Shown here in pieces: positions 1-64,000 of a stretch of 64,000 bases of DNA. The translations under genes and the position numbers were made by a program. The notes below the pieces were generated by a model. That model did no database searches and was not told where the DNA came from. It saw nothing but the letters and a program-made list of their open reading frames with translations. The stretch's first letter is position 1. The number at the start of each line of letters is the position of its first letter. Where the stretch lies: assembly GCA_036676985.1 (NCBI GenBank), contig JAKFBU010000006.1, positions 15,067 to 79,066 on the forward strand. The letters run 5' to 3'. Origin of the DNA: Candidatus Sericytochromatia bacterium (GTDB taxonomy: Bacteria; Cyanobacteriota; Sericytochromatia; S15B-MN24; UBA4093).

Positions 1-684
1 GCCCGCCCCTACGCCTTCGCCTACGGGGGCTCGCGGGCCTACGCGGACGTGGCCGCCCCCGAGTCCTACGCGGCGCGTTACCTCTACCGGCTCCCTGCGC
101 CCGTCACGCTCCGCCGCGACACCGACGAGCGCGTCGCCCTCCGCTCGTTCCAGGGCGTGCCCATCGATCGGACCTACCGGGTGGAGGCCGCGATCCAGCT
201 GCTCCGCGAGCCCTATCCCGAGACGCCCCGGAAGGCACGGATCCGCCTGACGATCCCGAACACGGTCCAGGCGGGGCTGGGCGAGGCGCTGCCCGGGGGC
301 AAGATCACGGTCTACACGCCCACCCGCCAGGGGGAGCTTGCGATCGCGGGCGAGCCGACCCTCGCGGACACGCCGGTGGGCCAGAGCCTCGAGATCGACC
401 TGGGCGAGGCCTTCGACGTCACGGCCGAGCGGAGCCAGACGGCCTATCGCGTCACGGCGACCACCCACGAGGTGGCCTACCGGGTTCTCTTGCGCAACCA
501 GCAGGGCGTGGCCGTCAACGTGTGGGTCACCGAGCAACTGTCGGGGGACTGGACCATCACCCGCAGCTCGCACCCCTACGAGCGGCTCTCGACGACCCAG
601 ATCCGCTTCCGGGTGCCGGTGCCGGCCCAGGGCAGCACGGAAGTGACCTATGAGGCCTCCATCGTCCGCGAGCAGCAGCGATGA
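1..684 (+). CDS. DUF4139-domain protein, 5'-truncated by window edge
   Basis: Frame is open from base 1. LGEALPGGKITVY, DTPVGQSLEIDLGEAFDV and FRVPVPAQGSTEVTY match the DUF4139 C-terminus as I recall it. Confidence 0.75.
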   Translation, partial: ARPYAFAYGGSRAYADVAAPESYAARYLYRLPAPVTLRRDTDERVALRSFQGVPIDRTYRVEAAIQLLREPYPETPRKARIRLTIPNTVQAGLGEALPGGKITVYTPTRQGELAIAGEPTLADTPVGQSLEIDLGEAFDVTAERSQTAYRVTATTHEVAYRVLLRNQQGVAVNVWVTEQLSGDWTITRSSHPYERLSTTQIRFRVPVPAQGSTEVTYEASIVREQQR

Positions 685-768
685 AAGGGGTTTCTACCGT
701 GGCGCCCCGGGCAGGACCCGTGTAGAATGGCCATTCGAAGCAGTCCGTGGCCTGGAGAGGAAGTCAGC

Positions 769-1347
769 GTGGTCAAACAGAAGGTAGTCCGTCGTGCCGG
801 CAGTGACGAGATCCCGGAGCGCCCCAAGCGCAGCTTGGTGGTGCGGATCGGCATCGCCATCGTCGGTCTGGCGGTGGTCATCAGCTCGCTGGTGCCGCTC
901 CTGAGCATGTTCGAGCGGGCGCCCGAGTCGAACCCGCTGGCCCAGATCGAGGAGGCTGTCCGACAGAATCCGCAGGACGCGAACATGCACGTCCTGTTGG
1001 GCAATGCGTACTACGACGCCCAGCGCTACGCCGAGGCCGCGGAGACCTATGAGAAGGCGCTCGCCCTCAAGCCGGGCGATTCCAACGTTCAGGTGGACTA
1101 CGGGACCTCACTCTTCTACTCGGGTCATCCCGAGGAGGCGCTCGCGGAGTATCGGGCGGTCCTCAAGCGGGACCCGAAGCACTTCCAGGCGCATTTGAAC
1201 ATGGGCGTCGTGTACCGCAGCCAGGGCAAGACGGACGAGGCGATCGCGAGCTGGAAGAAGGCCGAGCAGTACGCCCCGGATGCCCAGACCAAGGGGCATG
1301 TGGCGGAGATGATCACGGTGGCGGCGGCTTCCACCATCGGGAAGTAA
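769..1347 (+). CDS. Membrane-anchored TPR-repeat protein
   Basis: One N-terminal TM helix followed by about 3 TPR repeats (LGNAYY..., HLNMGVVY). GTG at 769 follows a GGAGAGG RBS. Confidence 0.8.
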   Translation: MVKQKVVRRAGSDEIPERPKRSLVVRIGIAIVGLAVVISSLVPLLSMFERAPESNPLAQIEEAVRQNPQDANMHVLLGNAYYDAQRYAEAAETYEKALALKPGDSNVQVDYGTSLFYSGHPEEALAEYRAVLKRDPKHFQAHLNMGVVYRSQGKTDEAIASWKKAEQYAPDAQTKGHVAEMITVAAASTIGK

Positions 1348-1355
1348 GCTCGAAC

Positions 1356-1586
1356 TAAGGAGTCCGTTCGCCTTTCGACCTGGCCCAAAGGGCATGCTCT
1401 CTTAGTCTTCATGCACTGAAGGAACCGTTCATCCTTCGACTCGCTCAGGACGAACGGTTTTTTGTGGGTGGCGCGAGCGGTACGCCCCTTGAACTGAGTA
1501 GCGATCCCTTGGATGGTCCAGCCACCCCTTGAGACCCACAACCATCCCGTTCGTCCTGAGCGAGTCGAAGGAACGAACGGTTCCTT
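1356..1586. repeat. Palindromic REP/MITE-like element (family A)
   Basis: Near-perfect inverted arms of about 40 bp at 1419-1457 and 1547-1586 (AAGGAACCGTTC..CCTTCGACTCGCTCAGGACGAACGG), plus a partial arm at 1356-1388. A related copy lies at 22710-22794. Confidence 0.8.
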
Positions 1587-1601
1587 ATAGAAAAGCGAGC
1601 C

Positions 1602-2255
1602 CTACAGCTGCTGGCGGGCCCGCATGAGCTCGCGCTGGACGTCGTTGACGTAGAGCACCAGCAGGCTGCGCAGGGCCTCGGTGAGGTTGATGAACTCCAG
1701 CCCGATGAACTGCTGCGTCCCCCCCGAGTCGAAGTGGGCCGCGCAGCGCCGGACGTAGCCGTAGGCCGCAAAGGGCCCGTGGACCGGCAGGTCCAGCTCG
1801 AGGCGGGCCAGGGTGCCCAGCGGGATGGTCGGCGTGATGAGCAGGCCCACGCCGCCCCCCGACACGTCCTTGAGCTTGCCGTACACCCGCGGGCCGAACT
1901 CGCCGGTGGCCGGATCGATCTGCCACTCGATGGTGCAGGGCAGGTTGGAGGGCACGCGCACGAACTGCCGGCGCTGGATGCGCTGGATCTCGTCGTCGGG
2001 CGGAATCTTGAGCGTGAGCCCGCCTTCGCTGTCCTTGAGGATGGTGCAGCGCATGGCGTAGTTGGCGTCGGGCATCACGAAGGTGACGCTGAGGTCGTCC
2101 CCGGTGATGGGAATGCGCACGCCGTGCCGGCGGGGCGTGCTGATGGCGAACTCACCTGACCAGACGGCGAGGACCGTCGAGTCGCACGGAATGGTGCGCT
2201 CCCCCGACGGGACCAAGAGCTGGATGGCTTGTCCGACTTTGATCTGGATCTTCAT
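1602..2255 (-). CDS. PilZ-domain c-di-GMP receptor, YcgR/flagellar-brake-like
   Basis: N-terminal YcgR-like barrel, then both PilZ motifs: RxxxR (QRRQFVR) and DxSxxG (DVSGGG). Confidence 0.85.
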   Translation of the reverse strand: MKIQIKVGQAIQLLVPSGERTIPCDSTVLAVWSGEFAISTPRRHGVRIPITGDDLSVTFVMPDANYAMRCTILKDSEGGLTLKIPPDDEIQRIQRRQFVRVPSNLPCTIEWQIDPATGEFGPRVYGKLKDVSGGGVGLLITPTIPLGTLARLELDLPVHGPFAAYGYVRRCAAHFDSGGTQQFIGLEFINLTEALRSLLVLYVNDVQRELMRARQQL

Positions 2256-2351
2256 GGCTGTCCCACAATGCTCGCTTGGCTCAAGCACTGTAACGCAGAA
2301 GGGCGGCCTCCCGCGTGCCTCGGATCACATGATGCCCGTGATCCCTCTCTC

Positions 2352-3246
2352 TTATCGTATCAGGAGCCAGTGCCAGAGCGGAAGGGTCAGGAAGCTGAGC
2401 ACGATCGAGGCCACGATCGTATTGAGGACCAGCGGGAGCTCGAGCCCGAAGAGCAGGGCCAGGGAGAACGCGTAGAGCATGGTCGGCATGGCGGCCTCCA
2501 TGACGGCGGCCTGCCGAAAATCCGTGGGCAGGCCGAGCGCCAGGACGAGCCCCCACACGAGGGCCGGCATGACGACGAGCTTCAGGGCCGTGGCCCCGAG
2601 CGTCAGGGGCCACTGGCGAGCGGCATGCCGGAACTGCAGCGAGAGGCCGATGGAAAGCATGATGAGGGGCGTCGTGAGGTCGCCGATCCGCTCGAGCAGG
2701 TTGCCGAGGGTTGCCGGCAGGGCGACGCCATGCAGGCCGAGCCCGAGGACGAGGCCCCACAGGGGCGGAAAGCGCAGGAGCCGTCCGAAGAGCTCCCGCG
2801 TGCGCACCGGTCCGCCGCCGAGCTTTGCCGCCACCAGCGCTCCGGCCGAGTTCACGGCCAGCGTGGCGCCCAGCAGATCGTAGAAGATGGCGAGCGTCAG
2901 GTGACGGGTCCCGAAGTAGCCCTCGATGATCGGGTAGCCGAAGAAGGTGGTGTTCGCGAAGGCGATGGCGAGCATCCACGAGCCCAGCGTCCGGTCGTCC
3001 AGGCGCAGCAACCGGCCCGTCAGCCAGCCGATCGCCAGACCGAGCAGGCAGGCTGCCCAGGCGACGAGCGGCATCCAGAGTAGGGACCACTGCAGCTCGG
3101 AGCGGTGCAGGGCGCTGAAGATGAGCGCGGGCAGCGTCAGGTAGAAGACGATCAGGTTGAGGTGCCGAGCGGCGTCCTCGGGCAGGAGGCCCAGCTTGCG
3201 CAGGGCGTAGCCGCCCGCGATCATCGCGAGCACCAGGGCGACGAGA

Positions 3247-3254
<8 letters not shown>
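2352..3254 (-). CDS. AEC (auxin efflux carrier) family transporter
   Basis: About 10 TM helices with family motifs LPALIF, ANTTFFGYP, KLVVMP and EAAMP. Confidence 0.9.
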
Positions 3255-5067
<1,813 letters not shown>

Positions 5068-5196
5068 GGGGAGGGCTCGTAAGGGAACGAGAGTGTCATG
5101 CCCACGTCAAGCCCTTGAAAAACATTCCATTCCGCGAGGGGACGCCTGAGTGGAATGGAATCGACCGGAGAAGCCGCCGAGTGATCGAGGGTGTTA

Positions 5197-5225
5197 TTGA
5201 CGCCTGGTAGAACGGAACGTAGCGT
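5197..5225 (+). promoter_or_regulatory. Putative sigma70 promoter of vWA lipoprotein gene
   Basis: TTGACG-N17-TAGCGT located 30 nt upstream of the ATG. Confidence 0.45.
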
Positions 5226-5255
5226 AGCGACCCCACGTTCCGAGGAGGCCCGATC

Positions 5256-6455
5256 ATGACTCGCCGTCCCTTACCGCTCCAGGCCCTGGCCCTGCTCTTG
5301 TCCGGCACGCTCACCGGCTGTGCGATGGAATCGGCCATGCTGGCCAGTGTCAGCCCCGCCCGCTCCGGGGCGACGGCGGACGCCGCGGGCGGCTACGCCT
5401 CGAACGCGGGGGCCATCGGCGCCGGAGGGGGCACGGGCGCCCCCATCCAGCAGGGGAGCGGCCTGAAGGGCGGCGAGGTGGACGACAACGCGGACTTCGC
5501 CAAGTACCTGAGCTACCTGCAGGAGTTCCAGGGCCGGGGCGTCCAGCCGGTGGACGTCTCCCAGCGCTTCCAGCTGCGGGTGACGGATCAGGCGTCGCTG
5601 AGCGTGCCGAACGCGCTCGTCACCATCAAGCAGGGCGAGGCGACGGTCTTTTCGGCCCGCACGACGAGCGCCGGTCGGACCCTCTTCTTTCCGCGGGCCT
5701 ACACCGAGACCTCGACGGCGGACTACACCGTGAGCGTCACCAAGGGGAGCGTCGAGGCGACGGCCTCGCTGTCCCACGACGCCTCGGGCAGCCTGGAGCT
5801 TGCGTTGCCCATGCAGCGCGGGGCGATCGCCCCCAAGCTGGACATCTGCTTCGTCCTGGACGTGACGGGCAGCATGGGCGACGAGCTGGGCCGGGTCCAG
5901 AAGACCATCCGCGACATCTCCGGGCGCATCCAGGGCCTGGCGGGGAGTCCGGCGGTCCGCTACGGCCTGGTCGCCTACCGCGACCGGGGGAGCGACTACG
6001 TGACCAAGGTGGGCGACTTCACGACGTCGCTGGACACCTTCCAGAGCCGCTTGAACGGCCTCACGGCCGGTGGCGGCGGGGACTACCCCGAGGCCGTCAA
6101 CGAGGCGCTCACCCAGGCTACCCATGCCATGGCCTGGGACACGGGCGAGAGCCTGCGCCTCATGTTCGTGGTCGGCGACGCTCCCCCCCACATGGACTAC
6201 GTCCAGGACGTCCCCTACTCCACCACCATGCTCCAGGCGGCCTCCAAGGGCATCAAGATCTTCCCCCTGGCGGCGAGCGGCCTGGACGCCGCGGGCGAGT
6301 ACGTGTTCCGGCAGCTCGCCCAGGTCACCAACGGCAAGTTCCTGTTCATCACCTACGGCGGCACCACGCCTCACGACGTGGGCCCGGTCCAGGAGAACAA
6401 CCTGGACGACCTGGTGGTCGACATCGTCCGCGGCGAGCTGCAGAACCTCGAGTAG
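5256..6455 (+). CDS. vWA-domain lipoprotein
   Basis: Lipobox LTGC; MIDAS-like DVTGSM, YRD, GGGDYPE and GDAPPH motifs. Confidence 0.88.
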   Translation: MTRRPLPLQALALLLSGTLTGCAMESAMLASVSPARSGATADAAGGYASNAGAIGAGGGTGAPIQQGSGLKGGEVDDNADFAKYLSYLQEFQGRGVQPVDVSQRFQLRVTDQASLSVPNALVTIKQGEATVFSARTTSAGRTLFFPRAYTETSTADYTVSVTKGSVEATASLSHDASGSLELALPMQRGAIAPKLDICFVLDVTGSMGDELGRVQKTIRDISGRIQGLAGSPAVRYGLVAYRDRGSDYVTKVGDFTTSLDTFQSRLNGLTAGGGGDYPEAVNEALTQATHAMAWDTGESLRLMFVVGDAPPHMDYVQDVPYSTTMLQAASKGIKIFPLAASGLDAAGEYVFRQLAQVTNGKFLFITYGGTTPHDVGPVQENNLDDLVVDIVRGELQNLE

Positions 6456-7988
6456 TCAGGCCTTGCCGCGATCGAGGGTGCGGTACTGGATGGCCTCGGC
6501 GACATGCGGGGCCTCGATGGCCGCGGAGGCTTCCAAATCGGCGATGGTGCGGGCCACCTTGAGGATGCGGTCGTAGGAGCGGGCCGAGAGCCCGAGCTGG
6601 GCGATCGCGAGCCGCAGGAGCTCCGTGCCCGTCGCCTCCAGTCGGCAGTGATCCCGCACGTCCCTGGCCCGCATCTGGGCGTTGCAGTGGACGCCCGGTG
6701 CGCCTTTGAAGCGATCGCGCTGCACCTCGCGTGCCGCCATCACTCGCGCCCGGATGACGCTCGAGGGCTCGGCCTGCTGGGCCTGCATCATGTCCGCCTG
6801 CGAGAGGCGGGGCACCTCGATCTGCAGGTCGATCCGGTCCAGCAAGGGCCCCGAGAGGCGGGTCCAGTAGCGATCGGCCTGGAACGTCGAGCAGCTGCAA
6901 GCCTTGACGGCATCCCCGCGGTAGCCGCAGGGACAGGGGTTGAGGGCGGCCGCGAGGGTGAATTGGGCCGGGTAGGTGAGCGCCATCTGGGCTCTCGAGA
7001 TGGTCACCACGCCATCCTCCAGGGGCTGGCGCATCACTTCCAGCACATCGCGGCGAAATTCCGGCAGCTCGTCCAGAAACAACACGCCGTGGTGAGCGAG
7101 CGAGATTTCGCCGGGACGGGGCACGGAGCTGCCGCCCACCAGGCCCGCGGGCGAGATGGAGTGGTGGGGCGAGCGAAAGGGGCGCCGGGTGATGAGGGGG
7201 GTGCCCGCGGGCAAGAGGCCCGCCACGCTGTAGAGCTTGGTCACCTCCAGGCTCTCGGAGGCGTCCAGCGGCGGGAGGATACCCGGCAACCGCTTGGCCA
7301 GCATGGTCTTGCCGCTGCCTGGCGGCCCCACGAGCATGACGTTGTGGCCGCCCGCAGCCGCGACCTCCAGCGCCCGCTTGGCGAAGTCCTGCCCCTTCAC
7401 CTCCTCGAAGTCGGGCATGTCCGGATCGGGCGCTCCGAGCATGGAGCCGAGGTCCACCCGGGTGGCCTCCAGGCCGGACCGCTGGTTGAGCAGGCCGACG
7501 ACCTGGGCGATGCTGTCGGCCCCGAACACCGCCAGCTCGCTCACCAGGGCGGCCTCGGGGGCGTTGGCGGCAGGCACCACGATGGCCTTGAAGCCGGCGC
7601 GGGCGGCGGACAGCGCGATCGGTAGGATGCCGCTGACCGGGCGCAGGGCGCCATCCAGGGACAACTCGCCGACGAACATGGTGTCCGCGAGCGCGTCCGG
7701 GACGATCTGGTCCGACGCGGCCAGGATGCCCACGGCGATGGGCAGGTCGAAGCTCGGGCCGGCCTTCTTGATGTCCGCCGGAGCCAGGTTGCATGTGAGG
7801 CGCAGGGGCGGGAAGGCATACCCCGAGTTGCGGATCGCGCTCTTGACCCGTTCTCGGCTCTCCTGGACGCCCGTGTCGCCCAGGCCGACCACCGTGAACG
7901 CCGGCAATCCGTTGGCGATGTCGACCTCGACCTCCACCACGTAGGCATCCACGCCCAGCACGGCTCCGCTCAGCGCTTTGGCCAGCAT
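6456..7988 (-). CDS. comM: YifB/ComM Mg-chelatase-like AAA+ ATPase
   Basis: ESRERV, NLAPAD, Walker [31 protein letters not shown] and SGPLLDRID motifs. Confidence 0.95.
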
Positions 7989-8001
7989 GCGACCTCCTGC
8001 C

Positions 8002-8038
8002 TTTGATATATAAATGTATTCTTTTATTTTATATCAAA
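8002..8038. promoter_or_regulatory. AT-rich inverted repeat immediately upstream of comM (putative operator)
   Basis: TTTGATATA-N19-TATATCAAA, within the most AT-rich stretch of the window. Confidence 0.5.
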
Positions 8039-8148
8039 AAGCTGAAAATGACGTCACGAGGCCATCGCGTTCGATGGTCGAACGACCTCCAAACGAACAA
8101 ATTACGGGGCTTTTACGGATTTAGTATTTGCGGACTCTGCCATACTCC

Positions 8149-8388
8149 ATGCACGATGTGATGGGTGATTTGAAGGAGCCGGCGGCCATGGGCGCGCAAT
8201 CGGAAGAGCTGAAGGACCTCGCGTGTCCCCTGTGCTCCGAGCCCATGGCGCACCTGACCCAGCATGGCCTGCACTGCCTGAAGTGCTGCCTGGTCGTCAT
8301 CATGCACGACGGGGGCCGCGCCACCCTCATCCCGTCCAAGGGTGCCATCCGGGACGTGCGGCTGGCCGACCTCAGGCGCCCCCGCTGA
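8149..8388 (+). CDS. Small zinc-ribbon protein (start uncertain)
   Basis: CPLC-x13-CLKCC motif, GC-biased codons, and a hairpin directly downstream. Confidence 0.5.
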   Translation: MHDVMGDLKEPAAMGAQSEELKDLACPLCSEPMAHLTQHGLHCLKCCLVVIMHDGGRATLIPSKGAIRDVRLADLRRPR

Positions 8389-8390
8389 CT

Positions 8391-8416
8391 CGAGCCCGCC
8401 GGATCCGGCGGGCTCG
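8391..8416. terminator. Hairpin between convergent genes
   Basis: CGAGCCCGCCGGATCCGGCGGGCTCG is a perfect palindrome. Confidence 0.6.
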
Positions 8417-8420
8417 CGGC

Positions 8421-9008
8421 TTACGGGCGAACGGCGATGCCCTTGACCTCCAGCTTGACCTCGTCGTCGACCGGCCGGAAGAGCAGGCTGGGCCGCTCGA
8501 CGCCAAACTCGGACAGCAGGAACGAGAAGCGGGCGTCCACCTCCATCCGGGCGCCGTCCACGAAGCCGCTCAGCGTGATGTCCACCGGGCGGGTGGTGCC
8601 GTTGAGCGTGAGGCTCCCCTTGGCCGTTCCCTCGGCGGTCGTCTTCGTCCCTTCCGTGCGCTTGCTCGCCCAGGTGACGGACTGGATCTCCAGGACGGCC
8701 TGGGGGTAGCGGGACACGTGCATGACTTGCAGCATGTTGCGATCGCGGTTGCGGTTGCCGCTGTCGAACGACCGGATCGGCACCGAGAGCCGGAGCGGCA
8801 TGGCCAGGTCCGGTCCGGCCGTCACACGGGGCTCGCCGGAGAGCTGGTGCGAGACCCCCACCACGTGGTGCATGGGGTGGATCACATGGTAGGTCACCGT
8901 GCTCTCGGGAGTGAATCGATAGGTGGTCGGCTCGGCCGCGAACCCGGGTGCCGAGAGCGCGCTGCCGAGCAGCAGGGAGGCGAGGGCGAGGCGAAGCTTA
9001 GAAGTCAA
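8421..9008 (-). CDS. YceI-family periplasmic lipid/isoprenoid-binding protein
   Basis: Signal peptide plus FDSGNRNRDRNM, GSLTLNGTTRPV and SEFGVERP motifs. Confidence 0.88.
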   Translation of the reverse strand: MTSKLRLALASLLLGSALSAPGFAAEPTTYRFTPESTVTYHVIHPMHHVVGVSHQLSGEPRVTAGPDLAMPLRLSVPIRSFDSGNRNRDRNMLQVMHVSRYPQAVLEIQSVTWASKRTEGTKTTAEGTAKGSLTLNGTTRPVDITLSGFVDGARMEVDARFSFLLSEFGVERPSLLFRPVDDEVKLEVKGIAVRP

Positions 9009-9576
9009 AGACGATCACTCCTGCGGACAGGGCCATGAGGCCCAGGGTCGTCCCCCCGAGGATGCCGTGCGTCACGCGGTCCATGCCGCCGGTGGCCGTC
9101 AGCACGCCCAGGACGAAGGTGGTGGCGATCCCGGCCCCATGCAGCCAGGCGAGCGAGCGGTGCAGCGAGACCGCATCCCAGCCCGACCCTGCCGGCTCGT
9201 AGCCCGCGGGTACGGTCAGGGCGAGCGTCGCCGCCCCCAGGTACAGGCCCGTCGTGAGGCCGCCCAGGGCCATGTGGACGGTGCGCAGGGTCCCGTACTG
9301 GGATGCCGGCGCCCAGTTGGAGGTATAGCCGCCGAGGCCAGCGGTGAGGGCCATGGACCCGAGGGTCGCAAGCCCGAAGCCCTGGTGCCACTGCAGCTGG
9401 GCATGCCGCACCGTCGCTTCTTCTTCGAGCTTGAGATCGGTCGGGGCTTCGGCGAGAGGGTCATTCGGCGCCTGTGCGAACTGCAGGCGGTAGTCATCCA
9501 GGGGGGCCGCCAAGGCCGGTACGGGTAGAGAAAGCGTCAAGGCCCCGATCACAGCAGCCTTCAGGGGGGTGGACAC
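8998..9576 (-). CDS. Hypothetical membrane protein with His-bearing TM helices (cytochrome b-like possible)
   Basis: GTG start after AGGAG. Signal peptide and 4 hydrophobic helices, each with a His (WHQ, VHM, LHR/WLH, THG). Overlaps the yceI start. Confidence 0.6.
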   Translation of the reverse strand: MSTPLKAAVIGALTLSLPVPALAAPLDDYRLQFAQAPNDPLAEAPTDLKLEEEATVRHAQLQWHQGFGLATLGSMALTAGLGGYTSNWAPASQYGTLRTVHMALGGLTTGLYLGAATLALTVPAGYEPAGSGWDAVSLHRSLAWLHGAGIATTFVLGVLTATGGMDRVTHGILGGTTLGLMALSAGVIVFDF

Positions 9577-9873
9577 GCATGGCTCCTTTCCGAACCCACG
9601 GTGATGCGCCGCCGCCGGTGCTGGTCGCCCCGGTTCGGCGTCGGCATGACGGGAAAGTTGCAAACATTCTTCATCATGACATACGTCTGCCCGGCCGCAC
9701 GGGGGGCGATGCTCCGGATGCTTTGGTGAAGCGATTTTCAGCCGAGCGAGTGGTGCGGGTATCAGTGGCGGCCGGGCTATGGCCGCTTTGTTGAGGCGAT
9801 CACCGGAGCACCGTACCGGTATCATGTAATGCTAAGATTATGGCGGGCGGCGCCCTTTGATACGAGGACAGAC

Positions 9874-12750
9874 GTGGCTTCAACCGGAGCAGAGACGACG
9901 AACGCAACCCATCCGATCCTCATGCGGGTCGGCATCCGCTCGGGTGTGGTCCTGGCGGGCCGCACCCCGGCGGTCCACGACCTCGCCAGCCTCGCGCGGG
10001 CCGGGGGGCGGGTGATCGATCGCTCGGACCTGGGCGTGCTGTTGGCCTTCGGGCCCGGAGAGAGCCCGGCCTTCCTGCGGGCGGCGCGCTTGGCCGCCGA
10101 TCTCGGCGCCGGCCTGCCGCCGGTCGCGGTGGTGCTCCATTCCCCCTGCACCGACGATGCGACCGACCATGCCCTCTTGGACGAGCTCCTGGCGATCGCC
10201 CGTCCGGGTGAGACGCTCGTGACCGAGGCCTTCTGGCGTCTGGCCAAGGACCACTTCGACTTTGTGGCCCTGCCGGATCGGCTGTTCCGCCTGGGGAGCG
10301 ACAAGGTCGCCCTGCCGGACGTGTTCGTGGGCCGCGGCGCGGAGCTGCACCAGCTGCGGAGCTGCTGGGAGACGGCCCGGCTCGGCCGTCCGCTGCTCGT
10401 CAGCATCCAGGGCGAGGCGGGCATCGGCAAGTCCCGCTTCTTGAACGAGTTCCTCTCCAGCCAGGGTCCGAGCTTTCGGGTATGCTCCGCCTGCTCTCGC
10501 CCCAACGAGCAGCAACGTCCCTATGCCTTCCTCTCCTCGGTCGTCAGGTCGCTGGGCCTGCAAGTGGGCCGGCTGGCCGACGAGCTGGGGGCGTCCGGGG
10601 CGGACCTGGACGACCTGCTCGGCTCCGAGCCCATCGCGACGACCATCCAGCCGCGTCACCGTCAGTTCCGGGCCTTCCGGGCCCTGAGCCAGGTGCTGCG
10701 GGAGCGACTCGGCTCCACGCCCACCATCCTCGCCCTCGAGGATCTGCACTGGGCGGACGAGGCCTCGCTCACCTGGCTCGATTCCCTGATCTCGGAGCTC
10801 GCGTTCGCCGAGCAGTCGCCGCCCTGGCTCTTCGTCTTCACCGAGCGCGGCCGCGAGATCCATCGCCGCTACGGGGGCATGGGCCTGGGCTCGGTCGCCA
10901 TCCCGCTCAAGCGCCTGGGAGCGAACGAGGTCCAGGACCTCGTGGCGGCCATCGCGCCCGGCCTGGACGAAACGACGCGCCGGACGGTCATCGAGCGCTC
11001 GGCGGGGAACCCGCTCTACCTGCGGGAGTTCGTGCATCTGGCCGAGCAGGTCGGAGCCGTCGCGGGCCTGCCTGCGAACGTGGTCTGGGAGCTCGAGCAG
11101 CGCCTGAACGCCCTCGGCCCGGTCGATCGCAGGGTGGTCGAGCTCGCGGCCGTCCTGGGCCCGGAGTTCGACGTGGCCCTGCTCGACAGGCTCCTGAGCG
11201 TTCCGGGCTTTCGGCAGGCGCTCGCGAACCTCTCGGGGGCGGGGCTCGTGGTACGGGGCGCCGAGACGGCGAGCTTCAGCCATCACCTGCTCTACGAGGC
11301 CGCCTATGCCTCGCTGCCCGCCGAGCGGCGCCGGGAGCTGCATGCGATGGTCGCCCACACCCTGGAGGCGGACGGAGCCTCGAGCGACATGGTCGCCTGG
11401 CACCTCCTGAAGGGTCCCAGACCGGCCCAGGCTCGCCCTCACCTGTTCAAGGCGGCCCGCCGGGCGCGCGAGCGTTACGCCCATGCCGAGGCCAAGGAGC
11501 TCTTGATGCGGGCGAGCCGCGCGGGCGCCGAGACCGACGCCCTCGCAGCGGCGGTGAGCCTGGAGCTCGCGGAGGTCCTCCTGGCCCTCGGAGAGCTCGA
11601 GGCGGCGCGCTGGGAGGTCCAGCGGATCCGTGCGGTGGTCCCGGACGGCGAGCGCCTGCGCCTGGCGGTCCTCACCAGCCAGCTGGACGAGCGGCGCGGA
11701 GAGTACGGCCGGGCGATCGCCGCGCTGCATGATCTGTCCGGCGCGGACCTGGCGTCCGGCGAGCGGGCCCGGCTCCACCTGGCCGAGGCGAGCCTGCTCC
11801 TGCGCCAAGGGGAGTTCGCCGGCTGCCGCGACCTCGCCCAGCGGGCGATCGCTCTCTTGGACGAGCATCCCAGTCTCGATCGGGCCCTCGCACACAGCCT
11901 CGCGGGCATCGCGACCTACCGGCTCGAGGGGCCGGAGCGCGCCTTGCCGGCCTACCATGTGGCCCTGGACCTCCGGGAAGGCCTCGGCGACCCCGCGGCC
12001 GTCGCCGGCAGCCTCAGCAACCTGGGCATCGCCTACTACGAGCTCGGCCGCTGGGACGAGGCCTTGTCGGCCTTCGACCGGGCGCTCGAGACGTTCCGCT
12101 CCATCGGAGAGCGCTGGCAGCTCACGGTGGTCCTGAACAACCGGGGGCACCTCCTGCTCAATCGCGGCGACGTCGAGGCTGCCGAGGCCTGCTACCGCGA
12201 GGCCCTCGGGCTCAAGCGCGAGATGGCCGAGGAGCCGGGCGTGGCCATCGCCCTGTGCAACCTGGGCAATGCCCTCTCACGCCGGGAGGCCTTCGGAGAG
12301 GCCCGGGCATGCCTGCAGGAGGCCAGCCACCTCCTGGAGCGCCTGGGCGAGCAGGAGACGCTCGCGGAGGTCTACCAGGTGTACGGCATGCTCGAGCTCG
12401 CGGCCGGGGATGGCCCGCGCGCCAGGCTCCTGCTGGAGCGGGCGCTGGAGGCGAGCTCCGCCGTGCGGCGGCAGGTGCCGCGCGCCATCGCCTTGCGGGG
12501 CCTGTCGCAGCTTGCCGCCCAGGAGGCGCGCTGGGAGGACGCCGCGTTATTCGCCTGGGAGTCCGTCCAGCTGAACGATCGCCTGCAGAACCCGCTCGAG
12601 CTCGGCCGCAGCCTGGTGGCATGGGGCCTGGCACAGAAGGCCCTTGGCGACCATGAGCGGGCCATGGACGCCGTGGACAAGGCGAGCGTCCTTTTCCGCC
12701 AGCTCGGAGCCCTGCAGGACGTGCGCGCCATCGTGTCCCAGCTCGGTTGA
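9874..12750 (+). CDS. AAA/STAND-type ATPase with TPR repeats and degenerate N-terminal cyclase-like domain
   Basis: Walker A GEAGIGKS, Walker B LEDLHWAD, GNPLYLRE and FSHHLLYEAAY, followed by C-terminal TPRs (SNLGIAYY, NNRGHL, CNLGN). Confidence 0.85.
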   Translation: MASTGAETTNATHPILMRVGIRSGVVLAGRTPAVHDLASLARAGGRVIDRSDLGVLLAFGPGESPAFLRAARLAADLGAGLPPVAVVLHSPCTDDATDHALLDELLAIARPGETLVTEAFWRLAKDHFDFVALPDRLFRLGSDKVALPDVFVGRGAELHQLRSCWETARLGRPLLVSIQGEAGIGKSRFLNEFLSSQGPSFRVCSACSRPNEQQRPYAFLSSVVRSLGLQVGRLADELGASGADLDDLLGSEPIATTIQPRHRQFRAFRALSQVLRERLGSTPTILALEDLHWADEASLTWLDSLISELAFAEQSPPWLFVFTERGREIHRRYGGMGLGSVAIPLKRLGANEVQDLVAAIAPGLDETTRRTVIERSAGNPLYLREFVHLAEQVGAVAGLPANVVWELEQRLNALGPVDRRVVELAAVLGPEFDVALLDRLLSVPGFRQALANLSGAGLVVRGAETASFSHHLLYEAAYASLPAERRRELHAMVAHTLEADGASSDMVAWHLLKGPRPAQARPHLFKAARRARERYAHAEAKELLMRASRAGAETDALAAAVSLELAEVLLALGELEAARWEVQRIRAVVPDGERLRLAVLTSQLDERRGEYGRAIAALHDLSGADLASGERARLHLAEASLLLRQGEFAGCRDLAQRAIALLDEHPSLDRALAHSLAGIATYRLEGPERALPAYHVALDLREGLGDPAAVAGSLSNLGIAYYELGRWDEALSAFDRALETFRSIGERWQLTVVLNNRGHLLLNRGDVEAAEACYREALGLKREMAEEPGVAIALCNLGNALSRREAFGEARACLQEASHLLERLGEQETLAEVYQVYGMLELAAGDGPRARLLLERALEASSAVRRQVPRAIALRGLSQLAAQEARWEDAALFAWESVQLNDRLQNPLELGRSLVAWGLAQKALGDHERAMDAVDKASVLFRQLGALQDVRAIVSQLG

Positions 12751-12765
12751 TACGGAGGGGCCAGC

Positions 12766-14619
12766 TTGATAGAATTATGGCGGCGGCCGAAGCCGCTACT
12801 TTGGAGGGTTGAGGCCATTCGACTCAAGCGCCACCACGATTGGCTTCGGCGCGGCGTCCCGCTGGCTCTCGGCGTGGCTGCTGCCTCCTGGCTGATCCCC
12901 CAGCACTCCACCGCGCTCGCGTTGCTCGTCGGCGCTGCCTCCTTGGCCGTCTTCGGCTGGGAGTTCGGTGGCTCGAGCGACGAGCACAAGCACTTCAAGT
13001 TTCAACCGGATCTATCGGCCGCCTTCGGGACCCTCTGCGCCGAGCTCCATGTCTCGGGCATCCTGTACGCCTGCGACGACGACGAGCAGGGCCTGCGCCC
13101 CGTCGCGCGTACAATGCCGGAGCCCGCGAGCCCCCTGCGGTGGGGAGACGATCCCGCCACCCGGGCCATGACCACCCTCAAGCCGTATTTCTTCACCACC
13201 TACACGGCTCCCGAGGCCCTTGCCCAGCAGGGGTTCGCGGGATGCTCGACGCTCGTGTACCCGATGATCCACAAGGGGCGTGCGGTGGGCATGGCGCTGC
13301 TGACCAGCCGTCAGGTCGAGCTTGGCCAAGCGCAGCTCGAGCGGGTCCAGAGCGCCGAGCCGCTGCTCTCCCTGTTGCTCGAGAACGAGGTGCTCAACAC
13401 GCGGCTCTCCCGCAGCCAGAGCGAGAAGGAGGCGATCATCGCCCTGACCCGCCTTGCCCAGGGCCGCAGCGACTCGGATCAGGTCTTCCAGGAGGCGGCC
13501 TTGCAGCTGAGACGCCTCACGGGGGCTTGTCATGCGGCGATCGCCCTGCGCACCCCCATGGGGGCTCTGGTCGTCGGCGGCCTCTCCACCGAGGGCGGCG
13601 CCCGGGTCCGGGAGGGCCTGATGGCGGCGGAGCTCGCCGAGCGCGAGTGGCCCCACTTTCACCAGGTGCTTTCCAACCCCGTGGGTAGCACGCTCGTGCC
13701 CCTTTCGACCACCTCGTTGACCCCGGCCGAGTCGGCCTGGGCCCGGCACGTCGCCCCCAACGGCCACATGCTCTGCGCGGCCTTCGGCCCCGAGGAGGCG
13801 CGCGACGGCGTGCTCGTCCTGTGCTGGCCGCAGGAGGGAGCGCTCCGGCTTCAGGAGTCCCGACTGGCCCAGCGGTTGGGCGATCTCATGGCCTTGGTGG
13901 CGGCCTCGCGCCGACAGGGTGCGACGCTCAGGGCCGTCGAGGCGCGCGAGGCCGCAAGCGCCCGGCTCTCTGCCACCCAGGAGGGCTTGATCGCCCAGAT
14001 GGTCAGAGAGGTTCGCAAGGCGACCTTTGCCGTGCGCCAGTGGCGCCAGGAATTCTCGTCGGGGGCCATGCCGTCGGGCGAGGTCTTGCAGGCGCTCGAT
14101 CAGCAGGCGTCCGTGCTCTCGCACTGGCTTGCGACGGCGGCTGACGAGGAGGCGGAGCGCTCCTCGCTCCGCACGGGCCTGCAGGAGGCCCATGCGGTCG
14201 CGCGCGAGTTCTGTCGGCGCAAGGGACAATCGCTCGAGGTGGAAGCCCTGCCGGAGGCGGAGCTTTCCTTGTCACCGTTGGATTTCGGGCAGATCGTCGG
14301 CACCCTCCTGGACAACGCGAGCCGTTACTCGCCTCCCGGGACGTCGATTCGTTCATGGGCGGCGGTGTCGGAGGCCTGGGCCACGGTCTACGTCTCGGAC
14401 CAAGGGGAGGGCATCCCGCCGGAGCTCCAGGACCGCGTCGGTCAGGCGGGCTTCCAGGTGGAGCCGTCGCGCGGCGGTCAAGGGATGGGCCTCGCCCAGG
14501 CCCGTGAGCTCGTGGATCGGGCGGGCGGGGTGCTGGGCTTCACCTCGGAGGTCGGCAAGGGCTCGACGTTCTACGTCACGCTGCCGATCGGCCGTCGGGG
14601 CCCGGAGAGGGACAATTGA
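12766..14619 (+). CDS. GAF-GAF-HATPase sensor kinase-like protein lacking the H-box His
   Basis: 2 TM helices and two GAF-like regions. N-box DNASRYS, G1 DQGEGI and G2 GQGMGL are present; the H-box position reads MVREVRKA. Confidence 0.75.
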   Translation: MIELWRRPKPLLWRVEAIRLKRHHDWLRRGVPLALGVAAASWLIPQHSTALALLVGAASLAVFGWEFGGSSDEHKHFKFQPDLSAAFGTLCAELHVSGILYACDDDEQGLRPVARTMPEPASPLRWGDDPATRAMTTLKPYFFTTYTAPEALAQQGFAGCSTLVYPMIHKGRAVGMALLTSRQVELGQAQLERVQSAEPLLSLLLENEVLNTRLSRSQSEKEAIIALTRLAQGRSDSDQVFQEAALQLRRLTGACHAAIALRTPMGALVVGGLSTEGGARVREGLMAAELAEREWPHFHQVLSNPVGSTLVPLSTTSLTPAESAWARHVAPNGHMLCAAFGPEEARDGVLVLCWPQEGALRLQESRLAQRLGDLMALVAASRRQGATLRAVEAREAASARLSATQEGLIAQMVREVRKATFAVRQWRQEFSSGAMPSGEVLQALDQQASVLSHWLATAADEEAERSSLRTGLQEAHAVAREFCRRKGQSLEVEALPEAELSLSPLDFGQIVGTLLDNASRYSPPGTSIRSWAAVSEAWATVYVSDQGEGIPPELQDRVGQAGFQVEPSRGGQGMGLAQARELVDRAGGVLGFTSEVGKGSTFYVTLPIGRRGPERDN

Positions 14620-14674
14620 TGCCTTGCTTGCCAGGAGCTAGACTAGAAGCGACTCGGCGGTGATTAGAAGCCTT

Positions 14675-16909
14675 ATGACTCAGCGAATCGTGCGTATCCT
14701 AACCTGTTGTATGCTCCTCGCGACGCTGCTAGTGGGGTGCGAACTCAAGTCGTTGCCGGGCGGCCTCCAGGGTCCCGCCTTCGACGGCGTTTCCCAGACC
14801 ATCCCCCTCATCGTGGGCACCCTGGTCGACGGCTCGGGCCAGCCGGTCGAGGGCGCCAAGGTCCGGGCCTACGTGGCGCCGTACCGCATCGAGGCCCTGT
14901 CGACGGAGCCCGCGGCCGCCGTGGAGACGATGACCGACACCAAGGGCACCTTCCGCCTCGACTCGCCGCCCCTGGGGACTGTGGCCGTCGAGGCCCGCGG
15001 ACGCGGCCTCAAGGCCCTGCGCACCGGGGTGGCCGTGTCGAGCGGGGCCACGGTGGAGCTCGGGACGCTGTCCCTTCACCCAACCGGACGCATCTCGGGC
15101 AAGGTCACGGCTCCGGGCGGTGTTTCGCTGCTGGGCACGGACGTCTTCATCCCTGGCACGGACTACCTCGCCAAGGCCGCGGCCGACGGCTCTTACTCGA
15201 TTCAGGACGTGCCGGTCGGCACCTACCAACTGGCGGCCGTGCGACCGAACTTCCATCCGCGGGTGATCGAGGGCGTGAGCGTCTTCGCAGGCCAAACGAC
15301 GACGCCTTCGGAATTGGCCTTGAGTCTGGACGCGCCGGTACTCACGAGCTTGAATCCGGAGAGCGGCGGGCCTGGCACCGTGGTCACCCTCCGGGGTGAG
15401 AACTTCGGCTCTACCAAGCTCACGAGCTTTCAGGTGACGTTCAACGATACCCTGGCCGTGACGGCTCGGCGGATCAGTGACACCGAGATCCAGGCGACCG
15501 TGCCAATTGGCGCGACCACCGGTGGCGTGCTCGTTAGGTCAAATGGCATTTCGAGCCAGGCCTTGCCCTTTCAAGTCATTAGCCGCCTAACCCTCTCGCC
15601 GAACAACATGGGTCTGTATCCCGGTGCCTCGTTTGCCTATAGCTTTCAGGCATTAAACGATCGGGGGGATTTTGTCGCCTCCCCTTTTGTGACGTGGGCA
15701 CTTCGGGATCCGTCGATCGGAACGGTCAGTGCCCAGGGGACCTTTCAAAGTAGCAGGGAAGGCGTTACCGAACTCGAGGCGCGCAGTGGGCTGATCGTTT
15801 CGGCCGCGTGGATCGGCGTCAGTCGCTATCGCATCACCACCTTGTATGGAAACGGCCAGTTTGCCTATACGGGTGACAATGGTTTGGCGAGGGAGGCTTC
15901 CTTTCGCCGTCCTTTTACCTTGGCCAAGGATGCATCCGGGAGCCTGTACGTTAGCGACGGGAATATGACGGTCATCCGACGGGTGTCGCCTGATGGCGTC
16001 ATAACTCGATTTGCGGGTGTCGCTGGCAGGGCCGATGCGACGGGCGACGGGGGGCCCGCGCTGGAGGCGGCGCTCGGGGAATATTCCACCATTGCCGTGG
16101 ATCCCCTGAACCGACTCTGGGTCTCGGATCAGCGCAATCACGTGGTTCGTTTCATTCCCCTGGATGACCGCGATCCGGCTTACCGGGCCGGCTATGTCTA
16201 CCGTGCCGCCGGAACCGGCAGTCCCGGCTACACTGGGTCAGGATTACCTGGGTCGCAAACCGCTTTGAACCGGCCGAGCAGGCTGCTTCCGTCCGCCGCT
16301 GGCGTTTATATCCCCGATCATGAGAATCACCGTATCCGGCTGATCCAGCCAGATTTCTCGGTCGTGGACGTTTTAGGAACGGGACTGACGCCGCTTCTTT
16401 CGACACCGGTTCCCGAGGCGAGCGCCAATGTCTCAAGCCCGGTGGAATGCGTGCTGGATCGGCATGGCAACATGGTCATCGCGTGTCGTCAGCAGCTGCT
16501 CTTCTGGTGCCGCGACTCCGGAACCTATTTCGGACGGTCGATGCAGGCTGGCTGGGTTTATCCCTTGCTGGATATCACGCCGCTGCGTCCGTTTGTCGGC
16601 GATGGTACCTTATCGTCGGCGAGCTACCTGACGAACACGCCTCTCGGCTTGCAGTTTGACGGGGAAGGCACCTTATGGTTTGCCGACGATTGTCTGGTCC
16701 GGCGGATAACTCCTCAGGGTCGGATCGAGACGATTGCCGGTAAGCCGCTCGAAGCGGCCCACCGGCAATCCTTCGGGTTCGATGGCGAGGGGACGAACTC
16801 GCTTGTTAGCAGCCTGGGCGAAGCCAATGATCTGTTGCTTGACGGCACGAGCCTCTACGTCGTCGATTCCGGTTATTCCCGTATCCGACTGCTGCAGCGA
16901 GTGGAGTAG
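14675..16909 (+). CDS. Lipoprotein with carboxypeptidase-regulatory-like, IPT/TIG, Ig-like and NHL-repeat domains
   Basis: Lipobox LVGC; IPT motif PVLTSLNPESGGPGTVVTLRGENFG; NHL motifs GDNGLAREASF, GDGGPALEAAL and LYVVDSGYSRIR. Confidence 0.85.
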   Translation: MTQRIVRILTCCMLLATLLVGCELKSLPGGLQGPAFDGVSQTIPLIVGTLVDGSGQPVEGAKVRAYVAPYRIEALSTEPAAAVETMTDTKGTFRLDSPPLGTVAVEARGRGLKALRTGVAVSSGATVELGTLSLHPTGRISGKVTAPGGVSLLGTDVFIPGTDYLAKAAADGSYSIQDVPVGTYQLAAVRPNFHPRVIEGVSVFAGQTTTPSELALSLDAPVLTSLNPESGGPGTVVTLRGENFGSTKLTSFQVTFNDTLAVTARRISDTEIQATVPIGATTGGVLVRSNGISSQALPFQVISRLTLSPNNMGLYPGASFAYSFQALNDRGDFVASPFVTWALRDPSIGTVSAQGTFQSSREGVTELEARSGLIVSAAWIGVSRYRITTLYGNGQFAYTGDNGLAREASFRRPFTLAKDASGSLYVSDGNMTVIRRVSPDGVITRFAGVAGRADATGDGGPALEAALGEYSTIAVDPLNRLWVSDQRNHVVRFIPLDDRDPAYRAGYVYRAAGTGSPGYTGSGLPGSQTALNRPSRLLPSAAGVYIPDHENHRIRLIQPDFSVVDVLGTGLTPLLSTPVPEASANVSSPVECVLDRHGNMVIACRQQLLFWCRDSGTYFGRSMQAGWVYPLLDITPLRPFVGDGTLSSASYLTNTPLGLQFDGEGTLWFADDCLVRRITPQGRIETIAGKPLEAAHRQSFGFDGEGTNSLVSSLGEANDLLLDGTSLYVVDSGYSRIRLLQRVE

Positions 16910-16915
16910 TCAGGC

Positions 16916-17098
16916 TTAGGAAATCTGGATGGCACCGGGACAGCAGTTCGACTGTGATGCCTGTACACAGGGAGCCGTCGAGTTCTCCTGGCCCGGTTTG
17001 ACCATCGCCGTCCCGTCCGAGTCCTGGGCAAATACCGTCGGACAATTGCTCCAGCAGTAACCAATACCAATGCAACTTCCTTTGTCGACGCTAATCAT
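16916..17098 (-). CDS. Single-cluster ferredoxin, probably [3Fe-4S]
   Basis: VDKGSCIGIGYCWSNCPTVF...NCCPGAI, with a GGAGG RBS upstream. Confidence 0.8.
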   Translation of the reverse strand: MISVDKGSCIGIGYCWSNCPTVFAQDSDGTAMVKPGQENSTAPCVQASQSNCCPGAIQIS

Positions 17099-17283
17099 GA
17101 GGAATCCTCCTTGGTCGAAGCCCTACGATTACGATGTTCCACAAGCGAGCAAGGCTTAGCGTGAGCCGAAGCTGAGGAATCGCTGGAATTTGTGAATATT
17201 CGTGATCGGGCTATGCGTGATTCTAAGCCCAAGGTATGCTGATAAAACGGGCAAGTGATAGATGGGACGGGCATTACGGCGTT

Positions 17284-17712
17284 ATGACGGCTTACGCGAT
17301 TAGAATATCATTGGGTTTTGGCCTGTTCTTGGCGGTCGCCGTCTCAGGGTGCGATGCGTTCCGCCTCATTCAAGGGCCAGGACCTTCCCCCGATCCGAGT
17401 CCTGGGGGTCAGGCTCCGAGTTCGCACCTGGAACTGAGCCCGGCTCATCTGGACTTGAACGTGCCCTCCGACGAATCCTGCCCCTGTCCCTTTGAGTCGA
17501 CCGGCTCGTTCGTTGTTTCAGGGCTGGCGGCCACGTCGACTCCTCAGTGGACGGTTCTCGAGCCAGGAGTTGCCACGATTAGTCCTAACGGTTTCGTCTC
17601 GGCCTTATCGGTCGGCACGACGGAGGTGCGCCTCATGGAGAATGGCCGAGTGGCGACGGCCACGATTCAGGTTCGTGATCAAGGTGGCCGTGCGGCCGTG
17701 ATCGTGCAGTAG
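17284..17712 (+). CDS. Lipoprotein with bacterial Ig-like (Big_2-type) domain
   Basis: Lipobox VSGC; WTVLEPGVATISPNGFVSALSVGTTEV. Confidence 0.7.
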   Translation: MTAYAIRISLGFGLFLAVAVSGCDAFRLIQGPGPSPDPSPGGQAPSSHLELSPAHLDLNVPSDESCPCPFESTGSFVVSGLAATSTPQWTVLEPGVATISPNGFVSALSVGTTEVRLMENGRVATATIQVRDQGGRAAVIVQ

Positions 17713-17721
17713 GAGGCCATC

Positions 17722-19221
17722 GTGAGACGGCTGTTATCGCTAGTATTGGGAGGGATTGTCTTGTCGGCCTGTGTCGCGCCGACGAGAACGGTCATGCCCT
17801 CTCAGGAATCGCCAGTGGCCCCGATTGCCGAGGGGAATGGCCGAGTTGCCGTCTCGATCCGTTGGCCGATTCGCGACCGAGCGGTGCAGCTCGTGCCGTT
17901 CGATGCAGCCCTGGCCAGGGTGGAGGTCTTCGACGCGAGTGAGAGTCTGATTGCATCGGCATCGGTAGCACGGACGTCCGGACAAGTGGAAAGCAGCGTT
18001 GGGCTTGATCTGCCCGCTGGCACTGGGCGGTATGTGCAGGTAGAGTTGGATAGCCCGACGGTGTCGCGCATTGCCGCGGGCCGCAGCCTGGACTTTTCCG
18101 TGCGACGCAACCAGGTCGTCACCGTGCCAGTCGTGCTCGAGCCCATCATCAAGACGCTGGTTGGGCCCGTCAGTGCCTATTCCCTCGTCGGTGGATCTAC
18201 TGCCTTGCGTGGGTTCGCTCGGTTTTACACGGTTTCGCTCGGCCCGGATGGAACGGTTTATTTTCCGGATTACAGCGACAATGGCGTGAGGGCGTTTGGC
18301 CCGAACGGTGTGAACCGAGTCGTCGTTGGCCAGGTCACGGACACGGCCACCGAGTCACAGGGCATCGCCTCGACTGCGGAGTCAGACGCGGTCGAAGAAG
18401 GTGGGCTCGCGAGTCAAGCCACCGTCCGCACCCCACATGGGGTTCACGTCGCCTCCAATGGCGACCTGTTCGTGGCGGATACCTTGCCGAGCACCCCCGG
18501 CGTTCGCATCCGGCTCATTCCCGCCGCCTCCGGGACGCGATTCGGCGCACAGCGAGAGGCGGGGCATATTTACACCCTGCGCAAGGCTTTGGGCGTCTTT
18601 TCGGCGGTCGGCATGGTCCAGGATCTCGATGGGGCCTTGCTGTATACGGAGCAGGCCAAACATGAGATCTGGCGCCTGGCCCCGGATGGCAGTGCGTCGC
18701 TGTACGTAGGCAATTCCCTCGGTAGCCTGGCCAATGGAACACCTCAGGCCTCGGCATCTCTGAACGCGCCCTGGGGGCTGGCCTTGGATGTACGGGGCAA
18801 CCTGGCGATCAGCGAGTGGAAGGGGTTCCGCATCCGAATGCTGTGTCGAGAAACCGGCACGAACTTCGGGATTCCGATGGAGGCCGGTAGGCTCTATACC
18901 ATCATGGATGGCTTGGCATTGCGGGCCCAGTTCAACCTGTCGGTGTCACCGGCGCCGCGCCAGATGGCGTTCGATCAGCAGGGGAACCTCTATTTTGCCG
19001 AAAACGTGACGCATAGCGTGTATCGGGTTGCGCGGTCGAATGGATCGATGACCCGCATTGCGGGTGGGCAGCAGACGACCCCGAATTCCTTGTTGGTAGG
19101 TGATGAGGGTACGGCCGCTAGCGCGTCCTTTCAAGCTCCGCAGGGCTTAGCCCTGGACCAAAATGGGCGCTTGTATATCGGCGATACGAACAATGGCCGG
19201 GTTCGTTGGCTATTCCTCTAG
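17722..19221 (+). CDS. NHL-repeat (beta-propeller) lipoprotein
   Basis: Lipobox LSAC; repeated PxGxAxDxxGxLYxxD motifs (PWGLALDVRGNL, PQGLALDQNGRLYIGD). Confidence 0.85.
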   Translation: MRRLLSLVLGGIVLSACVAPTRTVMPSQESPVAPIAEGNGRVAVSIRWPIRDRAVQLVPFDAALARVEVFDASESLIASASVARTSGQVESSVGLDLPAGTGRYVQVELDSPTVSRIAAGRSLDFSVRRNQVVTVPVVLEPIIKTLVGPVSAYSLVGGSTALRGFARFYTVSLGPDGTVYFPDYSDNGVRAFGPNGVNRVVVGQVTDTATESQGIASTAESDAVEEGGLASQATVRTPHGVHVASNGDLFVADTLPSTPGVRIRLIPAASGTRFGAQREAGHIYTLRKALGVFSAVGMVQDLDGALLYTEQAKHEIWRLAPDGSASLYVGNSLGSLANGTPQASASLNAPWGLALDVRGNLAISEWKGFRIRMLCRETGTNFGIPMEAGRLYTIMDGLALRAQFNLSVSPAPRQMAFDQQGNLYFAENVTHSVYRVARSNGSMTRIAGGQQTTPNSLLVGDEGTAASASFQAPQGLALDQNGRLYIGDTNNGRVRWLFL

Positions 19222-19243
19222 TCTCGGGGAACCTTTCCCGGGC

Positions 19244-19852
19244 TTATAGAGGTCTGACGAGGGCGATCGCACGCGCGATCGCCCTCGTTGCTTTGGGCAT
19301 CGGGCGAAAGCTGCCATCTGGCGCACTGACATACGGCAGGCCAGCAATGAGGGCGATTCGTCCCCAGCTCCAGCCGCTCTCCCCTTCGAGAAGACAAAGC
19401 CCTTCTGCCGTGACTCCGGCCACCAGGTGCCGGATGAGCACGTGATCGCCGGGCGAGAGGCCCAGGGCTTCGTCCACGCCGGCCTCGACCCGGACCACGC
19501 CGTCCGCGGCGGGAAGCTCCCAGCCGGACGTTCGGCCTGGCCGGGGACCGGGGGCGGCACCCAGGAGCTCCAGGCCCGGAGCGGGCGCAGGAGGCTGGAA
19601 GGGCAGGGGCAAGGAGGGCTGCATGCCGCGCAGGTCGGCCACCGTCACGCCCAGGGCATGGGCCAGGGAGCTGAGTAGCTCGCGGGAAGGATTGGGGGGA
19701 GCCTTGGTCGCGCTCGACCAGCCCCGCTCGAGGGCGGCCAGGTACGCGCGGCTGATGCCTGCGCGGCTCGCAAGCTCCGTTTGCGTGAGCTCGGCCGCCT
19801 GGCGCAGGTCACGCAGGCGCTGGGCCAGGGTCGCCTCGGGCGCCGAGGGCAT
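19244..19852 (-). CDS. XRE-family HTH transcriptional regulator with degenerate S24-like C-terminus
   Basis: HTH RLRDLRQAAELTQTELASRAGISRAYLAALERG; C-terminal LSPGDHVLIR. Confidence 0.8.
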   Translation of the reverse strand: MPSAPEATLAQRLRDLRQAAELTQTELASRAGISRAYLAALERGWSSATKAPPNPSRELLSSLAHALGVTVADLRGMQPSLPLPFQPPAPAPGLELLGAAPGPRPGRTSGWELPAADGVVRVEAGVDEALGLSPGDHVLIRHLVAGVTAEGLCLLEGESGWSWGRIALIAGLPYVSAPDGSFRPMPKATRAIARAIALVRPL

Positions 19853-19855
19853 GGG

Positions 19856-20689
19856 CTAGCGCGAGGCGGCCGCCGAGGGCACGGGCTCGGGAGGCAGGCC
19901 CATCGAGATGAGCGTGTACTGGGTGATCATGTGCGCCGACATGTCCTCGTCACGGGGCACCACGGGGATCTCGAAGGTCCTGGACTCCTCGGGCTTGCCG
20001 CCGTAGTTGTAGTAGGCGACCTTGGCCACGAAGGCCGTCTCGGCCCACTCCGCCACCATGATCGTGTTGGAGTACTGGAACGCGAAGCGCCACTTGCCGT
20101 TGACCAGCTCGCGCTTGGCGCCGCCCACGTACTCGGCCGTCTGGCCGATCATCGGCGGAGCCCAGCCGAAGAAGCCGCCCGCGGAGCCCGTGGCCTCCTT
20201 GGTGACGGTGTCGGGCGGGGCCTGCGTCCAGTCGAGCTCGTCCAGCTTGCCCGTCATGGCGAGCACCTGCTTCCAGTCCTTCATGCCGGGAGGCAGGGGC
20301 ATGTTGCGGATCTGCTCGTCGGTCATGCCCGCGAACTGCGGGTGCTTGCGCAGGGCGTCGAAGATCTTCTTGTTGGGATCCTCGGTGGGCCGCGGCGTCG
20401 GCTTGGGAGCGGGCTTGGCCGCCACCTTCGCGGCCTGGGGCTTGGGATCGGGCCGCTTGGCGACCTGGGGCGGCTCCTTTTTCTTCTTCTTGGGGTACTG
20501 GATCGTGCCCTGCTGCGGGGTCTGCAGCTTGGGCTGCAGCTTGGCGAGCTCGACCAGCGCCATGGTCACGTGCGGGGTCGGCATGGGCTGGGGCATGATC
20601 CGGCGCACCGAACTGGCGGCGGGGATCGCGAGGATCCCCAGCACCAGGGTGTGGACGAGTATCGATGCTCCGAGCGAGCCGAAACGCAT
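19856..20689 (-). CDS. TonB/TolA-like single-TM Pro/Lys-rich protein
   Basis: N-terminal SILVH TM anchor (SxxxH), PK-rich linker and an uncharacterised C-terminal domain. Confidence 0.65.
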   Translation of the reverse strand: MRFGSLGASILVHTLVLGILAIPAASSVRRIMPQPMPTPHVTMALVELAKLQPKLQTPQQGTIQYPKKKKKEPPQVAKRPDPKPQAAKVAAKPAPKPTPRPTEDPNKKIFDALRKHPQFAGMTDEQIRNMPLPPGMKDWKQVLAMTGKLDELDWTQAPPDTVTKEATGSAGGFFGWAPPMIGQTAEYVGGAKRELVNGKWRFAFQYSNTIMVAEWAETAFVAKVAYYNYGGKPEESRTFEIPVVPRDEDMSAHMITQYTLISMGLPPEPVPSAAASR

Positions 20690-20700
20690 GGCTTACCTGC

Positions 20701-21777
20701 TTACTTGGTGGCGAAGGACCCGACGACGCGTTGCAAATCTTCCGGGTAGAGGTCGCCGTAGGCGTAGAGAAGCTGGTTGTCCTTCTCGGCGCCGAAGTAG
20801 TTGTAGGGCGCCTGGTAGCTCAGGTTGCTGAACTTGTCCACCAGGCCGAGCGCCATGGCCCCTGCCATGAGCGTCAGGAACATGTTGGGCTTGGGCCGGT
20901 ACGAGACGAACATCCAGTTGAGGCCGTCGGTGTAGTGCAAGAGCGCGATGCGCGTCCCGAACAGGGTCGCGAACTGCAGGCTGTGCAGCTGGAAGCCGGC
21001 GGGCACGTAGGTGGGCAACAGGACCTTCTGCCCGATGGCCTTCTCGGCCTCGGCGACGGTCTTGTAGGCGACGAAGCTGTTCTTCTGGTCCTGCTGGAGC
21101 TGGACGGTGTTGAGCTTGGCGGCGGGGAGGCCGACGGCCGTGTTGACCTGGCTGGTGGGCAGGAACTCCTCGTAGTAGCTCGTGAAGTAGGGCGCAACAC
21201 CCTTGCCCCAGGTGCGCTCCTCCTTGAGGACCTGATAGCTGTCGCGCGAGATCCAGAACCGGTGGCCCGGCGTCACGTAGCCGCGCAGGGGCTCGACGTC
21301 GAGCACGTAGCACGGGGTCATGGCGACGATCTGGTCGGGAACCTCGGACTCCGAGAGGATGCGCAGCGAGTAGTTCTTCTGGAGCTGGGCGGCGTTGGCC
21401 GAGACCAGGCCGAAGATGGTGCTCGCGGCTTCGTTGCTGCCGGTGGGGTTGTCGTTCTTGAAGAGCAGGTTCTCCGCGGGGAAGAAGACGTTGGCGCGGT
21501 TGTCCTTCATCCAGAGGTTGACGCCGTTGAGCGGGGTCGGGTCCTGGACGGTGACGCGGTAGTTGCGGTCATCCTGGAAGAAGACCCGCATGGTGGCCTT
21601 GAGGCTCAGGTTTTGACGGGTGAGCAGCTGGATGCGGGTGCCGGTGTAGGTGACGGTGCCCTGCGCCGCCAGCGTCCGCTGGACCAGCTCGGCCGGGGCG
21701 GGGGCTGCCAAGGCGGGAGCCGCGAGCGAGACGACCATGCTGGCCGAGAGCGCGACTTTCCAAAGCGTACGGTTCAT
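20701..21777 (-). CDS. MucB/RseB- or LolA-like periplasmic protein (C-terminal DUF4367-like)
   Basis: Signal peptide; YVLDVEP-GHRFWISRDSYQVLKEE; AEAEKAIGQKVLLPTYVPAGF; YTDGL. Confidence 0.7.
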   Translation of the reverse strand: MNRTLWKVALSASMVVSLAAPALAAPAPAELVQRTLAAQGTVTYTGTRIQLLTRQNLSLKATMRVFFQDDRNYRVTVQDPTPLNGVNLWMKDNRANVFFPAENLLFKNDNPTGSNEAASTIFGLVSANAAQLQKNYSLRILSESEVPDQIVAMTPCYVLDVEPLRGYVTPGHRFWISRDSYQVLKEERTWGKGVAPYFTSYYEEFLPTSQVNTAVGLPAAKLNTVQLQQDQKNSFVAYKTVAEAEKAIGQKVLLPTYVPAGFQLHSLQFATLFGTRIALLHYTDGLNWMFVSYRPKPNMFLTLMAGAMALGLVDKFSNLSYQAPYNYFGAEKDNQLLYAYGDLYPEDLQRVVGSFATK

Positions 21778-22006
21778 GCGCCATCCTTTATCCACGACGA
21801 CAGGGTTGCTGCATCTCTGACGACAGGGGGCCTCAATAGGTTCGCTCCGCGAGGCCTTCGCCCCCGGAGCGTTCAGATCCCTGATCATGGTAGCACCCCG
21901 CCTGGAAGCGGACAACGCTCGTCAAGACGGCTTGTATTGGCCGTCGCGGCCCCCAGCGGCCCGGTCGCTCGCTGGGAGGCGAGCGTGCGGAGGTTTGGCG
22001 CGATCG

Positions 22007-22246
22007 CTAGTGTTGGCGCTGCATGACGCGCTTGACGATGGCCCCGGCCATGGTTTCGTAATGCTCCTGCACGACCGTGAGGTTGTCCTCGGCGTCGGGT
22101 GGAAAGAGCTTGAGTACGATCTTCTGGGGGTTCTCGAGGTCGATGGTCCAGGGCAGGTACTGGGCCGCGGCTGCGTGCTCGTAGAACAGGATACCGCAGT
22201 AGAGGGGCCCATCTTCACGCTCGATCACGATGTCATCAATCTGCAT
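22007..22246 (-). CDS. Hypothetical protein
   Basis: 79-aa ORF with genome-typical codon use and an AAGGGG RBS. Confidence 0.6.
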   Translation of the reverse strand: MQIDDIVIEREDGPLYCGILFYEHAAAAQYLPWTIDLENPQKIVLKLFPPDAEDNLTVVQEHYETMAGAIVKRVMQRQH

Positions 22247-22411
22247 GGCGGCCCCCTTCATCGACGCTGAGGTGCGCAAGGCCACTATACCCGCTTGATG
22301 GCGGCGGGGGCGGCATTTCATTAAGATTTAATCCGCTCGTAGGGCCCGTGCGGCGGGGGCGGGGGGATGGTAGGATCCGCCATGGGGCCGGGGGATGCCA
22401 GGGAGGAGCCC

Positions 22412-22699
22412 ATGTTCGAGCCAGAGGTCGACCTCGTCACCACGCACCGGGTGCAGCTGAGCACCGGGGAGGCCGTGGTGTTCGATCAGAGCCTGTGGGG
22501 CAAGGTCATCGAGGTGCGCGAGCTGCACGTGGGGCCCGGCCGGTACTGGCTGGACGACTACGTCGCCACCGCGCGGCTCCGGCAGCTGCTGGAGGCCTCG
22601 ACTATCGGGGGTGAGTGGGCCTTTGAGGAGACGCACGGGCTGTGTGCGGAGGTGCGGGACGAGATTCACGCGCTGATTGGTCGCTTCGCGGACGACTGA
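22412..22699 (+). CDS. Hypothetical protein
   Basis: ATG after GGAGGAG; typical codon bias. Confidence 0.6.
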   Translation: MFEPEVDLVTTHRVQLSTGEAVVFDQSLWGKVIEVRELHVGPGRYWLDDYVATARLRQLLEASTIGGEWAFEETHGLCAEVRDEIHALIGRFADD

Positions 22700-22709
22700 G
22701 TCGAGAGTC

Positions 22710-22794
22710 TAAGGAACCGTTCGCCTTTCGACCTGGCTCAAGCCTGTCCTGAGCTTGTCGAAGGGACGAACGGTTCCTTTTGTGCATGAAGACT
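22710..22794. repeat. REP/MITE-like element (family A), second copy
   Basis: AAGGAACCGTTCG...CGAACGGTTCCTT hairpin. Shares CCGTTCGCCTTTCGACCTGG and GTGCATGAAGACT (reverse complement) with 1356-1416. Confidence 0.75.
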
Positions 22795-22824
22795 CGCAGG
22801 GCTTGGCCTTCCAGCCGCCAAGCG

Positions 22825-23565
22825 CTAGTGAGCGGCGGGCGGGGCCTCGGCTTCTTCGTCGCGGTTGGGCTTGGGGAAGTCCAGCTTGCCGTCGTTGCGG
22901 TAGACGTAGTCGAACCGCACCGCGTCGTGGGAGAGCTTGTGCAGGAGGACCTTCGCGACGAAGGTGTGCTTCTTACCCTTCGGCTTGCCGAGCTCGCCGA
23001 GCTCCATGGCCTCGATCTTCACGCCGATGACGTCCCCGGGCTTCAGGTTCCAGACGGCCGACTGCTCGTTGGCCGTCGGCTTCAGCCACTTGTTGGCGGG
23101 AATGGTCCGCACGGAGTCGAAGTCGACCTGGCCGAGGGGCGCAAAGACGACCTTGTGCTGCCTGGAGTCGATGCTGAGCAGCGAGTGACCCGGGTGGAGC
23201 GGGTCCGAGGCCGGGTTGGACTTGAAGCGGAAGTGGGCGCGCCACTCCTCTTCTTCGTTCTTGATCTCCTGGCCGTCGTTGAGGTTGATGGCGTTGGTCT
23301 GCCAGTAGCCCTCGCCCAGGTCGTAGTACTTGAGTACCGCATCGGTGCCCCAGGTGAAGTGCTGGGGATAGAGGGTGGTGTAGGCCTTCTTGGGGGGCGG
23401 ATCCGGCACGAACGGGGCCTTGAAGACCACGCCCTGCATGGGGGGCTTCTCGGCGGCGGCGTTCTGGACCATGAGCCGTAGGGCGGCCTGGTTGCGCGGG
23501 TCGGCCCCGAAGAGCCCCGCGCCGGCGAGGCCGAGCCCCACCATGAAGACGAGCGCTTTGTTCAT
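22825..23565 (-). CDS. Hypothetical exported protein
   Basis: N-terminal hydrophobic signal; strong GC3 codon bias. Confidence 0.7.
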   Translation of the reverse strand: MNKALVFMVGLGLAGAGLFGADPRNQAALRLMVQNAAAEKPPMQGVVFKAPFVPDPPPKKAYTTLYPQHFTWGTDAVLKYYDLGEGYWQTNAINLNDGQEIKNEEEEWRAHFRFKSNPASDPLHPGHSLLSIDSRQHKVVFAPLGQVDFDSVRTIPANKWLKPTANEQSAVWNLKPGDVIGVKIEAMELGELGKPKGKKHTFVAKVLLHKLSHDAVRFDYVYRNDGKLDFPKPNRDEEAEAPPAAH

Positions 23566-23574
23566 ACCCCCCGC

Positions 23575-23600
23575 ATACCCGCCGGTCGGCGTCGTCTAAC
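23575..23600 (-). promoter_or_regulatory. SigB/SigF-type promoter
   Basis: GTTA-N16-GGGTAT on the minus strand, just upstream of the 23565 start. Confidence 0.5.
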
Positions 23601-23651
23601 GGTTGCCCGGCTCGATCCGACCGTTGCCGAGGCGTCGTCCGGAGCCGTATA

Positions 23652-24890
23652 ATGAACCGTCCTTGCGCATCCCAACGAGGTTTGACCGTGCCAGCCACCC
23701 CCGATCCCCGCGCCGGCCGCGGACGTCCCGTGGGCTCCCAGCGACGCCCCGCCACCACCCGCTCCAAAGCCCTCAAGCTCCCAGCCGTCGGCGTGGAGAC
23801 CATGCAGGCCCTGGCCGCGGCCCTCGGGGCCAGCCTGTTGCTGTCCTGGGTGCTCCAGTTCGTGACTGGGGTCTGCGACGCGTACCCGGCCATCGCCACG
23901 GGCCTCGCCCTGTTCAACGCGGGTCTGGCGATCGCGACGGCCGCGGCGGCGGTGCAGCGCGGCTACGCGCGGGAGCTCGCCTTCCCGCTCGCGGGCGTGG
24001 TGGTCCTCGGGTCGTGCCTGGTGCTCTGGGCGCAGAGCTCCTACCGCTCGTCGCTCGCGGGGGCGCCGGGATACACCGTGCCGCACCAGCCCCTCTCCTA
24101 TGGCCCCAACGCCAAGGAGATCACGCTGACGACCGCGGACGGCGTCAATCTGAAGGCCACCTATCTCGGCAAGGGCGCGGGCGTGGGCCTGGTGCTCGTG
24201 CCAGGCTGGGCCTCGGAGCGGGATGGGTTTGCGATCGCCTCTCTGGCGCAGTGGCTCGCGCCGCGCTTCGACGTGCTGGTGCTGGATCAGCGCGGCAAGG
24301 GCGGCAGCGGCGGGACGCTCACGCCGGATCTCAAGAGCAAGTACGACTTTCTGGCGGCGGTGGCCTACCTGAACGCGCATGGCGCTTCCCAGGTGGGCGT
24401 GCTGGCCGAGCGCGAGGCGGCCCTGCCGGCCCTGATGGCGGCGGCGGAGCAGGGCGACATTCGCAGCCTGGCGCTCGCGGCGCCGAGCGGGCGCTGGGGC
24501 GAGGCGCCCCTGAAGGCGTCGTTCTTCCGGGATCCGTCCAATTTCTTCGGGCGGCTGTACTGGCGCGTGGGCGCGGGCGTGCGGATCGCGGGCGGGCAGG
24601 GGCCGGAGACGGCGGAGCTGTTGACCAAGGGTTCCGGGGCGCCGATCTTGCTCTTGGGTAGCAAGGAGGACCCGCAGGGGCTCTTGCGGCAGCTGCACCT
24701 GATAGCACCCGAGCCGCGCAGCCTGCGGGTCTTCGCGGGGCAGGGCTCGCCCGTGGCGTGGAGCGACTTCCAGGCGTATTACCACACGCTGTCGCAGTGG
24801 TTCAGCCTGACGTTGGCGGAGACCGAGAGCCGGGCGACGGTGCTGCCGGGGGCGGCGCCCGAGGCGACGGAGTCGGTGGTCGCGCCGTAG
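23652..24890 (+). CDS. Membrane-anchored alpha/beta-hydrolase-fold protein (catalytic motifs degenerate; start uncertain)
   Basis: 3 TM helices, then ITLTTADGVNLKATY, LVPGW and DQRGKGGSGG. The nucleophile elbow reads VLAEREAA. Confidence 0.75.
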   Translation: MNRPCASQRGLTVPATPDPRAGRGRPVGSQRRPATTRSKALKLPAVGVETMQALAAALGASLLLSWVLQFVTGVCDAYPAIATGLALFNAGLAIATAAAAVQRGYARELAFPLAGVVVLGSCLVLWAQSSYRSSLAGAPGYTVPHQPLSYGPNAKEITLTTADGVNLKATYLGKGAGVGLVLVPGWASERDGFAIASLAQWLAPRFDVLVLDQRGKGGSGGTLTPDLKSKYDFLAAVAYLNAHGASQVGVLAEREAALPALMAAAEQGDIRSLALAAPSGRWGEAPLKASFFRDPSNFFGRLYWRVGAGVRIAGGQGPETAELLTKGSGAPILLLGSKEDPQGLLRQLHLIAPEPRSLRVFAGQGSPVAWSDFQAYYHTLSQWFSLTLAETESRATVLPGAAPEATESVVAP

Positions 24891-24928
24891 CGCGACGAGA
24901 ACATGCGCCAGAACGCAGGTTGCCGCTC

Positions 24929-25019
24929 CGTCATTCTCGCGAAAGCGGGAATCCACCGTCGCCCACCCAGGCGGCTTCCGTAGAGGCTGTTCTGGACCCC
25001 CACTTTCGCGAGGGTGACG
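24929..25019. repeat. Palindromic REP-like element (family B, CGTCATTC-CGCGAAAGCGGGAATCCA type)
   Basis: Inverted arms CGTCATTCTCGCGAAAGCGGGAATCCA and TGGACCCCCACTTTCGCGAGGGTGACG, between convergent genes. Confidence 0.75.
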
Positions 25020-25066
25020 CCTAGCCTGCCAATTCCTGGGATGCCCTTTCGGAGACACCGATGCGA

Positions 25067-25103
25067 CGAGCCCCTGTGCCGAGGCACGGGGGCTCGCTTT
25101 ATT
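25067..25103. terminator. Intrinsic terminator hairpin
   Basis: CGAGCCCCTGTGCC-GA-GGCACGGGGGCTCG followed by CTTTATT. Confidence 0.6.
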
Positions 25104-25107
25104 CTGG

Positions 25108-26628
25108 CTAGAACTTGGGGGGACCGGAGCTGGGCTCGGCGCCGCCCGCGGGGCCCTCGCCGCCCGTGTTGACCTCCGCGGTCGACTGCAGACGGGTCTG
25201 GATGCGCGGCGTCACGATCAGCACGATGTCCGTCTGCACCTCGTCCGTCGTCGTCCGCCGGAAGGCCGCCCCGAGCAACGGGATGTCGCCCAGGATGGGC
25301 ACCTTCGACGTCGACTGCACCATCTGCGTCCGCTTCAGGCCGCCGATGACGATGCTCTCGTTGTCCCGCACCCGCATGGTCGTCTGGACGGTGCGCGTGT
25401 CCACCGGAGGCAGGTTGCCCGGCGCCGCCGTGCCCGCCACGCTGACCGTCGGGTTCAGCTCCAGCGTCACGAAGCCCGCCGTGTCCACCCGCGGCTTGAT
25501 CTGCAGCGTCTGGTTGACGTCCACGAACTCCTGGCTCGTCACCACCACCCGGTCGTTGGACGTGACCTTGGTGTAGGGGATCTTGTTGGTGATGGTGATG
25601 GTGGCCTGCTGGTTGTCCTGCGCGACCACCTTCGGGTTCGCCATCACCTTCGCGAGGCCGTTCTGCACCAGGGCGTCGATGCGCGCGTTGAAGTTGGCCG
25701 TGAAGTTGCCCAGCGCGTTGTAGGAGAGCGCGATGCCGCCCGCCCCCGTGCTCGGGTTGCCCGCCTGGTTGCCGGCGCCGCCCGCCGTGCCGTCCGGGTT
25801 CGGGTTGTTGAAGCCCGCGCCGAACTTGGCGCCGCCGAAGCCGTAGTTGACGCCGAGCTGGCGCGAGCCGGTCTCGGTGGTCTCCAGCATCTTCACTTCG
25901 ATCTCGACCTGCGGGGTCGGCACGTCCAGGAGCGCCTTGAGGGCCCGCGCCCGGTCGATGAGCTCCTCGGGGGCCGTGACCAAGAGCGAGTTCGTGCGGT
26001 CGTCCTTGATGATCTTGATGTTGGGGTCCGACGTGGGCGAGCCCGCCGCCGCACCGCCGCCCGGAGCCGGGGTGCCGGCGGCCGGCGTGCCGCCGTTCGC
26101 CGACTGCGCGTCCGTCAGGGCCTGCTTGAAGATGGTCTCGACCTCGGTGACCTTGGCGTTGTCGAAGCGCAGCAAGATCGTCTGGGTGCCCGAGAAGCCC
26201 TTCTTGCGGAAGACCTCCTCGGTGGCGATGAGCAGCGTGGTGCCCATGCGTCGGGCGATGAGGTTCTTCATCTTCAGGACCAGGTTGAAGGCCTCGTCCA
26301 GGGGTACGGCCTTGAGCGCCAGCGACACGGAGCCCGTCACCGACTCGTCGATGATGAGGTTCATCCCGCCCTTCTTGCCCATCATCTCGAGGGTGGCCCG
26401 CACGTCGGCGTTGGCCATCGTCAGCGTGAGCAGGGTGGGGTTGCTGATGAGCTTGGGCCGGTCGGTCCCGATGGTCTTGTCGGTCACGGCGTTGAACCCG
26501 CCCGCAGGGGCGGTGGCGGCCACGGCCGGCAGCGCGGCCCCGAGCAGGACGCTCGCGGCGAGGAGGGGCGAGAGGGCCCGTCGGGCGGACCTGCTTGCCA
26601 GGGGCAAGCCGAGCATCGACTTTATCAT
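25108..26628 (-). CDS. pilQ: Type IV pilus secretin
   Basis: STN/N3 domains (NLIIDESVTG, DDRTNSLLV) and secretin motifs PQVEIE, IVIGGL, KVPILGDIPLLG and IVTPRI. The ATG overlaps the upstream stop (ATGA). The 1068-aa ORF in the track is over-extended. Confidence 0.9.
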   Translation of the reverse strand: MIKSMLGLPLASRSARRALSPLLAASVLLGAALPAVAATAPAGGFNAVTDKTIGTDRPKLISNPTLLTLTMANADVRATLEMMGKKGGMNLIIDESVTGSVSLALKAVPLDEAFNLVLKMKNLIARRMGTTLLIATEEVFRKKGFSGTQTILLRFDNAKVTEVETIFKQALTDAQSANGGTPAAGTPAPGGGAAAGSPTSDPNIKIIKDDRTNSLLVTAPEELIDRARALKALLDVPTPQVEIEVKMLETTETGSRQLGVNYGFGGAKFGAGFNNPNPDGTAGGAGNQAGNPSTGAGGIALSYNALGNFTANFNARIDALVQNGLAKVMANPKVVAQDNQQATITITNKIPYTKVTSNDRVVVTSQEFVDVNQTLQIKPRVDTAGFVTLELNPTVSVAGTAAPGNLPPVDTRTVQTTMRVRDNESIVIGGLKRTQMVQSTSKVPILGDIPLLGAAFRRTTTDEVQTDIVLIVTPRIQTRLQSTAEVNTGGEGPAGGAEPSSGPPKF

Positions 26629-27449
26629 TGAGCGTCCGCTCCTCCTATGGCTTTGGGGAACCGGCGGCCGTTGAGCATCAGCACGACCTTGTTGCTTTCG
26701 ATCTTCACGACGCGTGCGCCGTCCTCGAGCACCTCGCCCAGCTTGGCCTCGCGGGTCGAGCCGTCGAGCTCGAGCAGGGCCATCTGCTCGCGGCCCGTGT
26801 TGAGGACGCCCGCGAGGTTCCACTTGGGGATGACCAAGGGGCCGCGCGCCGGCTCGTCGCCGGCCTCGGGCGGGTCGATCACCACCTCGCGGTTGCCCTG
26901 GGCGTTGATCCGGGTCGCCACCTTCACCTTGGGCGTCGTGAGGGTCTTCTGGGGGATGACCTTCACGGGCCGGAACTCCGGGGCGATGGGCAGGGGCTGG
27001 ATGAGCGTGGGATCCGGGTTGATGAGCGCCACGAAGGGGTCCTCGCGGCCCGAGTTCTCGCGCGCCATGCGCACCAGGTCCGCCTTGGTGGTCGCCTTGA
27101 TGTGCTCGTTCTGGGCCGGGGCCACCGCGCCGAACTCGGGGTTGTTCGCCACCGGGCCCGTGGGAGCGGCCGCCTGCGCGGGCTCGGCTCCCGGAGGCGC
27201 CGCCAGGGTGATCTTGGGCTGGGCGGCCGGCTGGGCCGCCGCCGCGGGCTTGGCCTTGGGTGCAGCGGGCTTGGACGATCTGCCCACCAGGCCGTCGACC
27301 ACCAGCGCGGGATGCGGCGTGGCGCCGAGCGGCTCCGCGTTCACCGGCGACAAGGAGAGGTTCTGGGCGTACAGCAGGCTGCCCAGCCCCAGCGTCGTGA
27401 GCGCTGGGATGATCATCACTTGTTGGAAGGTGATTCGGCGGGTCGTCAT
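26625..27449 (-). CDS. PilP-like alignment protein
   Basis: Lies between pilO and pilQ; GREDPF motif and C-terminal LAGVL...VVKIESNKVVL beta domain. Confidence 0.65.
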   Translation of the reverse strand: MTTRRITFQQVMIIPALTTLGLGSLLYAQNLSLSPVNAEPLGATPHPALVVDGLVGRSSKPAAPKAKPAAAAQPAAQPKITLAAPPGAEPAQAAAPTGPVANNPEFGAVAPAQNEHIKATTKADLVRMARENSGREDPFVALINPDPTLIQPLPIAPEFRPVKVIPQKTLTTPKVKVATRINAQGNREVVIDPPEAGDEPARGPLVIPKWNLAGVLNTGREQMALLELDGSTREAKLGEVLEDGARVVKIESNKVVLMLNGRRFPKAIGGADAQ

Positions 27450-27461
27450 CGGAGGGCCCTC

Positions 27462-28046
27462 TTATTGGTTGAGCGCATAGGTGGTCAGCGTGAAGTTCAC
27501 CTGGAGCTCGTTGCCGAGTTTGCTGTCGCCGGAGGGGCTCAAGGTGGGGTTCTCGATGGTCAGCACGCGCTCGTAGCGGCTGAGCATGTCGAACAAGAGG
27601 ATGACGGAGGGGTAGCTGCCCTTGGCCTGGATGTCGATGCTGATCTTGCCCAGGTCCTTGAGGGAGGCCTGGGTCAGCATCGTGAACTCCTTGGGCTGGA
27701 AGCTGAGGAGCTGGTTGTGCGAGTCGGTGAAGATCTTCTGCAGGTCCACGAGCAGGATCGAGAGGATCTGCCCCCGTGGGGGAAAGCGGCTGCGCAGGGT
27801 GCCGAGGTTCTGCTGGACGCGGGCTAGGCGCTCGCGGGCCTGGGGCTCGGTCAAGGTCTGGCGGCGCGCCTGCTCCTGGGCCGCCTTGGTCTCGTCGAGC
27901 TGGCCGCGCAGCGCCATCCACTCCTGGATCTTGGGCAGGTCGTTCTGCATGAACAGCGCCAGGCCCATCGCGACGGCCAGGCCGATGACCCCGAGCTTCA
28001 TCTGCTCGGGCGTGATGGTGCGGCCGAAGAGCTGAATGTTCTCCAT
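27462..28046 (-). CDS. pilO: Type IV pilus assembly protein PilO
   Basis: TM plus coiled coil; GSYPSVILLFDMLSRYERVL; operon position. Confidence 0.8.
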   Translation of the reverse strand: MENIQLFGRTITPEQMKLGVIGLAVAMGLALFMQNDLPKIQEWMALRGQLDETKAAQEQARRQTLTEPQARERLARVQQNLGTLRSRFPPRGQILSILLVDLQKIFTDSHNQLLSFQPKEFTMLTQASLKDLGKISIDIQAKGSYPSVILLFDMLSRYERVLTIENPTLSPSGDSKLGNELQVNFTLTTYALNQ

Positions 28047-28631
28047 TTAGCCTCCGACCGGGTTCGCGGACAGATCGCAGTCGACCGTGAAGCGGATCAC
28101 GGTCTGGGGCCCCATGGTCTCCGACTGGAGGCCGCCGAGCACCGGGTGGTTGAAGTTCCCGGCGTTCTGGAGGTTGGTGTAGAAGAAGGCGATGGAGCGG
28201 TAGTCGAGGGCCGTGCCCTCGAGCTTGAGCTTGGAGCCGCCCTCGATGGCCAGGCGCGTCAGCCACATGTCGGTGGGCGTGAGGTCGCGGACCTCCTCGA
28301 GCACCGTCTTCCACGCGCCCGTCTGCTTGGCGAGCGTGAGCAGCGTGTTGTAGTCCCCTTCCAGGGCCTCGGCCTGCTTCTGGATGGACTCGATTTCCTT
28401 GCTCTTGGCCCGGCTCTGCGTCGTGCTCTGCTGGAGCTGCTGGATCTCGGCGTTGGTCGGGGCGATGAAGAAGTTGTCCAGCACCATGGCGATGAGGGTC
28501 GGCAGCAGGAAGGCCCCCGCGAGCCCGCCGACCGCTGCGATCAACAGACCGGGGTCGATGTCGAGCTCAGGGGCCAGGGCCAGCTTGGAGGCGGGGCGAT
28601 CGCCGATCAGGTTGATGTTGATCGTCTTCAT
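28047..28631 (-). CDS. pilN: Type IV pilus assembly protein PilN
   Basis: N-terminal ININL motif, TM, coiled coil and PTDMWLT. Confidence 0.85.
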   Translation of the reverse strand: MKTININLIGDRPASKLALAPELDIDPGLLIAAVGGLAGAFLLPTLIAMVLDNFFIAPTNAEIQQLQQSTTQSRAKSKEIESIQKQAEALEGDYNTLLTLAKQTGAWKTVLEEVRDLTPTDMWLTRLAIEGGSKLKLEGTALDYRSIAFFYTNLQNAGNFNHPVLGGLQSETMGPQTVIRFTVDCDLSANPVGG

Positions 28632-29743
28632 ACGCCCGTGGCACCTCGCATGGCGAGCCCGATCGCCGCGGCCAGGGTGGGCGCCTGGGGATACAGCAGC
28701 TCGGGGTCGAAGGCCCCCTCGTCGATCTCGATCTTGGCGAACGGATTGACGAGCTGGACCTGGAGGCCGAGCCGCGTGGTCAAGAAGCGGTCCAGGTTCC
28801 TGAGGTTGCCGCCGCGGCCGCTGATGAGCACGTGCGTGATGGGCTCGGTCCCCTGGGACAGGTAGAAGTCCAACGAGCGGCCGATCTCACCGGTCAGCTC
28901 GGCCAAGGCCGGGCGGATGATCTCGGTGGCCTGCTCGATCTGGGGCGAGACGGGGTCGTAGCTCTGGGGATCCACGTCGATCTCGTCGAGGACCGAGCGG
29001 GCGGTCTCCTCGTCGAGGCCCAGCGAGTTGATGATGGAGTCCAGGAAGTACGAGTAGCCGATGGGGATCGAGCGGGTGAAGCGGGGCACGCCGTTCACCA
29101 GGATGTTGATGTCGGTGGTCCAGCCCTGGATGTGCACCAGCGCCACGCTCTGCTCGTCGGCGAGCTGCTCGGTGTCGGCGATGGCGCGCATGACCGCAAA
29201 GGAGGCCACGTCCACGCACGTCAGGTCCAGGCCCGCCTCGGCGGTGGCCTGCTGGAAGGAGTTGACCAGGTTCTTCTGGGCGGCCACCAGGATGACCTCC
29301 TGCTTGGCCACGCCGTCCTCCTCGACCTCGTTGATCACCTGGAAGGAGAGGTTGACGTCCTCGATGGCGAACGGGATGTAGCGCTCGGCCTCGAACTCGA
29401 TGACCTCGCGCAGCTCGTTCTCGGGCATCATCGGGAAGCGCACCGGGCGCACGATGGTGCTCTGCCCGGCCACGGCCGTCACGGCACTCTTGGCCTGGAT
29501 GCCGTTCTCCTCGAGCAGTTCGGCGATCACCTCGGCGACGGCCGAGGGGTCCATGATCTCGCCGTCCTGGACGGCGTTGAGGGGGGTGCTCGCCACGGCG
29601 ATGTTCTCGAGCTGGAGCTGGTTGCGGTGCTTCTTGAGCTCGACCACGACGATCGTGTCGGACGTGATGTCCAACCCGATGCGCGAGCCCTTCTTCAGGC
29701 CGCCCGTCAAGCTCTCGATGAGGCTCTTGAAGTCCATGGCCAT
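28628..29743 (-). CDS. pilM: Type IV pilus assembly protein PilM
   Basis: Actin-like fold motifs IGLDI, EAERYIPF, RSLDFY and AAAIGLAMRG. Confidence 0.93.
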   Translation of the reverse strand: MAMDFKSLIESLTGGLKKGSRIGLDITSDTIVVVELKKHRNQLQLENIAVASTPLNAVQDGEIMDPSAVAEVIAELLEENGIQAKSAVTAVAGQSTIVRPVRFPMMPENELREVIEFEAERYIPFAIEDVNLSFQVINEVEEDGVAKQEVILVAAQKNLVNSFQQATAEAGLDLTCVDVASFAVMRAIADTEQLADEQSVALVHIQGWTTDINILVNGVPRFTRSIPIGYSYFLDSIINSLGLDEETARSVLDEIDVDPQSYDPVSPQIEQATEIIRPALAELTGEIGRSLDFYLSQGTEPITHVLISGRGGNLRNLDRFLTTRLGLQVQLVNPFAKIEIDEGAFDPELLYPQAPTLAAAIGLAMRGATGV

Positions 29744-29749
29744 CTCCCG

Positions 29750-30541
29750 CTAACCCAAGATCAACCCGACGTACCAGTTCCACAGCGCCGTGCCGGTGAA
29801 CAGGCTCGCGAGCGTTCCCACCACGAGGCTGGGACCGAACGGAAAGGGCTGGCTCTCCCCCTTGGCGCGGGCCTTGAGGGCAAGCCCCACCACCGATCCC
29901 GTGGTGAAGGCGATCATGAGGGCCACGGCGAGCCCCGAGGGCCCGAGCCATGCGCCCATCAGGGCGGCGAGCTTGGCGTCCCCGCGGCCCATGCCGGGCA
30001 CGCCCAGGGCCAACTCGCTCGCCCACTCGATGAAGCGGAAGAAGGCGTAGCCGCCCACCGCGGCGGCGACGTGCGGCAGCCAGGCGCCGGCGATGAGCCA
30101 CCCGAAGACGAGCCCGAGGGCGATGCCCGGCCAGGTCATCACGTCCAGGATGAGCATGGTGTCGATGTCGATCCAGAAGATGGCGACCAGGGCCGAGACC
30201 AGGAGCGCCTCGGCGAAGAAGCGCGGCGTGGGGCCCTCGCGCAGCATGAGGCCCAGCCACAGGAGGCCCGTCGTGAGCTCGACGACCGGGTAGCGCCAGG
30301 AGATGGGCTCCTGGCACGTGCGGCACTTGCCCCTGAGGGCCAGCCAGCTCAGGATGGGCAGGTTCTCGTACCAGTGGAGGGCCGTGGAGCAGTGCGGGCA
30401 GCGGGATCCCGGCCAGACGATCGACTCTTCACGGGGCAACCGGTAGATCACCACGTTGAGGAAGCTTCCGATCAAACACCCAAACACCAAGGCGACGCTC
30501 GCGAGGAACGCCGCTGGCAGCTGAGTTTCAACCATCGTCAT
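29750..30541 (-). CDS. pilD: Prepilin peptidase/N-methyltransferase
   Basis: GSFLNVVIYRLP, SRCPHC, GKCRTC, MGRGDAKL and PFGP motifs. Confidence 0.95.
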   Translation of the reverse strand: MTMVETQLPAAFLASVALVFGCLIGSFLNVVIYRLPREESIVWPGSRCPHCSTALHWYENLPILSWLALRGKCRTCQEPISWRYPVVELTTGLLWLGLMLREGPTPRFFAEALLVSALVAIFWIDIDTMLILDVMTWPGIALGLVFGWLIAGAWLPHVAAAVGGYAFFRFIEWASELALGVPGMGRGDAKLAALMGAWLGPSGLAVALMIAFTTGSVVGLALKARAKGESQPFPFGPSLVVGTLASLFTGTALWNWYVGLILG

Positions 30542-30579
30542 CTAGGTGCGCTTCCTTTGGTCGGCCCCAGAGGGGTCAA

Positions 30580-30605
30580 ACACCCCCTGTGGGGCGTCCT
30601 GAAAC
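30580..30605 (-). promoter_or_regulatory. Possible SigB/SigF-type promoter of pilD-pilMNOPQ
   Basis: GTTT-N16-GGGTGT on the minus strand. Confidence 0.35.
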
Positions 30606-30700
30606 GATTCTACCCACTCGCATGGTGAACCTATCACCCGAGGGTTGGACCATCATAGGCCCACCGCAGGCGGTCAAGCGGTGAGCGGCGCACATTTATG

Positions 30701-31360
30701 TCATTCCTGGATGGTGATCCCCAGGTCCTTGAGGGCGCGCCGGGCCATGCCCCGCACCCGGAGGTCGCCCTGCTCGTAGATCCGCTGCCAGGTGGCGATG
30801 GCCAGATCCTGCTTGTTGCCGCGAGCGTAGAGGCTCGCGGCCATGCGGCTGGCGCCGGGCGGGCAGTCGGGCAGGGCGGCGGCGGCCTCGAAGTGCTTGG
30901 CCGCGGCCAGGTAATCCTTGGCGTAGAGGAACTCGATGAAGCCGAGCTGGTAGGGGTACAGCCAGTTCCCGGGGTGGCGCTCCCAGCCCTTCTCCACCAG
31001 GCGGATCGCCTCGGGGATCCGTCGGGCGTCGGCGAGCATCCACGATCCGAATGTCGAAAGCTCGTGGAAGCGCGGATCGAAGTCGCTCGCGAGATCCAGG
31101 GCCTCGTAGAGCCCCCGGAAGTCCTGGGCCTCCGTGCTGTCGGTCGCGATCTGCTCGCCGTTGTGCACCAGGCTCTGGATCCAGAGCATGTCGGCGGCGA
31201 GGTTCTCGAAGTCCGTGACGAGCAGCTTCGCGGCTACCGGGTGAGGGACCACCAGCCGGGTGGGGTGGGCGGCCTGCAGGGTCGCGAGCTGGCCCAGGCA
31301 GAGGGCCTGGAGGCCCCAGAAGACCCCCGCGATCGCGAGCGCCAGGAGGATCTTGCGCAT
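30701..31360 (-). CDS. TPR-containing pilus-associated protein (PilG/XapA-like)
   Basis: ADMLWI, DFDPRF and WLYPYQLGF motifs; directly downstream of the ABC permease in the pilin locus. Confidence 0.65.
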   Translation of the reverse strand: MRKILLALAIAGVFWGLQALCLGQLATLQAAHPTRLVVPHPVAAKLLVTDFENLAADMLWIQSLVHNGEQIATDSTEAQDFRGLYEALDLASDFDPRFHELSTFGSWMLADARRIPEAIRLVEKGWERHPGNWLYPYQLGFIEFLYAKDYLAAAKHFEAAAALPDCPPGASRMAASLYARGNKQDLAIATWQRIYEQGDLRVRGMARRALKDLGITIQE

Positions 31361-31364
31361 GGCG

Positions 31365-32123
31365 CTAGAACTCCCGCCGCTCGAAGATGGCGGCGGCCGT
31401 CGCCAAGAGGGCGAACGTGTAGGCCAGTCCGTAGGCGATCGCCCAGATCCACTTGAGGGCGGGGATCGCCTCGCCGTAGACCACCTGGTTCTTGGCGTCG
31501 AAGGTGCTGAGGTTCGGCAGCAGGTAGTAGAGCGTCTCCACCACGCCCTTGACCGCGGGGCTCGCCTTGGCGCCCAGTGCCCTCAGGGCCTCGGTGTTGT
31601 GCCCGATGAGGTAGAGGCTGAAGGTGAGGACCATGCCGAGGATCGGCGAGGTGAAGCTCGAGAAGAAGACCGTGAGGGCCACCACGACCATGAGCTGGAG
31701 CCCGATGAGGCCGATGGCGCCGATGAGCGCCGGGGAGAAGCCGCCCTTGAGGGCCGCGAGGCCCAGGTAGCCCGCCCCCATGAGGGCCAGGAGGATCCAG
31801 AGCGTGAGGCCGAGGCCGAGGAACTTGCCCAGGAGGAAGACGGGGCGCGGCACGGGCTTGGTGAGCACCACGTAGACCGTGCGCTTGTCGACCTCCTTGT
31901 AGATCATGCTGGTGCCGACAAAGACGGCGATCGCCACCCCGAAGAGCTCGATGGCGCCCAGCCCCAGGTCGAGCACGATCTTCTGGTCCTGCCCGATGGT
32001 GAGCGTCCCGAACAGCAGGCTCGAGGCGATCATGACCAGGGCGAAGACCAAGAGGACGTAGAGGATGCGATCGCGGATGGTCTCGCGGAAGGTGTTGTGG
32101 GCGAGGTCCCAGAGGCGCGTCAT
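31365..32123 (-). CDS. ABC transporter permease (PilI/XapB-like)
   Basis: NTFRETIRDRILY, KEVDKRTVYVVLTKPV, FLLGKFLG and FERREF. Confidence 0.88.
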   Translation of the reverse strand: MTRLWDLAHNTFRETIRDRILYVLLVFALVMIASSLLFGTLTIGQDQKIVLDLGLGAIELFGVAIAVFVGTSMIYKEVDKRTVYVVLTKPVPRPVFLLGKFLGLGLTLWILLALMGAGYLGLAALKGGFSPALIGAIGLIGLQLMVVVALTVFFSSFTSPILGMVLTFSLYLIGHNTEALRALGAKASPAVKGVVETLYYLLPNLSTFDAKNQVVYGEAIPALKWIWAIAYGLAYTFALLATAAAIFERREF

Positions 32124-32860
32124 GCGTGCGCGCCTCCGACCAGCCGGATGAAGGCCTCTTCCAGGCTGCCCGTGCCCGCGACGTCCTGGATCCGGCCCGC
32201 GCCCACGAGCTTGCCCTGGGCCAGGATGCCGACGCGATCGCACAGGAGCTCCACGTCCGAGAGGATGTGGGTGTTGAAGAAGATGGTCTTGCCCTCGCGC
32301 TTGAGGTCCAGGATGAGCTCGCGCAGCTGGTGGCGGCCCACGGGATCCAGGCCGCTCATGGGCTCGTCCAGAAAGACGATCTCGGGATCGTTGACGAGCG
32401 CCTGGGCCACGCCGACCCGCTGCAGCATGCCCTTGGAGTACTTGCGCAGCTGGGTGTTGGCGGCATGGCTCATGCCGACGCGTTCCAGGTTCTTGGCGAC
32501 GCGCTCCTGCAGCTCCTTGCCGCCGAGCCCGAAGAGGCCCCCGCAGAACTCGAGGAACTCCTTGCCCGTCAGGTAGGTGTAGAAGTAGGGGTTTTCCGGC
32601 AGGTAGCCGATCCGGGCGCGGGTCTTGGTGTCGTCCGGCGTGGAGCCGAGGACGAGTGCGGTGCCGGAGGTGGGACGGATGAGGCCGAGCAAGATTTTCT
32701 GAAGCGTGGTCTTGCCCGCGCCGTTGGGGCCCAGGAGGCCAAACGTCTCACCCTCCGAGACCTGGAGGGTCGCCCCTTCGAGGGCCACCTTGGCAGGCTG
32801 ACCGACTTGCGGGGGGTAGACCTTGCCGAGGTTCTGGATGTCGACGACGATCCGGCTCAT
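32120..32860 (-). CDS. ABC transporter ATP-binding protein (PilH/XapD-like)
   Basis: Walker A GPNGAGKTT, YLPENPYFY, YSKGMLQR and LDEPMSGLDP. Confidence 0.93.
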   Translation of the reverse strand: MSRIVVDIQNLGKVYPPQVGQPAKVALEGATLQVSEGETFGLLGPNGAGKTTLQKILLGLIRPTSGTALVLGSTPDDTKTRARIGYLPENPYFYTYLTGKEFLEFCGGLFGLGGKELQERVAKNLERVGMSHAANTQLRKYSKGMLQRVGVAQALVNDPEIVFLDEPMSGLDPVGRHQLRELILDLKREGKTIFFNTHILSDVELLCDRVGILAQGKLVGAGRIQDVAGTGSLEEAFIRLVGGAHA

Positions 32861-32901
32861 GGTGATCTCCTTGGGGATGGGCGGTGATTCCAGCCCGTTG
32901 T

Positions 32902-32926
32902 ATACCCCCGTGGAGCCGCCCGTAAC
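32902..32926 (-). promoter_or_regulatory. SigB/SigF-type promoter of ABC module
   Basis: GTTA-N15-GGGTAT on the minus strand. Confidence 0.45.
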
Positions 32927-33006
32927 GTGGGCGCAGCCTTAGAGCACCTGCCCGAGCCGGGCATGTGCGGGCGTCGGCCGCGCGCGGGCGGCTGCTGGGT
33001 GGCGCG

Positions 33007-33552
33007 CTAGTGGTTCTTGACGTAGATGACCGTGACGGCGTTGTCGCCCCGCTTCCCGGTGCCCATCAGCTCGTAGAGCTCGTTGGCCGTGGAAGTGGTC
33101 GGCTGCCGGTAGCTGATGGCCCCGAAGTGGTCCACGGCCGTCGGGGTGACCATCTGGCCGGCCGCCAGCGCGACGGCGCCGGTGAGCGGGTTGCGGTTCT
33201 GCTGCGGGGCGGCGTTGGCGTCGGGGATGGCGATGTTCGCCGTCACGGCCTGCGTCACGGCCGTCCCCCACGGCGAGGTCGGATAGAAGGGCTGGTACAG
33301 GGACCCGTTCGCGACGACCGCCGGGTTGAGGCCCGCCGCGGTGGTCGGGTACCGTCCCGCCTGGTCGATGGAATAGCGCTCGAGCGCAACCTGCACGACG
33401 TGGACGTTGGCCTGGACCGCCGAGTTGCGGGCCTTGTCTCTTGCGCCTGCGAAGTTGGGGATGGCGATGGCGGCCAGGATCCCCATCACGACGACCACGA
33501 CCAGCAACTCGATGAGGGTGAAGCCTTGTTCACCGACGTTCCGTTTGGTCAT
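33007..33552 (-). CDS. Type IV pilin (paralog 1, most divergent)
   Basis: Class III signal QG|FTLIELLVVVVVMGILAAIAIP. Confidence 0.92.
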   Translation of the reverse strand: MTKRNVGEQGFTLIELLVVVVVMGILAAIAIPNFAGARDKARNSAVQANVHVVQVALERYSIDQAGRYPTTAAGLNPAVVANGSLYQPFYPTSPWGTAVTQAVTANIAIPDANAAPQQNRNPLTGAVALAAGQMVTPTAVDHFGAISYRQPTTSTANELYELMGTGKRGDNAVTVIYVKNH

Positions 33553-33565
33553 GCCTGCTCTTCCT

Positions 33566-33603
33566 AAAAAAGGCGCCGCAGGGAGGGAGGCCCCCCCTGC
33601 GGC
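33566..33603 (-). terminator. Intrinsic terminator between pilin 2 and pilin 1
   Basis: GCCGCAGGG...CCCTGCGGC hairpin followed by a T6 run on the minus strand. Confidence 0.6.
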
Positions 33604-33615
33604 TGGGTGCCTGAA

Positions 33616-34155
33616 TTAGTAGTTCTTGACGTAGATGACCTTGACGGCGTTGTTGCCCTGCTTGCCGGTGCCCATGAGCTCGTACTTCTCGTTGGCGTTG
33701 CCGCTGCGGCGGTAGCTGATGGCGCCGAAGTCGGTGATGGCCGCGCAGGCGGTACCCGAGCCGGCGGCGAGGGTGGCATCGCCGTCCGCGGGGTCGAGGT
33801 TGCCCGTGCCGCCGAGCTCGGCATCGGTCGCGGCAGCCGGAATGGCGATGTCGGCCGCGATGCCCTGCTGGGTGTTCCAGGGGGTGCGGGGGTAGGCGGC
33901 GAGGTAGGACGTGTTGCCGACGACGGCCGCAGCGCCCGACATGGCGGCGGGGAAGACGCTGGCGTTGTCGACCGCGTACTGCTCGACGGCCATCTGGACG
34001 TTGTGGGCGTTCGACTGGACGCCCGAGTTCTTCGCCTTGTCCTGGGCGCCCATGAAGTTGGGGACGGCGACCGAGGCCAGGATGCCGATGATGACGACGA
34101 CTACCAGCAGCTCGATGAGCGTGAAGCCGTCCTGCTTGGAAGGTTTGCGGATCAT
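33616..34155 (-). CDS. pilA: Type IV pilin (paralog 2)
   Basis: DG|FTLIELLVVVVIIGILASVAVP; has its own promoter and terminator. Confidence 0.9.
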   Translation of the reverse strand: MIRKPSKQDGFTLIELLVVVVIIGILASVAVPNFMGAQDKAKNSGVQSNAHNVQMAVEQYAVDNASVFPAAMSGAAAVVGNTSYLAAYPRTPWNTQQGIAADIAIPAAATDAELGGTGNLDPADGDATLAAGSGTACAAITDFGAISYRRSGNANEKYELMGTGKQGNNAVKVIYVKNY

Positions 34156-34225
34156 AATGTCCTCCGATGGAAGGGAAGGGAGTGTGAGGAGCCGGGCCTC
34201 GAGGTCCCGGGCGACCTACCTATGC

Positions 34226-34251
34226 CTTCCCGCTTGCTAGTCGGTTTAAAC
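34226..34251 (-). promoter_or_regulatory. SigB/SigF-type promoter of pilin 2
   Basis: GTTTAAAccgactagCAAGCGGGAAG; same layout as upstream of pilin 3. Confidence 0.6.
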
Positions 34252-34483
34252 GGTGCGCGGAAAAAATTTTTTCCCCGGCGCCCCCGGCCGGTCATCGGGC
34301 CCCGGAAAAGCGGGTCCTGGGGGGCTTTCGGTCGGATCCTAATCGTTTGCCAATCTTTCCTTAAAAAAGATCGATCGGGTGGTTCAGATTTCGTTACTTG
34401 CTTGCTATAATGGAGATCGGTAGCCCGTTCTGGGAGCCGCCTTGACAACCTACCCGCCCCGATCCCGAAAGGAAGGCCTTGCA

Positions 34484-34714
34484 ATGACGCATGTTTCCTC
34501 CCTGAGCGTCCACGGCGTGACGTTCGATCCCGTTTGCGGGGCCACGCTCGATCTGAGCGAGGCCGTCGGTCCGGTCATCTACCATGGCCAGCGCTTCCAC
34601 TTTTGCTCCCACCGTTGCCAGACCCACTTCTTCGTGAACCCGCCCAAGGATCTGCAGCGCGAGCACCGGGTGAAGATCGCCATGATGCGCACCCCCGCCG
34701 TGGCCTTCGCCTAA
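34484..34714 (+). CDS. YHS-domain small protein
   Basis: DPVCG...YHGQRFHFCSHRC...F..NP, with upstream TGcTATAAT and a downstream terminator. Confidence 0.85.
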   Translation: MTHVSSLSVHGVTFDPVCGATLDLSEAVGPVIYHGQRFHFCSHRCQTHFFVNPPKDLQREHRVKIAMMRTPAVAFA

Positions 34715-34731
34715 GCCTTCGATCCCGTCGA

Positions 34732-34803
34732 CCGCGTCCCCTTTTGGGGGCGCGGTTTTTTCTTGCCATGCAAAAGGCCGGGGGACGGATTCGTCCCCCG
34801 GCC
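34732..34803. terminator. Back-to-back intrinsic terminators (YHS gene +, pilin 3 -)
   Basis: CCGCGTCCCC-TTTT-GGGGGCGCGG followed by a T run, and AAAA-GGCCGGGGGACG..CGTCCCCCGGCC. Confidence 0.7.
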
Positions 34804-34817
34804 GAGCCGATCGAGGC

Positions 34818-35351
34818 TTAGAAGTTCTTGACGTAGATGACCTTGACGGCGTTGTTGCCCTGCTTGCCGCTGCCCATGAGCTCGTACTTCTCGTTGGCGT
34901 TGCCGCTGCGGCGGAAGCTGATGGCGCCGAAGTGGAGCGGGGTGGTGGGAACCACACCGCTGCCGGCCGCGAGCGTGGTGGTGCCGTCGTTGGGGTTGCG
35001 GTTGCCGGTGCCGCTCAGCAGGGCCTCGGTGGCGGCCACCGGGATGGCGATTTCAGCCGCCTGCTGGGTATTCCAGGGGGTGCGGGGGTAGGCGGCGAGG
35101 TAGGACGTGTTGCCGACGACGGCCGCAGCGCCCGTGATGGCGGCGGGGAAGACGCTGGCGTTGTCGACCGCGTACTGCTCGATGGCCATCTGGACGTTGT
35201 GGGCGTTCGACTGGACGCCCGAGTTCTTCGCCTTGTCCTGGGCGCCCATGAAGTTGGGGACGGCGACCGAGGCCAGGATACCGATGATGACGACGACTAC
35301 CAGCAGCTCGATGAGGGTGAAGCCGGACTGAGTGGATGGTTTGCGGGACAT
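34818..35351 (-). CDS. pilA: Type IV pilin (paralog 3)
   Basis: SG|FTLIELLVVVVIIGILASVAVP; near-identical to paralog 2 outside a central segment. Confidence 0.9.
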   Translation of the reverse strand: MSRKPSTQSGFTLIELLVVVVIIGILASVAVPNFMGAQDKAKNSGVQSNAHNVQMAIEQYAVDNASVFPAAITGAAAVVGNTSYLAAYPRTPWNTQQAAEIAIPVAATEALLSGTGNRNPNDGTTTLAAGSGVVPTTPLHFGAISFRRSGNANEKYELMGSGKQGNNAVKVIYVKNF

Positions 35352-35420
35352 GGGGTCCTCCATGGAAACGGGTTGGGGATGACGATAGCCGTTTCGGCAA
35401 ATAGTTTGATCACCCACTAC

Positions 35421-35446
35421 CTTCCCGCTTGGCTGCCGCTTTAAAC
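35421..35446 (-). promoter_or_regulatory. SigB/SigF-type promoter of pilin 3
   Basis: GTTTAAAgcggcagcCAAGCGGGAAG. Confidence 0.6.
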
Positions 35447-35616
35447 ACGGGAGTAGTTCTCTCCGGTGCGCGGTCGGAATGCCGCTCCAGGCGACGATTG
35501 GGCACTGTCAGCGCATCCGCCGGGCCGGCTGTCCTGGCGCGCCCCGGTCCCGAGGGAGCACGGACGGGCCGTCGGGGGCTCGACTGACGAGCGTTTTTAG
35601 CGCGTGTTAAGAGGGT

Positions 35617-35642
35617 GTTTCGTCACAGCTTTTGCCGGGTAT
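35617..35642 (+). promoter_or_regulatory. SigB/SigF-type promoter of the flagellar-like cluster
   Basis: GTTT-N16-GGGTAT. Confidence 0.55.
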
Positions 35643-35701
35643 AGCATGCTAGCGTCGGTGGGCACATGCGCGACGCCGCTCGGGCGGCCAGGACGGGGAC
35701 G

Positions 35702-36796
35702 ATGTCCGGAGTCAACATTGGACGCCAAGTAGGGCAAGGCCCTGACATCCGCACTGGGGGCCAGGGTGGCTCTCAGGCGGCCTCGCGCGTCTCGGGCCCC
35801 ACGCTCGACCCCCTGCAGCAGGCCGCCCAGCAAAAGCCGGCGGGCCCCACCTACTTCGGCTATCACAACGACTCGTCGATCGCCGCTCGGCTGGCACAGC
35901 AGGGCATCGCTCCCAATGCCGTGAACCTGCGCGTCGCCCAGCAGATGCTGCGCTACGGCATCCCGCTCAGCGCGGACGCCCTCAACCAGTTCCGCCAGCT
36001 GTGGCAGGGCATGGGCTCGGCCTCCATGGTGGAGCTGGAGGCGCTCCTGGCCCTCTTCGCCCAGGGCGTGGAGCTCGCCCCCAAGAACCTCCAGGCCATG
36101 ACCCAGATGCTCTCGGGCGGCCCCATGAGCCACCTGATGGCGCAGCTTACCATGTCCTTGAAGAACCAGGCCGTCGGCGGGGCCCAGGTCCAGGAGCTCA
36201 AGACCCTCCTGAACGGCTTCTGGAAGCTCGGCAGCGGCCCGGAGCAGCTGGGCGCGGAGCTCGGGCAGTTCCAGCAGCTGTTCAAGAAGCTCGATCGTAC
36301 GCTCACTGCCCTGGATCCCCAGCGCACGCCGCCCGAGTTGATGAGCGACCTCGCGCAGCTCAAGGACCTCTTGCACGCCCAGCAGATGCTGGTCCGCAAC
36401 CCCAACACCTCGGTCTACGTGCCCTTCTACCAGTGGCGAGATCAGCAGCCCATGCCGGGCGAATTGCTGGTCGAGACCGACGACAACCCGAGCTTCCAGG
36501 CGGCGGGCTTCGCGCAGGTGACGCTCGCGGTGGATACCCGCAACCTCGGCCGCATGACCATCGACTTCACCACCGTCCGGGGCCACCTCTCGGTCAAGCT
36601 GGAGGTCCAGGACCAGGCCACCAAGCAGTTCCTCGAGCGGGGGCTGCCCGACCTGCGCCACCGGCTCACCTTCCGCACGCCCTACCAGGTGGCGACCATC
36701 CAGTGCTCGGAGACGGGGCAGACCCGGGCCATCAGCGTCCTCTTGCCGCGCCGGCGGGACCTCCGCAAGCTCGGCCGCGCCATCGGGGTGATCTAG
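35702..36796 (+). CDS. FliK-like (hook-length control C-terminal domain) protein
   Basis: C-terminal VTLAVDTRNLGRMTIDF..LSVKLEV..FLERGLPDLRHRL resembles the FliK T3S4 domain; followed by an FlhB-C-like gene. Confidence 0.65.
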   Translation: MSGVNIGRQVGQGPDIRTGGQGGSQAASRVSGPTLDPLQQAAQQKPAGPTYFGYHNDSSIAARLAQQGIAPNAVNLRVAQQMLRYGIPLSADALNQFRQLWQGMGSASMVELEALLALFAQGVELAPKNLQAMTQMLSGGPMSHLMAQLTMSLKNQAVGGAQVQELKTLLNGFWKLGSGPEQLGAELGQFQQLFKKLDRTLTALDPQRTPPELMSDLAQLKDLLHAQQMLVRNPNTSVYVPFYQWRDQQPMPGELLVETDDNPSFQAAGFAQVTLAVDTRNLGRMTIDFTTVRGHLSVKLEVQDQATKQFLERGLPDLRHRLTFRTPYQVATIQCSETGQTRAISVLLPRRRDLRKLGRAIGVI

Positions 36797-37000
36797 ATGC
36801 CCGAGCCCAAGAAACTCATGTCCCGGGCCCTCACCAAGCCGGGTCAGCCCACCCACCCGGCCGTGGCCGAGATCCTGGAGGGCCTCGCGGTCCAGAATGC
36901 CGTCCCCGCCGAGCTGATGCCGGCCATCGCCGAGATGCTGACGTACATCTATCAGATGGATGACGTCGCCGAGAAGCGCAAGCAGATCCAGAGGAGGTAA
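36797..37000 (+). CDS. Truncated FlhB C-terminal-like (FlhX/YlqH) protein
   Basis: VPAELMPAIAEMLTYIYQMD matches IPxELYxAVAExLxxVY; the N-terminal AVALxY/PxVxAKG part is absent. Confidence 0.6.
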   Translation: MPEPKKLMSRALTKPGQPTHPAVAEILEGLAVQNAVPAELMPAIAEMLTYIYQMDDVAEKRKQIQRR

Positions 37001-37002
37001 GC

Positions 37003-37740
37003 GTGCTCAGGGGTATTTATTCGGCCGCCAGCGGCATGAACTTCCAGATGCAGCAGGTGGACCTCATCGCCAACAACCTCGCGAACGTCCAGACCAACGG
37101 CTTCAAGCGCCAGGAGCTGCTCGGCAGCTCCTTCGGCGACCTCCTGGTCCAGTTCATGAACCAGGCCCCCGGCACCGAGGCCGCCATCGGCACGGGCGTC
37201 AAGGTCGACGGCGTGGCCCGCTTCGAGACGGCGGGCAACCTGGTCCAGACGGGCAACAAGTTCAACTTCGCCCTCGCGGGCCCCGGCTACTTCCTGACCC
37301 GCGGCATGGACGGGGTCGAGAAGGTGACCCGCGACGGGGACTTCCAGCTGGACGCCCAGGCTCGCCTCATCACCCGCTCGGGCGACTTCGTGCTCGACGT
37401 CAACCGCCGACCGATCACCCTCGCGGGGGACCTGACGTCCATGAAGGTCGGCGACGACGGCACCATCTCCCTCAACGAGGCCCCCTACACCCGGATGCTG
37501 GTGGTCAACCCTCCGGCGTCCGCCCTCGAGACCCAGTTCCCCGTGGCCCCTCCGGGCCTCGCCGCGGCGCCCAACGCCGGCGTCAAGCAGGGCTTCCTCG
37601 AGTCCTCGAACGTCAACGTCGTGACCGAGATGGTGTCCATGATGACGGCCAACCGGGCCTACGGCTTCGGCCAGAAGATCATCTCGGCCCACGACCAGAT
37701 TCTCCAGAAGGCCGCCAACGACCTCGGCCGGATGTCCTAG
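37003..37740 (+). CDS. flgF: Flagellar basal-body rod protein FlgF
   Basis: IANNLANVQTNGFK, TRDGDF and LESSNVNVVTEMV motifs. Confidence 0.82.
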   Translation: MLRGIYSAASGMNFQMQQVDLIANNLANVQTNGFKRQELLGSSFGDLLVQFMNQAPGTEAAIGTGVKVDGVARFETAGNLVQTGNKFNFALAGPGYFLTRGMDGVEKVTRDGDFQLDAQARLITRSGDFVLDVNRRPITLAGDLTSMKVGDDGTISLNEAPYTRMLVVNPPASALETQFPVAPPGLAAAPNAGVKQGFLESSNVNVVTEMVSMMTANRAYGFGQKIISAHDQILQKAANDLGRMS

Positions 37741-37768
37741 CCTCCCGCGCAAGAAAAGGAGACGCCCC

Positions 37769-38536
37769 ATGATCCACGCCATTTGGACGGCCGCGACGGG
37801 CATGCAGGCCCAGCAGATGCGCATCGACACGATCGCCAACAACCTTTCAAATGTGAACACCACGAGCTACAAGCGCTCGACGGTGGACTTCCAGGATCTC
37901 CTCTACCAGACGATCAACCAGCCGGGCACCGATGCCGCGGGCGTGCAGATCGGTCTGGGCGTGCGACCGGTCGCCGTCACCAAGCTCTACGAGCAGGGCA
38001 ACCTCCAGATCACCAACAACCCGCTGGACGTCGCCATCGACGGAGACGGCTTCTTCCAGGTCACCCAGGCCAACGGACAGGTCGCCTACACCCGCGACGG
38101 CTCCTTCAAGATGGACCAGGCGGGTCGTCTGGTCACCTCGACCGGAGCGGTACTCGAGCCGCCCGTGACCGTCCCGCCCGGCACCCAGGGCCTCACGATC
38201 CGCGCCGACGGCACGGTGTTCGGCACGACGCCCGGGGCCACCGAGCAGTCGATCCTGGGCAACATTCTGCTCACGACCTTCGTCAATCCGGCTGGTCTCC
38301 AGTCGCTGGGCAACAACCTCATGATCGAGACCTCGGCCTCGGGAGCGCCCCAGCAGCTGCAGCCGACCCTTGACGGAGCGGGTAAGCTCAGGCAAGGTGC
38401 ATTGGAGGCCTCCAACGTCGAGTTGGTGCGGGAGATGGTCATGATGATCGCCACCCAGAAGGCCTACGACACCAGCTCCAAGGCCATCATGGTCTCGGAC
38501 AAGATGATGGAGACCGCCAACCAGCTGCAGCGGTAA
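37769..38536 (+). CDS. flgG: Flagellar distal rod protein FlgG
   Basis: WTAATGMQAQQ, FQDLLYQ, QIGLGV, YTRDGSF and LEASNVELV motifs. Confidence 0.92.
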   Translation: MIHAIWTAATGMQAQQMRIDTIANNLSNVNTTSYKRSTVDFQDLLYQTINQPGTDAAGVQIGLGVRPVAVTKLYEQGNLQITNNPLDVAIDGDGFFQVTQANGQVAYTRDGSFKMDQAGRLVTSTGAVLEPPVTVPPGTQGLTIRADGTVFGTTPGATEQSILGNILLTTFVNPAGLQSLGNNLMIETSASGAPQQLQPTLDGAGKLRQGALEASNVELVREMVMMIATQKAYDTSSKAIMVSDKMMETANQLQR

Positions 38537-38547
38537 CCGGAGGACCC

Positions 38548-39288
38548 TTGGCTCTCGCCCTTTCCCGAATCCCCATGCTCGCCGCAGGACTGGCCTTCGT
38601 GCTGGTCCTGTGGGCCCCGGGCGCCCTCGCGGCGTCCTTGCGGGAGCAGGACGTGGTCGACGTCGTCGCGTCCCACGTGGCCCAGCGCTATCAAGTTGGG
38701 CGCGATCGCGTCGAGATCGATTGGGAGGGGCCGGGGCTCACGACGCTGTTGCGGGCGCCGCTCCCCAAGGGCACGGTGGACCTTGCGATCACGGGGCAGC
38801 CGAGGCTCATCGGACGGGTGGCGATTCCCCTGGAGCTCTCGGTCGACGGCAAGCGCCAGCGCACCATCTATCCGCGCCTGTCCATCAAGGTCTGGCAGGA
38901 CGTGTGGGTAGCCGAGGACCGGATCCGGCGCGGGGAGCTCTTCGAGCCGGCCATGGCCAAGGCCGCCCGGCGAAGCCTCGAGACGGTGATGGGGGCGCCC
39001 CCGTCGAGCCTCAAGGGCCTCACGGGAGCGACGGCCAAGCGGGAGATTCCCGCGGGCAGCGTGCTGGTGGCCGAGATGTTCGCCATGCCGCCCCTGGTCA
39101 AGAACGGCACCATGGTGACGGTGCGGCTCGTCAGCGGGGAGCTGACCATCGTCACGCGCGGGCAGGCCATCGGCAACGGGACGTACGGTCAGCTCATCAA
39201 GGTCACCAACCCGGACACTCACAAGGACTACGTCGCGCGGGTGATCGGCAACGACGAGGTCGAGATCACCCTCGAGGAGGCGCCCTAA
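38548..39288 (+). CDS. flgA: P-ring formation chaperone FlgA
   Basis: SAF domain with PPLVKNG and GQAIGNGTYGQLIKVTN; lies between flgG and flgH. Confidence 0.85.
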   Translation: MALALSRIPMLAAGLAFVLVLWAPGALAASLREQDVVDVVASHVAQRYQVGRDRVEIDWEGPGLTTLLRAPLPKGTVDLAITGQPRLIGRVAIPLELSVDGKRQRTIYPRLSIKVWQDVWVAEDRIRRGELFEPAMAKAARRSLETVMGAPPSSLKGLTGATAKREIPAGSVLVAEMFAMPPLVKNGTMVTVRLVSGELTIVTRGQAIGNGTYGQLIKVTNPDTHKDYVARVIGNDEVEITLEEAP

Positions 39289-39887
39289 TGCGAACGATAC
39301 TGCGAGCCGCCCTGGCGGCACTGGTGCTCACGGCCGCGACCCCCGCGCTGGCCGATAGCCTCTACTCCGAGGACGCGGGCGGGATCCTGAGCGACCGGTT
39401 GGGCGATCGCCGCTCGATGCTGGGCCCGGGAGCGCTCATCACGGTGGTGGTGAACGAGAACATGATCGCAAGCTCCGGCGCCAACACCAAGACCTCCAAG
39501 GTCGGTCGCGCCCAGGCCAACTGGAACTTCGGCAGCCTCCTGCCCCAGGTCACCTCCAGCACCCTGGACCTGGGCGGCCGGACCGAGTTCCAGGGCGACG
39601 GCGTCACCAAGCGCGCCGACACCATCACCCTATTGGTCGCCGCCACCATCGAGGAGGTCCTGCCGGACGGCAGCCTGCGCATCGGCGGCAAGAAGAACAT
39701 GCGGGTCAACGACGAGGAGAGCACCGTCGAGATCGCGGGCGTCATCCGACCCTACGACATCGACGAGAGCAACCGGGTCCAGTCGACCAAGGTCGCCAAC
39801 CTCAAGCTCGACTTCAAGGGCACGGGCACGGCGAGCGCCAAGGCCATGCCGGGCATCCTCACCCGTCTCTTCAACTGGCTCTTCTAG
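39288..39887 (+). CDS. flgH: Flagellar L-ring protein FlgH (no lipobox)
   Basis: ITVVVNE, EVLPDGSLRIGGKK, GVIRPYDI and NRVQSTKVAN; AxA signal peptide. Confidence 0.88.
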   Translation: MRTILRAALAALVLTAATPALADSLYSEDAGGILSDRLGDRRSMLGPGALITVVVNENMIASSGANTKTSKVGRAQANWNFGSLLPQVTSSTLDLGGRTEFQGDGVTKRADTITLLVAATIEEVLPDGSLRIGGKKNMRVNDEESTVEIAGVIRPYDIDESNRVQSTKVANLKLDFKGTGTASAKAMPGILTRLFNWLF

Positions 39888-39899
39888 GAGGTTCGATCC

Positions 39900-41024
39900 A
39901 TGCGCGCGCTCAAGCTGGCGACGGCCCTCGCCCTCCTCGCGACCTTTCTGGCGACGCCTCTGCAGGCGCAGACCATGCGCAACGGCACGCCCATCCGCCT
40001 CAAGGACATCGCCACCATCCAGGGGGCCCAGGACAACCAGATCCAGGGCCTGGGGCTCGTCATCGGCCTCAACCAGACCGGCGACACCACCTCGACGGGC
40101 TTCACCGAGCGCATCCTCAAGAACTTCATCATGAACTCGGGCGTCTACATCCCCCAGGACAAGGTCCGGGTCAAGAACGTGGCCGCGGTCGCCGTGCGCG
40201 CCAACCTGCCGCCCTTCTACAAGCCGGGCCAGAAGATCGACGTGACGGTGGCCTCCATCGGCGACGCCAAGAGCCTTGCTGACGGCGTGCTCATCGGCGC
40301 CGAGCTCAAGGGGCCCGACGGCAAGGTCTACGCCACGGCCGAGGGCCCGCTCTCGACGGGCGGGTTCGGCGTCGAGGTCAACGGCAGCCAGGTCCGCAAG
40401 AACCAGACGCTGGTCGCCCGGATCCCGAACGGCGGCATCGTCCAGCGCGAGGTGCCCGTCACCATGCTGGACGCCAACGGCTTCATGCACATCAACCTCA
40501 ACCAGCCGGACTTCGTGACGGCGAGCCGCATGGCGAGCACCATCACCAAGGGCCTGCTGGGCCAGGCCCAGGCCATCGACGGCGGTACGGTGCGGATCTA
40601 CGTCAACTCGACCTACCGGGACAACCTGGTGGACCTGATCGCCCGTCTGGAGCAGCTGCCGGTGCTGCCGGACGCCGTGGCCAAGGTCATCATCGAGGAG
40701 CGCACGGGGACCGTGGTCCTGGGCAGCAACGTCCGGATCGGCGCGGTCGCCGTCACTCACGGGGGCCTGGTGGTCAAGGTGGACACCAAGCAGACGGTCT
40801 CGCAGCCCAACGCCCTGTCGGGCGGCGGCACGGCCATCACCACCGAGTCCACGATCACCGCCGAAGAGGAGAAGGCCAAGAGCGTCGTCTTCGAGTCCGG
40901 CACGACTCTCGGCCAGCTGGTCCGGGCGCTCAACGCCCTCGGCACCACCCCGCGCGACATGATCTCGATCCTGCAGGCCGTCAAGGCCACCGGAGCCCTG
41001 AACGCCCAGCTCGAACTCATCTAG
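39900..41024 (+). CDS. flgI: Flagellar P-ring protein FlgI
   Basis: RLKDI, GLGLVIGLNQTGD, KNVAAV, SIGDAKSL, ERTGTVV and GALNAQLELI motifs. Confidence 0.95.
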   Translation: MRALKLATALALLATFLATPLQAQTMRNGTPIRLKDIATIQGAQDNQIQGLGLVIGLNQTGDTTSTGFTERILKNFIMNSGVYIPQDKVRVKNVAAVAVRANLPPFYKPGQKIDVTVASIGDAKSLADGVLIGAELKGPDGKVYATAEGPLSTGGFGVEVNGSQVRKNQTLVARIPNGGIVQREVPVTMLDANGFMHINLNQPDFVTASRMASTITKGLLGQAQAIDGGTVRIYVNSTYRDNLVDLIARLEQLPVLPDAVAKVIIEERTGTVVLGSNVRIGAVAVTHGGLVVKVDTKQTVSQPNALSGGGTAITTESTITAEEEKAKSVVFESGTTLGQLVRALNALGTTPRDMISILQAVKATGALNAQLELI

Positions 41025-41037
41025 TAGGGAGGTTCCC

Positions 41038-41391
41038 ATGGAGATCAACGGCCTGCCGCTGCCGCCTCGCCTGCCCAGCACTCCGGCTTCCTTGCTCTCG
41101 GAGATCGACGGGACGTTACCTTCGGCCCGTCGCGAGGTACAACAAGGAGGAATACGGGAGGCGGCGGAGAGTTTCGCCTCTTACCTGTACGCCCAGGTGT
41201 TCTCCCAGATGCGGCCCGAGGATTCCCAGGAGGAAGGCGGGTTGTTTTCCGGGGAGCAGTCCGGCATGTTCATGGACTTCTTCGATCAGGCTCTCGGCAA
41301 GCAGTACGCCTCTCACGGCGGCAACGTGCTGGTGGAGCAGCTGGTCAAGCAGTTGAGCCAGGGCAAGGGCGAGCAGGGCAAGGTGGACTAG
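41038..41391 (+). CDS. flgJ: FlgJ rod-binding domain protein (no muramidase)
   Basis: REAAESF..YAQVFSQMR..GGLFSG..MFMDFFD..LVKQL; follows flgI. Confidence 0.7.
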   Translation: MEINGLPLPPRLPSTPASLLSEIDGTLPSARREVQQGGIREAAESFASYLYAQVFSQMRPEDSQEEGGLFSGEQSGMFMDFFDQALGKQYASHGGNVLVEQLVKQLSQGKGEQGKVD

Positions 41392-41427
41392 CGGACGCGT
41401 TGCGCCTGCAAGCGTGGGAGTTATCCG

Positions 41428-42159
41428 TTGAAGAAACCGGTTGTGTCCCCAGGGAAGCGAACGCTCGATAACGCCGCCATCAAGCAGTACATGCCGATGG
41501 TGCGGGCGATCGCGCGTCGCATCTCCACGAAACTGCCCCGTCACTACGACCTCGAGGACCTGGTTTCCGATGGCATCATGGGCCTGATGGCCGCCTCGGA
41601 GCGCTTCGACCCCGAGCGCGGCGTCAAGTTCGAGACCTTCGCCACGTATTACATCAAGGGCGCCATCCTCGACAACCTGCCCAAGCTGCCCACGGTTCCC
41701 AAGAGTCAGCGGATGCAGGCGGCCATGGCCCAGGCCCAGGCCGAGACCGACGGCACGACCCTCGACGAGGGGGAGCAGGCCGAGTCGGACGCGTCGGTCC
41801 TGGTGAACCAGATCCAGCAGCTGACCTACTCGTACATCCTGTCCCTGGACGCGCCGGCGGGCTCGGACGGCGAGGAGAACTTCTCGCTCCTGAACCAGCT
41901 GGGGGCCTCGGACACGATCCAGCACGAGATGGAGCTGGAGGAGCTGCAGCAGTTGCTGCGCCTGACCATCGAGCAGCTGCCGGTGCAGGAGCGCACGACG
42001 CTGCGCTGCTACTACTTCCAGAAGATGTCCTTCAACGAGATCGGCCAGAAGCTGGGGCTTTCCGAGTCGTGGGTGAGCCGCATCCACCGCAGGGCCCTCG
42101 AGCAGTTGAAGCAGAAGCTTGGGAAGAAGAAGAGTCTCGACGACTTCATCAGCTGGTAA
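41428..42159 (+). CDS. fliA: FliA/WhiG-family (sigma28-like) RNA polymerase sigma factor, divergent
   Basis: EDLVSDGIMGL, FDPERGVKFETFA and GAILD; region 4 EIGQKLGLSESWVSRIH. Confidence 0.8.
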   Translation: MKKPVVSPGKRTLDNAAIKQYMPMVRAIARRISTKLPRHYDLEDLVSDGIMGLMAASERFDPERGVKFETFATYYIKGAILDNLPKLPTVPKSQRMQAAMAQAQAETDGTTLDEGEQAESDASVLVNQIQQLTYSYILSLDAPAGSDGEENFSLLNQLGASDTIQHEMELEELQQLLRLTIEQLPVQERTTLRCYYFQKMSFNEIGQKLGLSESWVSRIHRRALEQLKQKLGKKKSLDDFISW

Positions 42160-42169
42160 CCCAGTTACC

Positions 42170-42320
42170 ACCCCCCCCTTCCCCCCCTGCTTCGCAAGGG
42201 GGGCTTTTTCTGCGGACGGCCCCCTGGCGGGGGCAGATTCCTTGTGGGCTACTCACTCGACCATCCTGCGCAGCAGGACTCCCTGGGCCCCCCTTGCGAA
42301 GCAGGGGGGGAAGGGGGGGT
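42170..42320. repeat. G/C-tract MITE/REP-like element (family C), copy 1
   Basis: Terminal inverted repeats of about 30 bp (ACCCCCCCCTTCCCCCCCTGCTTCGCAAGGGGGG). Other copies at 53530 and 59649. Confidence 0.85.
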
Positions 42321-42595
42321 AAACAGCCGGGACTCGTGCGATCGCCCCCGTCACAAATCGATTAACTTAACGCAATGTTTACACTATTTAGCGCTTGTTT
42401 GGGTATGACTAAACAGGGGCCTACTCTCTCCTACCTTCCGCCCGGAAGGCAGTCGCAGCCACTCCCAGGGGTGGGGACTACAGAATTTCTGTGCATGTAC
42501 ATAACGCACCGACATCCCGGTGCGCGTGAGCGATACTCAAGGTAGCGCGGTGTCTCCGTGCCCAGGTACCGGGCGCGGCGCAGGAGGTAGCAACC

Positions 42596-43015
42596 GTGAT
42601 CAGTCGCGAAGTCCGTGGGCTCGAGCGTGCGATGGACGCCCTGTCGGCGCGTTTCTCCACCCAGTCCAACAATATCGCCAACGTCAACACGCCCGGCTAC
42701 GCCCGGCAGGACGTCCACTTCGAGGACGCCCTGGCGACGGCCATCGACTCCGAGCCGTCCGCCGGCATGGCGACGGCCCAGAGCCCGCTGAGCGCCTTGA
42801 TCGGCTCGCCCAATCAGAACCCGGGCGACCTCCTGGAGCTCTTCAACCCGACCGCCACGGTTGCCAAGGGCAGCGCCCAGCGCGTCGACGGCAACGGCAC
42901 CACCCTCGAGTACGAGATGAGCCAGATGGTCCAGACGGCCCAGAAGTTCAACGCCGTCGCCACCCAGATTGCCACCCAGTACCGCACCTTCAAGTACATC
43001 ACGGACCAGAAGTAG
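42596..43015 (+). CDS. flgB: Flagellar proximal rod protein FlgB
   Basis: SNNIANVNTPGY, DVHFE and RVDGNGTTLEYEM motifs. Confidence 0.9.
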   Translation: MISREVRGLERAMDALSARFSTQSNNIANVNTPGYARQDVHFEDALATAIDSEPSAGMATAQSPLSALIGSPNQNPGDLLELFNPTATVAKGSAQRVDGNGTTLEYEMSQMVQTAQKFNAVATQIATQYRTFKYITDQK

Positions 43016-43092
43016 TCGGGACGCGGATCAGCACGGGTAGTTAAGGCTCGGAGTTAGGGTACAAGCAGGTTACGGGGATTCAGGAGGTTCGT

Positions 43093-43500
43093 GTGAGCTT
43101 ACATGATGTCTACAACGTCGGGGCGAGCGCCATGACCGCCAACCGCTTCTGGTTGGAGGCCATCTCCAACAACATGGCCAACGCCAACGTCACCCGCACC
43201 CCCGAGGGCGGCCCCTACAAGCGCCAGATGCCCGTGTTCCAGCAGATCCTCGACGAGGAGACGGGGGCCGGCAAGGGCGTGGAGGTCGTCGGCACCGTCC
43301 GCGACACCACCGAGGGCCAGCTGGTCTACAAGCCGGGCCACCCGGACGCCGACGCCGCCGGCTTCGTGCGCATGCCCAACGTCAACGTCGTCACCGAGAT
43401 GGTCGACATGATCACCGTCCAGCGCTCGTACGACGCCAACGTCTCGACCGTCAACGCCGCCAAGAACATGGTGACCAAGGCTTTGGAAATCGGTAGGTAA
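43093..43500 (+). CDS. flgC: Flagellar proximal rod protein FlgC
   Basis: SNNMANANVTRTPEGGPYKR, PGHPDAD and PNVNVVTEMVDMI motifs. Confidence 0.95.
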   Translation: MSLHDVYNVGASAMTANRFWLEAISNNMANANVTRTPEGGPYKRQMPVFQQILDEETGAGKGVEVVGTVRDTTEGQLVYKPGHPDADAAGFVRMPNVNVVTEMVDMITVQRSYDANVSTVNAAKNMVTKALEIGR

Positions 43501-43509
43501 TAAGGAGGA

Positions 43510-43575
43510 CCCCCCCTAGCCCCCCCTCTAGAGGGGGGGAAGATATGGCAGACTCCCCTCCTGCAGGGGGAAGTC
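43510..43575. repeat. Short G/C palindromes between flgC and fliE (family C-related)
   Basis: Hairpins CCCCCCTAGCCCCCCCTCTAGAGGGGGGG and GACTCCCCTCCTGCAGGGGGAAGTC. Confidence 0.45.
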
Positions 43576-43617
43576 AACGAAAGCCCCAAGGACAGGGGAG
43601 ACGTCCAGGAGAGACCA

Positions 43618-44004
43618 ATGCTCGTCAACAACCCGATGCTCAACAACTTCCAGCGCACGGCACCCGGCCTCGGCGGCGTGATGCCCGAGTTCCCGTCCGT
43701 CGACTTCTCGATCGGCAACAACCCCGAGTTCGGCGAGGCCACCCTCGACGGGTTCGACCAGGCGCAGACCACCAACAATGGCATGAGCTTCGGCGACCTG
43801 CTCAACCAGGCCATCGAGGGCATCTCCGCGCAGGACCAGCACGCCGTCAACGTCGGCCTCGACTTCGCCCTGGGCCGCAACAACGTGGACGTGCACCAGG
43901 TGATGATCGAGCAGGCCAAGGCCGAGTCCGAGCTGCACCTGATGTCGGCCGTCACCAACAAGGTGGCCTCCGGCTACCAGACGCTCATGAACATGCAGAT
44001 CTAG
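43618..44004 (+). CDS. fliE: Flagellar hook-basal body protein FliE
   Basis: SFGDLL, DVHQVMI and NKVASGYQTLMNMQI motifs. Confidence 0.9.
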   Translation: MLVNNPMLNNFQRTAPGLGGVMPEFPSVDFSIGNNPEFGEATLDGFDQAQTTNNGMSFGDLLNQAIEGISAQDQHAVNVGLDFALGRNNVDVHQVMIEQAKAESELHLMSAVTNKVASGYQTLMNMQI

Positions 44005-44023
44005 TCCAAGAGGCTTTCACCGC

Positions 44024-45955
44024 ATGCTCGACTTCCTGAACCGCTTTCCCCCACCCGTGCGCATCGGCATCCTGGCCGGTGTGCCCATTCTGCTGATCGT
44101 CATCACCCTGTTCATCGGCATGGCCATCGGAGGCGGCGGCAAGAAGCAGACCGCCGAGGAGAACGTCAACAAGAACGACATCATCCTCTTCCGGCGCATG
44201 TCCCAGCAGTCGGCGGGCGAGGCGGGCGCGAAGCTCGAGGAAGAGCGCATTCCCTTCAAGCTGGTCGAGGACGGCACGGCCATCTCGGTCGCCAAGGACA
44301 AGGCCGACAAGGCCCGCGTGGCCCTCGCCGCGGCCGGCCTGCCCAAGGACGGCGACCCCGGCTTCAGCCTCTTCGACAAGAGCGACTTCATCTCCACCGA
44401 CTTCGACAAGAAGGTCAAGCTGCTGCGCGCCATGAACGGCGAGATCAAGCGCCTGGTCAAGATGGTCGACGGCGTCGAGGACGCTGCCGCGCTGGTCACC
44501 ATGCCGGAGGACACGCTCTTCCAGACCGAGAAGAAGCCCGTCACGGCCGCGGTCATGGTCAAGATGCAGCCCAAGCGCACCATGTCGCCGTCCCAGGTGG
44601 ACGGCCTCACGCACCTCATCGCCTCGTCGGTGCCGGGCCTCACGACCGACAACGTCACCATCACCGACGACCTGGGCAACCTCCTGACTCAGGGCATGGA
44701 GTCCAACGCCGGGAACAAGGAGGACCGCATGATCTCGCGCGTCCTCAACATGCAGATGGGCCTCCAGCGCCAGAAGGAGCAGGAAATCGAGCAGAAGCTC
44801 ACCACCCTCCTCGACAAGGTCGTGGGCTCGGGCAAGGCCGTGGTGCGCGTGAGCGTCGAGCTGGACTTCAACAAGCGGCTCGTCCGCAACGTCCTCAAGG
44901 CGCCCGTCACCAACAACGGCGAGCCGGTGGCCGTCAACAAGACCGAGCAGACCGAGACGGTCAAGGGCGAGGGCGACGGCGGCGTGCCGGGCGCCGCGTC
45001 CAACGTGCCGACCTATCCCGCCATCCCCGCGGGCGGCACGGGCGGCAAGGAAGTCACCAAGAAGAACCTCAAGGAGCAGCCCGCGTTCAACGAGGAGACG
45101 CAGCTCGTCCAGCCGTCCAGCGGCAACATCAAGCGCATGTCCATCGCGGTCCTGGTCCCCGACACCCTGAAGCAGGAGAGCGCGGACCGGCTGCGCCTCA
45201 TCATCGCCGCGGCCGCCGGTGCGGATGCCGCCCGCCGGGACCAGGTCTCGGTCGAGCGGGTGCGCTTCGACACCAGCCTCGCCGACAGCCTCAAGGACCA
45301 GCTCGAGAAGGACAAGGCGGAGTCCGCCAAGAAGACCGCCAAGGGCAAGTCCGTCAGCTGGGCGATCGTCTGGTGGATCGGCGGCGGATTGCTGCTGCTC
45401 TTCCTCTTGCTCGCCCTCCTGCGCCGGGCCACCCGCAAGGAGGCCAATCCCCTCGACACGCTCACCGCGAGCCTCGGGGGCGAGGCGGACGCGCTGCCGG
45501 CCTTCGATCAGCAGGCGCTCGGCGCCTTCGATCAGGGGGCCTTCCCGGGCCTCGAGCAGGGCGGCTTCATGCCGCCCGGCATGGACCAGTTCGGCCAGCA
45601 GGGTTACGCTCAGCCTGACTACGGCCAGCAGGCCTACGCTCAGCCGGGCTATGACCAGGGTGGCTACGATCAGGGCATGAGCCAGCCCCAGCCGGGCGGC
45701 GGCCAGTTCGACTTCCTCTACGAGGTCACGCCCGACGCCGTGGCGACGGCCTTCGAGGGCGAGCGACCGGCGACCATCGCGGGCGTGCTCGCGAGCGTGG
45801 ATCCCAGCTACGCCGAGCAGGTCCTCCAGTACCTGGATCCGAGCATCCAGGAGGACGTCTTCAACCGCGTGAACTCGGGGGCGAACCTGCCCTCGATGAC
45901 CGCCCGCATGGCGGCCCAGAACCTCCGTCGCAAGCTCGGCGCTGGCGTGAGCTAG
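44024..45955 (+). CDS. fliF: MS-ring protein FliF with C-terminal FliG middle-domain-like fusion
   Basis: FliF motifs GFSLFD, LIASSVPGL, NVTITD, GVPGAASN and IKRMSIAV, then a second TM, a low-complexity linker, and FDFL..ERPATIA..LDP..QEDVF..LRRKL. Confidence 0.9.
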   Translation: MLDFLNRFPPPVRIGILAGVPILLIVITLFIGMAIGGGGKKQTAEENVNKNDIILFRRMSQQSAGEAGAKLEEERIPFKLVEDGTAISVAKDKADKARVALAAAGLPKDGDPGFSLFDKSDFISTDFDKKVKLLRAMNGEIKRLVKMVDGVEDAAALVTMPEDTLFQTEKKPVTAAVMVKMQPKRTMSPSQVDGLTHLIASSVPGLTTDNVTITDDLGNLLTQGMESNAGNKEDRMISRVLNMQMGLQRQKEQEIEQKLTTLLDKVVGSGKAVVRVSVELDFNKRLVRNVLKAPVTNNGEPVAVNKTEQTETVKGEGDGGVPGAASNVPTYPAIPAGGTGGKEVTKKNLKEQPAFNEETQLVQPSSGNIKRMSIAVLVPDTLKQESADRLRLIIAAAAGADAARRDQVSVERVRFDTSLADSLKDQLEKDKAESAKKTAKGKSVSWAIVWWIGGGLLLLFLLLALLRRATRKEANPLDTLTASLGGEADALPAFDQQALGAFDQGAFPGLEQGGFMPPGMDQFGQQGYAQPDYGQQAYAQPGYDQGGYDQGMSQPQPGGGQFDFLYEVTPDAVATAFEGERPATIAGVLASVDPSYAEQVLQYLDPSIQEDVFNRVNSGANLPSMTARMAAQNLRRKLGAGVS

Positions 45956-45964
45956 AGGACTTAG

Positions 45965-48085
45965 ATGGTCGGGGCCTTAGGAGGACAGGGAGGCAAGGGC
46001 ATCCCCCTGCGCGACTTCATCATCGCCGGGGTGATGGTCGCGATCCTGGGCATCCTGTTCCTGCCGATCCCGACCTGGATGCTCGACCTGCTGATCGTCC
46101 TGAACATCACCATGTCGGTCATCATCGTGTTCGTCGCCCTCTACATCGTCAAGCCGCTGGAGTTCGCATCCTTCCCGTCGTTGCTGCTCATCACAGCGCT
46201 TTACCGACTGGCGCTGTCGGTGGCGACCTCCCGATCGATCCTGCTCCATGCCGAGGCGGGCCACGTGGTCGAGACCATGGCCGAGTTCGTCATGGGCGGC
46301 AACTACATCGTCGGCATCATCATCTTCATCATCCTCATCATCGTGAACTTCATCGTCATCACCGAGGGCTCGAAGCGTATCGCCGAGGTCGCGGCCCGCT
46401 TCACCCTGGACGCCATGCCCGGTAAGCAGATGTCCATCGACGCGGACCTGGCGGCCGGCCTCATCGACGGCGAGCAGGCGAAGAAGCGGCGCGAGGAGCT
46501 GGTCCAGGAGGCCAACTTCTTCGGCTCCATGGACGGTGCCAACAAGTTCGTGAAGGGCGACGTCATCGCCTCGATCATCCTCATCATCGTCAACATCGTG
46601 GGCGGCATCCTGATCGGCATCCTCATGAAGAAGATGGACGTCATGACCGCCCTCGCCAAGTACGCCATCCTGACGGTCGGCGATGGCCTGGTCGCCCTCA
46701 TTCCCGGCATCCTCATCTCCATCTCGGCGGGTCTGGTCAGCTCGCGCTCGTCTTCGGACCAGAACCTCGCGGCGGACCTCAAGAAACAGGTCTTCACCAA
46801 CCCCAAGAGCATGGGCGTCGCCGCGGCCGTCATCTTCCTCATCGCCTGGGTGCCGGGCTTCCCCAAGATGTTCTTCATCCCCATCGCCATCGGCATGGGC
46901 ATCGCGGCCTTCCTGACGGTCCGCAAGTCGATGATGCCCCAGGGCATGGCCGACGACTACGGCATGCCCATGGACGACATGATGGACGACTACCAGCCGG
47001 AGTCGGAGGAGGACCTCAAGAACCCCGAGAACGTCATGAAGATGCTCGGCGTCCCGCCCCTCACCCTCGAGTTGGGGCTGGACCTGGTGCCGTTGGTCGA
47101 TCCGGGCCTCGGCGGCGAGCTGATGGACCGCGTGGTTCCCATGCGCGTGAACATCGCCCTGGACCTGGGCTTCGTCATGCCGGGCATCCAGTTCAAGGAC
47201 AACCTCAACCTGCGCCCCAACGCCTACCAGATCCTGGTCAAGGGCAACCAGGTGGCCATGGGCGAGCTGCTCGTCGGCTACATGCTCGCCATCCAGCAGA
47301 GCACGACCGACACGAGCCAGGAGCTGGTCGGCTTCCCCACCACGGATCCAGCCTTCGGCAAGCCCGCGGTCTGGGTCGCGGGCGCCGAGGCCCAGCGTGC
47401 AGCGCAGCTCGGCTACCTCATCCAGGACCCCACCAACGTCCTCACGGCTCACATGGAGCACACCGTGCGCTCGTACGCGCACGAGATCCTGAGCCGCGAG
47501 GAGGTCCAGATGATGCTGAACCGCCTCAAGGAGAAGGCCCCCGTCACGGTCAAGGACCTGGTCCCCGAGATCCTCTCGCTGTCGGAGGTCCAGCGGATCC
47601 TGCAGGGCCTCATCCGAGAGGGCGTCAGCATCCGCGATCTGGCGACCATCCTGGAGCGCCTGGCCGACTACGGCAAGATGACCAAGGACACGTTCCTCCT
47701 GGTCGAGATGATCCGCCAGCAGCTCTCGCGCCAGATCTGCGCCTCGCTCGCGACCGAGGAGCTCGTCATCGAGGTCATCACCCTCGATCCGGGCGTGGAG
47801 AACACCATCCAGGGCTCGATCACCAACACCCCGCTCGGCCCGCAGGCGGCGGTCAACCCGCAGATCATGCAGCTCATCCTCGCGCGCTTGGCCGCCGTCC
47901 ACCAGGAGGCCGTCGCGCGCGGCTCCAACCCTGCGCTCTTGACCAACCCGACCATCCGGCCGCACGTCAAGAACCTCATCGAGCGGAACTTCCCCACCAT
48001 GTCCGTCATCTCCTACGCGGAGATTAATGCCAAGTTTAAGGTGCAGTCCGTCGGCCAGGTCTCCATCGCCGTCGGTGTGACGTAG
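45965..48085 (+). CDS. flhA: Flagellar export gate protein FlhA
   Basis: FPSLLL, RIAEVAARFTLDAMPGKQMSIDADL, GSMDGANKFVKGD and EGVSIRDL motifs. Confidence 0.97.
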   Translation: MVGALGGQGGKGIPLRDFIIAGVMVAILGILFLPIPTWMLDLLIVLNITMSVIIVFVALYIVKPLEFASFPSLLLITALYRLALSVATSRSILLHAEAGHVVETMAEFVMGGNYIVGIIIFIILIIVNFIVITEGSKRIAEVAARFTLDAMPGKQMSIDADLAAGLIDGEQAKKRREELVQEANFFGSMDGANKFVKGDVIASIILIIVNIVGGILIGILMKKMDVMTALAKYAILTVGDGLVALIPGILISISAGLVSSRSSSDQNLAADLKKQVFTNPKSMGVAAAVIFLIAWVPGFPKMFFIPIAIGMGIAAFLTVRKSMMPQGMADDYGMPMDDMMDDYQPESEEDLKNPENVMKMLGVPPLTLELGLDLVPLVDPGLGGELMDRVVPMRVNIALDLGFVMPGIQFKDNLNLRPNAYQILVKGNQVAMGELLVGYMLAIQQSTTDTSQELVGFPTTDPAFGKPAVWVAGAEAQRAAQLGYLIQDPTNVLTAHMEHTVRSYAHEILSREEVQMMLNRLKEKAPVTVKDLVPEILSLSEVQRILQGLIREGVSIRDLATILERLADYGKMTKDTFLLVEMIRQQLSRQICASLATEELVIEVITLDPGVENTIQGSITNTPLGPQAAVNPQIMQLILARLAAVHQEAVARGSNPALLTNPTIRPHVKNLIERNFPTMSVISYAEINAKFKVQSVGQVSIAVGVT

Positions 48086-48209
48086 CGCACAAATCAAGTC
48101 CTGACCGACTTTTAGCAAAGATTTAACAATCCGCTAAAGACAAAGCCGCGATCATCGGTTAAGATAGGACTATCGAAATTAACCTTGGCTTAACCGCAGA
48201 GGGGCTTAC

Positions 48210-48497
48210 ATGATTCGCACTGAGACCAACGTCGAGCTCACCACGCTGACCCTGCCGTCGGCTCCCACCCTCCAGATCCACACGCTGGCGGACCCGGAGC
48301 TGGATGCGCGCACCGAGCGTTTCTTCGAGGGCGTTGAGAAGCTGATCTTCGCCAACGAATCCGACGAGCTGCAGAAGGCCATGCTCCTGCGCCGTTACGC
48401 TCGTCTCTTGGGCCTCAACGGAGAGCGCCACCTGGCCGAGATGGCCAACCAGCTGGCCGAGACCTACGACGCGACGACGCGTCAGTTCCGGCACTAA
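48210..48497 (+). CDS. Hypothetical 95-aa helical protein
   Basis: GAGGGG RBS, typical codon bias, AT-rich upstream region and downstream terminator. Confidence 0.7.
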   Translation: MIRTETNVELTTLTLPSAPTLQIHTLADPELDARTERFFEGVEKLIFANESDELQKAMLLRRYARLLGLNGERHLAEMANQLAETYDATTRQFRH

Positions 48498-48509
48498 AGC
48501 AACCGTCGC

Positions 48510-48542
48510 GGCGGGCCCCGAAAGGGGTCCGCTATTTTTTTT
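48510..48542 (+). terminator. Intrinsic terminator
   Basis: GGCGGGCCCC-GAAA-GGGGTCCGCT followed by a T8 run. Confidence 0.8.
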
Positions 48543-48637
48543 GCGCGCATGACGAGGGGGCGCTTGTGGGGTAGAAAAGGGGTGGTAGGTCCCTTATGAT
48601 GGGACCGACACGGCTCCAGTGGTCCGAAGGGAAGCGA

Positions 48638-49996
48638 ATGACGGCGATTCCGCCCCACGACATTGCCCAGATCCTGATCGGTCGAGAGGCCAGGAAGGCC
48701 GAGCGCCGCATCAACCAGGTGCGGGCCATGCTGCTCCTCGTCGGCCTGTTCGTGGTGGTCCCCATCCGGCTGCTGACCTATGGCTTGACGGGCGGATCGG
48801 GAAACCTGGCGGCGACCGTCGCCGTCCTGGTCCTCGGCCTCTTGGCCAGCCTCGCCTTGGGCTGGAAGATGCGGGATCCGGAGTTCCCCGAAGGCCTGGC
48901 GATCGTCGGCATCGTCCTGGACTTCGGCCTCGTGGCGGGACTCATCCTCTCGCAGGTGCTGGCCGGACTCTCGAACGCCGGCGAGCTGTCGCACCGGATC
49001 CACGAGCTCTTCCTGCCGCTCGGCTATGCCATGAACGCCCTCTCGGGCATGCGCCTGAGCCATCGCCAGGTCTTGCTCAGCGGTTCTTTGTGCGCGGGGT
49101 TGCTGGTCGAGGCGACCCTGTTCGACCTCTTCCTGTTCCGGTTGCCCTACTATGCGGCGACGACGGTGATTGCCGTCTGCATGGTGGCCGTGACGACCAT
49201 GGCCTCGTACTTCATGGTCTCCAAGGCCCGGGCGCTCCTGGCCGAGGCGGCCGCAATGGAGTCGGAGGCCATGCGGGTGCGTGGCGTCCTGTCGCGCTAC
49301 GTCTCTCAGCCGGTGGCCGAGACGGTGCTCCAGGAGGACCTGGCCCTCTCGGTGGGACGTCGCCAGCGCGTGACGGTCCTCTTCTCGGACATCCGCGGCT
49401 TCACGAAGATGTCCGAGCGCATGCCGCCGGAAGACGTCGTCTCGGTCCTCAACGCCTACTTCTCGCGGATGGTGCGGGTCGTGTTCGCCTACGACGGCAT
49501 GCTGGACAAGTACATCGGCGACGGCATGATGGTCGTCTTCGGCGCGCCCGTCCAGCATCCGGACCATGCCATGCGGGCCGTTCAGGCGGCCCTGCGCATG
49601 CGCGAGGAGCTCGAGCTCCTAAACGAGGAGCGGGCGGCGCGCGGGGAGGCTGCCCTGCAGATCGGGATCGGCATCCACACCGGCGAGGCGGTCATTGGGA
49701 ACATCGGGACCGAGCAGCGCCTCGACTACACGGCCATCGGCGACACGGTCAACACGGCGAGCCGCATCGAGAGCCTCACCAAGGAGCACGGCACGGACAT
49801 CCTCCTGAGCAGCGAAACGTTCGCGGCGGTCATGGGGGCCGTGGAGGCCGAGGCGGTGCCCAACGTGCAGATCCGCGGCAAGACCATGAACCTGGACCTC
49901 TTCAAGCTCGCGGGCCTGAAGCCCGAGGTGTCGGAGGCCGATCGGGTCACCAGCCGCCTGCCCGCCGCGCGCACGCCCACCAAGTTCCTCTGGTAG
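48638..49996 (+). CDS. Membrane-bound class III adenylate/guanylate cyclase
   Basis: About 6 TM helices; FSDIRGFT, DKYIGDG, GIGIHTG and YTAIGDTVNTASRIE (Lys/Thr specificity residues point to ATP). Confidence 0.93.
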   Translation: MTAIPPHDIAQILIGREARKAERRINQVRAMLLLVGLFVVVPIRLLTYGLTGGSGNLAATVAVLVLGLLASLALGWKMRDPEFPEGLAIVGIVLDFGLVAGLILSQVLAGLSNAGELSHRIHELFLPLGYAMNALSGMRLSHRQVLLSGSLCAGLLVEATLFDLFLFRLPYYAATTVIAVCMVAVTTMASYFMVSKARALLAEAAAMESEAMRVRGVLSRYVSQPVAETVLQEDLALSVGRRQRVTVLFSDIRGFTKMSERMPPEDVVSVLNAYFSRMVRVVFAYDGMLDKYIGDGMMVVFGAPVQHPDHAMRAVQAALRMREELELLNEERAARGEAALQIGIGIHTGEAVIGNIGTEQRLDYTAIGDTVNTASRIESLTKEHGTDILLSSETFAAVMGAVEAEAVPNVQIRGKTMNLDLFKLAGLKPEVSEADRVTSRLPAARTPTKFLW

Positions 49997-50037
49997 GCGC
50001 CTTCAGCCCGTTTCTACTGTCAACGCAATGCCAGACC

Positions 50038-50091
50038 GGTGGGGCAGGCCTCCGTGCCTGCCCAGTGACAGGCGCGGAGGCCTGTCCCACC
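50038..50091. repeat. GTGG-type REP doublet (family D)
   Basis: Inverted pair GGTGGGGCAGGCCTCCGTGCCTG and CAGGCGCGGAGGCCTGTCCCACC, between convergent genes. Confidence 0.7.
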
Positions 50092-50104
50092 AGCTTGTTC
50101 GAGA

Positions 50105-51181
50105 TCAGAGCTGGCATGGCTCGACGTCGTCCCAAGCCTCGCCCAGCACGTTGTTGAGGATGGCCAGGGCCCGTAGGGTCTCGTTCAGGACGTCGTAGCG
50201 CCAGACCTTGTAGGAACCAGCCACCAGAGTCCCGATGTAGAGCGATCGCCCGTCCTCCCCGAACACCACGTCGAGGATCCCCACGGGCCCATTCACCCCG
50301 AGGTTCACGTAGGGAACGACGTCCACCAGCCCGGTCGCCAGATCGATGACCAGGAGCCTGTGGTCGGCGATCGCGCACGCGATCAGCTGGCCGTTGGGAC
50401 TGATGGCCACGCGCCCGAAGCCGTACCCCGCGCCTGCGAGGGCCGTGCCCGAAAGGGGGACCACCTGGATGAGCCCAGGGGTCGCGACGTCGTAGAGGTA
50501 GACGGTGCCGTCCACGTTGAGCACGAGCAGCGTCCCATCGGCCGACAGATCGACGTCCCAGATCACGCCGGGCCCGGCGAGGGCGTCGAGCTCGGCGGCG
50601 ATGTCCGTCAGCTCGCGGGTCTTGGTGGCGTACACGGGATCGGTGGGCTTGAGGACGAGCGTTCCCCGGAAGGAGACGTAGGCGAGGAGCTTGCCGTCCG
50701 GCGTGATGGCTGCGATGGGGCCGCCGTCGACAAGTGGTCTGCCGTCCGTGGCCGCCGTGATCCGCTCCTCGGTGATGGGGTCGTAGACGAAGACCTTCGT
50801 GCCGAAGCTGAACAGCACCTTGCCCTTGCCGAAGGCCCGCGGGTTCAGTTGCGCCAGCTGGTCGCAGTCCACCGGGCCGCCGACCTGCTTGCCGTCGGGC
50901 ACCACTCCCGCGAGGGCGGCATTGAGGATGAAGACGTCCATCAGGGCGGCGTCCCACAGAAAGAGCGCCCCCGCGCGGTCCTCGCGGCATGCCGTGAAGG
51001 CCAGGTACCGGGGAGGTGGGGGCGGAGGAACGACCGGGGCGACGACCGCCTCGGGGACGCTCGCCGGCATGATGGCGGTCTGCTGGGCGGGGTTGGGTCC
51101 AGGAGGACTGGCGGGCGGTCCGCCGCAACCGGCCAGGAGGAGGGCGAGCACCGCTCCGATCCAGGGCTTCGTTCGACGCAT
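50105..51181 (-). CDS. Beta-propeller (WD40/TolB-like) lipoprotein
   Basis: Lipobox LAGC and Pro-rich linker; repeats ITPDGKLLAY, LSADGTLLV, ISPNGQLIA and FGEDGRSLY. Confidence 0.78.
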   Translation of the reverse strand: MRRTKPWIGAVLALLLAGCGGPPASPPGPNPAQQTAIMPASVPEAVVAPVVPPPPPPRYLAFTACREDRAGALFLWDAALMDVFILNAALAGVVPDGKQVGGPVDCDQLAQLNPRAFGKGKVLFSFGTKVFVYDPITEERITAATDGRPLVDGGPIAAITPDGKLLAYVSFRGTLVLKPTDPVYATKTRELTDIAAELDALAGPGVIWDVDLSADGTLLVLNVDGTVYLYDVATPGLIQVVPLSGTALAGAGYGFGRVAISPNGQLIACAIADHRLLVIDLATGLVDVVPYVNLGVNGPVGILDVVFGEDGRSLYIGTLVAGSYKVWRYDVLNETLRALAILNNVLGEAWDDVEPCQL

Positions 51182-51504
51182 GGGGCACCTCTCTGAGCAC
51201 GGGGAGCCATCGCGCCACCGTCCGCCCGAGGGACGGATGGGGCACGAAGGGGCTCGTTCACACACCGAGGGGGAGCCTAACGGATGCTTGGTCGGCTAAA
51301 AACCGTAGTGATTACCGAATAGGAAACGACGCTGTGTACGAAAGGCAAGAGGCCCTTGTACGGATCCGAGCGATCGGGCAAGGCGTCGGCAGCGAAAGCC
51401 TTTGCCCGTCGAGCGCTTGACCTGGGAGCGGTCACGACGCAAGGTTGCAACTTTACGGTGCGATAACGATAGAGTTAATGTCTGGCTAAGATGAAGGAGG
51501 GGGC

Positions 51505-53502
51505 GTGCGACGTCTCGGAGCCTATCTGGTCGCTGGAGTGATGCTTTCGGGGTGCGGTGGTCCGCAGGCCGGCCTGTCCTCGGCCGACGCCGACTCCGTG
51601 CAGGCCGAGCGGGACATCATCTCGCGGGTCTCGGGCGACGCGCCCAACTTCGCCCAGATGAGCAACGGCACCCTCATGACGGTCGTCTCCCGGGATTTCG
51701 GGCGCGGCGCGAAGCCGGGGGCCCTGCTCGAGCTCTACTATCCCCTCTACGCCAGGGACCACCTCTGGGATTCGTATGTCGGCGTGAAGGCGCAGGGCAA
51801 GCTCCGCTGGGCCCATGACCTCCGCCTGGTGGGCCAGTCGCTCGTGCCGGACACGGGCATGGCCGTGACCTCCTTCGAGGGGCCGGGGTACCGCCTGCAG
51901 ATCTCGGACCTGGTCCGGCCGGGCCGCAACGCCCACGTGCGCCGGGTGAGCGTCACCAACACCTCCGCCCAGCCGCTGACGGACCTTTCCGCCACCTGCT
52001 ACGCCTTCTTCACCCTGAACCACCTGCCGGGGGGCGATCGCCTCCGCTACGATCGCGCATCCGGGGCCCTGGTTCAGACCAACAAGGGCGTCTCCGTGGC
52101 GCTTGCTTCCGATCGCTCCACCGAGGCCTGGCACTGCGGCAACGCGAACCAGCCGCTCGGCGCCAAGCAGGACGCGCGTCTGGCTGCCGAGCAAGGGCGC
52201 CTTGCGAGCAACGAGAGCGCCGAGACCGCGGTGACGGGCGTCAACGGCGCCATGCAGCAGCCCCTGCCGGATCTGGCTCCCGGGGCCACGGCCGAGGTCA
52301 CCTACGCCATCGGGGTGGGCAACGCCGATGGTGACGCGGTCGCCGAGGCCCGCAACGCCCTGGGCACGGGCTGGGCGGCCGTCCGGGCCGAGGAGGCCTC
52401 TCACTGGGCATCCGTGCTGGGGGCGGCGCGCACGCCGGCCATGCCCGAGAAGGCTCGCGCGGTCTACCGCCGGGCGGTCATCGCCCTGAAGCAGCACGAG
52501 GCGGTCAACGGTGCGGTCATTGCCGCTCCGACCAACATGAGCCCCGCTTATCGCCTGGCATGGCCCCGCGACGGCTCGATCAACGCCCTGACCATGCTGG
52601 ATCTCGGGTTCGAGCACGAGGCCAAGGGCTTCTTCCAGTTCATGGAGCGGATGCAGCAGCCCTCGGGCGGCTGGGCCATCAACTTCTTCCCGGACGGGTC
52701 GCGGCCCCTGTGGGACTTCGGGCCCAACGGCAACGAGCACGACCAGGTGGGCACCTGGGTCTGGGGCGTCGAGCGCGTCTTCCAGAAGACCGGGGACCAG
52801 GGCTGGATCGCGGCGCGCTATCCGGCCGTCAAGAAGGCTTGCGACTTCCTCGTCTCACAGCAGGAGCCCTCGGGCCTGCTGAGCCGCTGCCGGGATCTCT
52901 GGGAGCTGCACACCGACGGGACCTGGACCTACTCCAACGCCGCCGGCTGGGCGGGGCTTACGGCCGGGGCCGCGATCGCCGAGCGCATGGGCCAGCCTCA
53001 GGAGGCCGCGCGCTACCGTGCCGCCGCCGAGAAGCTGCACCAGGCCATGGGCACGAAGCTGGTCGCCAACGGGGCTTTTGCCCGCGGGCTGCGCAAGGGG
53101 GGGCTCGACACGTCGGCCGAGGTCGCGAACCTGGCGCTCGGCTCGCAGTGGTTCGGGGCGTTCCCCGAGGCGGATCCGCGCATGCGGGCGACGGCCGAGC
53201 GGATCGGCGGGCGTCTGTCGAGCCAGTGGGGCGGCATCCGTCGCTATGAGGGCGACAAGTACTACGACGGCCAGCCCTGGCCTGTGGCGACCGGGTGGTT
53301 GGCGCTGTACAAGCTGTCGGTGGGCGATCGCGCGGGGGCTCAGGCGTTGTTCGACGTGATGACGCGGTACGCCTACGAGACAGAGTCCCTGATGCTCGGG
53401 GAGCAGTACGACGAGAAGACGAAGCGCTGGGTGAGCGCGTTCCCGCTCGCGTGGAGCGAGTCGACGTACATCAAGGTGGCGCAGCAGCTCTACGGACGGT
53501 AG
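51505..53502 (+). CDS. Glycoside hydrolase family 15 (glucoamylase/trehalase-like) lipoprotein
   Basis: Lipobox LSGC; GAVIAAP, WPRDG, DLWE (catalytic acid), LGEQ (base) and PLAWS. Confidence 0.88.
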   Translation: MRRLGAYLVAGVMLSGCGGPQAGLSSADADSVQAERDIISRVSGDAPNFAQMSNGTLMTVVSRDFGRGAKPGALLELYYPLYARDHLWDSYVGVKAQGKLRWAHDLRLVGQSLVPDTGMAVTSFEGPGYRLQISDLVRPGRNAHVRRVSVTNTSAQPLTDLSATCYAFFTLNHLPGGDRLRYDRASGALVQTNKGVSVALASDRSTEAWHCGNANQPLGAKQDARLAAEQGRLASNESAETAVTGVNGAMQQPLPDLAPGATAEVTYAIGVGNADGDAVAEARNALGTGWAAVRAEEASHWASVLGAARTPAMPEKARAVYRRAVIALKQHEAVNGAVIAAPTNMSPAYRLAWPRDGSINALTMLDLGFEHEAKGFFQFMERMQQPSGGWAINFFPDGSRPLWDFGPNGNEHDQVGTWVWGVERVFQKTGDQGWIAARYPAVKKACDFLVSQQEPSGLLSRCRDLWELHTDGTWTYSNAAGWAGLTAGAAIAERMGQPQEAARYRAAAEKLHQAMGTKLVANGAFARGLRKGGLDTSAEVANLALGSQWFGAFPEADPRMRATAERIGGRLSSQWGGIRRYEGDKYYDGQPWPVATGWLALYKLSVGDRAGAQALFDVMTRYAYETESLMLGEQYDEKTKRWVSAFPLAWSESTYIKVAQQLYGR

Positions 53503-53529
53503 CTCCCTTCTAACCTGGCCATACAGTTG

Positions 53530-53677
53530 ACCCCCCCTTCCCCCTTGCCGAAGGCAGGGGGGGCTATTGTTGGACGGCCCCCTATCGGGGCAGATTCCTC
53601 GAGAGCCTTTCAATCACCAATCCTGCGCAGCAGGACTCCCTGTGCCCCCCTTGCGAAGCAGGGGGGGAAGGGGGGGT
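53530..53677. repeat. G/C-tract MITE/REP-like element (family C), copy 2
   Basis: Same terminal repeats as 42170, plus shared internal GGGGCAGATTCCT and ATCCTGCGCAGCAGGACTCCCTG. Confidence 0.85.
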
Positions 53678-53691
53678 ATCTGGGTCGCCAC

Positions 53692-55626
53692 TTACTCGAG
53701 CCGTGGCCCGGGCTCCGAGGACATATCAAACCGGTCCAAATCCCGGATCCGTGGGCAATCCGGCAAGGCACTCAGGATCGTGTGCCCGTAGTTCTTGGTG
53801 AACAGGCGGTTATCCAGGATCGCCACGAGCCCCTGGTCCGTCGCCGTCCGGATGAGCCGGCCGAAGCCCTGCTTCAGCCGGATGATGGCCTCGGGCAAGG
53901 TGTACTCCCGGAACCAATCCCGCCCCTGCATCTTCAGACGCTCCACGTGCGCCTGCACCACCGGATCGTCCGGCACCGAGAACGGCAGCCGGTCGATGAT
54001 GACGCACGACAGCGCATCGCCCGGTACGTCCACGCCCTCCCAGAACGAGCTCGTCGCGAAGAGCACCGCGCTCGGCGTCGTCTTGAACCACTCGATGAGC
54101 TGGCTGCGCGGCAGGTCGCCCTGCTTCTTGAGCGGATACGGCAGCTCGCCCATCAGCGTGTTGTAGGCCGCGTTCATCCCCTTGTAGCTCGTGAAGAGCA
54201 CGAACGCCCGCCCGCGGGTCGCCGTCAGGATGTTCTTGATGGCCTCGCGGGCATGCAGCGCGAACTCGGGCGCGTTCGGCTCCGGCAGGTAGCGCGGCAC
54301 GTACAGGGTCGCCTGGCGCCGGTAGTCGAAGGGGCTCTCCAGCTCCAGCTCCTGCGTCTCCTCGAGGCCCACCTTGCGCTTGAAGTAGCTGAAGTCGCCG
54401 CCCACCCCGAGCGTTGCCGAGGTGCAGACGCCCGGCCGCTGGCTCCAGAGCAGGTCCTTCAACTGAGGCGCCACGTCCAAAGGAGCGCTCTTGAGCTCAA
54501 AGTAGCCCCGGTTCTTGTCCAGCTCCACCCAGTTGACCCGCTCGGCGAGCGTCACGTCCGCGTACTGGCCGAAGTACTCCCAGCGCGCGATGAGGTTCTC
54601 GAGCTGCACCAACAGCCTGGCCCGGTGCAGGGGAGCCTTCTTCGCGATCTCGGCGTCCAAGAGCCCGTTGCCCAGGGACGAGTCCCGGTCGAGCCACATG
54701 CGCAGCAGCTTGAGCTGCTCGATGATCCCTTCCAGGATCTCGATGAACACCGCGTCGGGGTAGAGGCGGTACTGGGGGCGATCGCTCCTGAGCACCCAGT
54801 CCAACAGCCGGCTCTCGTACCCGATGAGGGCGTACGAGATCTCGTCCGGCACCAGCCCGATCCGGCGCCGGATCTTCTGCAGCAGCTTGGTGATGGCGTA
54901 CCGGCCGATGGCGGCCGAGAAGGCGCGGGTGGCTGCCGCGGGCACGTGGTGCGCCTCGTCGAAGATGACGGCCTCGTGGGCGGGCAGGATGCCGCCCGCC
55001 GACGCCAGGTCCACGAAGTACAGGGCATGGTTGGCGATGACGAGATCCGCCTGCGCCGTGCGGGTGCGGGCGAGCTTCTGGGGCGATTGGTCGTAGAATT
55101 CGCAGCGGGCGCCGAGGCAGTCGTCGGCGTCCGAGTGGACCTCGTCCCACAGCCGCTGGCTGGGCACCCAGGGCAGGGTCGAGAGGTCGCCGTCCCAGTG
55201 CGGCATGTACTCGGCGAGCCGGTCGAACTCCTCGCGCAGCGGATCCTTCGGCGGCAGCCGCCGGTCGACCTCCCAGAACTTCTGCTTGCAGAGGTAGTTG
55301 CCGCGGCCCTTGGCGAGCGCGACCTTGAAGTCGTTGCCCGTCGCCTTCTGGAGGAAGGGGATGTCCTTGGTCAGGAGCTGCTCCTGCAGGGCGATGGTGC
55401 CCGTCGCGACGACGTAGGGCCCCTTGCCCTCGAGCAGCGGGATGAGGTAGCCGAAGCTCTTGCCGCTGCCCGTCCCCGCCTCGATGACGGCATGCTGGCC
55501 CTCGGTCAGCGAGCGATGGATGGTCTCGGCCATCTGCAGCTGAGCCGGACGCGGCTCGTACTGGGGCAGCTTCTGGACGACGTCCTGGAACCGTTCGAGG
55601 AAGGGCTGGGGCTGATCGCTCATCAA
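53692..55626 (-). CDS. DinG/YoaA-family ATP-dependent DNA helicase
   Basis: EAGTGSGKS, KGRGNYLC, DEAH, SATL, FWEGVD and KQGFGRLIR motifs. Confidence 0.93.
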   Translation of the reverse strand: MMSDQPQPFLERFQDVVQKLPQYEPRPAQLQMAETIHRSLTEGQHAVIEAGTGSGKSFGYLIPLLEGKGPYVVATGTIALQEQLLTKDIPFLQKATGNDFKVALAKGRGNYLCKQKFWEVDRRLPPKDPLREEFDRLAEYMPHWDGDLSTLPWVPSQRLWDEVHSDADDCLGARCEFYDQSPQKLARTRTAQADLVIANHALYFVDLASAGGILPAHEAVIFDEAHHVPAAATRAFSAAIGRYAITKLLQKIRRRIGLVPDEISYALIGYESRLLDWVLRSDRPQYRLYPDAVFIEILEGIIEQLKLLRMWLDRDSSLGNGLLDAEIAKKAPLHRARLLVQLENLIARWEYFGQYADVTLAERVNWVELDKNRGYFELKSAPLDVAPQLKDLLWSQRPGVCTSATLGVGGDFSYFKRKVGLEETQELELESPFDYRRQATLYVPRYLPEPNAPEFALHAREAIKNILTATRGRAFVLFTSYKGMNAAYNTLMGELPYPLKKQGDLPRSQLIEWFKTTPSAVLFATSSFWEGVDVPGDALSCVIIDRLPFSVPDDPVVQAHVERLKMQGRDWFREYTLPEAIIRLKQGFGRLIRTATDQGLVAILDNRLFTKNYGHTILSALPDCPRIRDLDRFDMSSEPGPRLE

Positions 55627-56714
55627 TCGTCCGAATCGGGAGGCCCTTCGGCCTCCTGGAGCTGCGGCGGCATGGCCGTCAGGGTGAGGGTGAACTCCTT
55701 GCGCTGGCCCTCACGGCTCACCGTGAGCCGGAGCTTGTCGCCCACGTGGTGGTTGGCGAGGCTGTGGATGACCTGCGAGGGCTGCGTGACGGCCTTGCCG
55801 TTCACCTGGAGGATGATGTCCCCCTCGAGGAGGCCGGCCTTGGCCGCGGGGCTGCCGTCCGTCACGTCGCGCACCATGACGCCGGCCTCGGTCTTGCGGA
55901 AGAGCTGCTTGGCGCGCTCGGCCGTGAGCTCGGTGATGACCACGCCGAGCCACGGACGCTCGACCTGGCCCTTGGCCTTGAGCTCGCCCGCCACCCACTG
56001 GACCGTCTCCACCGGGATGGCGAAGCCGATGCCCTGGGCGCGCGCGGCGATCGCCGTGTTGACGCCGATCACCTCGCCCTGCAGGTTGAGCAGGGGGCCG
56101 CCCGAGTTGCCCGGGTTGATGGGGGCGTCGGTCTGGATGAAGGAGACGCGCTCGTTGATGGCCACGTCCCGGTTGAGGGCGCTCACGATGCCCGCCGTGA
56201 CGGTGGTCGAGAGCCCGAGCGGGCTGCCGATGGCCACGACCCACTCGCCGACCCGCACCTTCTTGGGGTGCGCGAAGGGCAGGGTCGGCAGCTTCTTGCC
56301 CTCGATCTTGACCAGCGCCAGGTCCGAGCCCGGATCCTTGCCGATGACCTTGCCGTCGAACTTGCGGCCGTCGTTGAGCGTGACGCGGATGGTGGTCGCC
56401 CCGCTCGTGACGTGATGGTTGGTGACGATGAGGCCCGTGGGATCGATGAGGAAGCCCGAGCCGACGCCCTTCTGCTCGAAGTACTGCGGCAGGCGCTTGA
56501 GGCCGTCCCCGAAGAACCGGTGGAAGAAGGGGTCCATCTCGGCCATGGGGTTCTTCTGGCGGGTGACGGTGTCGATGTTCACGACCGCCGGGGCGACCCG
56601 CTCGACCAGGTCCGCGATGGTGCTGGGGCCGAGCGCCGCGCTCAGGGGAGCCGCCTGCGCCGCAGGGGCGCCCGCGAGCGCCAGGGCGAGGGCCAGTGCA
56701 AGTCGCTGGGGCAT
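55623..56714 (-). CDS. HtrA/DegP-family serine protease, single PDZ
   Basis: Signal peptide; TNHHV, DLALVK and TDAPINPGNSGGPL; C-terminal PDZ domain. Confidence 0.95.
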   Translation of the reverse strand: MPQRLALALALALAGAPAAQAAPLSAALGPSTIADLVERVAPAVVNIDTVTRQKNPMAEMDPFFHRFFGDGLKRLPQYFEQKGVGSGFLIDPTGLIVTNHHVTSGATTIRVTLNDGRKFDGKVIGKDPGSDLALVKIEGKKLPTLPFAHPKKVRVGEWVVAIGSPLGLSTTVTAGIVSALNRDVAINERVSFIQTDAPINPGNSGGPLLNLQGEVIGVNTAIAARAQGIGFAIPVETVQWVAGELKAKGQVERPWLGVVITELTAERAKQLFRKTEAGVMVRDVTDGSPAAKAGLLEGDIILQVNGKAVTQPSQVIHSLANHHVGDKLRLTVSREGQRKEFTLTLTAMPPQLQEAEGPPDSDD

Positions 56715-56872
56715 GGTGGGGACTCCTTTGCGGCGACGGCGATCGTAGAACCGTTCCATTATACTGCCCAAATCCAGTCCTCGCCAATCATGCGGCCCGT
56801 TCGGGGCCTCTGCGAGCGGCCCTCCGGGCCCGAGCCGGAGCGCCGGCCCGGATCATCTGGTATAATGATCTC

Positions 56873-57016
56873 GCCAGAGCGCCCCGGTGGTTGCCGGGTC
56901 GGGTCCCATGCGGCGTCGCGCCGTGAACCCCGTCAGGCCCGGAAGGGAGCAGCGGTAAGCGGAGAGCACGGGTGTCATGGATCAGCCTGATCCGCGATCG
57001 TCGGGGAGGCCCTGGT
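56873..57016 (+). ncRNA. ffs: Signal recognition particle RNA (4.5S-type)
   Basis: S-domain GAACCCCGTCAGGCCCGGAAGGGAGCAGCGG. Upstream TGgTATAAT at 56858-56866, paired 5'/3' ends, and a terminator hairpin at 57025-57050. Confidence 0.92.
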
Positions 57017-57129
57017 AACATCATAAGGGGCGCGGTTTCGCGCCCCTTTGTCGTGTCGCCGCCCTTGTGGAAGGGTGCAAGCGACCGATATAATGGCCCA
57101 GCCGCCGATGGTGCGGAAACGAGGCACGG

Positions 57130-58065
57130 ATGGCGACGCGCGATTACTACGAGGTCCTGGGGGTCTCCCCCAACGCCACTGAGGACCAGATCAAGAAGGC
57201 CTACCGCAAGCTTGCCCGCGAGTATCACCCGGACCAGGTCCAGGGCTCGGGCAAGGACAAGGCTGCGGCCGAGGCCCGATTCAAGGAAATCAGCGCGGCC
57301 TACGACACGCTGGGCGACGCCGACAAGCGCAAGACCTACGACCAGATGCGCCAGTTCGGCGGCGCTGGCGGCTTCCAGGGCCACACGGGTCCCTTCGGCG
57401 GCACGGGGCCCTTCGGGCGCGGCTCCAAGCGTGGCCCCTTCGCCCAGGGTTCGCCCTTTGGCCAGGGTGCGGGCCCTGGCTTCGGCGGCGTGGGCTTCGA
57501 GGACATCCTGTCCTCCCTGTTCAGCGGCCAGGACACCTTTCAATCGGCCCAGCAGCCCCGTGAGGTCGAGACCAGCGTCGAGATCACCCTCGAGGAGGCC
57601 CTCAAGGGCACCAGCCGCGAGGTCGTGAACCCCCGGACCGCCAAGCGGCTCCGGGTCAAGATTCCGCCCGGCGTGGCCACCGGCTCCAAGATCCGGGCGG
57701 GGGACGCCATGGTCACCGTCAAGGTGCAGCCCCATGGGCTCTTCCGCCGCAAGGACGACGACCTGGAGCTGGACCTGCCCCTGACCTTCTGGGAGGCCAT
57801 CGACGGGGCCGAGGTGGAGGTGCCGACCCTCGAAGGGGCGGTCAAGATGAAGATCCCGCCGCGCACCCAGTCGGGACGGTTGTTCCGGCTGAAGGGCAAG
57901 GGCATGCCCCACCTCAAGGGGGAAGGCCGCGGCGATCTGTTCGTCAAGGCCGTCATCCACCTGCCGCCCGACATCGACGAGCAGGCCCTGGCCCTCTGGC
58001 GGCGCCTGGGCGCCATGACCCCTTACGATCCCCGCGCCTCGTTGCGCGCCAATCCATCACACTAG
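57130..58065 (+). CDS. DnaJ class B / CbpA-type co-chaperone
   Basis: J domain with HPD, G/F-rich region, no zinc finger, and C-terminal [11 protein letters not shown]. Confidence 0.92.
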
Positions 58066-58075
58066 GGAGGACGAA

Positions 58076-58759
58076 GTGAGCACCGTGGCCTTTTTGAAGC
58101 AGACGCTCCTGTTCCAGGACCTCGAGCCCGACGAGCTGGAGGCGATCGCCTCCATCGCTCGCAAGCGCCAGGTTCCCAAGGGCTCGATCCTCTTCTACGT
58201 CGACGACCCCGGCAACGCGTGCTACATCGTGGTGGAAGGCAAGGTCAAGATCGTCGTCAACTCGGGCGACGGCCGCGAGCACATCCTGGGGATCCTCGGT
58301 CCCTCGGACCTGTTCGGCGAGATGTCCCTGATCGACGGCGAGGCCCGCTCGGCGACGGCGATCGCCGTCGAGGAGACGGTCGTCCTCACCATCCAGCGCG
58401 AGGAGTTCGTCCGCCTCTTGGCCGATCACCCGGGCATCGCCATGAAGCTCCTGACGGTCCTCTCGCGCCGCCTGCGGCTCACCGACGCGCACGTGGAGAG
58501 CCTGGCGTTCCTCTCGGCTCCCGGCCGGGTGGCCCGGCTCCTCATCCAGCTCGCCGCCGAGTCGGGCGAGAAGACGGACGAGGGCAAGCCGGCGTTCTCC
58601 ACCCGCATGACCCGCCAGGAGATGGCGAACCTCACGGGCACCAGCCGGGAGACCTTCACGCGGGTGCTCATGGATTACCAGGACCGCGGGCTCGTCAGCA
58701 TCGATCGCAACCTCTTCGTGCTGAACAACGAGCCCAAGCTCAAGGAACTCGTCGTCTAA
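58076..58759 (+). CDS. Crp/Fnr-family (cAMP-binding) transcriptional regulator
   Basis: cNMP pocket FGEMSLIDGEARSA; HTH TRQEMANLTGTSRETFTR. Confidence 0.93.
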   Translation: MSTVAFLKQTLLFQDLEPDELEAIASIARKRQVPKGSILFYVDDPGNACYIVVEGKVKIVVNSGDGREHILGILGPSDLFGEMSLIDGEARSATAIAVEETVVLTIQREEFVRLLADHPGIAMKLLTVLSRRLRLTDAHVESLAFLSAPGRVARLLIQLAAESGEKTDEGKPAFSTRMTRQEMANLTGTSRETFTRVLMDYQDRGLVSIDRNLFVLNNEPKLKELVV

Positions 58760-58852
58760 ATTGTGATCCACGTGATCGCTCCTGTTAGCGATCCGGGCTA
58801 GTCTGTGTATAACGCATGCACGCCTGATTAGCCTGTCACGGAGGATTCCACC

Positions 58853-59620
58853 TTGCGTATACTTCGAAACGCCCTCGTCGCCGTCGGTGCTGCTGCGCTG
58901 TTGGCGGGCTGCCCCGGTGTTCCGGGCCTCAGCGGCAACCAGACCCTGGATCCCAAGGTGCTCGCGGTGACCTCGTCGGACGATCAAGAGATCACGACGG
59001 CCTACGTCACGCTGAGCTGGGCGGGCGTCACCAACGCGGCCACCTACCAGATCACGCGCAAGGTGGGCGACGGGTCGAGCAAGCCTCTGGCGACCATCGA
59101 GAAGACCGAGTACACGGACGTCGTGAACCCGGACAAGCAGCTGACCTACATCGTGCAGGCCTTCGGGGCCAACGGCGAGGAGATGGTGAGCTCGAGCGCG
59201 AAGTCGGTCCAGGTGCTCAAGGCGTCGGTCGGCAAGCCGTCGGCCTTCACAGTGGACAACAAGGCCGTTCCGGCCGAGGGGGCGGTGACGCCCAACTCGA
59301 GCAAGCCGGTGCTGGGCTGGGAGCCTGGGGCCGGGGCGACGGCGTACTACGTAACGGTGAACGAGGTCGGCGAGGGCGCCAAGAGCGGCCGGATGATCTA
59401 CTCGTCCATCACCAAGACGAACACGGCCACGGTCGCCACGCTGTCGGAGGCGGAGCTGAGCATCCCGGGCTACACGCAGATCAAGGGCGACGGCCTGGTG
59501 AAGGGAAAGAACTACTACTTCAGCGTGACCTCGATCCGCGCGGACGTGGCGGACCTTACCAAGGCGACGGCGTTCGACGTGAAGATGGGCGACGCGCCGG
59601 GGAAGATCAGCTTCTTCTAG
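58853..59620 (+). CDS. Lipoprotein with two fibronectin-III-like domains
   Basis: Lipobox LAGC; VTLSW..NAATYQI, LGW..GATAYYV and GLVKGKNYYFSV. Confidence 0.75.
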   Translation: MRILRNALVAVGAAALLAGCPGVPGLSGNQTLDPKVLAVTSSDDQEITTAYVTLSWAGVTNAATYQITRKVGDGSSKPLATIEKTEYTDVVNPDKQLTYIVQAFGANGEEMVSSSAKSVQVLKASVGKPSAFTVDNKAVPAEGAVTPNSSKPVLGWEPGAGATAYYVTVNEVGEGAKSGRMIYSSITKTNTATVATLSEAELSIPGYTQIKGDGLVKGKNYYFSVTSIRADVADLTKATAFDVKMGDAPGKISFF

Positions 59621-59648
59621 ATCGGCAGCCTGGTTTTATAAGGAATCA

Positions 59649-59771
59649 ACCCCCCCTTCCCCCCCTGCCTTCGGCAAGGGGGGCTATTTTGTCGTGGGGT
59701 GATTCATGGGCTATCAATCCCCGAAGGGGCGCTTTATGCCCCCCTTGCGAAGCAGGGGGGGAAGGGGGGGT
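59649..59771. repeat. G/C-tract MITE/REP-like element (family C), copy 3
   Basis: Same terminal repeats with a different interior. Confidence 0.8.
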
Positions 59772-59783
59772 GACACGTAGGCG

Positions 59784-60650
59784 CTACTGCGCAAACACCG
59801 TCTTCGGAATCAACCGCTCGCCCTGCCGCTCGTAGATCGCGAGCAGGCGCTCCCCATGGTGCACCCGGACCTGCCCCTCCTCGCCGTGCGCCTCGAGCGC
59901 CCGGCCGTGCGAGACGTCCTGAACCTCGGCCTCCGTCGCCTCGCGCCGCGCCATGTGCGCGAGATACGTGGCCTCGGGCGCCCAGGTGACGGCCTCGTCC
60001 AGGGTCACGGCGTCCTCGATCCGAAACGCCCCCGCCCGCGTCCGGAGCAGGTACGCCAGCGACGCCGGCACCCCCAGGGCCGCCCCCAGGTCCACCGCCA
60101 AGGAGCGGATGTAGGTCCCCGCCGAGCAGGCCACCCGCACCAGCGCCCGCGGCCGCGCCCCGGGGTAGAACCGCACCAGCTCCAGCTCCGCGATGGTCAC
60201 GGTCCTGAGCGGGATATCCTCGATGACGATGCCCTCGCGCGCCAGCTCGTACAGCCGCTTGCCCTGGTAGTGCACCGCCGAGACCATGGGCGGCCGCTGC
60301 TGGATCGTCCCCATGAACCGGGGCATCACCCCCGCCAGGTCCTCGGCCGTGACCGCGCAGTCCAGGGCCTCGAGCACCTCGCCCTCGGCGTCCGCCGTGG
60401 AGGTCGACACCCCGAACTGGATTTCGGCTAGGTACTCCTTGCCCGACTCCAGGTACGGCAACAGCCGCGTCGCCCCGCCCACCGCCACGGGCAACACGCC
60501 GCAGGCGACCGGGTCCAGGGTGCCCGCATGGCCCACCTTCTTGGTGCCCAGGCGCCGGCGCATGGCGGCGACCACGTCGTGGGCCGTCATCCCCGGGGGC
60601 TTCAGGACGTTGATGAGACCGAACAGGTTACCGGACGGCTTGGAGTTCAA
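59784..60650 (-). CDS. truB: tRNA pseudouridine(55) synthase
   Basis: KVGHAGTLDP, PPMVSA, GKRLYELAR and CSAGTYIRSL motifs. Confidence 0.95.
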   Translation of the reverse strand: MNSKPSGNLFGLINVLKPPGMTAHDVVAAMRRRLGTKKVGHAGTLDPVACGVLPVAVGGATRLLPYLESGKEYLAEIQFGVSTSTADAEGEVLEALDCAVTAEDLAGVMPRFMGTIQQRPPMVSAVHYQGKRLYELAREGIVIEDIPLRTVTIAELELVRFYPGARPRALVRVACSAGTYIRSLAVDLGAALGVPASLAYLLRTRAGAFRIEDAVTLDEAVTWAPEATYLAHMARREATEAEVQDVSHGRALEAHGEEGQVRVHHGERLLAIYERQGERLIPKTVFAQ

Positions 60651-61611
60651 GGCTGATCGCCTCCAACAGGGCGGCGACCGCCTGATCCATGGGGCCAGTG
60701 AACGTGCAGCCCGCCGCCCGGCGATGCCCGCCGCCGCCGAACTTGCCCGCCAGACGCGAGACGTCTACCCACTCCTTGGAGCGCAGGCTCGCCTTGAGAT
60801 TGCCGTGCGGCGTCTCGCGCACGAAGAAGGAGACCTCGACCCCCTGGAGGGCCCGCAGGCGCTCCGAGAGGCCCTCGGTGTGCTCCTCTTTGGCGCCCGC
60901 CGCGTCCATCATCTCTTGGGTGATGGTGGTCCAGGCCACCCGGCCCCCCTCGGCGAGCTGCATCTGCGCGAGCCCCATGGACTTGATGCGCAGCTCGGGC
61001 AGGGGCACCTGCTCGAAGAGCTGACGCGAGACCGCTCCCGGCTGCACGCCGAGCCGGATGAGGTCCGCCGCCATCTCGTGGGAGTCGGCGTTGGTGGCCT
61101 CGTAGTTGAAGCTGCCCGTGTCCGTCACCAGCGCCACGTACATGCCGAGCGCCGCCTCCAGGTCGGGCGTCACGCCGAAGTGCCCGAACAGGCGGTACAC
61201 CACCTCGCCCGTGGCCGCCGCGTCGTCCAGGACGATGTTCAGGTGCCCGAAGCGGGGGTTGGAGACGTGGTGGTCGACCACGACGATCAACGGAAAGGTG
61301 CCCAGCTGCTCCGTCAGGCGCCCGAAGCGCCCGAAGTCCGCCGCATCCAGCGTCACGAGCCCCGACTCCGCCGGCCAGTCCGGGGGCAGGTCCGTGACGA
61401 CCTCGGCGGCGCCCGGCAGGAAGTGGTAGGTCTCGGGGACCGGATCGGGGCACAGGTGCAGCACCCGGTGGCCGAAGGCGCGCAAGAGGCGCTTCATGGC
61501 GATCGCCGAGCCCAGCGTGTCGCAGTCGGGGTTCATGTGGGAGGCCACCACCCAGTGGGTGGGACCCCCCGACCGGAGAACCTCGAGGCCGTCCGGTAGG
61601 CTACTCCGCAT
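60628..61611 (-). CDS. nrnA: DHH-family oligoribonuclease/pAp phosphatase
   Basis: HMNPD, DHH, DTGSF, SLRS and GGGGH motifs; lies between rbfA and truB. Confidence 0.9.
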   Translation of the reverse strand: MRSSLPDGLEVLRSGGPTHWVVASHMNPDCDTLGSAIAMKRLLRAFGHRVLHLCPDPVPETYHFLPGAAEVVTDLPPDWPAESGLVTLDAADFGRFGRLTEQLGTFPLIVVVDHHVSNPRFGHLNIVLDDAAATGEVVYRLFGHFGVTPDLEAALGMYVALVTDTGSFNYEATNADSHEMAADLIRLGVQPGAVSRQLFEQVPLPELRIKSMGLAQMQLAEGGRVAWTTITQEMMDAAGAKEEHTEGLSERLRALQGVEVSFFVRETPHGNLKASLRSKEWVDVSRLAGKFGGGGHRRAAGCTFTGPMDQAVAALLEAISLELQAVR

Positions 61612-61966
61612 GGCCTTCCTGCTCTTCGCGCTTGATGCGGGCGAGCAAGTCGTGGATGGCCGCCCCTCGTTCGAGGGAGCGGTCCTGATGCAGGTGCAGC
61701 TCGGGCACCACCCGGAGCTTGAGGGCCTTGCCCACCTCGGAGCGCATGAAGCCCACCGCGGACTGGAGGCCTTCCATGGTCTGGGACTGGGTCGGCTCGT
61801 CGCCGTAGATGGAGACGAACACCTTGGCGTGGCGCAGGTCACCCGACACCTCGACGTCGGTGACAGACACCATGCCCGTGATGCGGCTGTCCTTGAGGCG
61901 ACGGATGGCGCCGCTCACGACGTCCTTGATCTCCTCCCCCACGCGTTCCGCACGCTGGCTTCCCAT
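61601..61966 (-). CDS. rbfA: Ribosome-binding factor A
   Basis: RAERV, VSVTDVEVSGDLRHAKVF and LRVVPELH; follows infB. Confidence 0.95.
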   Translation of the reverse strand: MGSQRAERVGEEIKDVVSGAIRRLKDSRITGMVSVTDVEVSGDLRHAKVFVSIYGDEPTQSQTMEGLQSAVGFMRSEVGKALKLRVVPELHLHQDRSLERGAAIHDLLARIKREEQEGHAE

Positions 61967-62023
61967 GGTGCCCCCCTTCCCTAGACGACCTGGCGGGGCA
62001 ACCGCCCCGCCAGGAATGGAACC

Positions 62024-64000
62024 CTACTTCTTGAGCTGCAGCTGGTAGACCTCGATCTGGTCCCCTTCCTGCAGGTCGTTGAAGCCGTCGAACGACATAC
62101 CGCACTCGTAGCCCTGAGCGACTTCCTTGACGTCGTCCTTGAAGCGCTTGAGGCTGTCGAGCTTGCCCTTGAAGAGCTCGGTGGTGCCGCGCATGACCTT
62201 GGCGATGCCGCCGCGCTGGATCTTGCCCTCGGTGACCATACAGCCCGCGATGACGTCCTGCTTGCCGACCTTGAAGGTGGCCCGGACCTCGGCGCGGCCC
62301 GTGAAGACCTCCTCGTACTCGGGCTCGAGCATGCCCTGGAGGGCGGCCTCCATGTCCTCGATGGCCTTGTAGATGATGTTGTACTCGCGGATGTCCACGC
62401 CGTCCGCCGACGCCCGGGCGCGGGCCCGGTCGTCCGCCTTGACGTTGAAGCCGATGATGATGGCGTCCGAGGCCGCGGCGAGCATGACGTCCGCCTCGGA
62501 CACGTCGCCCGTGCCGTTGTGGATGACGCGCACCTGGACGTCGCCGTCCTTGGCCGAGATCTTGGACAGCGAGCTCTCCAGGGCCTCGCCCGAGCCCTTG
62601 ACGTCCGCCTTGAGGATGACCTTGAGGTCCTTGATCTTGCCTTCCTGGATGCGGCTGTAGACGTCGTTGAGCGAGATGTGGCGCGTGGCCTGCAGGCGCT
62701 GGTTGCGGTCGTAGTCGGCGCGCTGGCCGGCGACGGCCTTGGCCGACTTCTCGTCCTCCATCACCTGGAAGATGTCGCCCGCGGCGGGCACCGACGGCAT
62801 ACCGAGCACCTCGACCGGCATGGAGGGGCCGGCCTCGCGGACCCGCTTGCCCTTGTCGTTGATCATGGCGCGGACCTTGCCCGCGATGGCGCCCACCACG
62901 AAGTTGTCGCCGATCCGCAGCGTGCCCGACTGGACGAGCACCGTCGCCACCGGGCCCATGCCCTTGTCGAGCTGGGCTTCGATGATGAGGCCCTTGGCCA
63001 TCTTCTTGGGGTTGGCCTTGAGCTCGAGCACCTCGGCCACCAGCAGGATCATCTCGAGCAGGTCCTCGAGGCCCTGCTTCTGCTTGGCCGAGACGGGCAC
63101 CATGATGGTCTGACCGCCCCACTCCTCGGCGACCAGGCCGTACTCCGTCAGCTGCTGCTTGACCTGGTCCGGGTTGGCGCCGGGCTTGTCGATCTTGTTG
63201 ATGGCCACCAGGATCTGGACGCCGGCTTCCTTGGCGTGGTTGATGGCCTCGATGGTCTGCGGCTTGACGCCGTCGTCCGCCGCCACCACCAGGATGGCGA
63301 TGTCGGTGGCCTTGGCGCCGCGGGCGCGCATGGCGGTGAAGGCCTCGTGGCCCGGGGTGTCCAGGAAGGTGATGACCTGTTCGTTGATCTTCACCTGGTA
63401 GGCGCCGATGTGCTGCGTGATGCCGCCCGCCTCGCCCGCCGTGACGTTGGTCTTGCGGATGGCGTCGAGCAAGGAGGTCTTACCGTGGTCGACGTGGCCC
63501 ATGATGGTCACGACCGGCGCGCGGTGCTTGAGATCCGCGGGGTTCTCCTCGACGACCTCGACGACGGCCTCTTCCTCGTTGGGGTTGACGACCTCGACGG
63601 TGTACTCCATCTCGGTGGCGATCATCTCGGCCGTCTCCAGCTCGAGCGTCTGGTTGATGGTCGCCATGATGCCCTTCATGAAGAGCCGCTTGATGATCTC
63701 GGTCTCCTTGACGCCCATCTTGTCCGCCAACTCCTTGACGGTGACGGAGCCCGGGAGCTTGATGTGCTTGGTCAGAAGCGCCACGTTGGCCTCCGCTTCC
63801 TCGCGGTCGCGACCGCGCTTGCCACGTCCGCGCTTACCGCCGGCCGTGAACAGCTTGTTGGTGTTTTCCTTGTCCTTGTCCTTGTCCTTCCAGCTGTCGC
63901 GGCGACCGGGGCCGCCGCCGGGCCGGGGACCCGTCGGGGCGCCGCCCGGAGCCTGGCCGGGAGCCTGCGCGGCCGGACGGGCGCCAGGGCCGCCCGGTCC
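62024..64000 (-). CDS. infB: Translation initiation factor IF-2 (5' part beyond window)
   Basis: [31 protein letters not shown] and ECG motifs; frame stays open to the window end. Confidence 0.97.

Follow-up and report, generated by a model that had tools for sequence, protein, structure and literature searches.

A FliF protein fused to the FliG middle domain in the second flagellar gene set of Candidatus Sericytochromatia

How the MS ring of a flagellar motor is joined to its cytoplasmic ring is the question raised by one gene in the 64,000-nucleotide stretch of DNA analysed here (the window). This single open reading frame of 643 aa, on the + strand at 44024-45955, encodes a full-length FliF that runs on through a variable linker into an 81-aa FliG middle domain. 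Its codon usage is normal and its GC3 is like that of its neighbours. The features of the gene are given below in window coordinates, where A1 is an alignment of 19 sequences and A2 an alignment of 21 sequences of fusion homologues; the membrane topology, and the cytoplasmic position that the FliF2 tail would have, are taken from homology to FliF.

44024..45955, + strand: fliF2::fliG_M fusion gene, 643 aa, stop codon included (ORF, Pfam, NCBIfam, GC3 0.95)
44063..44131, + strand: TM1, residues 14-36, hydrophobic stretch read by eye from the translation
44183..44689, + strand: YscJ_FliF (RBM1-2), residues 54-222 (Pfam PF01514, 177.2 bits, cut-off 24.4)
44810..45268, + strand: YscJ_FliF_C (RBM3/collar), residues 263-415 (Pfam PF08345, 89.2 bits, cut-off 23.8)
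45353..45421, + strand: TM2, residues 444-466, hydrophobic stretch read by eye from the translation
45434..45523, + strand: conserved juxtamembrane segment, residues 471-500 (A1, mean pairwise identity 0.53)
45524..45700, + strand: G/Q/P/Y-rich variable tether, residues 501-559 (mean pairwise identity 0.34)
45701..45943, + strand: FliG middle (ARM_M) domain, residues 560-640 (Pfam FliG_M, 1lkv, AF2, Foldseek 4fq0_C)
45953-45955, + strand: fusion stop codon TAG, then a 9-nt spacer and the flhA ATG at 45965

The C-terminal domain is a FliG middle (ARM_M) domain by both sequence and fold. Pfam FliG_M (PF14841) matched residues 570-639 with 37.9 bits against a cut-off of 25 (E 2e-9), FliG_N (PF14842) and FliG_C (PF01706) gave no Pfam match to the fusion protein at E≤1, and the protein stops 3 residues past FliG_M as delimited here (560-640 of 643). 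The NCBIfam fliF equivalog (TIGR00206) scored 243.7 against a cut-off of 129.75, and the fliG equivalog (TIGR00207) scored 25.9, below its cut-off of 226.7, with a match limited to fusion residues 561-617 (model positions 111-167 of 338). Searched against PDB sequences, a profile built from 21 C-terminal domains retrieved solved FliG middle domains (1lkv, E 1.1e-12). Foldseek analysis of an AF2 model of the domain (pLDDT 87.1) placed FliG_M chains closest, the top structural match being 4fq0_C, a FliG_M solved in complex with FliM (TM 0.74/0.83, rmsd 2.0 over 79 columns, probability 1.00; Foldseek E-values for this model were all >0.001, the best being 3.9e-3). The co-folded domain that the canonical FliF C-tail forms with FliG_N is described as similar in architecture to FliG_M (PMC7355467; PDB 5tdy); 5tdy stood 31st in the Foldseek list, with a TM of 0.47 vs 0.74 for FliG_M. 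A preliminary description of this DNA, made by reading the sequence, had proposed a natural FliF-FliG_M fusion without FliG_N or FliG_C and with flhA starting 9 nt past its stop; these points are all borne out by the analysis.

The domain and the linker that carries it differ in conservation. Residues 501-559 include 14 G, 13 Q and 7 P among 59, and across 19 homologues the tether ranges from 36 to 61 aa and the distance from TM2 to the domain from 64 to 92 residues, whereas the FliG_M domain is a constant 81 aa with no indels. Mean pairwise identity over the same homologues is 0.62 for the FliG_M domain, equal to that of the ring-building domain, and 0.34 for the linker; the domain is conserved beyond chance. 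Within the juxtamembrane segment, P476 and P492 are invariant and A498 nearly so in A1. Published structures identify FliG_M as the FliM-binding domain of FliG and EHPQR as its FliM-binding motif (PMC7355467). The fusion has ERPA where EHPQ is expected, followed by R, with H and Q replaced; this substitution, also pointed out in the preliminary description, is confirmed by the profile alignment to PDB FliG. E580 and R615, which align to the E and R of EHPQR, are invariant in A1, the E and the aligned R are each nearly invariant in A2, and the position of the P is occupied by L in some families.

Of 46 further members of the class, the named members of which are labelled Candidatus Sericytochromatia, 43 proved to have the fusion; it was not detected in any of 104 genomes from elsewhere in the phylum. 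It is a single open frame of 603-669 aa in 40 of 41 relatives, and is interrupted by a contig end in the other one. The order flgB-flgC-fliE-fliF::G_M-flhA is preserved in a relative with 27% GC (G030). The FliF-FliG_M arrangement has been kept under selection across the whole bacterial class, as the preliminary description had left to be seen from related genomes. Apparent matches over the full query length were also met in five cases outside Sericytochromatia (Nitrospinota, Chloroflexota, Anaerolineae, Syntrophaceae and Actinomycetes), and in these fliF and fliG turned out to lie in frames of their own; three Sericytochromatia-type loci that were checked and reach the C-terminal domain (L087, L099 and L112) are single frames. 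A full-text literature search of openly readable articles returned no paper on the fusion or on a dual flagellar system in Sericytochromatia.

The genome under study (G000, a draft of 79 contigs) holds two flagellar gene sets. As a FliF paralogue the fusion belongs to the separate second set (system 2), and is not an altered copy of a sole FliF. The canonical set lies on contig C26, as a fliF(534 aa)-fliG(337 aa, N+M+C)-fliH-fliI-fliJ-fliK...motA operon with motAB, and this contig further holds fliM, fliN/Y, fliPQR, flhB, flhA and fliA. System 2, which we take to be a second basal body of flagellar type with type III export, conserved over the class as a whole, is spread over the window, contig C30 (flgD2, flgE2, a FliM2-like gene, a SpoA protein gene, fliN2, fliP2, fliQ2 and fliR2) and contig C4 (flhB2 with fliH2/fliI2), so that an export gate, ATPase, rod, P/L rings and hook of its own are all encoded; G030 has these blocks too. 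At least two FliF matches were found in 36 of the 41 genomes. The system 2 genes of the window, other than the fusion, are as follows.

35666..36796, + strand: fliK-like hook-length protein (Pfam Flg_hook, 49 bits)
37003..37740, + strand: flgF2 (Pfam rod domains)
37769..38536, + strand: flgG2 (Pfam rod domains)
38548..39288, + strand: flgA (Pfam ChapFlgA, 77.1 bits)
39288..39887, + strand: flgH (L-ring), start approximate, an internal start of the listed frame (syntenic gene of G030: Pfam FlgH, 137.8 bits)
39900..41024, + strand: flgI (P-ring), sole copy found in the genome (Pfam FlgI, 395.3 bits; one tblastn match and one family match)
41038..41391, + strand: flgJ-like rod-binding protein (Pfam Rod-binding, 31.5 bits)
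41428..42159, + strand: fliA2-like sigma factor (Pfam Sigma70 regions 2 and 4; equal position in G030)
42596..43015, + strand: flgB2 (Pfam Flg_bb_rod; paralogue on C26)
43093..43500, + strand: flgC2 (Pfam Flg_bbr_C and Flg_bb_rod; 48% identity to the C26 paralogue)
43618..44004, + strand: fliE2 (Pfam FliE, 72.3 bits)
45965..48085, + strand: flhA2, export-gate gene (Pfam FHIPEP, 787.6 bits; same order in G030)

FlgK and FlgL are single-copy in G000 and adjoin system 1 genes; since these and FlgI occur once each, the two systems may share parts. A further FliG-type protein of 653 aa (FliG2) is encoded on contig C41, where it adjoins an FlgO-like gene, motA2 and motB2. It contains FliG_M and FliG_C (65.9 bits), and its periplasmic part resembles FliF RBM3 (8z5v_A, Z 14.4; 6scn_A, Z 14.0; next row, Z 7.9). 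BLASTP found no similarity between FliG2 and the fusion, and alignment of FliG2 with P0192 covers the FliG M-C part alone. The translation of an FlhA-C-like gene on contig C19 contains no FliG_M repeats. The organism thus does not lack FliG. The preliminary description had named a complete fliG with motor genes elsewhere as part of what would count against its reading; the genome-wide search found full fliG, fliM/N and motAB, with canonical fliG beside motor genes on C26 and FliG2 on C41, and that reading has to be revised.

The partner to which a tethered FliG_M might bind is the FliM-like protein of system 2. FliM2 resembles solved FliM middle domains (4fq0_B, E 2.5e-5), its G030 orthologue exceeds the Pfam FliM cut-off (30 vs 27 bits), and it was present in all five genomes tested, including all three genomes of family f7. 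FliM1 has LSQSEIDALL and GGPG, and neither the N-terminal CheY-binding peptide nor GGXG was found in six FliM2 sequences. As FliM2 is without GGXG and the fusion has ERPA and not EHPQ, the canonical FliG_M-FliM_M contact is altered on both sides. When FliM2 residues 55-228 were paired with the C-terminal domain of FliF2 in a complex prediction, the scores were 0.52, 0.53 and 0.51; this was non-discriminating, as one control gave 0.50.

Taking together domain identity, fold, conservation, gene context and phyletic pattern, we lean towards the view that the tethered FliG_M replaces free FliG as the adaptor between the MS ring and FliM in system 2, without taking up torque itself. Each FliF2 subunit would most likely bear its own covalent adaptor, standing in for free FliG and for the usual co-fold of the FliF tail with FliG_N, and this adaptor would dock the divergent FliM2, with FliN2 and the membrane-anchored SpoA protein, beneath the MS ring. 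Lacking FliG_C, the fusion by itself presents no torque helix to the stators and is unable to receive MotAB torque, as was recognised in the preliminary description. The same description's statement that the fusion cannot engage a normal C-ring is doubtful, given that FliG_M binds FliM in published structures, (PMC7355467), and that system 2 has a FliM-like protein and FliN of its own; nothing in the analysis supports its notion of a self-polymerising FliG-M scaffold. In families f1 and f4, with G000 among their members, the separate FliF-RBM3::FliG protein beside motA2/motB2 may supply torque reception.

In the literature searched, a FliF-FliG_M fusion was known before from Chlamydia alone, and the Chlamydiaceae protein is a precedent. 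In its published description, the region after TM2 is homologous to the FliG M domain, with no FliG_N or FliG_C, the periplasmic region is shortened (about 330 aa, no RBM3), and the fusion is proposed to contact a FliM/SctQ-type protein (PMC4768692, Bergeron 2016). In both cases a FliG_M-like domain forms the cytoplasmic C-terminus of a FliF-family protein. The protein reported here differs in having a full FliF (RBM1-3) within 643 aa and in belonging to a different phylum, and its gene set differs in bringing rod, P/L rings, hook, gate, ATPase and FliM/FliN; no chlamydial protein stood out in the top 150 of 3188 profile matches. The present case thus extends a single published precedent, a reduced protein of obscure role, to a full-length FliF accompanied by a full complement of basal-body genes. 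In Salmonella, a FliF-FliG deletion fusion without most of FliG_N, in which FliG_M is effectively tied to FliF, is reported to form C rings and to be motile (PMC7355467). Together with the other engineered Salmonella and Vibrio fusions, it indicates that ring assembly tolerates a covalent link between FliF and FliG, a link that the natural protein shares (PMC7355467, PMC10941966, PMC11481574). The engineered fusions are laboratory constructs that keep FliG_C and rotate, whereas in the natural protein ARM_M is the last domain and is carried on a long tether of low complexity. The canonical FliF C-tail/FliG_N pair also provides a one-to-one connection between MS ring and switch complex, but does so non-covalently through FliG_N (PMC7355467). 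In the Sericytochromatia protein, the coupling of MS ring to rotor would be covalent and pared down to the FliM-binding module, and the fusion, the RBM3::FliG protein and a membrane-anchored FliN-like protein together point to a motor or export platform with a cytoplasmic ring that is for the most part fixed to the membrane.

FliG proteins with FliG_C are encoded in G000 and in most relatives, which leaves room for a free FliG to act in system 2. It is possible, though we think it the less likely reading, that the tethered ARM_M stacks on the ARM_C of a separate FliG; system 2 would then rotate as an ordinary flagellum and have FlgK, FlgL and flagellin in common with system 1. The candidate partner in f1 and f4 is the RBM3::FliG protein of C41, and in f6 a soluble orphan FliG; FliG1 is a further candidate. 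The location of FliG2 beside MotA/MotB, its full-length orthologues in f1 and f4 (G000 included), and the second complete FliG of one f6 genome (G028) agree with this, and the match of its periplasmic part to RBM3 means that FliG2 could enter or abut the MS ring. However, an extra FliG does not track the fusion: the f3 genome G011 has canonical FliG alone yet carries the fusion, the second FliG of f6 is not linked to flagellar genes, and in f7, which also carries the fusion, no FliG_C was detected.

Family f7, which comprises three draft metagenome-assembled genomes (listed as 93, 98 and 75% complete), has one FliF per genome, of the long fusion form, and the fusion is equally conserved there. 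No FliG_C above cut-off was found in the three genomes (Pfam, E≤0.1), and Flagellin_N and FlgK_D1 were each found in 0/3 (Pfam, E≤0.001); very divergent copies of FliG, flagellin or FlgK would escape these searches. FlgI was found in 2/3, and there are 8 rod/hook-type matches per genome; the lack of an FlgI match in the third (G036) indicates that such gaps do occur in these drafts. One MotAB pair is kept. A hidden FliG was sought among the neighbours of the G030 MotAB genes (1707, 403 and 491 aa), with hmmsearch using the A2 profile and phmmer using FliG1 and FliG2, and nothing significant was found; the same searches gave nothing significant for a 475-aa frame with a 17-bit FliG_C match, which matched 0 Pfam families, or for a 987-aa G000 protein. 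With no FliG_C, flagellin or FlgK detected, the machine of f7 is probably not a conventional propeller, and the idea of a torque-less machine stays alive for this lineage, where the fusion FliF occurs alone.

More tentatively still, system 2 as a whole might be an envelope-spanning, flagellum-derived machine that does not rotate, having lost the FliG torque domain, CheY control and the filament while keeping rod, P/L rings, proteins of hook type and FliM/FliN; the fusion would mark a step in this change, and in f7 the machine, which would not rotate, might be used for secretion or as a surface structure. In injectisomes, SctD-SctK-SctQ couples a sorting platform of FliM/FliN type to the inner-membrane ring without torque. 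The fusion would work alike in lineages without FliG_C, although system 2 keeps rod, P/L ring and hook genes, and to our knowledge neither SctK nor the cytoplasmic domain of SctD is homologous to FliG_M. A motility-loss stage has been proposed between flagellum and injectisome, and system 2, if this reading is true, would be a living analogue of it. The f7 lineages offer a natural test of a flagellar basal body without torque, which bears on the origin of non-flagellar type III systems.

It is improbable that the FliG_M domain is not a structural adaptor but an insulator or regulator, filling the FliM/FliG-binding site on FliF2 rings, or titrating a partner, so as to prevent the two co-resident systems from mixing during assembly, or acting as a brake. 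The co-existence of two paralogous systems in most of the genomes would create a need for specificity, and the FliF2 tail (residues 473-559) had no match among PDB sequences, including solved FliF C-terminal peptides, whereas the last 96 aa of FliF1 gave weak matches to FliF C-peptides only (E 0.16 and 0.6). In FliF1 and FliF2 alike, the TIGR00206 match stops at about position 475 of the 555 in the model. The fusion persists, however, in the single-system f7 family, where insulation is needless.

Finally, it is scarcely credible that the fusion is an assembly join, a gene in decay, or a gene call that runs on from fliF into what is left of a fliG: fliF and fliG are usually adjacent, so that a frameshift or mis-join in a 79-contig draft could mimic a fusion, but the single frames of the relatives, strong conservation and normal codon usage noted above argue against this, and independent contigs run across the fusion, against the assembly join that the preliminary description had raised as a possible objection. 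A 2910-nt contig from another sample covers 45300-46100 with one difference and no joints, and contigs of other studies bridge both the TM2-to-linker and the linker-to-domain junctions.

The fusion gene is a single open reading frame encoding 643 aa (window 44024-45955, + strand), with a third-position GC content of 0.95, similar to that of its neighbours, and its stop codon is separated by a 9-nt spacer from the start of flhA, just as the preliminary description had it. The features of the encoded protein are:

Residues 54-222: YscJ_FliF (Pfam)
Residues 263-415: YscJ_FliF_C (Pfam)
Residues 444-466: second transmembrane helix (TM2), read from the translation
Residues 570-639: FliG_M (Pfam, 37.9 bits; cut-off 25)

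NCBIfam identifies the protein as FliF (243.7 bits, cut-off 129.75), and the NCBIfam fliG model is matched only at model positions 111-167 of 338. The interval between TM2 and FliG_M consists of a conserved juxtamembrane segment followed by a G/Q/P-rich stretch of 59 residues. FliG_N and FliG_C, said to be missing from the fusion protein, were indeed not listed by a Pfam scan of it even at E≤1.

Copies of the C-terminal domain from 20 relatives were aligned with the window copy (alignment A2). The best solved structure matched by the A2 profile was 1lkv (E 1.1e-12), the matches being FliG middle domains, and in the 1lkv alignment the E of EHPQ and a later R line up with the A2 domain. An AlphaFold2 model built from A2 has six helices (mean pLDDT 87.1), and Foldseek analysis of this model ranked FliG chains first, the top match being 4fq0_C, a FliG_M crystallised with FliM (TM 0.74/0.83, rmsd 2.0 Å, 79 columns, probability 1.00); the best Foldseek E-value was 3.9e-3, with none at 0.001 for this small domain, and the FliF_C:FliG_N co-fold 5tdy ranked only 31st (TM 0.47). 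The Pfam, profile and fold matches alike identify the C-terminal domain as the middle domain of FliG (ARM_M) and bear out the proposed FliF-FliG middle-domain fusion. Among 19 aligned full-length sequences the domain is always 81 residues long, and its mean pairwise identity, 0.62, is the same as that of the RBM1-2 ring domain; the linker has an identity of 0.34, and the TM2-to-domain distance ranges over 64-92 residues.

The genome holding the window (G000), a 79-contig draft with a listed completeness of 100%, carries two flagellar gene sets:

Contigs C26 and C50, system 1: flgB, flgC, fliF1, fliG1, fliH, fliI, fliJ, fliK, flgE; motA, motB, fliL, fliM, fliY/N, fliO, fliP, fliQ, fliR, flhB; che genes, flhA1, PilZ protein, fliA1; flgF, flgG, flgJ, flgM, flgN, flgK, flgL, fliW, csrA, flhF, flhG
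Window, system 2: fliK-like, flgF2, flgG2, flgA, flgH, flgI, flgJ-like, fliA2, flgB2, flgC2, fliE2, the fusion (fliF2::G_M), flhA2
Contig C30, system 2: flgD2, flgE2, FliM-like protein (FliM2), 461-aa SpoA-domain protein, fliN2, fliP2, fliQ2, fliR2
Contig C4, system 2: flhB2, fliH2, fliI2

FliF1 (534 aa) is without FliG_M, FliG1 (337 aa) has the N, M and C domains, and FlgI, FlgK and FlgL were each found only once in this genome. A complete fliG with motor genes elsewhere in the genome, part of what the preliminary description named as counting against its reading, is present in the organism as fliG1 and the mot genes on C26/C50, which are accompanied by their own ordinary FliF. The interpretation is partly supported: the fusion has no torque domain, but the organism does not lack FliG.

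The SpoA/FliN C-terminal domain protein between fliM2 and fliN2 (L028:11059-12441, - strand) has a 674-aa counterpart at the same place in the related genome G030 (L159:6436-8457, - strand), where FliO and FliP are fused in one 413-aa protein (L159:4774-6012, - strand); the fliP2 match of G000 sits inside a 662-aa long open frame. A stand-alone gene on contig C19 (L033 ~7950-8900, - strand) resembles the FlhA cytoplasmic domain (32% identical to FlhA2 residues 348-566), without a gate domain or FliG_M repeats.

At least two FliF matches were present in 36 of 41 genomes. The three genomes of family f7 (G030, three contigs, listed as 93% complete; G036, 98%; G040, 75%) have one FliF each, of the long form, and here the fusion is the sole FliG_M over the cut-off. 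With profile models, FliG_C over the cut-off was not found in these three drafts, nor were Flagellin_N or FlgK_D1 (0/3 each), results that, resting on draft genomes and profile models, are to be read as 'not found' and not as 'absent'. FliM2 is retained in all three and FlgI in two, together with eight rod/hook-type matches per genome and one MotAB pair; no hidden FliG was found adjoining the G030 stator. All three system-2 gene blocks of G030 are syntenic with those of G000, despite its ~27% GC DNA.

On balance, we consider that the tethered ARM_M probably replaces free FliG as the adaptor of system 2, in which case each FliF subunit would carry one adaptor linking the MS ring to FliM2; the fusion itself cannot receive torque. 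FliM2 (308 aa) has a C-terminal SpoA (FliMN_C) domain, a profile built from six of its orthologues hits FliM middle domains of known structure (4fq0_B, E 2.5e-5), and the G030 orthologue exceeds the Pfam FliM cut-off (30 bits versus 27). Alignment with FliM1 showed that the FliM2 group is without the N-terminal LSQSEIDALL motif, which we take to be the CheY-binding peptide, and without the GGPG (GGXG) motif. A review (PMC7355467) places the G-rich loop of FliM and the EHPQR loop of FliG at the core of the FliM_M-FliG_M interface; since the fusion has ERPA and FliM2 no GGXG, the contact would be altered on both sides if the tethered domain binds FliM2. Pairwise complex prediction of FliM2 with the tethered domain does not discriminate for or against contact.

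The main rival, which we regard as possible though less probable, is a hybrid rotor in which the tethered ARM_M forms a stack with the ARM_C of another, FliG-bearing protein. One such protein is encoded in G000:

Contig C41, L008:7857-9785, + strand: FliG2, about 643-653 aa, adjoining FlgO-like, MotA and MotB genes

In FliG2 a signal or TM segment is followed by a periplasmic domain and a TM helix, with FliG_N (weak), FliG_M and FliG_C behind them. The predicted fold of the periplasmic domain is helix-strand-strand-helix-strand, broken by a disordered P/Q-rich insert (pLDDT 86-91 in structured blocks, 63.9 overall), and it matches the FliF RBM3/S-ring (8z5v_A, Z 14.4, rmsd 2.2, 95 residues; 6scn_A, Z 14.0; 8z4d_1, Z 12.6) far above other folds (next row Z 7.9), so that FliG2 is a FliF(RBM3+TM)::FliG fusion, the second natural FliF-FliG fusion in G000 and of another kind. 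Full-length FliG2 orthologues are confined to families f1 and f4, so the distribution of FliG2 does not follow that of the FliF2 fusion; in G028 (f6) there is instead a complete orphan FliG, unlinked to flagellar genes. A hybrid rotor is plausible in f1, f4 and f6; however, f3 and f7 give no support. That the tethered domain is an insulator between co-resident systems is a minor rival and improbable.

An artefact is highly improbable, because the fusion region is spanned or bridged by contigs from other samples and studies and the gene is likewise one open frame (603-669 aa) in 40 of 41 related genomes, the exception being G001, whose copy is truncated at the end of a contig. One 2910-nt contig, from a different sample, covers 45300-46100 with one difference, the TM2-to-linker and linker-to-domain junctions are bridged by contigs from other studies, and no joints were reported within these contigs. 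Sampling across the phylum found the domain in 43 of 46 other members of the class and in none of 104 genomes from other families. Sequence search found the three-domain architecture in 30 of 88 FliF-like clusters, labelled, where named, only 'FliF' and from Sericytochromatia-type metagenome-assembled genomes. Five apparently whole-query matches beyond Sericytochromatia, from a scan with each species represented by one genome, proved to be separate fliF and fliG frames. The domain profile, run against 1.84 billion representatives, yielded 3188 matches at E≤0.001, of which the top 15 (≥104 bits) were six full-length fusions (600-650 aa), seven fragments matching at their C-terminal end and two FlhA-C-like proteins with FliG_M-like repeats, followed by three giant multi-repeat proteins and then ordinary FliGs at ≤72 bits.

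The significance of the fusion lies in its class-wide conservation, the tethered-C-ring theme and the f7 lineages without a detected FliG_C. No description of it in Sericytochromatia was found in the literature open to full-text search. Bergeron 2016 (PMC4768692) reported a FliG-M-like domain joined to the Chlamydiaceae FliF, a protein of ~330 aa without RBM3; the common principle is FliF joined to a FliG-M-type domain, whereas the present FliF is full-length, within a complete basal-body gene set and from another phylum. C rings are assembled, and rotation is retained, with engineered Salmonella FliF-FliG fusions, among them a deletion fusion from which most of FliG_N has been removed (PMC7355467), showing that FliF and FliG_M can be linked directly in a mechanically workable way.

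A type IV pilus cluster (window 26625-35417, - strand; pilM, pilN, pilO, prepilin peptidase, three N-methyl pilin-like genes, ABC transporter) immediately precedes the flagellar block. Just downstream of flhA2 is a membrane adenylate/guanylate cyclase (48596-49996, + strand), with a 95-aa ORF without a family above cut-off between them, and 8 kb beyond the cyclase a Crp-family cNMP-binding regulator (58076-58759, + strand); the two may place system 2 under cyclic-nucleotide control. In both G030 (L158:2785-7905, + strand, 1707 aa) and G000 (L008:4653-7613, + strand, 987 aa), a large protein with no Pfam family is encoded immediately before the stator-linked genes; a BLASTP comparison of the two found no similarity. 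Among the database matches, P0090 (778 aa) and P0101 (525 aa) are FlhA-C-terminal-like and then carry repeated FliG_M-like domains, the last copy close to the f3 FliF2 tail; both begin inside the FHIPEP model and may therefore be partial. P0116 and P0192 (~640 aa; YscJ_FliF (RBM1-2), FliG_M and FliG_C) are further natural FliF-FliG fusions, and the giant proteins P0102 (7269 aa), P0103 (2142 aa) and P0105 (2175 aa) contain 8-15 MgtE_N/FliG_M-like repeats, with a PAN domain also in the two that were scanned for families, P0103 and P0105.
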